A stretch of DNA of 55,003 nucleotides, counting the filler, from Sluysia triapertura (Eukaryota): the NCBI GenBank assembly GCA_046118255.1. It is 4 parts of 4 records of this genome, joined end to end, with 100 filler letters (N's around TTAATTAATTAA, not from the genome) between each part and the next. Parts side by side here need not be neighbours in the genome. Positions count along the whole stretch, not along the records: positions 25,097 to 38,851 come from JBJNIA010022290.1; 3 more parts are not named here. One strand, given 5' to 3'. The notes beneath the pieces were generated by a model. That model ran no database searches and was not told where the DNA came from. It saw only the letters and a program-made list of their open reading frames with translations. Of this stretch, positions 1 through 55,003 are shown one piece after another. Every line of letters begins with the position of its first letter. Position 1 is the first letter of the stretch. Made by a program: the position numbers and the translations under genes.

Positions 1-2610
1 CCAGATGATATCTGTCATCTCAACTATCTTTTTACTTCTGACGATATCATCGACTTTGTCACAAGCCTCAACATACCTCAGGATCATCTCTTTATTTCTG
101 ACTTTGCCACTGAATCTCTCTTCCACGGTTCTCGTGCTCACAACGCCTTTATTAACATTAACAGTGCAGCTATATCGACAAAACTCTTTATCATAAACCT
201 GAATAAGCACTGGTTCCTGGTTGTGCCGATAAACACACTAGATTTGCGGAATTCTATGATTCTCTTACTACTGACCCAGATACATCTAGCTGTTCCAAGG
301 CGCAGAAAATCTTATCAACATTCTCTCTAGTATATAATTATCCTTCTTATTCTATTATCCCCTCTCGACCTCACACGTTGCAAACTAACTCCTTTGAATG
401 TGGACCTTTAGTATGTGCCTTTATTCAGCGACTATTTCAACAAAAGCACTGTACCCGCTTATGTGCCTCATCTATCAGGCCCATATGAAATATTTATGTG
501 TTGAAAAACGCCTTTCTGGAGCAGGCAAGATTTCTTCTACTTTATCTTACCGCTTCTATTTCAACCACTCGGAGTCCCTTATTTATTGCCTTATTGATCA
601 CTGTGGCAAAACTTTTACTCCAAATAATAATAACATTAATATTATTAGACATTTGGCCACTCACTCTCACAATCCTAAAGACACTACCTTATTCTGTTCA
701 CACTGTTCCCAAATATCAATTATTTCATCCCTCTCTAGTCACTCTGAAACTGTTACTACTACCTCACTAAAGTTTGAAAATCTTTTTGATATACCAGTCA
801 CTGAAAATGACTACCACAGTGTGCAATTGAGGCTTTTCTCTAGGAACATTTTTGTCCTGGCCATAAAACCAAGATTATAAAACCTGTTTGTTCTATCTTC
901 CTTTTAGCTGGTGATCTGTTCGGATTCTATAACTCCTTCTCTTTTACCTATATGATTCAATGGAAGATAATCTTTTGGCCAATACTCTGAGAGAAAAATC
1001 ATTGGCTACTTTTTATTGCAGATCGAGACACCAGCTCGTCTTATCTCTATGATCTTCTTGCCTCAAATAAACTTACTCAACTCCATACTGCCCTGAATGC
1101 AATCGTCGATGAGATATGTCTTCCCATTATTCAGCGAAGTGTTATTAACGCACAAGTTCTGTATTCTACACTTTTCCTACTTCTATTCCAGGTCTGGTAT
1201 TGAATGCTGCAATCAGCCTTTCAATATTGAAAATTTATTGCATTCTTCTATAGACAAAATATATAAATTACAACAATCCTACAAGGGCAATAAAAAGAAG
1301 TCATCCACTCATCCGATCTTGCTCAACGTAATCTCTCTTCTTTCCTCTGAAAGAAGTATTGATTCAACCTTTGCTCTTGAAATGGCCCACCGTGCTGTCC
1401 CTCCAAACACTAATACTAGGAAGAATACAAATCCTCCTGAGGAAACTGTACACTATCGAAGAGGTAAGAAATATCATGTCAAACCCAATAATCATATTAC
1501 CTCTAGCTACCTTCTCCGAAAAGCTTATGACAGGGAACCCTCTTCTGTAATCCATAAACTGCTTAGCGATGAAATTGTTGGACTTAAATACCCTCCAATG
1601 GAATCCATCATCTCTCACTTTTGTGCTTCGGAGTTTCCCAAATTTATCCAATATGACTTGTTAATCTTGACTGCATTTGAAGATTTCCTCACAGTCTTAC
1701 TCATCTGTGTAGAAGAAATCAAGACTGCTTTTCAACAAGTGATAAGTCTTCTTCTCAGGGTTCCTCTGGCATTTCCTTCTTGAACTGGAAACTTGTGTAT
1801 CCTGACTTTTACTTTTTGCTTTGCCTGTTTAACTATATCCACAGTACAGCTGATGTTCCTCAACATTGGAAAACTTTTCACACCCACCTAATTCTTAAAC
1901 TAGGAAAAAGTAGTGATTTCATTTTTCCATCTTCTTGGTGGCAGGGGCTATTGTCTTATCGGATTTACATTAAAATATTAAACCTAAGACTAATAGATTG
2001 GATCAAAGTTAGGAATCTTATTATCCCGATAGGGAAGGCATCAATCCATCCTGATGCTTGTCTTGCACATATTCACACTCTCCAGACTCTTTTATATGCC
2101 AGCACAACTCACTCTCCCAAACCTCCATTCTTTGTCTGCTGGCTTGATTCCGTGCCACACGATTGTCTGTTTTGGCTCTTTGAGAAATCTGGTTTGCAAA
2201 AACCAACACTCCTGCTACTGCAGAATCTGTACAAAGACAACTCATATGCACACTTCCTTGGCCGTCACACTTCCTGTAAAAGTTGATGTTAAACAAGGAT
2301 GTCCTTTGTCTATGATACTCCTTTTACTTGCCATCGAATCACTGCTTCGCTTTGTTATCCGTAGTGTTTCCGCCTTTACTTACTTGGGTTACTCGTTTAC
2401 TTGCCTTGCTTACGCTGATGATATCACGGTTGTATCAAACTCCTACCAATCTCTACAACAGACTTTAGATGAACTTACATCAATCTAAAATTTCGCCCTG
2501 ATAAATGTGGCTTCCTTAACACTGCCTCTTACTATTTATAATACCTCTGTTCTTATCATTAATTCAGAGTTACAATACACTTATCTTGGATCAAAAATTG
2601 GAAGTGCAAA
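1..2610 (+). mobile_element. Decayed non-LTR retrotransposon (NeSL/Utopia/R4-like): Ulp1-type cysteine protease, C2H2 finger and reverse transcriptase; frameshifted and 3' truncated
   Basis: Ulp1/C48-like motifs NKHWFLVV (His codon 208), FYDS (252-263) and QTNSFECG (381-404). C2H2 finger CLIDHC..HLATH (about 586-670). RT motifs VPQHWK, LDSVPH, VKQGCPLS, LAYADD (YADD 2411-2422), KFRPDKC and YTYLG are spread over several frames. Confidence 0.9.
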
Positions 2611-3349
2611 ACACTAGGTTTTATTTGTGATATTATTTGTAATTTCAATTGAAAATCCTTAATTTTATTTAAGAATTTTCGAGATTTAAGTTTTTTATAA
2701 TAATCAATTTTATTGCAAGACACCAAAATGTGTCAGAAATGCAATTTTTATTCATCAAGAAGTTATTTTCGTATGATATATATTGTGAAACAGTCGAACA
2801 TAACCAACATTACAATGATTACTTCCACTGTAACCCATACACACTTGTTGAGGCCAGATACATGAATGAATGATGGAAGGTGATCTTCCTCCCAATATTT
2901 ATTTTTTCTAATTAGTTCTGTCTTGAAATTCATAATTGAAATAATTACCGAATTTCGTATCGAAGACAGAAAGTTTTCTGTACATTTTGAGTAATTTTTC
3001 TAATTTTGTATTCTTTTCTTTCTCACAGAAAAGTGCAACATGTTTTGGTATCAAATGACAGCTCTTGTCATTATCTTTAATTTGATAAAACATTTTAAGA
3101 AAATATTATATTATGAAAGAATGAGTTAATGTGAAATATTAACGGTATCAGTTTTTGATGTATTTAGTGGCATGGAAGTATTGGTGAAATAAGTAGCAAG
3201 TTTAATTGCAACTGGATGAATATATTGTATTGTAGTAATGAAATCAATCAGAATGATGCTGGTACTACAGACACTAAAGGAGTTTACTCATCCACTAAGA
3301 CACAGTAGTTTTGAGGGTAGTTCATTTGATGGTAGCAGACTTCAATAAA

Positions 3350-3415
3350 TAGATGACCTGGAATCGAACCCTGGACCTGTGCAGTTCGATGCTCTGACCA
3401 CCGAGCTATCGGCCC
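3350..3415 (-). mobile_element. tRNA-derived SINE head or tRNA pseudogene with Pol III A and B boxes
   Basis: Minus strand reads GGGCCGATAGCTCGGTGGTCAGAGCATCGAACTGCACAGGTCCAGGGTTCGATTCCAGGTCATCTA. A box TAGCTCGGTGG, B box GGTTCGATTCC. The anticodon arm is shortened and the acceptor stem does not pair, so this is not a functional tRNA. Confidence 0.75.
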
Positions 3416-5689
3416 TGTCTAATAACTGTATTTACATTGTCTTTATTCTAAATGGCACTTTGGGCGTTTTCACCTGAACAATGAAATATTCCGAATGTTG
3501 TAATTCTCACCTCGTGGTGTTATTACAATCGCAATTTTATTAATTATTGAATTATAATTAAATAAATTATTTGTTAACACGGCATTGCATGAACAAATTA
3601 ATTGTCCACCAAATGCAGAACATCATCAAGATCAGGTAGACTACTGTTCTGAGGCGTCGACCACTTTCTTAATTACTATTTGAAGTTGGTACTCGTAACA
3701 ACAATATTAAAATACAAACACAAATATAATACAAAGAAAGACGATGTATTTCAATACAAATAACAACATGATTATCTGTTTCTCATTAAATCTGTACTGA
3801 TATTTTTATTATTGTCGTCGTATTTGTTTTGTTGAAAATAAAATCAAAAAGTGTTAAAGTGCTTTGTCCAATAATTTCACTGGCGTCATAGCAGCCATTG
3901 TTTGTGACGAATAAATATTTTCTTAATTTGCTGTCCATTTTAATTTAGGACTATTCAGTTTTGTCTAGATCATCCTTTGTATTACTTTTCGTAGTTCCTA
4001 CTCTTTCTTCTGCCAGGAAATTTAATGACACCACCGCACAGAATGTCTAATACCACTTACGAGAGCACGGTAATTTATTTCCTATTGGAACGTGAGGCAA
4101 ATTTTGCATCACAAAGTCTGATTCTCCGGCCGTAATACGATTTTAAATGTCACTGAGAAGTTGTGCTTGCGACTTTTCATTGTTGGTGCCGATCAGGTCC
4201 GAGAATGTTCTAAAAAATACATAATAATAATAAAATAAAGTACTTAAAATAAAACATAATATTTTATATTTTTAATAATAATAATAATCGACAAATCATT
4301 ACAGTGTTTCCGCCTTTTTTCAATTTTGTTATAATTATTAAATTTTATCAATCCTTATTTCACTTATTGTTAATTTTTATTTAAATTTTGCACATCGTAA
4401 TTAATTCAAAATTGAAATAATAATTTAATCAATTATTAATCAATTCTTGGAGATACTACTTTACTAGTAATGCTAATTACAGTTACCATAGTAATAATGC
4501 CAATTATCATGTAGTTGCTAGAAGTAGAGCTAATTACATGGTAACAGTAGCGCTGAGTCTGTGTAATACGAAAAAAAGTGTTGAATATTTATTTGTAGAA
4601 CATTTAAAGACAGTTCATATGAAAATGTACAAAATGTTCATTGTCCACAACGACTGGAAATTGATCGATTTAAGATTTAAATTAATAAGTTAAATATTTA
4701 ATTTTGATTTTTCCTTGTTCATATTAGTTAGCTTTATTTATTAGAGATCTTGTTTGTGGTTACTGAATCAATGGAATCTTTCTCAAGTCAACTTTCTACC
4801 GATATTTATGTATGTTTTAAATTGCGAAATATTTACGAAAAACACAAAGTTTTTCTATTTCATAAATAAATAGAATTATTATTATTATCATTATTATTAT
4901 CGTTATTATTATTACTATTACTATTATTATTATATCTGTTATTATTATGTCTCTGTTATATTAACCCCATGAGTCCTGATTTATTTGAACTTTTTTAAAA
5001 TTTTGAACATAATTTTAATTTTATTTTATAAACAAATCCAAAATATAATAATTTTATTCAGAAAACAAAATTGAATGAATAATACAAGATTGATTAAGAT
5101 AAACAAACATAAGTTAAATTTTAATAATTTTGAACAGAGTGGAACTTTTCGAAGCAGCTTAGTAGATGCAAAGGTACTTTGCATTGTTTGCTTTGCCAAG
5201 TAGTTATGATGATAACAAACGCGGAATCTTATTGATATGTACAATAATTAAGTCGCATTCCCGACTCCCTAGCAATTATCCAAACACTATAAAGAACCAC
5301 ATTTTCCTATCATTTAACACAAAAACAGAATAGAAGAAGATTATATACTTTTGCTGTAAGAAAGCTGATTCAATACACTGATCGGTGATTCTCGAGTTTT
5401 TATTATGTATTTATTGTATTCTCGTACTAACATTTATTTGTGTTGTGTAACACTGAGATTGAGTATTATAATTGGATTTCACTTGATTATCATAAAAGAC
5501 TGTGTTAATTGACTTAATTAATATTTGATTTTTATTGTGATATAGTTGTAATACATTGAGATTGAGACTCATTTAATTGTCTTTTATAATTTAAAGAATA
5601 TTAAAAAGATAAAAACACAACGTAAAGTTTATATAGATTTATAAATGTGTTTTTAAACAAAAAATAAGTTTATAATTTCAGATTTAACA

Positions 5690-8070
5690 TTTTATGCCAC
5701 AGAAGAGGAAGAAAAAGAAAATGAATACTGTATCTATGATATATTTCGTTCTTCCATTAGAATCTTTTGACGGTAATCCAGAAGCTTTATCAATTTTGTG
5801 AATAAATATCAACTTTAAGCTGGGTTTTGGCTGGGATGAGGATGCTACTAGATTGAAAAGGAAACGCAGTTGAGGCTTACTAAATATCCCTGATGGAAAT
5901 AAAAATGCGTGGAAAAATTTAATCGATGATTTTAGAAGTTAACTTTCTCCTGAAGACTCTAAATTTGTTAATTTTAAAACCTTTCGAAAGAGAATGCAAA
6001 ATAGTAAAGATACCGCCAGACAATTTTTATTTGATTTTAAACATTTAGCAAATAAGGCATGCCCAGTTTCACTCTTGAGCAAAAAATTGAGTTAATTACT
6101 GAAAAATTTATTGATCGATATAAGAAACCAATAATGACAACTTTTGATATTGGATATAACTAATTTAAATGAGTTAGTGCAAAAAGCGCCAAATATAGAA
6201 AGTAGAACAGGAATTTCGCACCAATTCAATGTGATGGCCATTGAGCCTATAATTCGAACAGATATAGATGGACAAATTAATAAATTTTCTAACAATCGCA
6301 GTAATTTTAAGTATAATATTTTTCTGATGATATAAGTCTTAAAAATGATAGGAAAAAGATTTATAATAATAATTATAATGGGAATAACGTAAAATGATTT
6401 CGACAGAAAACAGCGTTTATTAGATATGAGGCTAAATAAGTATAATAATGTAAAGCAACAAAATAGTGTATATTTACAAGTTAATCATGTACATTTTGCA
6501 AAAAGAGGCCATAATAAATGTAATTGTTGGTATCGAAATTCATTTGACACTAAAAATAGAAGTAATTCAAGAAAGAGAAATAATCAAAATCGTAGTAGAA
6601 GTCCAGTTTCTCAAATATTATGTAACCAAGTGGATTTCACTAATGAAGAAAATAAAAATTTAAAAGTAGTAATGAAAGAATTGACTCTACAATTACAAAA
6701 GCAAAGTTTAAATGAGGAAGTAACTCAAGATGATACCATGGATTCAAAAATTTCAGCACTTTTACACACATTGATATAAAAGGATTCAAACTTTGTTTGG
6801 GAGAGAACCAAAAGAAGCATTCAATATTCGGTTTTCAAAAAAATTAATATCTTATTCTATCTTAGGATTTCCAGATATGAATTTACCGTATATTACGACG
6901 GATACTAGCGGTTGTGCTATAGGAGGAGTGTTAGAACAAAAAGGAAGCGAAAATACAAAGGATTATGTTATTGCTTATGTTAGTAGAGCACTTAAACCGC
7001 ATGAAATTAATTATTCACTGATCGAAAGAAGCTTTGGAAATTGCTTTGCAATCAAACAATTTTATTATTACATATGGTCACTGAAAATATATTCATTCAC
7101 AATGGCTTCTGACGAACAAAGAGAAAGATGGTTTCTTTTATTACAAGAATATGATACGGACAAGTAAAGTCAAATGCAGATGCTGATTTTTTATCCAAAC
7201 TAGATGAAAAGCAGGATGTTTTTATAAATAATATTTTACTTGAATATCATAACGGAATTTTAGGAAGACATTTGTCGTTTAGACAAACTTTATGGGTAAT
7301 AATAAAAAGAATCCACTGGGAAAATAAAAAAGGATGCTATAAATAGGTGTGATAATTGTGAGATGTGTTTACGAAGAAAGGGCTGAAAAATAAAAAAATT
7401 TACGTGAAACCATTAATACTACAGCTGAACCAATGGAAATAACTGCCATGGATGTTGCGGTCTTCAATACTAAATATATCTTAGTATTTTCGGATTACTT
7501 TACAAGATGTCCAGAGGCAAAATCTATGCCAGATCGAAGAGAAGTAACAATAGAAAAAATTTTCATAGAAGAAATCGTTTTTAGATATGGTTAGCCGAAA
7601 AAAATGATTACGGATCAAGGTACTAATTTTACTAGTGAAATGATTACATAAATTTGTAACTTCTTCCAAATTAATAATAATTGGAACTATTTAACCGTAC
7701 ATTGATACAAATGCTATCTGCGTATACAAATGATCATCAAAATGTTGGGATAAATTCATGGCACCTTGTTTATTTGCATATCGCAATGTAATTCATGAAG
7801 CAACCAAAGAATCACCATTTTATTTAATGTACCTTAGAGAAAGTAGACTACCGGTGGATTTATCCTTGATACCTGATTAATCAAAATATTTAGAAGAAAA
7901 ATATTTATAAACATTGAAGGAGAGAATGAAAGAAGTATGGACAAGAGATAAGTTAAATGTAAAGTTCCATCAAGAATCATACAAGTAATATTACGATGGT
8001 ACGGTACATCCAGTAGAATTTAAAAATGGTGAGTTAATAATACTAAATACTCCTTTAAATGAAAACAATT
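5690..8070 (+). mobile_element. Decayed Ty3/Gypsy LTR retrotransposon internal region (gag, RNase H, integrase); protease and RT deleted
   Basis: Gag-like region with CCHC knuckle CTFCKKRGHNKCNC (6488-6527, 1-bp frameshift). RNase H FPDMNLPYITTDTSGCAIGGVLEQ..VIAYVSRALKPHEINYS. Integrase HHCC region (about 7240-7380), core TAMDV..DYFTR..ITDQGTNFTS and LFAYRN..TKESPFYLMY..RLPVDL. Confidence 0.9.
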
Positions 8071-9345
8071 CTGTTCATATAGTTCTAATATCAGCTACAT
8101 AATTCTCTACATTTAATAGTGTTGATAAATACTTAATATGGTTGGAGAAATTCATGAAATCGATAGAGACCAGTGACAATAAAATTTGTGAAAATTCCGA
8201 AGCAATACTCGATAGTCATTCTGATCTTGTAATAGGAATTTTCAAATTTCACGCTATTATTTATTTCATGACTTTATTTCCTGATTTAATTTGTATTTTA
8301 ATTTTTTCACGTTTCATGTTATAAAAGATTTTTTAATTTTATATAAACATGTTTATTGATGCTCTATAGTAAAATGTTTATAATATGAATTGATTTGTCT
8401 AGGTTTAAAGATTCTCTTTAAGATAATTATTTATTAACAAAAAATATATTTTTTACACTTAACTAAACGGTTCAACTGAAAGTTTCATTAAAAAATGCTG
8501 ATTAAATCATAAATTTCATGTAATTTATTTTTGTTAATTATAATTAAAACAATTCTTAAATAAATGCCTTATTTAAACTTAAAATAACATGAACCTACTA
8601 AAATTTTATTAAGTACTTTCTAAAGTAAATTAATTAATTTAGGAAAATTGGAAATATGTAGATTTTGTTATTCTCGTAAATATCCATTTATTTATTAGTT
8701 AAATGTATTTGAAACATATATGATATATAATCTATTGTTTATTTTAAGAGTCATCTAATGTAACATCATAAATATGAAATTTTTAGTTAAATTTATTAAT
8801 TATTATTAATGCAATTAAAATTATGTTCAAATTGTTTAGTGCTATTTTAGATAATTTAATTTTCAATGTTCAATAGTTATTATTTTTAATTAATATTATT
8901 GTTATTATTAATTATTATAATCATTTTTATTATTAATTAAATGTCACTGTTTAATAAATATTATTATTAATTGTATAAATTACTATCTATATTATTATAT
9001 TATTACTTAGTATTATTAATATTTTTGTTATTTAATATTAATTTCATTTTTATTATTAATTATTGATTATTTTAATTATTAATTAACAATTAATTATAAT
9101 TATTAATATGATTTCTTATTATATTATTATTTATTATTAATTATTTTTGTTATTAATATTAATACTATTTTATTTTTATTATTTTAATACTGTTATTAAT
9201 AATTATTATTAATATTATTATTTATTATTATTAATTTTATTATTATTACTTATTTTTATTATTAATTAATGCTGTTATTATTATGCATTACACATTATTT
9301 ATTTCTTGTAAAGAAGTTTTTTTATTTTAATTATATAATGTGAAA

Positions 9346-9440
9346 TGTTGTGCGTGAGAACTCAACGATCCTAAACTTATACACTTGGGGCTAGTTCGTA
9401 AGTATCAACAAGAATAATCTGTGGAGGTTTAATTAATATG
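9346..9440. repeat. Short dispersed repeat (possible LTR end), copy 1; related to 25859-25955
   Basis: cgtgagaactcaacgatcctaaacttatacactt matches cgtgagtcccctacaatcttagacttattcactt at 26/34 positions. Both are followed by ttcgtaRgta and tggaggtt, and both start with TG. Confidence 0.55.
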
Positions 9441-10408
9441 ATAAAATGACTATTTAATTAATAACGTTTTGTATTTTTGCGTCGGAGTTTGCTACCGTGT
9501 AATTAAAAACACTGTCCTTACTAAATCGAATTTATTAATGATAAATTTAAGTCGAAATTTACAACCGTCTAATTATAAATGGCACTCCTTATTTAGCTTT
9601 TTAAATAATCATATTTAATAAATTTAACAATTTTTAAGTTTATTAATAATATAATAAAGGATTGATAATCGATTGAAGTAATAAAAAATAGATAGTACAA
9701 TAATTTAAGAAAGATGACTTTATAAATAAAAGAGAATGTATTAAATAATAAAAATTTATTATGATTAATATATAATCAAAGTAATGAATTTAATCGAACA
9801 GAACACTTTAAAAAGTCTTTCAAAAATCATTAAATAAATTTTATCTATATTTTAATATTATATATTATTATTATATTGTTATTATTAATAATTATCATTA
9901 AATATTATTCTTTATTATTATTATTAATTTCATTTTTTATTTAATTAATTATTAAATATTATTTAATAATACCTATTTAGAATAGGTTTGCCTAACAAAA
10001 TGTAAACGACAATAGAAAAAAATTCTTTGTTGTACGTGTAAGATATAATAACTGTTAAAACCGAATAATAATTATAGAAGTTTGTATATTTGTGTGTGTG
10101 TGTGTGTCAAGGATTATAAGATCATATATTTATATGACGTAATATGAACTTGAAAGTTAGTAAAACAATTTTTTAAAGCAAAATTTTACAAAAATCTATA
10201 TTTTTTGTGTACAAACATTTAAGCAAATATTAATTTATTTAATAAATTTTAAACAAATTATTAAACCTAATATTTGTTGATTATTCGTACTTGTGTGTTA
10301 TTATTAATTAAATATATTTACACAATAACATATTAACATACTAAATTTAGAAAGTATTTACACAAACTAATTTTAGAGTATTGATTGGCATTATTATACA
10401 TTATTTTC

Positions 10409-10463
<55 letters not shown>

Positions 10464-10725
10464 TATATATTATTTATTATTATTATTAAATGAGTAATAA
10501 TTTTATAATATAATTATTTTCCGCTTTGCGGAAATAGATTAATAATGATAGATAGTTATATAAATTTCGAGTATATAAAATCAAGTTGTGGAGCTGTGCT
10601 CATGCAAATATTTGGTCTTTCGATTGGTTTAGTGTTATTTTTTATTTCACGTGTTTAAAAGCAGTGGTAACATTGGAGGAGTGTAAAAAATTTTGTGCGA
10701 CAACTATCAATATTAAAAATAAAGG

Positions 10726-11695
10726 TTGTCTTTATTTAATTATTTTAGTACAACTATACTGATATCTTTGTTTATATTTGGTAAAGTATCTAAGCAACAA
10801 GTATATTTGAATAACGATGTGTTACTCGTATTGGTAGAGGAAAATGAACCGCATGAAGTTAATATATATTTTAGAAACGACTTATTGAGGTCACTTAAAA
10901 CCAATATGGGTTGGAATAACTATGACTTTGGTACAAAGTGAAAATGTAAACTGGGTTGCTTATAACAATTACAAAGTTGATCAAATTAATGAAGCGTTTC
11001 AAATAATAATAAAATTCGATTACATAAAAATAATTTTGTTTTTATCAAAACTAATGATGTATGGGTATATTGAAGGAAATTCGATATTTGTATATTTAAG
11101 AAATAACTGTTGGGGTAGTAGAGTATCATGTAACTGTGATAAAAAAAGTAGCAGTAGAAGTTGGCAAACTTAAAAATAATTAGATGCAATAGATTTATCT
11201 AATATTATTGTTTAGAAGGAGGGGCCGGTTGAAACAGATAGTAAAAGGGCAACTTTAAAAGGCACTCGAAACAGAGAAAAACTTCTAAGACAATGTCTCA
11301 AATACATGGTATTAAAAATTTCACGTGGTTAGATGGTGTTGTTAGTGATGATGTTACGGATATGCTTATATGTAAAATTCATGAATTAATAACTATGAGT
11401 AAACATGATCATATATGGGAATGGGCAGTATCACGCAAAGATGTGGAAATTTTATATTCAGCAAAAAATGCTGATGGAATAAGATGTAAAATTGTTCAAG
11501 TTTCATTAACTAAAACTAATTTCATTCTTCAACGTGGTGCTAGGCTTAGTTATGAAGATACATATGCAAATTATTATGTAGATAATAAAATATGCTAGTA
11601 CCTAATTATAATGATCCTAATGATGCAATTTCTAGCAAAATAATACAAGCACAATATCCTGGACGTGATGTCGTAGGTATAGACGTACGATATAT
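10726..11695 (+). pseudogene. Bacterial-type agmatine deiminase / Porphyromonas-type peptidyl-arginine deiminase (PAD_porph) pseudogene with signal-peptide-like N-terminus; 3' end runs into an assembly gap
   Basis: Colinear family motifs across frames: ENEPHE (10840-10857), IWVGITMTLVQSENV, KTNDVWV..GNSIFVY, LEGG..VETD, NFTWLDGVVSDDVTDM, DVEILYSAKNADG, YANYYVDNK, LVPNYNDPND and YPGRDVVGIDVR. Several frameshifts and stops. Confidence 0.88.
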
Positions 11696-11698
11696 ATA

Positions 11699-11798
11699 NN
11701 NNNNNNNNNNNNNNNNNNNNNNNNNNNNNNNNNNNNNNNNNNTTAATTAATTAANNNNNNNNNNNNNNNNNNNNNNNNNNNNNNNNNNNNNNNNNNNN
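11699..11798. other. Artificial scaffold join (44 N + TTAATTAATTAA + 44 N)
   Basis: 100-bp spacer containing a six-frame stop linker; the same motif recurs at 25041-25052 and 38896-38907. Confidence 0.95.
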
Positions 11799-12242
11799 AC
11801 TTTTAACCCACTGATGTAGAACATAGTTTCTGTGGGACCCATCGTCCCATTGGTAGTCAAATGATTAATAAACAATGAACAACATAGTATATATGCAATA
11901 AATTTATATATAGAAATTTTATTACACTAAATCTTAATATTATAGAAATTAGATGATAAATTACGTATTCTAACATTGTAAAATTTTTAAATTTTAATAT
12001 TTTATATATAAAAATTTTATCATCCAACGAATATTTAAAAAGGAATAAATCAAACAACGAAGCTCAATACGAAAATAAAATTCGACGAATGCAATATTAA
12101 CTACTGAAGAAGACTATTTTTAACTATCATTATAATCCATGGAGAACATCATAGTACAATTATTTTATTAAGGCAGACAATTTCCAGATATCATTTTCTT
12201 TTTTGTAAGTGATTGGTTATTTAATAATTTAACTGTATAAAT

Positions 12243-12838
12243 CAAGCGTGCGCAAACATTTTAAGTTACACCCCATTTCAACATATTTATTTTTGGCGTC
12301 CACTACTTCATAAATAAAATAAACACCTTTTCCATAACAAAATGTATTTTTCTGTTTCTTATAAATTAAATAAACACCAGTTCTAATTCTTTAGCAAAAT
12401 TAAATTTTAATTATTTATATCAAAAATGCAATATTAAGTCTGTTAATATTTCACTTCTATGAAATATTAATGTTTTTGTTATTTAATAGCTGCTATTTCG
12501 CGATTGTGATAGCAGTTTGCTAACGTTATTTTTAGTTAACAGCTAAAAAATAGTAGAATACCAAATAACATAACATCTCTAGTGCACATGTATAATTACC
12601 TTATGACTTTGTAAGTATATTTGTTTCGAAATTTTATTCTTGATGATTGTTCTACATCAAGAACGTAAACTATGGAATTAGATGATGGAATTACTTGAAT
12701 TGGTAAAAAACAACAAAAATCATTCAAAGAAAACACCAAACTTTGTTTGTAAAATCGAACAATTTTAAAATATTTAGCGCACCAAAATTATTATCACGTG
12801 CCCACCCGGGGGTTCGCCCCCTAGTTTTCGCGCCTTTG
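12243..12838. mobile_element. Degenerate hAT-like MITE
   Basis: Left end caagcgtgcgcaaac matches the reverse complement of the right end (caaaggcgcgaaaac) at 11/15 positions and resembles hAT CAGGGGTGCGCAAAC termini. Subterminal sequence is GC-rich. No 8-bp TSD is recognisable. Confidence 0.45.
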
Positions 12839-14837
12839 AGTTACACAACTACATATAAATGATAGGTTATTAAACAATTTGCAGCAGAAAATAATGAAAA
12901 ATGTAATAAGAAATTAAAGTCTTCTATTTCAGAAATATTACAATGAATGATCTATTCGAAGCGCAACGTAAATAAAATAATAATAATAGTATTATTATTA
13001 CTAAAATAATTATAATAATAATTATAATTTTAATAATAATAGTAGTAATAATAATGATAATAATGATAATAGTAATAATAATAGTAATAAATATAATGAT
13101 AATGATAATAATAGTAAATATAGTAATATATAATAAATGTAGTAATAATAATAATTGTAATGATAATTATAATTACTAATTATTATTACTAATATATAAT
13201 TATTAATGCATATAATTCATAAATTTAATGAGTGCAACATTGACAATAATTAAAATTAATATTAAATGAAAATAATTTTTATTTTTCAATTATTAATTAT
13301 ATAATCAGCAATAATTAATAATTGTTTAATTGATATTTTAATTTTAAATCAACTTTAATTAATTTTTAATATTTTTTAAATTATGTTTTCATTATAACAT
13401 ATTATTAATTTTAATAATTATTATTTTAATTATGAATGTTATAATTAAGACTCATTTTTATAATTATTTATAAATTATTTATAATCAAAATTATTTATAA
13501 AGAAAGATAATTGCTGAACGGTTTGTAACTAATGCCATCTTCTAATGATTTTGTAATTTAATTTTAAAATAATCTGACTGCTCTTATTACTTATTCTTTT
13601 CTACTTGTTGCTATGGATGTTAATATCGTGATACGAGCTGTAAAATTGTATTTTAAAGAGAATTTAAGTCTGTGTTTAAGTTCGGTTTTTCTTGAGGGCT
13701 TAATGTCATTAAAACCATCCAGTTTTAAACCTAAATTTGTTATGCTTCGAGTGTATTTGAGTGATGATTTTATTTCTTCAAATACTGTTTCTAAAACAAG
13801 TTCTAGTTTGACAGGATAATTCTTACACGCATAGGATATAGCATTTAACTTTTCGAGTTCTTTTTTAATTTTAATACTTGTATAATTTTAGTTTTCTTGG
13901 AGATTATACTAGATATTTTTAATTTAATAAGAGAATATAATGTCTTTAAATGTCTACTAAGGTTTCATTCAATTTTATCTATTATATTTAACGTTGATTT
14001 TATAAACATAGTACTATTACATTGAAATACAATTAACAAAAGGCTATAATGAAAATTTATTATATAATTAAAATTTCTAGTTGAACTGAATTGTAAGAAT
14101 GATTTGTTTACTAGCATCATCCAGGAGACTCCCACCTCGTGTTTGCGAGGAACCTTTCGTGCATGAAAGATGAAACATCAATATACAAAAATCCAACAAA
14201 TTCAAATCTCATTAAAAATCATGTCAACTCAATTTGGTGCTGTTTATTAGAAATAAGTAAAGAAGATATAGCATTACGAAATGAAATACTAAAAAATTAT
14301 ATAAAAATTAATGATACAATCAATGTTCTTAAAATGTCACAAGAACAACATGTAGGAAGTATTTGATCTGCGACAATTTTACTGTATAATTTTTAAATTT
14401 ACCAGTATGAAGAAAGATAAAAGTAGCTCATGTACACCAATTTGGTACATATTAGATGATGTATCGACTGTTAATTTTATTATTTTGTGTCGCTAATATA
14501 TATATATATATAATCTGTTTATTTATATATATATCTGTTTATTTATTAAATATTTATCCAAGATATAAACACGAAATACAAATTAATACTCATTCTAACC
14601 AATATAAAACACTCAATCAATCAGAATGATCTAATCAAAAAACAAACCAATTCATTAACACCAAATCCAAATTTAATGATACTCACCAGCGATTTTTCAA
14701 ATTACACGAGCGCGAGCAAACCAGTAAACTGGTATTCCGGGAGGTGGTGGGTTATTTATCGCGGACATTAATGCAAATTAATTTTGATTTTGATTAATAC
14801 TTCTCTTGATCTTAGTGCTCAATATTGTCAAGTTTCA

Positions 14838-15231
14838 TACCATACCAAAAGTTTCAGACACACATAAGACCAGATTTTTTAGTGTCAATGTACGCTCTTG
14901 ATCCACTTTTGTTAATATTTGATCTTTTATTTCGAGCTTAAGTTTAGATCTTCTGTCACTTCCACATTTTCCCGGTATTATAAAGCCTATTTGTAAATAT
15001 CTTTGCGCTGTTGTATTAATTGTTAGATATGGTTTATCACATATTAAACTGATTGACTTAGTAGAATATCCTTCAAGTGTTTTTCGAATTATTCTTTCTT
15101 TGTCATCATTGGCTGAAACAGTAATTTTTCATGTGCTTCATGTAATAATGTAATACTGTTGCTTTATGGATGGTAGCTTGATCGCTGTTTGTGTTTTCGC
15201 AGTTTACATTGTTGTTATGTGGAAATGACAT
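14838..15231 (-). mobile_element. IS630/Tc1-family transposase N-terminal (paired HTH) fragment, pseudogene
   Basis: Minus-strand translation NDDKERIIRKTLEGYSTKSISLICDKPYLTINTTAQRYLQIGFIIPGKCGSDRRSKLKLEIKDQILTKVDQERTLTLKNLV matches the HTH-linker(GGDRRSKL)-HTH pattern of IS630/Tc1 transposases. The DDE domain is absent. Confidence 0.75.
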
Positions 15232-17354
15232 GGATTGTCTAATTTTTAAATTTTTTAAACGATATTTTTATTTTTATTTGATTTATTAAATTTAAATTCT
15301 TTTCTCATAATTTATTTAATTGATTCCAGAGATTATTTGATTGATCGAAAACCCTATGCTATTATTATTAAATTATCTTTAATGGTTATATATCTCTTTA
15401 TCTCAATTTTTTCTTGCATAATCTTTACTTAGGTTTGGAATTGAAGCGTAAGTTAAAAATGTCAGATGAAAACTGTTAAAGGATGATCTGTATGGCAAAA
15501 CTATTCAATGCAACGTTATTTTAATAGATTCAAGAAAGGAATAGTTAAATGAATAATGTTGCTAGTTAATAGATTGTGTATTTGTAAGATACAGAGTGTA
15601 TGAAGAACTTTTTGATGAACTCTGAATGTGACTAAGATTGCTGAGTGTTTTGAGTTGGAGGATGTTTGAGTTTTACTATGGAGTTCTTTTGTATGTAGCA
15701 TTTATATTTTATGTATAATCTTGTATTTTTTTATGAATGGTGGATGCATTGAACAATGTAAATTATGGATAATGTGATAATAATAATAATAATAATAATA
15801 ATGATCTTGATGATAATGGAGATGGTTATATGATAATGATGATGATGAAGAAGAAATTTAAAATGATCTATAAATAATTTAAAGAAATGTTAAAATAAAA
15901 TAATGGCCATATAATTACAAATATATTGTTGGCTTTGGTTAATGCTGAAATAGACATAAGGGTTATAGCGTATAGTATAAGAATAAAATAAGTATTATTG
16001 AGGAAGTGTGCGAAACATTATAGCGAATTGCATTATTGGAATAAAATATTTAAAATATTTAAATAAAAATAAAAGCAAGAAAGAATCTTTTATAAGGTTT
16101 TACTTGTTAAAATATAAAAGTACATTTATTAATTAATTTAATTAAACATTGTTTAATTTAATAATTTCGTGAAACATGACTGCATATGAATAATAAAATT
16201 AATAATATTATAATTAAAATAATATAATTAATTATAATAATAATGATAATANNNNNNNNNNNNNNNNNNNNNNNNNNNNNNNNNNNNNNNNNNNNNNNNN
16301 NNNNNNNNNNNNNNNNNNNNNNNNNNNNNNNNNNNNNNNNNNNNNNNNNNNNNNNNNNNNNNNNNNNNNNNNNNNNNNNNNNNNNNNNNNNNNNNNNNNN
16401 NNNNNNNNNNNNNNNTTATTAAGTAATGATGTATTAATTTCTTTAAATAATATTTTAAATAATCTTTTTAATTGACAAATCTCAGTATAATGAAGCTTTC
16501 TGTTGCTTGTAATGGATTTTGCCACCACCATTATCATCTTATCATCGTAATCACAATCTACAATGGATTCGTCTTGAGAATATGCGAGATAAGTCAGTAA
16601 TTAATAAAATTATAATTGATTATACTACACTTTATTATCATAATAATTATTATCATCATCATTATTATTATTACTATTATTATTATTATCATTACCACTA
16701 TTGCTATTATTATTTTCTTCATTCACGCTATCTCAGAAAATTCTTTCTCCGCATCTCCAAATATCAAGTCTTTATTATTATTTGTTCCTTCAGTTAGAAA
16801 CTTCATAAAGTACCTTGAAACATTGCATCATTCAATTATAATTCAGTGAAACTGCAACATTTTCATACGTTACTCTCTGTTTTGTTCATTGTTGTCAGTA
16901 TAAGAATAATAATAATAGTAATAATAATAAGTGTATTCCCTCATTATTTACAACACTGTCTTATTTTGTGCTCGTAATCAATTGTTTCCCATAAGATCCA
17001 GTCTGTCACATATTAATAATGAGCAGATTAAATGGTTGTACTTCTTTTCAATATTAATAATAATGATAATATTAATAATAATAATAATGATAATTATAAT
17101 AATGTAATATAATATAATAATAGTAATAGTAATATTTAGTGAAATACATTTACCGTTAGCTTTTACGAAGGTCTTTTTATTTATATGATGTTTATTAAAA
17201 TTTTAAAGCACGAAATTCGACAAATTTTTATTTACTTGTTTTAAAATTTTAATAGTCAGCCTAACAAAATTGCAGGCTTTATTAATAAACAACAACAATA
17301 TAAGAATGACACAACGTTAGCACGAAACATGCATGTAACAAATAATAGATAACG

Positions 17355-18170
17355 TACAGTAGTGCTCGAAATTAGAAAATAAAAGGATATTGTTCATAGA
17401 CAAATTGTGGCCATAAGAGATAAAATTTTCAAAATTAAAGTTTTACTACTATTAATACAAAATGCATTGTATTGCAAATTTTGATGCATTAAAATTACAA
17501 AAACTAGATAAATTTCAAAGCGATTCTTTAGAATATAATGAATATAAAAGTAGCATACTTCTTTCAGAGTTATTTATTATTTGTAAGTCGACGAACGAAA
17601 AAATATGAACAATTCTTCGTAATTGAAGAGTTAGTTGTAAATTCTTTTTTGTACAAGATAGATTAAGTAGAGTAACAACTACCGAATCTTTCGTAGAGTT
17701 TGTATACCAGATTGATGAATGATTGATATGGTAGAATACTTAATACAGTATCTAACATAATCATTATTTCTTTTTTTCATATGCAAGAAATGCTGTGAAA
17801 CTTGAAGATTTGTTGGCAGTACATTGTGCGGAAGTTCACTGGCATCGCCGAATACAGAGTGCCGTGTTACGCTTCTTGTAGCCATTAAGTTACAATATAT
17901 TATAAATAAATAACCTACAATCGAAATAAACAACAGGCATGCAAATTAGAAGCAAAATATACATAATAAATCTTAAAATTAGTAAAGTAATAATAGAATG
18001 CATCAAGCTGAAAATGCTGGTTAATGCAATTTTTCAGATTTAAAAATGGGGCACTTCCTGTAATACAAAAGCAATTTAAAATTTTGTTTCTTATTTCAGA
18101 AGTCATTTGTCAAATAAATACGGAGTTCCGTAATGATATTCCGATATTTACTCTTTTTCAACCCACCCTA
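17355..18170 (-). mobile_element. DNA transposon remnant, possibly Sola2-like, with transposase N-terminus only
   Basis: ORF 17679-17933 contains MATRSVTRHSVFGDASELPHNVLPTNLQV, similar to N-termini I associate with invertebrate Sola2-type transposases. A terminus-like GGGTGGGTTG reads on the minus strand from about 18168. Confidence 0.4.
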
Positions 18171-18939
18171 ATAATTATTGATCTATTGATCATTTTTTAT
18201 TAATTATTTCTATATTTATGCACAAATATCCGAATGAACATTTTATTAAAGTATTCAAAATTCATTTTTAATTTATTTATTTATTATGTTATGTAATAAA
18301 TTGGCAGATTGAAAAAACAATTACGCTAATTTTATAAATCGATGCTAAATACTTTAATTTTGTATATATTTGATAACTTTTATATACAACTTTTAAACAA
18401 ATAAATATTTGCTTAAAACATATTAAGTTAGAGTTTGACAAACGAATTTTTAATACAATTTTTAACACAAAATACTATTTAGTATAAAAAATAATGTTAC
18501 CTTTACCGCTAACATTAATATGTTATTTGACCAGAAAAATAACTTGTTAATAAATTATGTATTGTAGAAAAAATAGATACAGTACTTCATTTATGAAAAA
18601 TAATAAAGTACAACTAAAATCACTTATTTTGGAATTTTAAATCAAGAGTTTGTATAAGTTACTCGTTATTTTATTTTAATTTCGGTAAGAATAAAGAACG
18701 CTCGGTATTTCAGCTGAATTTGAAATAAAATCAATAAATGTGACTCAATATAAATATCATTTTAATAAAACAATTTTTGTAAAATCATTACAGAATTCCT
18801 TGATACAATTAAATCTGAAATAACATGATTATACAAATTTAAAATGCTAATGATGCAGTTATCTTACGCGAAGATTTAATTTTAATAGATTTGATAAAGG
18901 AATAATATATACAGCAGATAACTTTCCTTTACTGAATAA

Positions 18940-19110
18940 AGCTGTAAATCACATTTACATTTATTTGAATTTAATTGAACCGATTTATGTCTGGAAAACA
19001 TTACCATTATTGAGATCTATTTGGTTAGAAAATACTAAACAACATGAAAATTGTGATACAGTTACTCCGATCATCTATAAACAATATTCACGACGAACAA
19101 TTTATTTTTC
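18940..19110 (+). mobile_element. Polinton/Maverick minor capsid (penton) fragment, pseudogene
   Basis: NHIYI..LIEPIYV-GKTLPLLRSIWL..IYK..SRRTI matches the penton motif YxYCDxIEPxxVGxxxxPLLR. Confidence 0.65.
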
Positions 19111-19239
19111 ATAAGGAAGTAAAGCAAGTTTAACAATTCATTTACAAAAACCAGAAATGGATGGTGGATTACCATATGATAGTTGGTGGTTAGGAACACT
19201 CAGATTTTCCTTTGATTAAGCGAGTTAGACGATTTTTAA

Positions 19240-19795
19240 GTAGAACTGTAGAAGATGTATTAATTAATGAAAGACCAATAGTCTTAGTTGGACATCAATT
19301 ACGTCTACAAAAATCAAAGGCAATATATCCATTTCGTCAAACGAAACTTGTAATGTATACCAAAAGGACTTTGATTTTGTAAAGATTTTGGTGATTCACG
19401 ATTATCGAAATTTATTTTGCTTACATTTGAAACTATTGAAAAAACCGCATTAAGTTTTGCACATGGTAATATCGAATCAATCAGTCTAAGTCGAAAGACA
19501 GACTATCGAGAAACTTATGTAGTGAATTTTGATAATATTCTATATACAATAAATTATTAGAAACATGGGATATCTTAATAATAATATAAATAATGGAATA
19601 GGAATGGCTGATTTCAAACTAGAATATCCTTTTTTACGTTTGTACTTGCATCTGATTTTGATAACGACCATAAACAACGAAATTTGAGTAGATCTTAAAT
19701 TTGCTAAAGAATTAGAAGAACCAACAACTGTTTTGATTTATGATGTATTCGATAATGAAATACAAATAAATAATAACTTTCTAATTATATTGTAA
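19240..19795 (+). mobile_element. Polinton/Maverick major capsid protein (double jelly-roll) C-terminal part, pseudogene
   Basis: VGHQLRLQKSKAIYPFRQTK, FAHGNIESISL, MGYLNNNINNGIGMADFK..F, and VDLKFAKELEEPTTVLIYDVFDNEIQINNN. The last matches the conserved MCP C-terminus (ELKFxxxL..YxEFDNxIEI). Confidence 0.8.
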
Positions 19796-19879
19796 ATGAA
19801 GTAAGTTTTTATTTTTATTATAATTTAATTAGTTCTGTACAGATTATTCACGTTAGAGCTGCTCTACTTGAAAATCAGT

Positions 19880-20088
19880 TTAACCTTCCGTCTACCAAAA
19901 AAAGTATGTATGCATTGCGTACCATGCGGGTCCGTTGGACCCATAAAATAACAAAGTTAATTTTTTCATTAAAGATATTTATATAAAAAGTCAGGAAGTC
20001 AAAACACTTCATGTAACATATTACTAGAAAATAACTACTGAAATTTACTCTCGGGTCCATTCGATCAGACTGGTAGGCAGAAGATTAA
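19880..20088. mobile_element. piggyBac-type MITE with TTAA target-site duplication
   Basis: TTAA at 19880-19883 and 20085-20088. TIRs ccttccgtctacc / ggtaggcagaaga match at 10/13 positions. Subterminal CGGGTC-n-GACCC palindromes at about 19927 and, degenerate, at 20052. Confidence 0.75.
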
Positions 20089-20840
20089 ATAAGTATACGA
20101 ACTGGACGAAAATCAGTCATACTTGGATGAAGGTAGTTACTTTGTAATTTAGATGGTAAACGATGGCTTGCAATTTATGTGTGGAATCTTTTGGTTTTTA
20201 TTGTCCAAATTCATTAGTTACTTGTCTTATTCAAATTGGTAAACCGCTGTGCATTTCAATGACAAATAATTAAAAATATACCAACACATATTGTGGACAA
20301 TCACGTATCTTATGGTCGCGTTAAGAATATTTGAGTAAATAATTTTATTTAAATGTATATTAGAGTATGTTAACTGCAATAAGCATAGAATTTCACAGGT
20401 ATAACTAAGGCATCCGTAGAACCGTATGGGTATGTTACATATAATATTATAAATCACTTTCTTGTATCAATTTATAAGTGTCGTTGGTTGTCAGATTAAG
20501 TGACTCATTCTTCTGATTAACTGATCTCTAAAATCGACTTTGACCACTTAAAATAAGCTCCTTTCAAATATCATAAGTAACTCCATATACGTGCAAATAC
20601 AATAAGCTCCACTCGTGTGAAATACAATGAAAATTAAAATAGTTTTTCCAATTAATTTACACCAAATCCAAATTTAATATAAAGCTCAACAAAGAACAAA
20701 TCAGAACGATCTAATTCATAATAAAAAACGAATTGCATGCATAAATAATTTGTGTACAAAAAATTATAACATCATGTGCAATATGAAACATACTCACAAT
20801 AATGATAATAATGATAATAATAATATTGAGAATAATAATG

Positions 20841-20879
<39 letters not shown>

Positions 20880-22107
20880 TTTCAGTAAAAAGAACTACCA
20901 GATTAAACAGGAGGTTCATGAATCTATTCTCAGAAATGAAGAATAATCGAAAACATTCTGGTCCTAGCTTGCTTCGATTCGGATGAAGTCTGAAAATGGA
21001 GATCACACTGAATTCTGCCGAAATATTGTTTAAATTATGATAAATTCATTCATTTGTTCTAGTTGTTCTGTTTTTACAAACGCGATTAATAAATATAAAA
21101 CAATCGGTCAGAGTAATTCATGGTGTATTCCTTGTTTATGCATGCCCTTTCTGACACATTTTCTAGTCTTGAAGAGTCTGGGATCAGTAAAATGAGATTG
21201 ATGTTCAAGCAGACGATAATATGATAGATGATTTGAGAAGAGTGTACTTGAAAATTAAAATTACTGTTGCGACATATATTTTCATAACATTTTCGATACT
21301 TTGTATACATTTTGTCAATTTGTAAGTAATACATTTTCGATTTCATTATAGCATTAACTCAAACTCAGATGCCGCTTGTTCTGCCCGTCTTGCCGAACTC
21401 GTAAATAACACAATCTGGGCTGTTCAGTTCCGGTTCCTGTGCTACTTTCTGTTGATTCAAACATGACTCATCATATGATTATTAATGTTTCTTTTGAATT
21501 GATCTGCTGCCTCTGCATTTTGTATCAATTGTGCTTCTACATCATCATTTTAGGACGTAATTCTTGTAACCCTAACCTAACATCTAGAACATCTTCATAA
21601 GTATTTCTACTAGAATTTGTAAAAATAATACCTTTTAAAATCATTCTTTAATCTAGAGATGTTAGAAGTCCATTTTTCTGTTTGGAAATTCAATCGACCT
21701 AGAAACTTATTTGATTATGCCAAAATTCAGTTTGTTTAATGAATACCATGATACGTGTCTTGATGTCCAGCAGTAGTTGTACTTTTAGGTACCTAATGAA
21801 TGACTGGACAAAGTCCGCCAGTAAAATTTATTTTGATTTTCGTAATTTGATTGAATTATTTAATTATCTCCAAAAAATGACGTTCAAATTTGTATTTGTC
21901 AGTTGGCAGAAGTCTACATTTTCACTGTGATTCTAATTTAAGATCGCGGAAACAAAATATTTATCTAAATTTAATATAAACAGATGAGCTTTTGTATATT
22001 TATACATTTTATTGATAAAAATGATTAAATTAACAATGCTATCGAATATTAGACATATTTCGTATTTATAAATTAATTACAATACTTCAACAGGATGATT
22101 AAACATG

Positions 22108-22822
22108 AAAAATATTACAATAAAAATTATTAAATAGGGAAAATACTACAATATAGATAATTAAATAAGGAAAATATTACAATAAGATAATTAAATAGAG
22201 AAAATATTACAATATGATAATTAAATATGAAAAATATTACAATAAGATAATTAAATATGAAAAATATTACAATAAGATAATTAAGTAAGGAAAATATTAC
22301 AATATGATAATTAAATATGAAAAATATTACAATAAGATAATTAAATAAGGAAAAGATTACAATAAGATAATTAAATAAGGAAAAGATTACAATAAGATAA
22401 TTAAATAAGGAAAATATTACAATAAGATAATTAAATAGGGAAAATATTACAATATAGATAATTTAATATGAAAAATATTGCAATAAGATAATTCAATATG
22501 AAAAATATTACAATAAATATGATTAATATGTAAAATATTACAATATAGATAATTAAATAGGAAAGTATTACATAGGATGATTAATATGTAAGCTATTACA
22601 ATAAGATAATTAAATATTACATAGGATGATTAATATGTACGATATTACAATATAGATAATTAAATATGAAAATATCACAATAAAGATAATTAATATGTAA
22701 AATATTACAATAAGATAATTAAATATTACATAGGATGATTAATATGTACGATATTACAATAGAGATAATTAAATAGGGAAAATATTATAATAAGATGATT
22801 AATATGTAAAGTATTGCAATAC
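22108..22822 (+). repeat. About 30-bp AT-rich minisatellite (unit AAAATATTACAATAAGATAATTAAATAWGR), roughly 24 copies
   Basis: Head-to-tail repeats, homogeneous from 22171 to 22440 and more divergent distally. There are no unique spacers. Confidence 0.95.
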
Positions 22823-22826
22823 AGAT

Positions 22827-23050
22827 TGTAGTGAACTCTACTCATACGCGACACAATCACATGCACAACCCTCACAAATTAACTTTTCATGCACCAATAA
22901 AACACTAAATATATTGTCTGATTTATACAAAACACACACGCACAATCATAATGTACAGTCTTTGTTGTTTCGTTTAAAGTTAAAATTCCTACAAAGTATC
23001 AGTCCCTCAAGAGCGAAATCATGACGCGCAAGACTTTGAACGTTTATTCA
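22827..23050. mobile_element. Solo LTR (TG...CA) with 6-bp target-site duplication ACAGAT
   Basis: Starts TGTAGTGAAC and ends GTTTATTCA. ACAGAT occurs at 22821-22826 and 23051-23056. Shares motifs with the LTR-like segment at 45073-45420. Confidence 0.6.
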
Positions 23051-24996
23051 ACAGATATGATTAATTCAAAAATGTGTTTAAAAATTTAGACAAATAGCAA
23101 AATATAATTAATTCAGTTTAAGTAGTGCTTAAAAGATACAATCCTTCAGCACTTCGTGATATTAAATAAAAGTTAACTTAGCCATTAAGATACGACAGTT
23201 AAAATTTAAGTATAATTTTTGTTCTCCTATTTAAAGTGAGAACGTTAAAACTTATTAAAAATAATCTTACTTGTTACTCATAGAAAAATGATTTAAAGAC
23301 TGTTATTATTAATTCCAGAGACTGTTGAAATTGAAATTGAAATCAAAATTGATTAATAAAATGACTTCTAAATTCCACTATCTATTTATAGTAAAATTTA
23401 GACAGCCATATTGAATATTTTGATAGTAATTAATTTAAACAAAATTAATAACTTTTTTTAATATTAAAATTTTACAAAAATTAACTAATTTATTCATTTA
23501 CAAATATTAAATTATTTGTTCCATTTTTTAAATTATTTACATAATTTAAAATTACTTTATTTGCAAGTTAATTTAATTTATTTACAATTTGTAATTTATT
23601 TAATAATTAATTTAATATAAATAATACATAAATAACATAATAATAAAACTCAACAAATAAAACTGAACTTCCTAGCTCGTACTACATTAATTTTGTATAT
23701 TAATTTATCTGTCTTTATTATTTTCTTAAACGGAGGACATAAATTAATATTTTTTGATGGCCCAGCTTAAAATAACATTGAGTTAATTTTATTGCTAATA
23801 ACCATGAATTGTTTACGGGCTTAATCCTTTAACCTGATATAATGTCTTCCTGTCTTGTGTCATGCAATGTCTTTAATATTCTTTCATTCTGCGATATTTA
23901 AAATGTTACTGTTCAAAATTTCTATCCATAATTATTGGTTAAATTATATCATCAAGAATCGCCACAAAAACAAATATAAATTAAAAATTAAAGCTTATTC
24001 AGCTTTTAATTTCCTAATACAGGTTTTAAATAAAGATTTTAACGCTCATTAAATCTGGTTTAAAAACTTTTATAGAAATTATTTTTAGTATATTTTAATA
24101 TTTTTGTTAAATTTATTTTATATATTGCTCTTATTATAAGATAATTTTATTCGATTATAATGCTTTTAAAATTTACTTTCTATTTATACTATCTAATCAT
24201 TAATTTAAGTTAATTTTGATCGAATATAATGTTAAATTTCGATTGTTCACTGAATTTATTTAATCTTACTTTAATATGACTTTAAAATTTAATGTTTATA
24301 AATTTGGTTCTCATTGTTTCTATTTAATCTCAATTTAAATTAATTATTTTTTGTAATTTCCATTTAAATAATTGTTATTTCTTACTATTTTTTTAAATAA
24401 TCACAATTTAGGATAATTATTTTCTTCATTAAAGCATTTTAATCGTAATAGTTATAAATTTAAATTTACAAATTTTTACATATTATTTTATATTTTACCT
24501 TGGATATTANNNNNNNNNNNNNNNNNNNNNNNNNNNNNNNNNNNNNNNNNNNNNNNNNNNNNNNNNNNNNNNNNNNNNNNNNNNNNNNNNNNNNNNNNNN
24601 NNNNNNNNNNNNNNNNNNNNNNNNNNNNNNNNNNNNNNNNNNNNNNNNNNNNNNNNNNNNNNNNNNNNNNNNNNNNNNNNNNNNNNNNNNNNNNNNNNNN
24701 NNNNNNNNNNNNNNNNNNNNNNNNNNNNNNNNNNNNNNNNNNNNNNNNNNNNNNNNNNNNNNNNNNNNNNNNNNNNNNNNNNNNNNNNNNNNNNNNNNNN
24801 NNNNNNNNNNNNNNNNNNNNNNNNNNNNNNNNNNNNNNNNNNNNNNNNNNNNNNNNNNNNNNNNNNNNNNNNNNNNNNNNNNNNNNNNNNNNNNNNNNNN
24901 NNNNNNNNNNNNNNNNNNNNNNNNNNNNNNNNNNNNNNNNNNNNNNNNNNNNNNNNNNNNNNNNNNNNNNNNNNNNNNNNNNNNNNNTAATAATAA

Positions 24997-25096
24997 NNNN
25001 NNNNNNNNNNNNNNNNNNNNNNNNNNNNNNNNNNNNNNNNTTAATTAATTAANNNNNNNNNNNNNNNNNNNNNNNNNNNNNNNNNNNNNNNNNNNN
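24997..25096. other. Artificial scaffold join (N + TTAATTAATTAA + N)
   Basis: Same linker as at 11743 and 38896. Confidence 0.95.
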
Positions 25097-25741
25097 TCTC
25101 AATAATAATATGAACCGTTTATATTTCTCAATTATGGAACCGCCCATTAAAGAATGTCAAATCACTGGAAAATTATGAAATATTTAAGTCAGAAGACAAT
25201 ATGTTTTTTCCATTTCACAATTATTATGGGGAATGACATATTTTAAAGTAATTTTAAATAATTATTTCACATTTGTTTAAATTAATATATAAAAATGAAT
25301 AAAAAAATATCATCATTAATTATTAAAATTACGTTTCAAACAAAATAGATTAAAATTATTATTGTGTATATTTTATTTAAAATTATTTTTAATATTAATG
25401 AAGTAAATTTTAACAAATGGCCATTAATTAAATCTATCATAAAAGTGTCATTTTTGCCGCGAATAATTGTTTTACAATTTAATTATTTTTAATAATATAA
25501 TATTAATTATTAATTTGTATATTGATTATTTTTTTGAAATTTATATTAATATTTCATAAATATAAATATTAATACTTAATATTAGGACTTAAATATACGA
25601 TGTGCACTTATTGATGTGCCTAATTGCTTTATCTGCTTCATCTAATGTGACGACCAAACTTCATTATAATATAACTCCATTAAAAATAACGAACAATCTA
25701 ATAAACATTTATTCATAAAACAAAAATATACTATAGTATTT

Positions 25742-25855
25742 AATTTTTGAAATTTTCCACTAATGTTTGATTCACTAAGCCTTCTTCACCCGAAATAACT
25801 TTTGAGCAGAAATTATGTCTGTTTTTGAAATATTCAAGCCATTCATTTGATAATA
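25742..25855 (-). mobile_element. pogo/Tigger transposase fragment (end of CENP-B-type HTH)
   Basis: LSNEWLEYFKNRHNFCSKVISGEEGLVNQTLVENFKN matches the pogo motif SxGWLxxFKxRH..SGE. Confidence 0.75.
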
Positions 25856-25858
25856 TAA

Positions 25859-25955
25859 TGAGAAACGTGAGTCCCCTACAATCTTAGACTTATTCACTTA
25901 ATGGATAATTCGTAGGTAGAAATAAATTTACTTATACTGGAGGTTAATTTATTAT
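25859..25955. repeat. Short dispersed repeat (possible LTR end), copy 2, abutting the pogo fragment
   Basis: Similar to 9346-9440. Confidence 0.55.
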
Positions 25956-26839
25956 CGCATATTTTCTGAAAGTCAATAGTTTATCATGCACTTAAGATAA
26001 CAACTTTTCTTAATAAAGAATCTTGGAGTTCAGATTTAGTATTGATTTTATGTCATAGTTTGAACACGATTCTTTAAGATTAAAAACTATTTTACTAGAT
26101 TTTAAATAAATAATTTTTACTGCTGACAACTTAAAAATCGGTTTTGTTATTAACTCTGAATTAAAAATGAATTTGTCGAATGTGTATAATTATCACAAAA
26201 ATCAATAGTAAAGTAATTGAACAATTATAAAAATATACAATTATAAATTTACAATACAATAAAATTTAGATATACAGTTTAATAAAATTAGTACAATGAA
26301 ATTTTATATGATTAATTTTTATTCTTTTTCAAAACGATTTTATTTTCTCAGATTATATTTAAAAATCTTTGGTAAAATAGGTGACACTGAAAAAATTTTA
26401 ACTAACGAAGATAATTTTTCCTTCTGACAGCAATTGTAAAATAACAATTCTTCGTAAAAATTTATATTTTGTAAACTGAACAAATCCAAAAGTAATTTTT
26501 CCTTTAAAAGCGTTTGTGAAATAACAATTCTCGTCAAAATATTTAAAAGTAGTTATTGTTACTGTATATATTTGTGTTTTGAGTGACTTCTCTATTGTTC
26601 TCTATTTATATAATATTTACATGGCCTTGATAAAACAATTGTTTTTTAAATTTTGAAATATTATTAAACTATTATAATATTTAAATTTATAGTAATATAT
26701 AGTAATAATAATAAGGATAATAATAATACTGTACAAGTTTTCTATTTTCTATATGAATAACATAATTATTATTATTATTAGTACCTAAATCAAAAGGTTA
26801 ATTAAAAATAAAAATTAAAACTAAAATCTGTTGTTCACA

Positions 26840-26920
26840 CTGGTTGCTGCCACCACCAACGATGACAGCCTATGTTCAATTCTCATTAGGCTGTCACCCT
26901 TGATGATGGTCAGCGATCAG
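26840..26920. other. Long GC-rich imperfect hairpin (81 nt)
   Basis: Perfect 10-bp inner stem TGACAGCCTA (26863-26872) / TAGGCTGTCA (26887-26896). Outer arms ctggttgctgccaccacca and tgatgatggtcagcgatcag pair with G-U wobbles, two mismatches and one bulge. Confidence 0.75.
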
Positions 26921-26961
26921 TCATAAGTTTTCATCATTCTTTACATGAATCAGTTTTATAA

Positions 26962-27097
26962 TATCCAATCAGAGCACAACATTAGAAAACAATTTACACT
27001 GATTTTTCAACACTCTGATTGGATACATGCAATTTCATCACGTCAAGAGTATTGCTATTTTTATCCTTCTCGTACTGTAACAATACGCCCAATCAGA
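26962..27097 (+). promoter_or_regulatory. Putative promoter of the SF3A3-derived ORF: three CCAATCAG (NF-Y-type) boxes and a CRE-like motif
   Basis: TATCCAATCAGAG (26962-26974), its exact inverse CTCTGATTGGATA (27013-27025), CCAATCAG at 27089 and TCACGTCA at about 27038, all 250-380 bp upstream of the ATG. Confidence 0.45.
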
Positions 27098-27342
27098 CTT
27101 AACTAATACTCAACAATTACAAACTCTGGCCAGCAACCAGCAAAAGCTAAAATAGAAAAATCATTTTAACACTACACAAAAATAATCGATTTTTTGGCAA
27201 TAGTCACAATTATTATCTTACTAAAAGTATAAAAAATTTAGTACTTCATTAGCATTCTGCTAAAGAGAAAAAAATTTTAGTTAATTTAAAAAGTAATTGA
27301 AAAAGCAAAAAAATTAACAAAAGTCAAAATTCAATTTATAAG

Positions 27343-29067
27343 ATGAGTATTCAAGAATGTAGAAAGTATCATAAACGTAATCCCGATGAGAGTATGTTGT
27401 TGTCGTTGGAGTATGATGAGTTTAAAAAAATACGCGAAAATGATGCTTATGAAGACAAGTTGTCTATACGTAAAAAAGATATAACTTATATGTCATCACC
27501 AAATGCATATACAGGATTTTATTCTCAATTGGCACAAATTAAAGAGCATCATAAATGTAATCCCGATGAAAGTATGTCATTATTATCTCTAGAATATGAT
27601 AGATTCGAAAAAATACGCGAATACGTTGAAGAAGCTGGTGCACCAGTTGTTGAATTTACTGATAAAGAAGGTTATCTTCGATTTTTAGATTTGCACGAAT
27701 GCTATCAAGTATATATTAATGTAAAAGTGCCGCATATCGATTATGTTACATACTTAACTAAATTTGATAAGTTATATGAATTTCCTAAGGATAAAAAGAA
27801 TGTTGCATGCTATAGTTATTTATTAAAGTTAACAGAATATTTAGATGATTTTACGACTCGTGCCAAACCGATGATGAAATTTGAAAATGTTGATCAAAGA
27901 AAACAAGCTGAAGAAAAGTTTAATAAAGAATGGGAAGATGGAAATTTTCGAGGATGGGTTCATGAACCAGAATGTGTTTACCAAATTTTAGATGATGTTA
28001 TTAATGAAGATTCTAGTTTATATCTATCAGAAAGTGTCTACCAGATTTTAGATGATGTTATTAATCAAGATTCAAATGATGTTATTAATGAAGATTTAAG
28101 TTTATATCTATCAGCAAGTGTTTACCAGATTTTGAGTGATGTTGCTCATGATGTTATTAATGATGAATCAATTAATGAAGAAGTGGAAGAAGACAATCAA
28201 GACCTCGAAGATAATTATCTTGGACAAGAGCAGTTTCTAGTCTGCAAATGTACTCGGACATCATGTCGCAGATCCGTCTCCAGTTCGATGAAGATACTGT
28301 GGAGTGATGCATTTGGAGTGGTTACGTACAGCAGATTTGAAGACTTTAAAAGTAATGAATTAATATTAAAGTTTATTTACGTTTATATTAACAATGATTA
28401 TTTTCATATTATCTATTTTAGAATATTTAGTCTATTCAAGAACGAAAATAGATCCAGGAACGAAGATATGCCGAAGCGTGTGAAATTACCAAATATATAT
28501 TTATTTTTAAATAGAATTAGGACTTTAATAAATAATTTCATTAAACATCTTGAATTTTGTTCTTTTTATAGTTTAAACAAATATGTTAAATTCAATAACA
28601 ATGAAAGACTGAACTCTGTTAAATCCGGTAACATTATAATCAGTAAAGACAATAATATAAACGAAAATGAAACTCGGAAAGATGTTAACTTACATAAAAG
28701 GCAAAAGCTTTATAAAACCACTCAAGAAATTAAACGTAGTGTTGATATAGAAAGGCCTAAATATGAAAATTACAAAGTTGTAGTTAAATTTTCACAACAC
28801 GAAATGTGTTTCAATAACGATTACATTATTATTCCAGATAATCTTACATCCTATAAGGTTCCAAACAACTTAATTCTCCTTCGGTCCAACATTAAAATAT
28901 CCAAATCATTAAATTTTATTTATAATATTAATAAGTCTAAAAATTGTCAATATATTCGTCTGTTCTGTAGAGTTAAGCCCTCAAAGACTTTTAATCGTAT
29001 TAATTTACAACCAAATTCATCCATACCCTCCATAATAAATGATTGTGATAAAATCCGTGTTCAATGA
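27343..29067 (+). CDS. Intronless chimeric ORF (574 aa): duplicated partial splicing factor 3A subunit 3 (SF3a60/Prp9) N-terminal region, acidic repeats and an unassigned C-terminus
   Basis: aa 36-208 align by eye to SF3A3 (YEDK..RK..MSSPN..FY..L.QIKEHH..PDE; VEFTDKEGYLRFLDLHECY..YIN; DYVTYL..FDKLYEFPKDKKN; EW..GNFRGW). aa 1-34 repeat the same PDE/LEYD helix. Three VYQIL..V..D repeats follow. The SF3A3 SAP domain and C-terminal zinc fingers are absent, so this is not the canonical gene. Confidence 0.8.
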   Translation: MSIQECRKYHKRNPDESMLLSLEYDEFKKIRENDAYEDKLSIRKKDITYMSSPNAYTGFYSQLAQIKEHHKCNPDESMSLLSLEYDRFEKIREYVEEAGAPVVEFTDKEGYLRFLDLHECYQVYINVKVPHIDYVTYLTKFDKLYEFPKDKKNVACYSYLLKLTEYLDDFTTRAKPMMKFENVDQRKQAEEKFNKEWEDGNFRGWVHEPECVYQILDDVINEDSSLYLSESVYQILDDVINQDSNDVINEDLSLYLSASVYQILSDVAHDVINDESINEEVEEDNQDLEDNYLGQEQFLVCKCTRTSCRRSVSSSMKILWSDAFGVVTYSRFEDFKSNELILKFIYVYINNDYFHIIYFRIFSLFKNENRSRNEDMPKRVKLPNIYLFLNRIRTLINNFIKHLEFCSFYSLNKYVKFNNNERLNSVKSGNIIISKDNNINENETRKDVNLHKRQKLYKTTQEIKRSVDIERPKYENYKVVVKFSQHEMCFNNDYIIIPDNLTSYKVPNNLILLRSNIKISKSLNFIYNINKSKNCQYIRLFCRVKPSKTFNRINLQPNSSIPSIINDCDKIRVQ

Positions 29068-32000
29068 ATAATTAATCAGTAACCAAATTTTATTATTCTT
29101 TTTAAGGTGAGGTGATAAGTAAATTTACTACTTTTTTAAATTGGATTTTAGAAAGTTATGATTTTATGAAATTAACGCATTATTTTATGCAGAGTTAATA
29201 AATTATAACTAACAAAATTTTCCAAATTACTGAATTAATATAATCAAGTATATCAATAAAAAACAAATTCGAAGGTTAAATATTTAAAGATAAAGATAAA
29301 GATTTATATTTATTTTAAATATAAAAAGTAAAAATATAGTTTAAGTAATATTTTAGTTTTTTAAGTGAACAAAACTTAGTCATGAATATGATTTTGTAAA
29401 TCGTTTTCAGCTGTTGGACAGATGTTACTCGATATTTCTTAAATTAATCGTCATGCACAAACTACAAACAACTTGTGTGTCATTATACATTATATTTACA
29501 ACAATTATGTGATTTATCGATTTATGTACGTTTATAAATAATTTTAATTGTGTGTGTTATTATATTTACATTAATTAGTATAATGTAAGTTATAAATTGT
29601 AAATTATTTTAATTGATTTTATTTATAAAGTAATTTTAATTCTGATTTTTAATTTTTATTTGAACTAACTTTAATATTTTAATCAAATTTAAATATTTTA
29701 AAGTCATTCTTGTTTTAAAAAATTAAAATAAATATTTTGTTTTAATCTGGCCAAGGCCAGTTGGATTAGCTATAAATACAACTATAAATTTTACAACTTT
29801 TTCACAAATTTTGTTTATCACGAGGTTAACTAATTCTTATAAATATTTCGTTGGAGCATACAAGAGCTAAATTTTTTAAAGATTAAGAAAAATTTTTACA
29901 AATGCATTTGAAAAGAAAATTGAATATAAAAATTTCACCGAAATTTTTTCTTTTCAATAAACAAAAAATACATTAGTTTATTATGTTAAGTTTTGGATAT
30001 AAAATATATCCTCGTAAAATATACTTGAAATAAATTTCTGTAATCACTTCTGAAAACTTATAATGGTTTTCTCGAAAAATCATTAATAAATTATTATTAT
30101 TTGAGAATTAAAATTAATTCTCCGTAATACACTTATTAATTTTTTAAATATTCTCAATTGTAACCTATTAATTTACTATATTAACCTTGACGATAGTAAT
30201 GAAATAATAGTAACGTGAGCACATCATCATCATGATTTGATCTCTGAAACTAATCTTAANNNNNNNNNNNNNNNNNNNNNNNNNNNNNNNNNNNNNNNNN
30301 NNNNNNNNNNNNNNNNNNNNNNNNNNNNNNNNNNNNNNNNNNNNNNNNNNNNNNNNNNNNNNNNNNNNNNNNNNNNNNNNNNNNNNNNNNNNNNNNNNAT
30401 TAAAAATTTATAAATTGATTGACAATTTATCGAGTGTTTTGAATATTAGTATTTTAGAAAAACTAAAGCAATAATTAATTAAATTAACAACTGCTATTTG
30501 GAAAAAGAGAAAAACAGTGTATAAACCACATGAAAATTAAAGTTCAAGTTGAAATTAAACTCAACTAAACTTATAACCTTTTCACCTCCAAGTTAAAACT
30601 ATGTTAGAATTATAAAATTAATTAATAAATTTGATTATCAAAAGCTCTTGATAGATAGACTTTTTAACTGAACGTATACCTTATTATTAGAGTAATATAT
30701 AAACTTGATATTACTTTAAAATCCCATAAATAAACCCTTAAGTATGGAAGCGTTAGATCACATCTTTAAACATTTTATGATAGTAGGCTTTTAATAGGAA
30801 CCTATCAATAATAATTAAAAATAATTATTATATTTTAAGGTTTGTCGTCATTACATTAATTTTATTGGATGTAACATCCATTAAAAAGAAGTTATCACTT
30901 TTTAAGTGCGAGAGATATGGTTTGTAAGTGTTTTTCTATGAAAACTAACTCGCTTAAACTTCTTAATTTACCTTATCATAAAAATTTACTAATAGTCTAC
31001 TAAAGCTTTTATGTTGCCTTACAAAATGATATCTGAAGGTAGGTCCGTGTATAGATATAGATTTACATTTCCTAAGAGGCGATGAATCTACAGAATTTTA
31101 TAAAATAAGTTGCTGGTAAAAATCGCTGCTAGTTTCGATATACATTATATTTCTTGCTTAAGAAATTAATTTGTAATTACGTCTTTTTTATGAAACAACA
31201 CATGAAAGAAACTAATGGATTATTACATAACGTAACACAATAAAACAGTTATAAACAATCGCAATGTGAAATACACCGAAATAAAATATAAGTAATAATT
31301 TATATAAATATTAAGATTTCTTTTAATATTGAATAGATGAATTTTAGTGAGATTTTGATGCTATCTTTAAAAGATTATATGTACGAAATTAATCTTTTAT
31401 TTAAAAAATGGAAAAACTTAATTGTAAAAATAATTAGAGTTGGATTCCACAGAGATCGAGTTTACCTCTTGTTAGAATTTTTTAGACAAATTATATTTAG
31501 AATTTCCGAAAACCCCAAACTGATTTAACGTTAAAAAATGTTATCAATCAGAGAGTTATATTTGAATTAACGAGAATGAATCGCGAAGCTTACTATGATT
31601 TACTCTTTTTGTTGATGTGCTTGTCTTGTAAAAATTCGACTGTATATATAATATTCGTAATTACGAAAATTAGCGAAATATTTATCATCAATTACCAAAA
31701 TAATTACTTTCAATTATTTTAACCGCAGCAAGGCAATTACCTTAATTTTCATTGATAAAATAGAACATTAAATAGTTATGTTTAACTATTTCAATAACTA
31801 CAATTCAATAGTTAAAATACAATTTTCTAAATAATTATAATTTTTAATATTTACAATTTTATTTTCATTGATTAAATAATTACTTACGGTTTCATTTAAA
31901 TTGCTTTTGTTATTACTCTCTGAAAGAAATATTCATTCTCTACTGAGTGCATAAAGATTTATATTTGCTTATAAATAATAATTGGTCAGATTTCAATGAA

Positions 32001-32451
32001 ACGTTGTATTATGGCATACTTGCGATTGATATACGTGCGGATTTGCAACGAATCACAAATTGGCATGTAGATCTATATTGTTTTCCAATAAATTATTCCA
32101 TTTTAGCTTCGTTAACTAAGAGATAAAATACTACTAAAAAATCTTAAATTTACAAATTATAATTTAAATATATTTCGATTGTAGTTTTCTTATATATTTT
32201 TGTCAGGACACAATTCTAAATTTTAAAATATAAATATAAACAATAATAATAATAATAATTAATCAGACTTACTTTACTTAACCTTAAATTTCTAAAAATA
32301 ACCAGTTTGCTGGATACATTCTTCTTCATTAATTGGTAATCTAAAAATATAAATAAATATTAAAAATATTAGTGATCATACCTTACAGATGATATAAATA
32401 GACCATTGAGGTCACAAGATAATCACAATTCATTGAAAAGTAAAAAGAGCT

Positions 32452-32592
32452 TACTTGGCAGATTTTGGCAGATTAATTGTAATTTGGTAACGAAATTCCG
32501 TCGGCGATAATTAGAATTTCTATGTGGCAGATTAGTTAACTTGGCAGATTAATTGTAATTTGGCAACGCGATTTTATCGGTGATAATTGGAG
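32452..32592 (+). repeat. Imperfect local tandem duplication (TTGGCAGATTAATTGTAATTTGG..CG..GATAATT)
   Basis: Two copies of about 50 bp starting at about 32464 and 32541, plus partial TGGCAGATT repeats. Confidence 0.8.
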
Positions 32593-34279
32593 CTATTGAG
32601 TAACCGATTTCCTGAGCGAATACAAAAATCTCATTTAAATTTATCATATGTTTTCCGCGGAAAAATCAGTAGGCTTTTTATGTTAAGGTTAATCTCTGTT
32701 AGGAGATAAAATATTACCACTTAAAATCTTAAAGTACACATTTAGTTTTCCACTAAACATAAAGTCATCTTTTAAAATATTGCATTATTGTTCTAATTAT
32801 TATTTCTAATTATAATAATAATTTATTTTACTATATTATTTTGTATAATTGGTATTTTTGGTTATATTTTTCTTTTAATATATTTATTAGTTTTCTAATG
32901 TCTTTTTGCTTGAATTAATTAATTTAAAGATATTAGTAAGTTGTATAATTGAAGAATAAAAAGACGTAGTTAAGAAGTAAATTTTTGTAAAGAGTATACA
33001 TTTGCCGCAATAATAAAGTTGAAGTTATAATATTTAAGTTGAGATGGTAAGAAGTTCTTAAGGGATCAGATTTGATAATAAATAAATAGAGTAAGTAATT
33101 AGACAAAGAAATATAAATTCATGTAGTTTTGAAGATAATCTTTTAGAAATTAAAGAAAAAAGTTTTCCTAGCATAGCATAAGATTTCTAAGTTATTTGTT
33201 CAAAAAGCATTTGAAAGTTCTCATGATTTTGTTATTTCCACGAGAAAGAAGAATATATCTTTTTCATATATTTTAAATATAAGGAAAGTTTTTTTTAGTT
33301 TGGTTTATAAGTCTACGAGTGCTGTAACTTACGAGTGCGTCTCCATAGGATTAAAGCATACATTGAAAGCGGACCTTTAGAATTAAATAATTAATTTGCA
33401 AACTACAAGAAAATACTAGCATTTTTATAAAGTTTACAATATCTTGGCAACATTACATTTTAGTATAAGTTGTCACAAGTTAATACAGTATTATTATTTT
33501 ATGAATAAGGTATAATAATTTTTCAAACATAATTTTGTTTAGTACTATTAATTTTGTAGTAGTAGATCTAAATTAAAGACTGTTAATACTACTACTGTTT
33601 TGTAATTACAGTAAAGATCAGGGTTAATATAAAATTTCTAAAGTAGATTGAGCTCAAATAAGATCAAACTCAATGGAACTATATATTAAATGTTTGAATA
33701 TTTAAAATACTGCTTCAACACTGAGATAATGATCCCCAAGTAAGAACGAACTTTATTTAATTCCACAAAATCACATAATAGATAGAATTTGCCTCCGTTT
33801 GACGATAACAATCTATCATTAACACTTAAAATTTTAATTCTACATGCACACATGAAAAATCACATTTCTTAACATTTAATATTTTACTTTTCCAGACTCA
33901 TCAAAATTTTAGAGCTTTATAACATTTTAAATACACAATTTCATAACATTAAAATTATACTTACATTGAAAACCAGTAAATGTACATTTCAAAGTTAATT
34001 TAAAATATCATAGGTTCACAATTCTTCAATATTTAAACCACTAATATCATTCAAAAACATTAAAATTATAATTCAAAGTTATTTCAAAACATTATTGTAA
34101 TCAAAATGGAATTTCTTTTAACATCTTTAACTACGTTGTTATATTACTTTTTTACTTCTGCATATATTCTTTCCAAAAGACAATATGAATTAAAGATATG
34201 TAAAAGAATTTTAAAAGAATTGTAGTCATGAAATAGTTTAAAAGAAAAGAAATATTGTTTAAAGAAAGAATTGTTCATG

Positions 34280-34331
34280 TTATTATTATTATTTATTTTG
34301 TTATCTTTATTATTATTATTATTAATATTAA

Positions 34332-34378
<47 letters not shown>
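34280..34378. repeat. (ATT)n microsatellite; similar tracts near 4875, 10410, 12975, 16640, 20800, 53003, 53735 and 54870
   Basis: Direct trinucleotide repeats; these generate the spurious poly-N/I/Y ORFs in the ORF track. Confidence 0.95.
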
Positions 34379-34379
<1 letters not shown>

Positions 34380-37300
34380 GCATTTTAACTTATTTCATGA
34401 TTATTTTAAATTTTTATTACTATTATTATTTGTGCTAATTGTCATTCTGTATCATTGGCATTTTATTTGCTGTTGCTGCCATTTTTGCCCTGTCAGTGAG
34501 GACAGTTTTTCGATTAGCATGGATTATTTACTGTCATCACTGACAGTCACAATTGATTATAATTTTTGTGAATTTAATAATGGATTTTATTGGCCATCCA
34601 GTCGTACTTTCAGTGATACATAAACTATTGATACAGAATATGTGTGTACACTGTGATTGTTGGAATTGATAATTTTGATTGGCTGTATCTATATTGATTT
34701 GGTTGTGAATTAAAAATTGTTATGATGTAAAAATTTTGAAAAATGAACATTTATTAAAAAGTTATACGAAGAACTTCATGTTGTCAGTTAAAGTTAAAAA
34801 TTAAAAAAGCAGACAGTTAATGAAAAATTTAAATTGTGATAACAATGCTCAAATTATTAAAAATGAATCGTAAAGATGAAAAGTCAATTCATTGTAATTA
34901 TAAAGGATTAGTATGTCATTTAAAAATAAATCCATCACAAAATTCATCTGAGATTAAACAATTAATAATAAAAAAGCAAAAGCGTGTTTCGATGATCAAT
35001 TTGAAATTTATGTCATATCTCCGTGTCGACATAAAACCCAAATAACATTTGGATTACTATTTTTAGTAGAAAATAGACCTAGTTCTGCATATTTGATTGA
35101 GCTTACATTGAAAAGTGATGATAATAGTGGCAATAAAAATTTTAATTGATATTTTAACCAATTTGACATTAAATACATGTCTTAACGTTCATTTGTATTT
35201 TATTCTTCATAAAGTTTTTAATGATAATAATTTAATCATAATTTTCATGAATATTAAAGATTTCTTTAGTGATAATGTTTTTAATGTTATTAAGAATTTT
35301 TACAATTTTAAATTTATCGTTAATGTGGAAATTCAATTTAACATAAATCCTAAATTTCAATATAAATTCATATAACATCTCCTATGGATGTTTTTGTCAA
35401 CCACCTAGAGGAATGCCTTCCAGTATGATGATATGTCATTTATTATAAGGAAACTCAACAAGTAAACTTTTATTTCGCAAAATAAAAATACTTGCAATTT
35501 AATTATTATTTTATTTAATGTTATTTTTAATATACTTTATTCTTGGACATTTTGGATTTTTAAAAAATTTCTTGTTTACACCTTTAAATCTAATTTGAAT
35601 TGTGACTTCGAAGCTTTCTGGTTATTTCATTTAACACAGTCGCTATTAACATTAATTGAGTTACAAAACAACAATGGAATCGAAATAACTTGAAGTGGTC
35701 ATTGTACTCAAAGTTTAATTTATGTTAAAGAAGAAGATTGTGATAGAAACATTTTTTCATTGATATTTTTGAGGGTTTCAAACGGTAATTTTAAATTTAC
35801 AAGATAAAACAATTGGTAATAACGCTTCTAATTGTTTTCATGGCTGTAAAACTGATCATTCGCATAAAAAGTGGTCCGTTGATGAATTACTAATTGTTAC
35901 TTATGCGCAACATTTATAAGTTACCAAGGAAGAAGATTTTCTTAATTATTTGAGAACATGTATTAGATATGCAGACAGAGAATATGATGTTTTCTTGGTC
36001 AGCTGAAGTTGTTTGGTCATGTTCACAACAGTATTAAAAGTCTTAGTCGGTTCTATTTTTAGATTGGACAAGTATTTGATTTCAACAAGAAAGGTAATAA
36101 ATATATGTAATTTAGAATTTTGAATTAACTATAATTGTTAAGCTGATTCACGTAAAGGCGATAAATTGTGTAAGTTTTATCAATCTTTGTTGCGCATTTG
36201 TTAATAAGAAATTCACCTTTATTCAAATAATAAATAGTAGGATTAATGTAAACATATATGGCGCTTATGATACTTATAATTCTCCCTTTGGTTAAAATTA
36301 ATTAAACTATTATTACTACTTAGCATTCAATTATTTATATCTGCATATATACTTCGAAATTATGTAGTAAAATTAAAGACGCGCAAAACAACACATAATG
36401 TTATTGGACATGAGATCATATAATCACTGTAAGAAAAGCATTACAAAAGTATTACTTCCAAGTATTCTTTCGAAATCTATTATAATTATAAATGTGCAAC
36501 ATCTTCAATGAAACACTTGATAAATATTTGTAATGATCTGTCCGAAAATCAGTTGTTACGATCACTATAATAATGATAGTTAATAAAAAGACATTAGTCT
36601 ACATTAGACATTATAGGATAAGTTTTATGATGTATTACTTATGTGTTCCATATCAGTGAAACTGTACAACCTACTGAAGAATCATATCACATTTTGAAGA
36701 ATCATATGACATGAGCGTCGATTGTTTTGATTTATTATCATCTAACTCGAGTATCCTTTTACAATACGTACAATTAAGATTTGGATTTTGCGCATTAGTG
36801 AAACTTATGTTATATTAAAGCCATGGTCACACTTTGGATTATATGATTTTCTGTACCAGTAATTACAGAATCATTAAGTAAGGCAGACGACTTTAGGATT
36901 AAGAGTAAGTCAAACACACTATGATGAGTATGAATAATAATAATGGGTCAATCAGTTTATCAGGAATTAAATTTAATTGCACTTTTAATGATACGATTAT
37001 ACAAAATCCTACCTTTTATTTTTTTGTATTATTCAATCCAAGCTATAAACTTACGGTTGAATTTTACTTTATACCACAAAACCGTAGACGCATTCTAGAG
37101 GCTTAGGAGTAGTATATTTCTTGTTTCAATAATCGGTCGGTGGCAGTGACATCACTATTCACATTAGCATTTTCCCATTGCTTTTTAAAATCTACGGATA
37201 TTAAGCATTACGGCTGGAGAATTTCACCAAATCTCAAGTTATCAAAATCGAAGTTGATGAATATCCCACCACTTTTGCTAAACTATTTCCTATTCCTCTT

Positions 37301-38851
37301 AGGGTCACTAAATCTTTTTTAAACCCTCTCTCTGCCACTGACGTTCAACATCTTGACGAGTGGTAAGAATGTTTAACTTACACACATTCTACATCTTCTT
37401 GTTTTTGATGTGCATAAGCTTCTTTTTGTAGCTTTTCATCATGTATATCATGATGTGAATCATGACCACCAAATTATCTAACTAGGATTTATGCACTAGC
37501 ATAAAAAATTTCACTCGATAGATATCATTCGACCATTGGTTAGAGTCCAAAACTTTTATAAGGAGATTCATGAACTCAATGATGAAAATCTGTCGTTAGC
37601 AAAAGACATTGATGATATAAGGAGCTACTGTCTAGCTCCTTACATGACAAGTTCTTGATATCCTTATATCCAGACCTCGTTATTTAAACTCTAGGTATCC
37701 CTTACGGTTGGTTGAGAGGAATAGTAAATCTCACCAACACGTATTTAGTTTTATTCTTCACAGCCGACCCATTTCTAAGGGCGACGCAGGTGATGAAACT
37801 TATATAACTATTCTTGCCTAAAATTACATGTTTTGACCTCATCTCTAATTCCATCACATTATTTGATCACTTGAGGGCCAAAGATCCGACCTTTTTACCG
37901 CAAAATCTACCTCCACCTCTTCAAATATCTTCTTTCCCTTTTCCTATCTGTTCTTCTCCTTCTTATACTAATCCTCCTTCCTCTCTTCTACCACACCTTC
38001 TCGATCGATTCGATTCAACCAGTCCCGAGCAACTTCTCCATGGTCATTCCACGTCTGCTAAGTTCATTGGTGACCAGTCCATACCACACCTACAAAATTT
38101 CATTCGCCAGGCGTCGACCTCGACGATTCAGATAATGATTGATACTTTCTACTGAAGACGAAGACATGGACATATTCAATTAACTTTTATAATAAGTGTG
38201 ATTATAATAATAATTTTCATGTGAACGACATTATATATGTCAACAAATGTATTTAATTTAAAAATAGAAACAAATATTGTATATTTAATTTAGAAAAATA
38301 GTTGTAAATCAATTTAGATTTATGTAAATTTAATAAAATTTATAAAATAAATAAATTTAAAATCTGTAACATAATTTTTATGGTATTATTATTATTAATG
38401 TTATTATTTTTATTATTTAAATATAGGTCAAGGTTATAAAAATTTTGTATTGTTGAACATTGAACTGTTAGATGTTGACTGAACATTGATTTATAAATTG
38501 TTGACTTTATCGAATTATGAATATAAATTGTTGACTTTATCGAATTATGAAATAGTTTTATTTATGAATTTTCGCGGATTAATTATTATCGAATTATGAA
38601 ATAATTTCATTTAATTTATGAATTTTTATGGATTATTTATAAAAGTATGATATTTTGAATTTTTATAGTTTATTTTTAATTTAATCATTTTTAATTTTAA
38701 TTATTTTTAATTTAATCACTTTTAATTTAATTAAAAAATTTTATTTATTTAAAAAATTTATTTATTATTTAAAAAATTTTAATTTAAAATTTTGATTTAA
38801 ATAATTTTTGTTTTAATCTGACCTCTCAAGGTCAGGTTAAAACATTATATA

Positions 38852-38951
38852 NNNNNNNNNNNNNNNNNNNNNNNNNNNNNNNNNNNNNNNNNNNNTTAAT
38901 TAATTAANNNNNNNNNNNNNNNNNNNNNNNNNNNNNNNNNNNNNNNNNNNN
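38852..38951. other. Artificial scaffold join (44 N + TTAATTAATTAA + 44 N)
   Basis: Same linker as the two above; followed by a (TA)n(TG)n microsatellite. Confidence 0.95.
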
Positions 38952-38964
38952 TTTTTAATTTTTA

Positions 38965-39021
<57 letters not shown>

Positions 39022-40168
39022 ATGTATTGTACAATTTATAATATATGGATGAAAAAGCTGCCATAAAAATCAAATTGTAATATATTTTGTAAAAACAAAA
39101 AACTAAATATAGCAAAACATGCTACATGTCGATAAAATTATGTAAGAATTTCGATTTTTAATTCTTTTGTTGGGATATTAAAATAAAATACCAAATTGTA
39201 TCCAAGTTGATAACAATAAACCTATATGTCTCATGATGTTTATTGTTATAGAAAAGTAATTATTTGAATTTCTATAGCCCGTATGCAAAATGTTTGACCT
39301 GCTTGGTAAATATGGTAAATATATTTCAAACGACTTACACTGTTCTTGATAATATTTGGCAAAAGCTTTTGATATTTTTTCTAATGACTGAATAGCATCC
39401 GAATGACCACAATCACTTTCGTCATTGGATTTGTAATGGATTTGTTTGTCTCATAGTCAGAGTCAAAAGCAATCGTTTGTATGGTATTCAAAATCGTAAG
39501 TAATAGTACGGATGGATAATTAGGCTGTCTCGTACCACAAAAGAGAAAAGCATCGCTAATGCAACGATAAAAAGAGACGAGAATAAAACAATAAAAACAA
39601 TACTCCTGTTATTATGCTCTTGCTAACGTTACGAACTATTACGATTTAGCTAATGTTTTGGAACAAGAAAATTTCATGCGTAGGTGAAAAAAGTTGAATA
39701 AGTGAGAGTGAGAAGTATTATTGTTTTGTAGGAAATGTGTTATTTAAATATTTGATATAAGGTATTGAGATTAATATATTGTGAATGATGTATTTAACAT
39801 ATTGTGATTGATTGTTTATATGATGTGTGTAGATTATTTAAGTGGGCGATTTCTGTTTTTGTGTGTGGATAGGGTAATATAAAATTATGAAGTAAAAAAA
39901 TATAATTGATGGGAAATTGTATAATCTCTTTAGAAATAAGAGATGACCAACTATGCTCCGACATTAACAGATATTGACCAAATAAAATGGTATGTGAATG
40001 GTAATAATTTACTTTTAAAGGTTATTTTGTCAAAATTGTCATATCGAAACATTTTTAATTTTAGCAGCCTTAAAAATTTCACACACAATAATATTATTTA
40101 GTAAAATTTTTTTTCTTTCGTGTAAATACAAAAATTATTTATAAAATATGACATCTTTAATATTTCAG

Positions 40169-40248
40169 ATATTCAACAATTAAAATTAATATTGGAAATT
40201 CTAGGCAGCCCCAGCAATGAAGACAAATCCTGGATTATTAATGAAAAA
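40169..40248 (+). CDS. MAP kinase (ERK-like sequence) internal coding exon, kinase subdomain X, 80 nt
   Basis: tttcag|AT ATT CAA...GAA AAA|gtaatt encodes IQQLKLILEILGSPSNEDKSWIINEK (compare ERK [25 protein letters not shown]). Length and phase match the equivalent 80-nt exon of p38-type MAPK genes. Confidence 0.9.
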
Positions 40249-42899
40249 GTAATTTATTTATTTATTTATTAAATTTATCACGATGCCAAAAAAATGCACA
40301 AGCAATTACTTATTTCTAAAAAGATTAAAACTCAATACTATCAGTAAATTAAGTCTACACAAAACTGAAAATAAAGCATACAAAAAGAATAAAAATAGTT
40401 ACAAATTATATTTTTCTGATAATTTCTATGTAAACCACATAATTACTTTTCAAAAAGGAAAAATACTTCCTGAAACAACCTACAATAAATAAGTACAATA
40501 ACTAAAGGGGACTATATTTCAATTAAATTAAGTTAATTCAAACATTATACGTTTTATAGTTTCAGCTCAAAAATCTTAGTACTTTGTAGTTTACAATGTC
40601 AAACAAAATCAATTAATACCAAATAGTACTAAATACCAAATGAAATCAAATGGTATCGGTTATTTTTGACATCCAGATAAACTAAATTAACATTAACTCT
40701 CAAATAATATATAAGTTGTTAAATATCTCTGTATTATGTTTGTAACTCTAATAATTGTTAGTAGAAGGCATTGCTTTATACAGTGTTTTCTACCAATATT
40801 ACAAAATGGTTAATAAAATTTTCATTTCATTCTATAATAACTTTTCTGTACTTAATTTCTTCCTATATTTAAATTTTATTGTGTGACTATTACTATAGTT
40901 AAAAGATTCGAATATATGCATTATCGCTATAACATGACCAATTTCATTTATGCATTAATTAATTTTCTCTTACAACATGGGTTTGCCACATACTTTATTT
41001 ATGTATTAATATGTATTCGTTTTGTATTAATATGTTAGTTCGTGTTCGATATTCGTTTTTTATTTTTATTTTAATAAAATCAGAATTTTTTTCCTACCGT
41101 CTTTTTGCCTTTAGTTTATTTTTATCATTTTAAAATGATACATTTTTATTGAGAATAATTGCACTGCACTAATTGTAATATAAATTCAATATTAAGATAA
41201 TAATGCAGAATATTTAAAAATTAGATTGATATTTCTTGAAAAAAATATCTCATTAGAAGCGATGCAGTACTTACGGAGATAGTTGATGAGTCTTCATTTT
41301 AAAATACTAATAGACCTGATTGTCCAGGAATCATTTTGAGAAGGCAGATAAAGCGTATGAAGAAAATGTGGGTAAAATTCCTCATTTTAGACAAGCAATA
41401 GCTGGTCTTATGGGAGCTTCTTATGTTATAGTAATTATTAAAACTTTATTTCAGCAATTGATATCCACGTATGAATTTATAAAGTTATTGGATTGAGTTG
41501 GAAATTAGTTTTGGGTCTATTGAAACCATTTGTGTCCAATCATTTTCATAAAAGAATAGTGAAATTGGAACAAGATCAAATAAGTGTGAATGCATTTCCA
41601 ACAAATAATGAAAATAGGGAAATAGATAAAAAGACAAATCAGCAAACAAAACTTCAAGAAAAGACGTAGACCATTATTATATTGGGTTTGGTTAAAAATG
41701 AGGAGGAACACAGAGGTTATAACTCACAATATGGAAATGAAATAAGTATCATTGAATTGTGATAAAATAAGTGTACAAAATATTTAAATCAAAATAAAAG
41801 AATGAAAGATACGAAAATGTGATATAAGGTCTTATTTGTTAAAATATTAAAATACATTTGTTAATTAATTTAATTGATAATTGTTTAATTCGATAACTTA
41901 GTGAAAAAAATTTGCGTAAGATAAAATAACATTAGAATTAGTGTTTAATGCTGAGTTTAATTAATATTCTTAATGTTGATGTATTACGAAACACGTCGAC
42001 GCAGATAACGTAAAAATGAATTATTTAATTAGTTTTTATATTTTCTGATGATTACGTATAATTAAAGTATATATTAAATTGGTTCTCATTAAGATGCCAA
42101 CGCTAACATGTTATTGAAATCAACGTGCGACGTACAGTTGACGCTTAACGTATAGCATATATGATTTCTATGGAAAATAAATTTAGTATTTCATTAATTT
42201 TATCTTTATTTTAAGTTGATAAATTGTGTTATTAACAGAATATTCATGTAATAACGATGTTAAATTTTGATTTCATTATTTTAAAAAGATAAAAGGATTG
42301 TTTATCACAAATCCCATTTTCATTGGAAATTGGAAACCGACGGAAATTACTATTGAAATATAATTATTAAAATGGGTCGCTTATGACCGACTAAAAAGGA
42401 TGAATGGTTTTATAAGTAATTATTTCCATTTTCCTATTTTTAATTTCCTAAACAATTACCAAACTGTGCATTTTTGTCATAAAATCAGAATAAGGTAGCT
42501 GAGCTAAAGAGAAAACTGGGCATATACAACTTTATCTCCATTAGGAGGCTGCTTCAACATCTTCAGTGATTGATTAAACTTTAAAAACAGTGGTTTAATT
42601 GTTGAGGTTAGTCATTTACGTTATTCTTATTTTATTAGTTTTAATACGGCGTCAACATTTATCGTATTGTTACCCTTGGATTTTATAGGTTTAGCACATA
42701 AGATAGCGATTTATAATTGTTGAAATTGTGTAGAGTATATTGTAATAAAGAACAGTTGAGTTTATAGATTAGAGTATATTGTTATAAATGAGCAATTGAC
42801 AAATTATTGCAATAATTGAGAATATGCTGAGATTCCAATTTTGAATTTGAAACTTACAGTTAACGATTGGTCTATTATCGAATCATTTAACTAAAACGA

Positions 42900-43960
42900 G
42901 TGAGTAGGAATTTCAAACTGATTCGTACATATTCCGAAATTCCATATTTATGAGTTTTTTGATCATATTCTGTGAATAGGTCGAATGAGCTAAGGAAAAT
43001 GATCTTTGCATATCTTGTATAATCGTAAAATGTTCAGCAAAACCCCGACTAATAATATGATATATAGATTCTGTGAATTTTCACATGGTTAATATTAAAT
43101 TCAATCCTAATTAATTTGGTTTTAATTTGAGGCAATAAATTAGGTTCAATATAACTATTAATAACTTTGATATTAATATTATCTTGTCGATTCAAATTGT
43201 CATAAGAGTCTTTGCACACGTTTTTAAAGTGATATTATTAAACGAATTTTGAGCATCATACGGATTCCCTGATATTTTGCCATATGAATTAATTAGTGAT
43301 TCACTAGCACCTTGTTCCACATTTGAAGTAGTTTTAGAGTTGTACACGAATTTATTGGACATATTAGTTCTAATACTAAATTTATACTTCGAGACAGCCA
43401 TTTTCACAATTTTCAAGATCCATTTTTGTTTATTGATTAGAAAAAAGTATTAGAAATTTTTCAAAAAATTGAATTAGTACAAAAATTTTTATTAATCCCA
43501 ACGTAAAGTAATCAGTAAGTTCGTTGGGCTGTTAGTAATTATTTCAACAAAAAAATCAATTTAATACTTGTTCAATCTTCAATCTTGAACCACATTATAT
43601 GACATTTTTATATTGTGCTTTTTCAATCTACAATCAAATTCTTTAGGATCACAAACTGGTATCATGAATCGAATAATTTGAGCTGCTTCCTTAGGTATAC
43701 AATTTATCTGCACTAATATTTTATGACAAACTGGACAACGATTTAATGAAAACAGATCATTGTTGTGCATCTTCTTTATGCGAGATTTATGTTTTGCGTG
43801 TTCGTCGTCTATATTTACATTTCATTTCTTCTAGCCGATACATTTTGCAATGTTGTAATTGCCGAAGTGTTTTTTTACTTTGCAAGTTGGTATTTCTCGA
43901 ACTTGAACTAGTTGAACTACCTTCATAATGATGTCCCACGTAGGTCTTCAATACATTATG
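42900..43960 (-). mobile_element. Possible Helitron/Helentron RepHel N-terminal remnant
   Basis: A basic K/R-rich stretch followed by RCPVCHKIL, KFSIRTNM, GKISGN and LIRP, in the order expected for Helitron N-terminal regions. No Rep or helicase motifs are seen. Confidence 0.35.
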
Positions 43961-45072
43961 ATATTCATATAAATTTGTTGTACATACGAATTTAATTATT
44001 ATTTTTTTATATACATAAATAACAAGGCTGTAATATAAGATGACAGTAAATGTCTTTCGTAATTCTTCTGTTTCTTTTTTGTAATTATGAGTTTAATTGA
44101 TGATGAAGTTTCTGTAATAAATGCATTTTGTTCCAGAACACGAGTAATCAGAATTAGACATTGAAAAGATATATTTATTTTCATTAAATTGTCAGAAGGT
44201 TCATAAAACGATTTAATAGATTAATTATTAGTAAAATTTAATCGAAGAATAAACGATAACAGGCCGTTAATGATATATTAAAAAGACACAAAAAAAAATA
44301 AAACAAACATCGTAAATATTAACAAGGATGAAACAAGAACGATCGAATTTATAGATATTCTGAAAGTAAATTTAATAGACAATGCCAGTGATTCGCTAGT
44401 AACATAAGATGAAACAGATCCACATTGTTAATTTCGATCCAAATAATTGAATTCGCTAACTTGTAGCCTCGATTAGGTTCTACAACCGCAGGTTCCACGT
44501 TCATCATTACACATTAATGAGGTGGTATAAAAATGTAAACACCTCTTTAACTGTAATATAATTACCTTTACTTTTATCATATTCAGCAGTTGGTGATTCC
44601 AAAACAGAATGATCCCTTTGAAAACTCGTTTGGTGATTAGATAATACCTTTTGGTATTGAATAACAAATAGAATAACTTGTATTTCGATAACAATCAAAA
44701 GAGCAATTCCTTTTAATTTGTTAGCCAATTTTAACATCTCCAAAAGTTTTTAAAATTGATGCTATACTTGACTTTTTTATTAATAATTATAGTTCATAAT
44801 CACAATAGCAACACAATAACAAAGTAATAATAATAACGTTAATAATAAAATGATAAAAATAAAGTGGCAATAAGTTACGTGATATATTATGCACAGTGTG
44901 TTTCAAAAGTATTCAATACAACCAGTTATTAAAGAGAGTTAATATTATATAATTTTAATGACAGTTCTTTCTATTTCAGTGATATTCTAGCGAATGATTT
45001 ATCTGAGGCGTTTTTGCATATAGTATAAAATGCTGAAGCTTAAGGACAAAATAAAATCAATTAAGCTTCGAA

Positions 45073-45420
45073 TGTAGAGTAACTCACAATCTCGTTATTT
45101 TTATAATGTAATACTAGAAAATGATAAATTCCTGAAATGTTATAAAATATTTATGAAGCAAAATACTCGTAGACAAACATACATACATAATTATGAAGAG
45201 ATTAAAAGGAGATAAATTGGGATGATGCAAATTTAACAAGTCTTAATAATAATAATAATAGATAAATTTAACAAAATATGATATTATTTGAATTGTGTTT
45301 GTATTGTTTAGTGTTTTGATATGTTGTAGTTTGTTTAATAACTTGTTTATGCAAGATATGTTAATTTGTGTCGGTGTTTGCTTGTGATTAGTTCTGTAAT
45401 TTGATCCTGAGTTCACTAAA
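45073..45420. mobile_element. LTR-like segment related to the solo LTR at 22827
   Basis: Inverted termini TGTAGAGTAACTC / GAGTTCACTAAA. Shares tttagtgtttt, gttaatttgtg, tgtgatt and gagttcacta with the reverse complement of 22827-22950. A purine tract (AGTAGGGAGAAG) abuts it on the minus strand. Confidence 0.5.
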
Positions 45421-45699
45421 CTTCTCCCTACTAATTTTCCCGCTACACTATCTACTCATAATACATTAAAGTGCATTGCTTAATTAATTTAATTGAAAAA
45501 TGTTTAATTTCATAATTTAATTATTGAGTTATTATTGAATAAATACAACAATTCCCAAAAATATATATGAATAAATATTGAGAACAAGTATAGTTCTATA
45601 ACAAAGAAACCACTATAGTAATCTGTATTAAAGAAAATCAGGAAATTTTAAACTCTAATATCGCTTCTTTTGTTAGAATTCTACATGTTACAGATGGTT

Positions 45700-47560
45700 T
45701 GGCTGCAAATCCAACTATTTAAATTCAAGTAAACAATGAATGGAAATTGGCTTTAATTGATACTAGCTCGTCACCAAATCTTTTGGATTACGCAGAACTT
45801 GAATTTTACAAAGACGATCATCAAAATTATTGTAATGCCGAAATACTATCACATCAATAGAAATGATAAATTGTACTGTGAATGCCGGAAAAGAATATCA
45901 CTCAAAATGTATTGGTTGCAAAACAAATCTACCCTATGTATTATAAGAATGAGTACATTGTCTTATTTAAAAGACAGTTTTTTGATCCCTCAATTAGTAA
46001 ATTACGATTCGATAATAAATGAATAGATAATTCCTAGAAATGCTATTACCGTTTAATATAAGATATTCTAATGTGTTATTAAGAAAATGAACATATGTTA
46101 GATTCTTATCATCTATAAAATTAATTGAGAATCTTGTAAAAGCCACTCAATTCGACAACCAGTGGAAACCCAATTTGATTATTTAACGCTTGAGGTTAAA
46201 CAAAACACTGACAAAATTATTTATAAAATTTCAAACATTCTTTGCCAAAAATTAAACTGAATTAAGAAGAACAAATATTATAAAACATCATATACCATTT
46301 ATTGATGAAAATCCTATAAAAAAAACCTCATAGGTTAGCTTGCACTATGACAGATGAAATTATTAAACAAATTGAAAGCCTGCAACAAAATCAAGTAATC
46401 CGTCGCAGTTTTCCACCATGGACTTCTCCAATAATTGTGGTAAAAAAGAAAGATGGAAAATTCCGATTTTATGTAGATTATGGAAAATTAAGTAGGGTTA
46501 CGGACTTAATTCCATTACCAAGAATTGACGAAATGTAAGATAAACTTATTAATTCGAGTTTTTTTACATCTACAGATTTTCAGGCTTATTATTGGCAAAT
46601 CGAAATCGCGGAAAATAAATTTAAAATGCATTTGTTACACATAACGGCTTATTCGAGTTCAATATCCTTCCTTTTGGATTGACAGGAGGTTCATCAACTT
46701 TTCAGAAATGCATGGATGTAACATGTGCTATACTAATGATATCCTTATTTATTCAATTTATTTTTTAGAATATATAAATATATCTCAAGTTTTACAGCGA
46801 CTCGAAATTGCAAGTTTAAAAATTAAACCAAATAAATATGAATGGACTAAAGTTAGTATAACATATTTGCTTCATATTATATGAAAACACGGAATTCAAC
46901 CAAACCCAGAAATGTTGAAATAAAAAATTTTATACACCAAATTCTGTTAAAAAATTACCGAAATTATTATCGAAAGTTTTTAGAGAGTTTCGCAAAAATA
47001 GCTCAATCTCTATATAATTTAATAAAAAAAGGAATCAAAATTTAATTGGACAGTATCGGAAATCATTTGAAGAATTGAAAGAAAAACTTATGAATTATCT
47101 TATTTTAAGATTTCCAGACATGAGGCGTCCTTTTATTATAATAGACAGTGGATATGACATAGGTGTATCGGATAAAACGAAGCCGATGATAGTAAAGGTG
47201 ATAGCGTATGCAATTCGAATAATAAAGAATCATGAGAAAAATTATGCAACACTTGAAAAAGAAGCCTTAGCAATTATATTTGCCGCAAAACAAATATAAT
47301 TATTATATATTTGTATACAAATCAAAAACAACTCTACAATGTTTAATATCTCACAATGATACATCATCAAGATTAATTCATTGGTCACTATTATTACAAG
47401 AATATAATATAGAAATTAAATATCGACAATATGCAGTTTTGTGCCTCGTAGAGATAAAGGTGAAACATGCCTTGCAGTTTTAATGGGTAACTATGACACA
47501 ACTCATTTAATAGCTAAACAGAAGGATGAATTAAGAAATATAATGACAAATCTTTTTGAG
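45700..47560 (+). mobile_element. Decayed Ty3/Gypsy pol fragment (protease, RT, RNase H)
   Basis: Protease IQVNNEWKLALIDTSSS. RT PWTSPIIVVKKKDGKFRFYVDY..PLPRIDEM, YWQIEI, GLFEFNILPFGL and YTNDILIYS. RNase H LRFPDMRRPF..EKNYATLEKEALAIIFA, RLIHWSLLLQEYNIEIKYR. Confidence 0.92.
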
Positions 47561-47879
47561 CGAAAGGTTTAATCAATATTGCTGTTAAAGTTTTTAAAAA
47601 ATAATTTGTCAAATGTATGATATATGACTACTCATTTTTTGCATGATGTTCAACGAAATGGTTTTGGAAGTGCTGTTTTGTTAGATTAGCTGTGTTTATT
47701 ATCTTATGTTACATTTTGAAAGTAACAACGACATGTTTACCTGAATCGTTGCAAAGTGATAAAAAAATGATTTTACGACATCAAACAATGTTGCCATAAA
47801 ATTTATGGTGAACAATTGTTACGAATTTTTGTACCGACGATTGTTATCTTATTGCCACATTATCAACACTAAATTACAT

Positions 47880-48305
47880 ATTTTCAACATGAATTTTATG
47901 CTATTAACATTATATGTTCAAATGCGAACACTAAAAATGATAGTAATTTTAACGATGTGTTTTTAAAGATATTAACTAAATTAACTACTAATGGAAATAG
48001 ATTATACATAAACTTTAATAGTATAAACAGAAGACAATATTTTACATTAACAGATAAAACAAAGTTACGTGATGCAATTAATAATTTACTTTGTGAATGT
48101 GAAAGAGACAATTATCCTATTAGTAATGCAACTTACACCTATTTGTACAACTTACACGAATAACATTATTTTTTTACGGTGTAAGAATAAAAATTGATAT
48201 TAGTCAAATAAAGCTGAACGGTTGTGATAAGAAATTTCGTGGAGTCTACTTAATTGGTATACATCATTGTTATGCGAAATCGTTTTGTGGAGATAAGCAA
48301 GAATG
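47880..48305 (+). pseudogene. Possible decayed von Willebrand factor A (VWA) domain fragment
   Basis: NFNDVFLKILTKL..NRLYINFNS..FTLTDKTKLRDAINNL..RGVYLIGI follows the VWA secondary-structure pattern. The MIDAS DxSxS motif is not conserved, and there is a stop and a frameshift. Confidence 0.4.
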
Positions 48306-50719
48306 AGCCAGTTTTCTGTTTATTAGGCAAAAGTTATATTAGAATTACGATATTTCATTTGATCAATTAATTTTTTGTGTGGTGTTTTTTCTCGTTATAG
48401 GTTAATTAGCCCTGCAAATTTAGTTTTGCCAGGCCCTAAGCTGGCTTTTCATTCATTAAAAAGAATTAAATTAAAATTAAGATGAATTAATAAAAAAAAT
48501 ATGCGCTTTCACGATTCAATGTTATAAGCATCTCACAAACTAATTTATTAAGCAGATAACTTTCTGCCAAAATATTTCCTTTAATCAACTGGATTTTCTT
48601 GTGCTATTTTCCACAGTTTCCACGTATTTTTTGAATTAAATAATTTTTCGAATTTAAGTTATTTACCTTATTGAAACAAAATGAATAATTTGCAAAATTA
48701 AGAATAAAATATAAATATATTCTTTCTTTCTGATTAATATTTTAATTATACTTTATTTTCGGATTATTTTATTTAAAAAAGTAAATAAAAATAAAATTTT
48801 AATTAATTCATAATTACGGAATGTTAAATTTTTCATTTTCGGAACAATGAAAATATGAATTGAAAATGAAATGATTACTGTGAAAGAGAAGAATCTATAA
48901 ACGAGTTTGAATTTTTGTAGAATGATTTGTTGTATATTAGAAAATTGGATGTAAACAATCGAAAATCAATTGAATTCTAAAAACTAAAATTAAATTCATT
49001 TAACAATACTGGTAATAGTTACTTTAATTTCAGGAACAATTTAAAGCATAAACAGATAGGATAGAGTAAAGTTTATGATAATAAAGTTTGACAGGGCGTA
49101 CCATGTAATTGTCAAAGTTATTATTGTCAGTTTAATTCTCAAAGAATGTTCAAATGATTTGTGTGCGAACTTTGGATTGCAAAAACTCAAGAAAGTATAA
49201 AAGGGAATACTTAAAATATTGCAACACTAATTATTATTTCACAAGTAGTGGACACCAAATGATCCTTTGAATATCCATGTTTTGGGTAAAATTTTAATTT
49301 TAATTTTGTAACCTTATTTTTGAATAAAATAGTTTTCAGGAAAGTTTTTTATGAGTAATTTTATTCATTGGTTCATTGTTAATTGTTATCATAAAAGTAG
49401 TTGTTAATTGTTTAATGTCAATTTATTTTTATAGCGGTTTATAGATATTTTAGCTGTTCCAAATATTGGATCACTATTTCTACCAGAATATGGTACGTGT
49501 GCTTGAAATACATTGGATGGTCTACATATTGCTTTGGTATTCAACAATTTCTCTGATATTATGAAGAATCTGAATGCTTTTAACGACTATCAAAGATATT
49601 TAACTGTGAATTTTGTTAAATGAGAGAGATATCTTACGTTTTAATCTTTAGGATTATTTTTAGTTTGATTCACTGTCAAATCGAACTTTGATGTCGACTG
49701 GGTAAAACTTAGCATTATATAGACATTAAATATGTAGATAAAGACCTGTGAAGAAATGTGAATGTCTCTTTCTACCAAATAATAATGTAATACCTGGACA
49801 CAAGCATGGTGCATGTTGCATTCACACCAGATACATTTTATAGGTTCTTTCAATCTGATGCTTTCCCGATATAATTGTAAAGCATTACTTTTTGTTTTTA
49901 ATATTAATTTTCAGCAATTATTTATAAGTTTAAATTTATGCAATCTGGTGGAATATACTAGGTAATTTTGTCATTTTAATGCATATTCTTTGACATTTTA
50001 TGTTGTTCCAGAATTGTTTGGTAAACTTTCATCAAATCATGAAAATATTTACCAGTTTTATTTTTATTTCTAATAATAGCATCAATTATACTACTTATCT
50101 AAATTTACCTTACAAATTTTATTTACACTAGTTTCAATCATAAAAATATCTACATATTCCATTCTTTTTAATCAGTATTCGATAATTTCTTTATTAATTA
50201 TTTATTTATAAGCATCAAAATGAAAATAAATATTTTTTTCATTTATATTGTTTTTGTAGGCGTATTTCTTTACATACTATTTATTTTATTGTAATAAACA
50301 ACTCGAAATCGCCATTTTTATAATAGAGAGATTATTTTATGTAGGTTGGAAATAACAAATTTATTATTTACTTAAACTGTTATTAAATTTTATGTTAATT
50401 TTACTGAATTAAGTGAATTATATTGAGGACGGTATGTCATGAAAAGTAAATAAATTGAATTCTAGCATATTTTTTGTAATTATTTAATAAAAAAGTTATA
50501 TTCATAACAGAATACATAAAAATTAAATAGAATTTTGTGGACATTTTTTTTGCTTGTAATTTGTTATACGATACTCTATGAAATTCCAAAAACATGAATT
50601 TCCTTCATCTGTGCTCAATGTGTTAATTTTATAAAATACTTACATTATATAAAAATGAAAATTTTTAGTAAAAGATAATGTTAATATTTTATTTCGTTAG
50701 CTATTTAAAGCCTTCCTTG

Positions 50720-51090
50720 TTCATTCCGTACATTTACGGGGTAACTAAAACTGACCAGAGCATATATATGGACCAAAACAATCAAACGAAAAAATAAGTG
50801 TAATCTTCATAATATTTATAAAACAACGTCGGAAATATTTTTATACACAACTTTTATTATTTAATATTACATTGTATGTTTTATTACTCTGTCTAGTTTT
50901 ATTTTTTTATAATTTAAACTAAAACAAACCATTTTCACTAATAAAAAATAGCCAGTTTTCGACCATACACTTGAAAAATAAATAAATGGGGAAAGGCTTA
51001 AGTGCAATAAATTTATGAACGAGAATCCAAACTTTAAAACAACATTGTTACAACAAAATATTGAGTTAAGTAAAAAATTTAGCCGTATGT
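50720..51090 (+). mobile_element. Possible pogo/Fot1-like transposon remnant
   Basis: Terminus-like CCGTA..CGGGGTAAC and peptide GERLKCNKFMNENPNF, which resembles pogo GxxW..FMKRNP. Confidence 0.3.
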
Positions 51091-53003
51091 AATTATCATG
51101 ATTAATAATAAAATTGAATTCACTTACACTATCTTATAAGGTGCTTTTTGGTTGATACTGGACTATGGCCAATTAATTTTTAATATTCTTCATAACAACT
51201 TTGCTGTAATCAGTTTCTGCCTGTAGTTAGTACAATAAATTATGTATGTCATCTTATTCTAAGTACCTTTGCGGTTAAACGTCAAATTTCTCCTGTTTAA
51301 TGGTTAATTACATTCTATATTATAGTATAAGTACTTACGTTCGCCTTATGAAAGTATTAATTTATCGGTTTTTCACGCTTTAATGGTGTTATCATGCAAT
51401 CCGTAAGTGTTCTAATTAAGTGCTAATTCCAGATTCCAGATTCCAGACCATTTTTCTTAGTGTCTCCTTTTAGTTTTTTGTTTTTATTTTGTAACTTAAA
51501 GATATTTACTCAATGTTTCTTTTAAGAAAAAGCTGTTTTTTATGTATTTAAGTTTGTTTTGGTTTTTTGTTGGCGTTTAAAAAATTTTATACTTTTTAAT
51601 ATTTTATTAATATAATTATACTTTATTTGGTATTTTAATTATTTTATGTAATTGTTTAATTATTTTAATATAGTGAGTTCCGCGTAGTTTCGTATTGCTG
51701 ATTTTGTGATTTTTTTGATAAATGAAAAATTCAAGTTGTTTTTTAAAATATACAAATAGATCAAAACAATATAAACATTGTTCGTCACATAGTCTTTGCA
51801 AGTAAAAAATTAATACGTTTATAAATTTTTTCTAATAAAACCTTTATTAAAAGAATATTATCGCTTTGCACTTAAAAGAAATATATACACATTTCTCTAA
51901 AATGAAACTCAATAATATAATTTAAGTAGAAATTATGATTCTATTAACACTAAATTTTTATTACTGCACTTGTAAACAAAATATATTCAATATTTTAGAT
52001 GATTACGATTTATTGTGACATTTGTATTCTGCGATTGACTTTTTGATGTGTAAATTGGAAGTTTATTTATAAGACCATCTTGTATTATTATGTAATTGAA
52101 TGGTTTGCCCGATATACATACCTGAATATTTGAATATTTCGAAGAAGTATAATCATTAAACTATTTTAATTATGCATAATAAGTTATATAAATAATAAGT
52201 TATCAATTTAATATAAATTTTAAATAATTTTAAGTTTTAAATTTATTACGTGGAATAAATATTTTATATTAATTTAAAAACCATTTATAAATATTTATAA
52301 ATAATGAAGGAAATAAAGAGCGCATAAAAGAAAGACTGATATCATTGGCTCCACCTTTAAGGAAAAACGTAGTGTTTTATATCATTTCTCTATGAGAACG
52401 TTATCTCACAAAGGTTCGCTGTCGCACTTAATCCAAAATGATTTTTATAAACAATGCAGAAATATGTTTATTCACATGTATACATATCGTTTTAGAAATA
52501 CTGATTTAATTTATTGAAGATCGGGCATAGCACATATGATAGAGTCATCTAAATATAACTTAGTTATGAAGAAATTTGTCACTCACTCTTACCTTGTTGA
52601 ATTTTTATGTTTATAATTACTAGGCACAACCTTTATTTTTCAGAAGATACCTATAATTTTTCACATTACAATTACCTTTTGACTAATAATATTAAATCTA
52701 TTCGAATATCAAATAAATGTTTTTTCTCGAATCATTCTTTCTCCTTTAATTTTACATTTCTTTATGTTTATGACTTCTGTAGCTCAATCCCCGCAGAAAA
52801 GCGATTTGGATTTGATAATATTACATACAAAAAATAGTATATTAACAATGTTTAATATATATCTACATTACGATAAGTACTTATGAAACACATCACATGT
52901 ACTTGCGTTTATTAAAAGTTGCTTTTTTATAATTTACTTTTCATCAAGTTGAATATTTGAATTTTTCATTCTTGATATTACCTTCTTCTTCTTCTTCTTC
53001 TTC

Positions 53004-53056
<53 letters not shown>

Positions 53057-53730
53057 GTGGTTTTCTTATGAACCAGGTTTGCAAATTGTAATGCTAACTT
53101 AAGTGTTCGTCTACAATATGCGGCTTAAAACATCAAGTAGAAGTTTAAGTAGATATATGAATATTAAAGTGAAGAAAGGGTCTGTAATACGTTAATCCTC
53201 TTTGCTATCGGTTATTAGAAAATATATCTAGTGCACTTTTTTAAATCTAATTGAACATAAATCAAAATAATTGTAAATCGTTTTATTAATGAATCTACAG
53301 AAAAGTATTTGCGATAAATAAATAAGTAGCAACTCTACAGAACCTTATATTGTAAATTAATTCAAATATTAAGAATAATATATTAAATTATCTGAATATT
53401 TATTTAGTGTTACATAAATAAGGAAATTCTTAAATTATTAATTGAATATTGGTTTAATAAACTATGTCAACAAAAACTGTCGTACAATTAATTTGCATTT
53501 ATTTAAATTCTGTGTAAATATTGTTGTACAATTCCGTACCAAATTTGCTACTAATCATGTGCCAAAAACTCTTGCGTACTTTTATTAACTTATATTCTTA
53601 GGTGATTTTCACGTAGGTGTATAATCATGTCATTTGTATAATATTCATAATCATAATCACAATCATCATCATCATCATCATATAGTCACAATCATATTAT
53701 TTTTTAAGTATAGCCTGAAAATGGCTAGAT

Positions 53731-53785
<55 letters not shown>

Positions 53786-53888
53786 CTATTAATATTGCAT
53801 TATTTCTTATGCACAGTAGACATTTAATCTTAACATTATTACTATTATTATCATTATTATTATTACTATTATTATTATTATTATTTAG

Positions 53889-53967
53889 GCTCGAAGTTTT
53901 GTTGAAAAGATGGTTGATGTCACAAAAACACCATGGGAAGAAATTTATCCAAATTCAGAACCTTTAT
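53889..53967 (+). CDS. MAP kinase internal coding exon following the 40169-40248 exon, 79 nt
   Basis: tttag|GCT CGA...CCT TTA T|gtaaga encodes ARSFVEKMVDVTKTPWEEIYPNSEPL (compare ERK ARNYLxSLPxKxKVPWxxLFPNADxK). It joins the previous exon in phase 0 to give IINEK|ARS. Confidence 0.9.
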
Positions 53968-54868
53968 GTAAGATTAATATAATTAAATTTATGACATTTA
54001 AATTACTTTTTTCAATATTTAAGATATTTCTGTGCATATTTTTTAAGCATAATTTATTGAATTTACTTAAAATTAGTCGGAATTAATTAATATCTTATTT
54101 AGTACATTGTTTATAATAAGTGATACATTGCATTACAAATTTCGTAGATATATGCATATTTGTGTAAAATCTAAAAACAAATATCCGTGTGGTATTTCTA
54201 TTACATCATGAAAAGCATTTATTAGAAATTATTTGTTATGTGGAAATACTTGACGTGCTAAATAATATATTACAGTTTGATCTTTGGGATTTTTAAATCA
54301 AAAATAAATTTCCACTACGATGATCACGAAATAGATTTTGAGTTATAAAATTACAGTCGCTTTTCTGTGTCTGGCTATTTTAGTGAATAAATTATTAAAA
54401 TTATCCTGTTTATTAGCCTCTTGGTGTAGCGATTACGTCATGTTTTTGTAGTCTTTTTGACCAATTTTCGTCAGATCCATTAATTATCTTAATATTTTTT
54501 AATTTACAAAGTTCGGTTTGAATTAATTCTGCTTCCCCTTGATGCCATTATATTTTATTAAAGTTATTTTTAAATTTAATACTTTGTTGAAATTTACATA
54601 CAAAATGTGTTTTCCACTACCTCATTTTAGTACGTTTCATTATTCCATTTTTAAACGCATGCATAAAATACATTTATTTATTAATTCACATTTTTATTTA
54701 AGTTTTTCTGGTAATTCTTGATTTCCTTGTATTTCAAATTCACGTTCCACAAAATTAATTCAGAAGTGTATGGAGATATTCTATGCATGTTTACATGAAA
54801 ATTAATAATAAATTAATACTGTCAGAATATATAAATCGGATAGTTCAACCTGCACCTAAAAAATGATA

Positions 54869-54911
<43 letters not shown>

Positions 54912-55003
54912 TAAATTACCTTGTATTGTATTGGGTTGAGGAATAATTCATGAGCGTTTTTTTCAAATTTAAAAATGCACGCAGAAATAAAATGCATCGG
55001 CAA

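What the first reader, a model, noticed from the sequence alone, without database searches (positions are those of the whole stretch)
10726..11695. Bacterial-type, possibly secreted agmatine/peptidyl-arginine deiminase in an apparently animal genome (HGT candidate)
Seen: nearly the whole PAD_porph motif series in order, a hydrophobic N-terminus (FSTTILISLFIFG), host-like AT richness, and contiguity with ATT microsatellites on the same contig. The catalytic His position reads DMLI instead of DMHID, the WxRD motif is broken, and the GGxxHC motif would fall in the gap. Known: this family is typical of bacteria, plants and some viruses, and is not part of the standard animal gene set. Inference: a decayed duplicate of a horizontally acquired gene, implying an intact secreted paralog elsewhere that could provide agmatine catabolism or protein citrullination.
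Basis: partly seen in the sequence, partly recalled or inferred. Interest (0 to 1): 0.78.

Follow-up and report, generated by a model that had tools for sequence, protein, structure and literature searches.

The report
Dead copy of bacterial-type deiminase gene
The stretch is a broken, non-functional copy of a bacterial-type arginine/agmatine deiminase gene that belongs to a large family (a few intact, apparently secreted genes and dozens of wrecks) living in the nuclear genome of a parasitic flatworm, most likely after an old gene transfer from bacteria.

Summary
Observation confirmed. Window 10750-11696 (+) is a PAD_porph (PF04371) pseudogene. Against the closest intact paralog (contig C198059) it aligns over residues 1-352 of 370 at 66% identity. 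It has no start codon, 7 frameshifts, 2 in-path stops, and deletions that remove the HEGTW-WP block, the W-x-R-D aspartate and the catalytic His. The catalytic Cys lies beyond the contig end.

The assembly (619 Mb, 263,945 contigs) is an AT-rich flatworm with vertebrate and bacterial admixture, probably Protopolystoma xenopodis (inferred). It holds about 108 PAD-like stretches on roughly 85 contigs. Some 7-8 are intact intronless genes with all catalytic motifs, hydrophobic signal-like N-termini, GPI-like C-terminal tails in three lineages, and dN/dS of 0.3-0.66. More than 60 are decayed fragments.

Ten host copies form one clade among bacterial exported lipoprotein-type "agmatine deiminase family" proteins (49-56% identity). 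Decayed copies sit beside retroelements and microsatellites, and on at least 6 contigs directly upstream of eukaryote-only eIF4E-like sequence, so this is not contamination.

The intact genes score far below the AguA equivalog cut-off, so the substrate is open. The locus itself does nothing. The family is an apparently unreported HGT-derived expansion.

The parts
10750..11696 (+). PAD_porph (agmatine-deiminase-like) pseudogene, cut at its 3' end by the contig end. It covers residues 1-352 of the 370-aa intact paralog.
   Evidence: 66% identity over 312 codons, 7 frameshifts, 2 in-path stops, 40 residues deleted, no start codon
10750..10857 (+). Remnant of the signal-peptide-like hydrophobic N-terminus and the 'ENEPHE' block. 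It is followed at 10858 by a frameshift and loss of the conserved GTWLIWP block.
11053..11073 (+). Broken N-D-V-W-x-R-D motif, which reads NDVWVY then TGA. The guanidinium-binding Asp is lost.
11198..11245 (+). Degraded LEGG-x-x-E-x-DG block with an in-frame TAG at 11213.
11356..11373 (+). 'TDMLI' in place of 'TDMHIDG'. The catalytic His and neighbouring Asp are lost through substitution plus a roughly 6-codon deletion.
11592..11696 (+). Best-preserved C-terminal block (LVPNYNDPNDA...GIDVRY), 86% identical to the intact paralog. The catalytic Cys motif would follow beyond the contig end.
10390..10488 (.). (ATT)n microsatellite immediately upstream. Similar arrays lie at 8877-9284 and 9841-9963.
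   Evidence: similar arrays on other PAD-bearing contigs
6793..7164 (+). Ty3/Gypsy-type RNase H remnant on the same contig (eukaryotic context).
   Evidence: RT_RNaseH_2, E 8.7e-17
2054..2485 (+). Reverse-transcriptase remnant (RVT_1) on the same contig (eukaryotic context).
   Evidence: E 8.7e-9, 35.8 bits

Best explanation
Window 10750-11696 is a dead copy (pseudogene) of a nuclear multigene family of PAD_porph-type guanidino-group hydrolases in an AT-rich parasitic flatworm genome. The family most likely descends from one bacterial gene for an exported, lipoprotein-type 'agmatine deiminase family' enzyme acquired by horizontal transfer. After transfer it acquired host-like base composition and lost the lipobox cysteine. 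It kept or rebuilt a eukaryote-style signal peptide, gained GPI-anchor-like C-terminal tails in some lineages, and multiplied. A handful of copies remain intact and under purifying selection. These presumably act outside the cell by the usual Cys-His-Asp mechanism, hydrolysing a guanidinium group to a ureido group plus ammonia. Most copies, including this one, have decayed. Shown here: the pseudogene state, the family size, the intact paralogs and their motifs, the bacterial nearest relatives, and the eukaryotic physical context. Inferred: transfer rather than ancient vertical descent, secretion and GPI anchoring, the substrate, and the species name.
For: Pseudogene state.
Family size: 39 PF04371 matches, 108 protein-level matches on about 85 contigs and 46 DNA-level matches at 67-82% identity confined to the coding part.
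Intact paralogs: C198059, C241056, C57701 and partial C74053, C262771, C126739, C80707/C246195 and C71174/C85385. They score 284-302 bits on PAD_porph, retain HEGTW, DDVWARD, DMHID and GGMIHCVT, and show dN/dS of 0.31-0.66.
Bacterial origin: the best 120 database relatives are 49-56% identical and every named one is bacterial (Paenibacillus, Bacteroidota, Flavobacterium, Tepidibacter). Atlas neighbours are 88-91% Bacteria. Ten host copies form one clade (SH-aLRT 100) inside these bacterial sequences. Two relatives that were checked lie on gene-dense bacterial contigs.
Domestication: the bacterial relatives carry a signal peptide plus lipobox Cys and end 5-9 residues after HCVT (117 of 120). 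Host copies lack the Cys, and three lineages have hydrophobic tails 19-38 residues long. Host coding GC is 28-32%.
Eukaryotic residence: RT and RNase H remnants and microsatellites lie on the window contig. ORFs are sparse around the intact copies. Decayed copies sit 75-100 nt upstream of eIF4E-like sequence on C257165, C255883, C1198, C51613, C190034 and C47379, and IF4E matches none of 14 prokaryote control genomes.
Host is a flatworm: the AT-rich COX1 uses AAA for Asn and ATA for Ile. The intronless mitochondrial HSP70 is about 81% identical to trematode and cestode proteins.
Against: No eukaryotic PAD_porph sequences (plants, other invertebrates, other flatworms) were in the tree, so vertical descent with wide loss is not formally excluded. 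The tree used the quick method and the backbone around the host clade is a polytomy, so no donor phylum can be named. The genome's own annotated proteins seem to be withheld from the protein database, and other monogenean genomes could not be searched. There are no expression data. Signal-peptide and GPI calls are by eye, without a predictor. The intact genes lie on contigs of 2.5-13 kb with no conserved single-copy flatworm gene beside them. The direct linkage to eukaryotic genes is shown only for decayed copies.
Confidence: 0.8

Rival explanations
1. Vertical inheritance: the family is an old eukaryotic or metazoan PAD_porph gene kept in this lineage and lost, or simply unannotated, in most other animals. 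It would then not be a bacterial transfer.
For: The host clade has a long stem and deep internal divergence (dS up to about 1.1), so it is old. The family occurs in plants (PDB 1vkp/3h7c hit at E 5.6e-31).
Against: The nearest 120 relatives at 49-56% identity include no named eukaryote, although the same database returned many named flatworm and mollusc proteins for HSP70. The plant enzyme is much more distant than bacterial ones. The host proteins share the exported, N-terminally extended architecture and C-terminal motifs of one particular bacterial lipoprotein subfamily. The genes are intronless.
Confidence: 0.12
2. Contamination: the contig, or the PAD family as a whole, belongs to an AT-rich bacterium or another organism co-sequenced with the worm.
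For: The assembly does contain foreign DNA. There is a 124.7-kb TGA=Trp (Mollicutes-like) contig with its own aguA, a 67%-GC PAD fragment, and vertebrate mitochondrial contigs. Two PAD ORFs on contigs under 1 kb (C96128, C77431) group with a bacterial sequence and cannot be assigned.
Against: The window copy is a stop-ridden pseudogene on a contig with RT and RNase H remnants and long microsatellites. More than 60 decayed copies are scattered in non-coding AT-rich DNA. Six or more copies abut eIF4E-like sequence. Host copies carry eukaryote-type termini. Bacterial genomes do not carry dozens of dispersed pseudogenes among retroelements.
Confidence: 0.03
3. The window copy is not a simple gene duplicate. 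It is a passenger in an amplified composite genomic unit (PAD followed by an eIF4E-like gene and at least 1 kb of downstream DNA) that spread by segmental duplication or transposon-mediated capture. This refines the best explanation and is compatible with it.
For: At least nine decayed copies share the 3' flank with eIF4E-like sequence for 0.2-0.6 kb or more past the PAD stop, and the intact genes do not. The window copy is 78-81% identical in DNA to these decayed copies and only 73% to the closest intact gene.
Against: The window's 3' end is missing at the contig end, so its flank cannot be seen. Its 5' flank is unique apart from the microsatellite. No terminal repeats, poly(A) tail or target-site duplications were identified.
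Confidence: 0.45

Closest known systems
Bacterial exported (lipoprotein-type) 'agmatine deiminase family protein' of Bacteroidota and Bacillota, e.g. the Paenibacillus chitinolyticus, Arcicella and Flavobacterium entries
   Same: They are 49-56% identical over the full length and of the same size. They share the N-terminal extension before Y-T-M-P-x-E..HEGTWL-WP and the same NDPND...GIDVR..Y..GGM(I/V)HCVTQQQP C-terminus.
   Different: The bacterial proteins have a lipobox cysteine and end 5-9 residues after HCVT. The flatworm genes lack the Cys, some have long hydrophobic C-terminal tails, they are at 28-32% GC, and they are multiplied with many pseudogenes. No member of this subfamily has been characterised, to my knowledge.
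AguA agmatine deiminase (EC 3.5.3.12; TIGR03380; structures 2jer, 2ewo, 1vkp/3h7c, 3hvm)
   Same: They share the pentein fold family and the same catalytic Cys, His and Asp motifs, and align over the whole domain (E 1e-31 to 1e-37).
   Different: The intact flatworm genes score 176-186 bits against an equivalog cut-off of 381.8. AguA is cytoplasmic, whereas these proteins are apparently exported. No aguB partner could be assigned to the worm.
Chlorobium tepidum putative peptidyl-arginine deiminase (PDB 1xkn) and the Porphyromonas gingivalis AguA-like protein (PDB 1zbr)
   Same: These are the closest solved structures (E 6e-54 and 8e-45). All catalytic positions align.
   Different: Both lack the N-terminal export segment. 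Their substrates are not established, to my knowledge.
Porphyromonas gingivalis PPAD, a secreted citrullinating virulence factor
   Different: By the description in PMC8826395, PPAD is an 'extended agmatine deiminase'. The flatworm proteins consist of the catalytic domain alone, and PPAD was not among the PDB matches at E <= 0.001. Citrullination is therefore only a possibility.

Membership tests
PF04371 PAD_porph (window copy) | HMM match at or above the gathering score (25 bits) | tested here: inconclusive
   Two separate pieces score 24.9 and 24.4 bits in consecutive profile ranges, each just under the cut-off. The N-terminal pieces give no hit. Homology is unambiguous through the paralog (E 3e-71).
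PF04371 PAD_porph (window copy) | Catalytic His/Asp (D-x-H-x-D) present | tested here: not met
   It reads TDMLI with a roughly 6-codon deletion at 11356-11373.
PF04371 PAD_porph (window copy) | Guanidinium-binding Asp of W-x-R-D present | tested here: not met
   It reads NDVWVY followed by TGA at 11053-11073, and the next ~10 residues are deleted.
PF04371 PAD_porph (window copy) | Catalytic Cys (GG-x-x-HC) | not testable with these tools
   The contig ends at 11698, 18 codons before the paralog's end.
PF04371 PAD_porph (window copy) | Uninterrupted reading frame with a start codon | tested here: not met
   There are 7 frameshifts, 2 in-path stops and no ATG.
PF04371 PAD_porph (intact paralogs C198059, C57701, C241056) | Full-length HMM match and all catalytic motifs | tested here: met
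   Scores are 284-302 bits over profile 2-321. HEGTW, DDVWARD, DMHID and GGM(I/V)HCVT are present.
AguA agmatine deiminase equivalog (TIGR03380) | Score at or above the curated equivalog cut-off of 381.8 bits | tested here: not met
   The three intact paralogs score 175.5-186.5 bits, and 184-202 bits against NF010070 with its cut-off of 483.
Bacterium-to-animal horizontally transferred gene | Nested among bacterial sequences, with no closer eukaryotic relatives | tested here: inconclusive
   The host clade (SH-aLRT 100) sits in a polytomy of bacterial sequences, and all named relatives are bacterial. No eukaryotic PAD_porph sequences could be added.
Bacterium-to-animal horizontally transferred gene | Physical linkage to bona fide host DNA | tested here: met
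   RT and RNase H remnants and microsatellites lie on the window contig. eIF4E-like sequence lies directly downstream of decayed copies on at least 6 contigs.
Bacterium-to-animal horizontally transferred gene | Absent from related animals; expressed in the host | not testable with these tools
   No other flatworm genomes or transcriptomes were searchable.
Processed (LINE-mediated) pseudogene | Poly(A) tail, target-site duplication, homology limited to the mRNA | tested here: inconclusive
   The window's 3' end is missing. Related decayed copies share about 0.6-1 kb of 3' flank including eIF4E-like sequence and a GT..AG mini-intron-like element, which fits DNA-level duplication better.

The most novel reading that the evidence does not exclude
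The intact members form a horizontally acquired, expanded family of secreted or GPI-anchored surface enzymes. A blood-feeding monogenean living in the frog bladder would use them on host molecules, either deiminating agmatine or other guanidino compounds, or citrullinating host proteins in the manner of Porphyromonas PPAD, for nutrient salvage or immune modulation. That would be a bacterial enzyme repurposed as a parasite-host interface factor, with rapid birth-and-death turnover.
Probability: 0.25. Interest if true: 0.75.

Novelty: new member of a known kind. Interest (0 to 1): 0.5.

Why it matters
Well-supported bacterium-to-animal transfers are few, and in parasitic flatworms almost none are documented. 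I found no paper that links this enzyme family to monogeneans or to this genome. A transferred exported enzyme that has been fitted with eukaryotic targeting signals, multiplied to several intact genes and left dozens of wrecks suggests selection at the host-parasite interface. Because vertebrates lack the family, it would be a parasite-specific biochemical target. The case also shows how to separate true integration from the contamination that is present in this very fragmented assembly. The window locus itself is inert.

Tried and rejected
- The Rfam SSU search of the genome failed, so no rRNA-based identification was made.
I could therefore not look for single-copy flatworm genes beside the intact copies, nor read the aguB-like hits.
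- The aguB (TIGR03381) search gave only partial hits below the cut-off on contigs of about 1 kb and unknown origin. A full agmatine-to-putrescine pathway in the worm is neither shown nor excluded.
- Neighbouring ORFs of intact copies gave no Pfam family apart from RT fragments and a faint Avl9 hit.
- The bacterial gene neighbourhoods of two close relatives hold no polyamine genes, so they give no clue to the substrate.
- Literature searches for the family in monogeneans or flatworms found nothing.
- Ciliate-type stop-codon reassignment as an explanation for the TAA stops was rejected, because the intact paralogs and HSP70 genes read through with the standard code and the stops co-occur with frameshifts.
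- I did not run the large representative search, structure prediction or complex prediction. The family assignment is not in doubt, and those tools carry no taxon names.
- The species name (Protopolystoma xenopodis) rests on assembly size, contig count, the flatworm mitochondrial code, a vertebrate mitochondrial admixture that I read from memory as amphibian- or fish-like, and contig numbering quoted in PMC12294053. It was not verified by sequence.

Full report
**1. What is at the coordinates**

The three forward frames of 10726-11698 each carry pieces of one protein. Pfam recognises only the last two pieces as PAD_porph: 11293-11595 (24.9 bits, profile 170-269) and 11592-11696 (24.4 bits, profile 272-306). 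Each is a hair under the 25-bit cut-off, and the N-terminal pieces give nothing.

A search of the window's own assembly with PF04371 found 39 matches, including uninterrupted ORFs of 341-405 codons on AT-rich contigs. The closest is on contig C198059 (locus L003). It aligns by tblastn to the window in three frames with a summed E of 3e-71.

A frameshift-aware protein-to-DNA alignment that I wrote places residues 1-352 of its 370 on 10750-11696:
- 312 aligned codons at 66% identity
- seven frameshifts, at 10858, 11003, 11065, 11141, 11178, 11282 and 11593
- in-path stops at 10886 and 11213
- 40 deleted residues

There is no ATG. The deletions and substitutions remove the HEGTW-WP block, the Asp of W-x-R-D (NDVWVY then stop, 11053-11073) and the catalytic His (TDMLI, 11356-11373). 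The Cys motif would lie beyond the contig end. I did not fill that gap.

**2. Whose genome**

The assembly has 619 Mb in 263,945 contigs, and it is a mixture.
- COX1 searches return three vertebrate-type mitochondrial genes on contigs of about 46% GC, plus a very divergent one at 23% GC.
- In the divergent gene, AAA codons align with Asn (6 of 14, never Lys), ATA aligns with Ile/Val/Leu, and TGA aligns with Trp. This is the echinoderm/flatworm mitochondrial code.
- Intronless HSP70 genes sit on contigs of 27-29% GC. The mitochondrial one is about 81% identical to trematode, cestode, planarian and mollusc proteins.
- There is also a 124.7-kb contig whose genes need TGA=Trp (Mollicutes-like) with an unrelated aguA, and a 67%-GC PAD fragment.

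The main genome is therefore an AT-rich parasitic flatworm sequenced together with vertebrate host and bacterial DNA. The size, the contig count and the contig numbering quoted in PMC12294053 fit Protopolystoma xenopodis. That name is an inference, not a test.

**3. The family**

A protein-level search finds 108 stretches on about 85 contigs. A DNA search finds 46 places at 67-82% identity, and the similarity always starts at the coding region. The window's 5' flank is unique except for its (ATT)n array.

Roughly 7-8 genes are intact, some cut by contig ends: C198059, C241056, C57701, C74053, C262771, C126739, and the pairs C80707/C246195 and C71174/C85385.
- They score 284-302 bits on PAD_porph.
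- They keep HEGTW, DDVWARD, DMHID and GGM(I/V)HCVT, which align to the catalytic positions of solved structures (1xkn at E 6e-54).
- They have dN/dS of 0.31-0.66, that is, constrained but fast-evolving.

More than 60 other stretches carry stops and frameshifts. The window copy is one of these. It is 78-81% identical in DNA to other wrecks and 73% to the nearest intact gene, so it is an old pseudogene.

**4. Origin**

The 120 best database relatives of the C198059 protein are 49-56% identical. Every named one is bacterial: Paenibacillus, Bacteroidota MAGs, Arcicella, Flavobacterium, Tepidibacter and Rummeliibacillus. Atlas neighbours are about 90% bacterial.

In a quick maximum-likelihood tree, ten host copies form one clade (SH-aLRT 100, stem 0.5) in an unresolved bush of these bacterial sequences. 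No donor phylum can be named. Two relatives that I looked up lie on gene-dense bacterial contigs.

The bacterial relatives are exported lipoproteins, with a signal peptide ending in a lipobox Cys, and 117 of 120 end 5-9 residues after HCVT. The flatworm proteins differ in three ways:
- They keep a hydrophobic N-terminus but have no lipobox Cys.
- Three lineages (C241056, C246195/C85385, C57701) have added C-terminal tails of 19-38 residues. Two of these look like GPI-attachment signals, with small residues, a spacer and a hydrophobic end.
- Their coding GC is 28-32%.

These are the changes expected of a bacterial gene domesticated in a eukaryote. The export itself appears to be inherited from the donor subfamily rather than newly gained.

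**5. Not contamination**

- The window contig carries a reverse-transcriptase remnant (2054-2485), a Ty3/Gypsy RNase H remnant (6793-7164) and long AT microsatellites.
- Contigs with intact copies have sparse ORFs and RT fragments, not bacterial gene density.
- At least nine decayed copies share a 3' flank that encodes eIF4E-like sequence (Pfam IF4E, 30.5 bits in L056).
- An independent IF4E search of the genome puts such fragments 75-100 nt downstream of PAD fragments, on the same strand, on six contigs. The family matches none of 14 prokaryotic control genomes.

**6. What it does**

The window copy does nothing. It lacks a start codon, an open frame and two of the three testable catalytic positions.

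For the intact genes I commit to an extracellular (secreted or membrane-anchored) Cys-His-Asp guanidino hydrolase. The chemistry follows from the family. The location is inferred from the termini.

The substrate is open. The proteins score 176-186 bits against the AguA equivalog model, whose cut-off is 381.8. An aguB partner could not be assigned to the worm. The bacterial neighbourhoods are uninformative. My rough odds are:

| Substrate | Odds |
|---|---|
| Agmatine or another small guanidino compound | 55% |
| Peptidyl or C-terminal arginine | 20% |
| Other or unknown | 25% |

**7. Comparison and novelty**

The family is known, and so is bacterium-to-animal transfer as a phenomenon. What appears to be new is this particular case: an expanded, export-signal-bearing PAD_porph family in a monogenean, with a large pseudogene graveyard. 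I found no paper on it.

The main open point is eukaryotic sampling, so vertical descent keeps about 12%.

**8. Verdict**

The locus itself is ordinary (a pseudogene), but it points to a moderately interesting, apparently unreported gene-transfer family. Interest is 0.5.

Noticed in passing
L056 (C257165) 1174-2144; also C255883, C1198, C51613, C190034, C47379, L053, L058, L064, L045, L069, L070: Many decayed PAD copies are followed on the same strand, within about 100 nt, by eIF4E-like sequence and further shared DNA (at least 0.6-1 kb). Between the two lies a conserved GTGAGT...TTTTTAG element of about 35 nt that looks like a mini-intron. The PAD plus eIF4E unit seems to have been amplified as a block. 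The intact PAD genes lack this flank, except that C46092 has the element after a PAD C-terminus identical to that of C198059.
   Followed up: partly
G000:C10:83775-84833 (L005): A 124.7-kb contig at 27% GC whose genes need TGA=Trp (7 in-frame TGA in an otherwise intact aguA). It appears to be a Mollicutes-like bacterium co-assembled with the worm. Its aguA is unrelated to the host family (27-28% identity).
   Followed up: partly
L011, L012, L013 (C219470, C200653, C192378): Three different vertebrate-type mitochondrial COX1 genes, 94-95% identical to each other in protein, lie on contigs of about 46% GC. They are host DNA, several host haplotypes or species, or nuclear mitochondrial copies. 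By my reading they are not human. This bears on published claims of frog-to-worm transfer in this kind of assembly (PMC12294053).
   Followed up: partly
L008 (C96128) and L009 (C77431): A second PAD lineage at 46-50% identity to the main family, with an 8-residue insertion after GWG-K. It sits on contigs under 1 kb and is sister to a bacterial protein (P0011) in the tree. It is either a second acquisition or bacterial contamination, and this is undecided.
   Followed up: partly
L004 (C241056) 573-680; L050 (C246195) and L051 (C85385) C-termini: The C-terminal extensions of 35-38 residues end in a hydrophobic stretch after small residues (SAQS, SAN). This is the pattern of a GPI-anchor signal and is absent from 117 of 120 bacterial relatives.
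   Followed up: partly
L054 (C80707) N-terminus: One paralog has an unusually long hydrophobic N-terminal run of about 22 residues rich in I and V. It may be a signal anchor rather than a cleaved signal peptide.
   Followed up: no
window 1-2500 and 6426-8324: The window holds decayed retroelements: an RVT_1-type reverse transcriptase remnant (YADD motif region, 2054-2485) and Ty3/Gypsy-type pol remnants (RNase H at 6793-7164). All are interrupted by stops.
   Followed up: partly
window 8501-10500: About 2 kb at 14-17% GC is made largely of degenerate (TTA)n/(ATT)n arrays (8877-9284, 9841-9963, 10390-10488). Similar arrays occur on other PAD-bearing contigs.
   Followed up: partly
G000:C79030:256-984 and C62203:1-519: Partial N-carbamoylputrescine amidase (aguB)-like ORFs score 268 and 186 bits, below the 410-bit cut-off, on very short contigs. 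Their origin (worm or bacterium) could not be checked.
   Followed up: no
G000:C131182, C212807, C203898, C149822, C195144, C230767: Six uninterrupted eIF4E ORFs that appear intronless within the domain, in addition to the decayed eIF4E fragments. eIF4E may itself be a multiplied family in this genome.
   Followed up: no

What the first reader, a model, noticed from the sequence alone, without database searches (positions are those of the whole stretch)
27343..29067. Intact chimeric gene built from a duplicated spliceosomal SF3A3 interaction module
Seen: the only long unbroken ORF in 55 kb of decayed sequence; it is intronless, keeps the SF3A3 N-terminal region with one helix duplicated, and stays open for about 366 further codons of unrelated AT-rich sequence. 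Known: this N-terminal part of SF3a60 contains the segment that binds the SF3a120 SURP2 domain, while the C-terminal zinc finger is needed for U2 snRNP incorporation. Inference: a young retro/chimeric gene or transposon-captured cargo that could act as an SF3a decoy or splicing modulator.
Basis: partly seen in the sequence, partly recalled or inferred. Interest (0 to 1): 0.75.

Follow-up and report, generated by a model that had tools for sequence, protein, structure and literature searches.

The report
Multicopy truncated SF3A3 chimeric ORF
The long open reading frame is real and does carry an intron-less piece of the splicing factor SF3A3 fused to unrelated sequence, but it is one still-open copy of a family repeated many times in this genome, so it looks more like an amplified, repeat-borne gene fragment than a unique new gene.

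Summary
The ORF at 27343..29067 (+), 574 aa, is the only long open frame in the 13.7-kb piece. Residues 33-208 match human SF3A3 residues 58-231 (E 7e-44), and residues 3-32 are a DNA-level duplicate of residues 61-93. Residues 209-~291 are acidic tandem repeats. Residues ~292-574 are open (P about 1e-11 by composition) but have no relative anywhere.

The ORF lacks SF3A3 residues 1-57 and the whole C-terminal half, including the zinc finger. No other SF3A3 exon lies in the piece. The ORF is uninterrupted where a canonical SF3A3 gene has introns.

The new result is that it is not a single gene. The only public run holding it gave 1610 distinct contigs at 90% identity or more on 3 kb. Summed depth was 5000-8000 over the SF3A3 part and 200-1900 over the tail, against 12.6 for the unique 3' flank unitig. 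Other copies carry different acidic linkers and rearranged joints.

Most likely this is a young, intact member of an amplified chimeric SF3A3-fragment family, either repeat cargo or an ampliconic gene family. Evidence for selection is weak (8 synonymous, 15 non-synonymous variants). No RNA data exist, so the SF3A1-decoy idea is untested.

The parts
27343..29067 (+). Intact 574-codon ORF (stop codon included). It is one copy of a multicopy family.
   Evidence: One search gives the ORF. One search shows it is the only long open frame. One search gives 1610 contigs at 90% identity or more on 26600-29600, with high summed depth confined roughly to the ORF.
27349..27438 (+). aa 3-32: a diverged duplicate of aa 61-93 (SF3A3 profile positions 89-119). 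It is the truncated first unit of a ~183-nt tandem duplication.
   Evidence: families D9 and D11, 71-87% DNA identity, spacing 180/183 nt; domain 1.
27439..27966 (+). aa 33-208: SF3A3 module homologous to human residues 58-231, uninterrupted by introns.
   Evidence: E 7e-44; E 1e-50; PF12108, PF16837. In locus L001 the matching pieces are separated by introns.
27478..27588 (+). aa 46-82: equivalent of the SF3A1-SURP2-binding region of SF3A3 (human residues 71-107).
   Evidence: One search aligns this segment to 2dt7_A and 5z56_w. The region is defined in PMC9514218. Binding itself is inferred, not tested.
27967..28215 (+). aa 209-291: acidic D/E/V/L/S-rich linker made of imperfect tandem repeats (84-nt and 24-72-nt units). 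It varies between family members.
   Evidence: D3, D4; composition. In one search, the loose ends at 27999, 28076 and 28159 give different sequences that stay open in this frame.
28216..29064 (+). aa 292-574: orphan tail rich in N/I/K/S/R. It is open, has only a weak coding signature, uses codons differently from the N part, and has a lower copy number.
   Evidence: Searches cover openness, composition and periodicity. No relatives were found. Summed depth is 200-1900.
28352..28421 (+). Candidate 70-nt intron (GTAATG...TTTTAG). If it were spliced, the frame would shift and end at the TGA at 28481-28483, giving a protein of about 356 aa. This is speculative.
   Evidence: Read from the sequence. 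No RNA data are available. The joined model was not built or searched.
26802..27100 (.). Upstream high-copy repeat with two palindromes (26850-26909 and 26962-27025) and three CCAATCAG motifs. It is separated from the ORF by a low-copy spacer (27105-27306). It is either a separate repeat or a shared promoter module.
   Evidence: One search gives summed depth of 6800-17000 here against 98-178 in the spacer. One search gives palindromes I2 and I14.

Best explanation
This ORF is a young, still-open member of a high-copy family. The family arose from a processed (intron-less), doubly truncated copy of SF3A3 covering residues 58-231. That copy acquired an internal ~183-nt tandem duplication and was fused to an acidic repeat linker and an unrelated AT-rich tail. 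The chimeric unit was then amplified at the DNA level, by capture in an unidentified mobile element and/or by tandem and segmental duplication. The result is at least about a hundred distinct variants, and possibly several hundred copies of the SF3A3 part. Shown here: the homology, the truncations, the duplication, the openness of the frame, the lack of introns at positions where a canonical gene has them, and the multicopy state with structurally different paralogues. Inferred: the retro-origin, the mode of amplification, and the view that the intactness of this copy mainly reflects its youth. If translated, the product keeps the SF3A1-SURP2-binding helix but lacks everything needed to enter the U2 snRNP. 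The only mechanism it could plausibly have is competition with SF3A3 for SF3A1. That step is hypothesis only.
For: No further SF3A3 exons are in the piece. Canonical SF3A3 in L001-L004 is split by introns at positions equal to ORF aa ~94-97 and ~156-158, where the ORF is continuous. Multicopy state: 1610 contigs were laid, 159 at 99% or more, 520 at 95-99% and 931 at 90-95%. Summed depth is 3700-8100 over 27408-28013 and 200-1900 over 28216-29023. It is 29-84 beyond the stop, and the perfectly matching unique 505-nt unitig at 28983-29486 has depth 12.6. Exact unitigs inside the tail have depths of 20-120. Rearranged joints in other copies include 28105->27553 with 28 extra letters (depth 532), 28924->28394 and 28088->28346. 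The ORF is 40-45% identical to canonical SF3A3s, which are about 60% identical to each other, so the copy has evolved fast. This copy also carries private changes where the rest of the family keeps the canonical residue: K108 vs E, and C156 vs Y.
Against: No transposon hallmarks flank the ORF. There are no terminal inverted repeats, poly(A) tail or target-site duplication, and no transposase or reverse transcriptase is in the piece. High depth starts at about the ATG and ends about 80 nt before the stop. That pattern also fits a protein-coding family whose flanks have drifted below the 90% mapping threshold. Synonymous variants are somewhat enriched, at 8 of 23 against about 4.3 expected. All six listed alternative sequences from other copies stay open in the ORF frame (checked by hand). 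Summed contig depth is not a calibrated copy number, as the tool itself warns.
Confidence: 0.55

Rival explanations
1. It belongs to a lineage-specific, massively expanded protein-coding gene family, possibly ampliconic on a sex-linked, germline-restricted or conflict-driven region. Its members are translated and act through the retained SF3A1-binding helix as decoys or modulators of SF3a assembly. The acidic linker and tail evolve rapidly.
For: The frame is open over 574 codons with P about 1e-11 or less for the tail alone. High-identity mapping is confined to the ORF rather than the flanks. The 8 synonymous to 15 non-synonymous variants give pN/pS of about 0.43, and within the SF3A3 part the ratio is 6 to 7. 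The alternative acidic linkers in other copies are all in frame and open. The SURP2-binding region is retained.
Against: The selection signal is not significant under realistic mutation bias (P = 0.05-0.2). The tail has almost no coding signature beyond the absence of stops (P = 0.026) and uses codons differently from the N part. Several joints in other copies are out of frame. This copy has private substitutions at conserved residues. No RNA run holds it. No homologous protein of this architecture exists in 1.8 billion representatives or in the word-indexed collection.
Confidence: 0.27
2. The real product is shorter than the ORF. A 70-nt intron at 28352-28421 (or others) is spliced out, so the N/I/K-rich tail is not translated and its openness is a leftover of its origin.
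For: The segment has GTAATG...TTTTAG boundaries and short-intron length. The tail has a flat GC profile across codon positions and weak periodicity.
Against: An open frame of 274 codons in 27% GC DNA is not expected by chance (2e-11). There is no RNA evidence either way. Such motifs are common in AT-rich DNA.
Confidence: 0.12
3. It is a unique young chimeric retrogene.
For: The structure is intact, intron-less and chimeric.
Against: Hundreds of diverged contigs from the same run cover the ORF at 90-99% identity.
Confidence: 0.03
4. It is an assembly chimera, with reads from several paralogues stitched into one artificial open frame.
For: High-copy families are prone to this. Only 58% of sampled 31-mers of 27000-29400 are present in the one holder run. 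No single contig spans the stretch.
Against: Perfect unitigs cover 28505-28640, 28792-28909 and the junction of the ORF end with the unique flank at 28983-29486. All 30 bins are covered. An artefact would not be expected to keep 574 codons open unless the source copies were open too.
Confidence: 0.05

Closest known systems
SF3A3 / SF3a60 / yeast Prp9 (U2 snRNP SF3a subunit)
   Same: aa 33-208 are homologous to residues 58-231 (E 7e-44). This span includes the SF3a60_bindingd and SF3A3 Pfam domains and the SURP2-binding region.
   Different: It lacks residues 1-57 and everything after residue 231, including SDE2_2C, the Prp9_C region and the zinc finger. It has a duplicated segment, acidic repeats and an orphan tail. 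It is intron-less, multicopy, and only 40-45% identical to canonical proteins.
Gene fragments captured and amplified by transposons (Pack-MULEs or Pack-TIRs, Helitron captures; e.g. PMC8277862 and PMC4224331, listed)
   Same: A partial host gene is fused to unrelated sequence and present in many diverged and rearranged copies, in a gene-poor, repeat-rich setting.
   Different: No terminal inverted repeats, Helitron ends or hairpin, or target-site duplications were found around the ORF. The captured part is intron-less, whereas DNA-level captures usually keep introns.
Amplified chimeric or retro-derived gene families (my own knowledge: Drosophila Sdic and Stellate/Su(Ste), mouse Slx/Sly; the primate ELOA3 retrogene array, PMC10664989, listed)
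   Same: A truncated derivative of a housekeeping gene is fused to other sequence and amplified to tens or hundreds of copies, some of them with open frames.
   Different: Neither chromosomal location nor expression is known here. A tandem arrangement is only hinted at, by a back-joint of about 580 nt in other copies. This piece holds a single copy in 13.7 kb.
Processed pseudogene or retrocopy
   Same: There are no introns at positions where a canonical SF3A3 gene has them.
   Different: There is no poly(A) tract and no 3' part of the parent mRNA. The amplified unit is the chimera, not the parent transcript.

Membership tests
Canonical SF3A3 orthologue | SURP2-binding region plus the SF3A3 domain (PF12108, PF16837) | tested here: met
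Canonical SF3A3 orthologue | N-terminal residues 1-57 are present | tested here: not met
   The alignment starts at human residue 58. The upstream in-frame codons are unrelated, and a TGA lies at 27298-27300.
Canonical SF3A3 orthologue | C-terminal half is present (PF13297 SDE2_2C, PF11931 Prp9_C, C2H2 zinc finger) | tested here: not met
   No Pfam or profile match lies in aa 209-574. tblastn with 37 long SF3A3 proteins (450 aa or more) finds no such exon anywhere in 25097-38851.
Canonical SF3A3 orthologue | Single or low copy number, with a multi-exon structure | tested here: not met
   One search shows many copies. Searches show that a canonical gene is split where this ORF is continuous. 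That comparator comes from an unknown eukaryote, not from this genome.
Processed retrocopy | Loss of the parental introns | tested here: inconclusive
   The ORF is continuous across two intron positions of the canonical gene in L001. The parent gene of this genome could not be fetched.
Processed retrocopy | 3' poly(A) tract and flanking target-site duplication | tested here: not met
   No A-run follows the ORF or lies at the 3' end of family homology (~28983-29070), and no flanking direct repeat was found.
Transposon-captured gene fragment (Pack-TIR or Helitron) | Many dispersed copies of the chimeric unit | tested here: met
   Whether the copies are dispersed or tandem is not resolved.
Transposon-captured gene fragment (Pack-TIR or Helitron) | Terminal inverted repeats or Helitron termini bounding the unit | tested here: not met
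   Searches find only short AT-rich chance pairs. The palindromes at 26850-26909 and 26962-27025 lie in a separate upstream repeat.
Functional SF3A1 decoy | The gene is expressed and its product binds SF3A1 SURP2 | not testable with these tools
   No RNA run holds it. The single-chain AF2 model is unusable, with mean pLDDT 32. No co-folding tool is available.
Protein-coding family under purifying selection | dN/dS clearly below 1 among paralogues | tested here: inconclusive
   The listed variants are 8 synonymous and 15 non-synonymous, giving pN/pS of about 0.43 and P = 0.05-0.2 depending on the assumed neutral fraction. Eleven further variants were not shown.

The most novel reading that the evidence does not exclude
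A lineage-specific family with hundreds of copies encodes truncated SF3A3 proteins that keep the SF3A1-SURP2-binding helix but cannot enter the U2 snRNP. These proteins would be expressed, for example in the germline or from a selfish element, and would titrate SF3A1 to modulate splicing. That would make this an amplified dominant-negative spliceosome component arising from genomic conflict.
Probability: 0.1. Interest if true: 0.8.

Novelty: new member of a known kind. Interest (0 to 1): 0.45.

Why it matters
Chimeric gene fragments amplified by repeats are common raw material for new genes, and most of them are inert. This one is unusual because the captured piece is the subunit-assembly module of a core spliceosome protein. 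The frame is still open in at least one copy, and the family is very large. If any copies are expressed, they would be a natural dominant-negative for SF3a assembly and a testable case of a selfish or ampliconic family interfering with splicing. If they are not expressed, the locus is an ordinary repeat and should be masked in annotation, so that it is not mistaken for SF3A3 or for a unique new gene.

Tried and rejected
- **Word-indexed protein searches.** Three searches (full ORF with region 1-215, aa 1-208 alone, aa 150-209 alone) found nothing.
- **Representative search.** The phmmer search of 1.8 billion representatives returned only canonical SF3A3 fragments, all within query aa 6-238. 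None hit the tail among the 150 listed hits, and all 131 hits at E of 1e-10 or better were listed.
- **Exact-product look-ups.** Look-ups of the ORF from three possible starts found nothing on record.
- **Related-locus scans.** Scans of metagenome and viral contigs found no relative.
- **Searches on the tail.** Pfam gave only a sub-threshold Orthopox_F8 hit (E 0.2-0.4), which I dismissed as chance. The PDB and the ESM Atlas gave nothing.
- **Structure prediction.** Single-sequence AlphaFold2 gave mean pLDDT 32, even over the SF3A3 part, so I ran no fold search.
- **RNA and regulatory scans.** Rfam and tRNA scans of the piece were empty. The bacterial promoter and terminator scan is irrelevant here.
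- **Other ORFs.** Pfam on ten other ORFs of the piece found no transposase or reverse transcriptase.
- **Cluster names.** The best hits named only vertebrate and springtail SF3A3, or had no name, so the host organism stays unidentified.
- **Literature.** Searches for expansions of the SF3A3 Pfam domains found no report of such a family.
- **Explanations rejected.** I rejected a canonical SF3A3 exon, a simple processed pseudogene of the full mRNA, a viral origin (the piece is nearly ORF-free), and a chance open frame.
- I did not build or search the joined (spliced) model around the candidate intron.

Full report
**The observation.** Only the piece 25097-38851 is genome. It is very AT-rich, at 16-40% GC in 500-nt windows, and holds an N gap at 30260-30398. 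The ORF 27343..29067 (+) is real: ATG start, 574 codons. The next longest stop-free stretch in any frame is 128 codons. From base composition, the chance of no stop is 4e-15 for codons 209-574 and 2e-11 for codons 301-574. The five other frames of the last 274 codons carry 14-48 stops each.

**The SF3A3 part.** Pfam finds SF3a60_bindingd (aa 50-75) and SF3A3 (aa 104-152), both above their curated cut-offs. Against solved structures, aa 33-207 align to human SF3A3 residues 58-231 (5z56_w, E 7e-44). aa 47-77 align to the SF3A3 peptide of 2dt7. A profile built from 31 full-length SF3A3 proteins matches ORF 34-208 to profile positions 60-233 (E 1e-50) and ORF 3-32 to positions 89-119. It matches nothing in aa 209-574.

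The duplication is visible at the DNA level. 27360-27397 vs 27540-27577 is 87% identical, and 27397-27445 vs 27580-27628 is 71% identical, 180/183 nt apart. The layout is a 5'-truncated first unit followed by a full unit of a ~183-nt tandem duplication covering about human residues 58-119.

According to PMC9514218, SF3A1 SURP2 binds a 17-residue amphipathic helix within SF3A3 residues 71-107, through hydrophobic contacts only. That region corresponds to ORF aa 46-82 and is present once. The duplicated piece repeats only the end of that helix and the following segment.

**What is missing.** SF3A3 residues 1-57 and everything after residue 231 are absent. tblastn with 37 long SF3A3 proteins (450 aa or more) finds no other SF3A3 exon anywhere in the piece. 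This is therefore not an exon of a canonical locus.

**Lack of introns.** A canonical SF3A3 gene recovered from JGI metagenome contigs (L001-L004, an unknown eukaryote at 40% GC) is split into many exons. Its pieces matching ORF aa 50-93, 98-155 and 159-209 are separated by introns of about 550 and 140 nt. The ORF is continuous across both positions, which points to a processed (cDNA) origin. The parental gene of this genome could not be fetched, so this step is inferred.

**Rate of evolution.** Over the shared region the ORF is 40-45% identical to canonical SF3A3s. Aardvark and springtail SF3A3 are 60% identical to each other over the same region. The copy has therefore evolved fast.

**The rest of the ORF.** aa 209-291 are acidic imperfect tandem repeats (families D3 and D4). 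aa 292-574 are rich in N/I/K/S/R, with 0% Ala and 1% Gly.
- GC is flat over the three codon positions (0.28/0.27/0.27), against 0.44/0.26/0.21 in the SF3A3 part.
- The tail uses many more C-ending codons than the SF3A3 part.
- Its codon periodicity is only slightly stronger than what the absence of stops alone would give (P = 0.026).
- It has no relative in Pfam, the PDB, the ESM Atlas or the listed hits of the 1.8-billion-protein search.

The tail is therefore of separate origin and weakly constrained at best, but its openness is not chance.

A 70-nt segment at 28352-28421 has intron-like ends. If it were spliced, the frame would end at 28481-28483. I did not build or search the joined model, and there are no RNA data to test it.

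**The decisive new result: many copies.** Only one public run holds the stretch (X1), with no RNA on record. Laying its contigs on 26600-29600 placed 1610 contigs: 159 at 99% identity or more, 520 at 95-99% and 931 at 90-95%. The depth figures are:

| Region | Summed depth |
|---|---|
| 27408-28013 (SF3A3 part) | 3700-8100 |
| 28014-28215 (acidic linker) | about 2100-2200 |
| 28216-29023 (tail) | 200-1900 |
| Just beyond the stop | 29-84 |
| 27105-27306 (5' spacer) | 98-178 |
| Unique 505-nt unitig, 28983-29486 (perfect match, single contig) | 12.6 |

The tool warns that summed depth is not a copy number. Even so, that many distinct diverged contigs on 3 kb can only come from many paralogous copies. 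My estimate is on the order of a hundred or more distinct variants, and possibly several hundred copies of the SF3A3 part, with tens of copies of the tail.

Other copies differ in structure:
- The loose ends at 27999, 28076 and 28159 give other acidic linkers.
- A back-joint 28105->27553 with 28 extra letters (depth 532) suggests tandem units of about 580 nt elsewhere, which would be out of frame.
- The joints 28924->28394 and 28088->28346 indicate further rearrangements.

Placed in the ORF frame by hand, all six listed loose ends are free of stops.

**Selection.** Of the 23 listed single-letter variants inside the ORF, 8 are synonymous and 15 are not, against a neutral site ratio of 1 to 4.35. 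This gives pN/pS of about 0.43. P is 0.05 with the Nei-Gojobori expectation and 0.2-0.4 if mutation bias raises the neutral synonymous share to 25-30%. That is suggestive only.

In this copy K108 and C156 are private changes, where the rest of the family keeps the canonical E and Y. At L112 other copies carry V, R or, in one contig, the canonical G. Because near-identical unitigs exist (depths 20-120), this copy is probably young. Its intact frame is therefore weak evidence for function.

**What it is not.**
- No TIRs, poly(A) tail or target-site duplication bound the unit.
- No transposase or reverse transcriptase is nearby.
- No RNA families or tRNAs are in the piece.
- The upstream segment 26802-27100 is itself a very high-copy repeat with two palindromes and three CCAATCAG motifs. 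A low-copy spacer separates it from the ORF, so I cannot say whether it is a separate element or a shared promoter.

**Conclusion.** The locus is, however, one intact member of a large amplified family rather than a unique young gene.
- Most likely (0.55) it is repeat-borne or otherwise amplified cargo with no established host function.
- A real expanded coding family with a decoy role remains possible (about 0.27).
- The decoy mechanism would be binding SF3A1 through the retained helix without the parts needed to enter the U2 snRNP. It is the only mechanism the sequence suggests, and nothing here tests it.
- No report of an SF3A3-fragment expansion was found.
- No protein of this architecture was found in any collection searched.

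Noticed in passing
window 26802-27100: A very high-copy repeat (summed contig depth 6800-17000) lies just upstream of the ORF. It has a 23-nt-arm palindrome (26850-26872 / 26887-26909), a perfect 13-nt inverted pair (26962-26974 / 27013-27025) and three CCAATCAG motifs. It could be a MITE- or SINE-like element or a shared promoter module.
   Followed up: partly
window 26701-26801 and 34280-34430: These are ATT/TAA trinucleotide microsatellites. The first gives the highest summed depth of the laid stretch (about 80,000). The second produces spurious poly-Ile and poly-Asn ORFs on both strands.
   Followed up: no
window 37100-38170: This is the only GC-richer segment of the piece (35-40% GC). It holds a 113-aa Pro/Ser-rich ORF (37814-38155, +) with no Pfam match. 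It may be a remnant of another repeat or gene.
   Followed up: partly
window 38492-38551 and 38670-38808: There is a perfect 30-nt tandem duplication, followed by arrays of 15-31-nt AT-rich minisatellite units at the end of the piece.
   Followed up: no
window 30260-30398: This is an assembly gap of 139 N. It was left untouched.
   Followed up: no
L001:3230-8036 (also L002-L004): JGI metagenome contigs from four samples carry a complete multi-exon canonical SF3A3 gene of an unidentified eukaryote (40% GC). I used it only as an intron-position comparator.
   Followed up: partly
window 28216-28417: This is a locally GC-richer island inside the ORF (aa ~292-358). Its 28317-28417 part has a higher summed depth (1875) than its neighbours (690-810), which suggests a separate repeated fragment embedded in the tail.
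   Followed up: no
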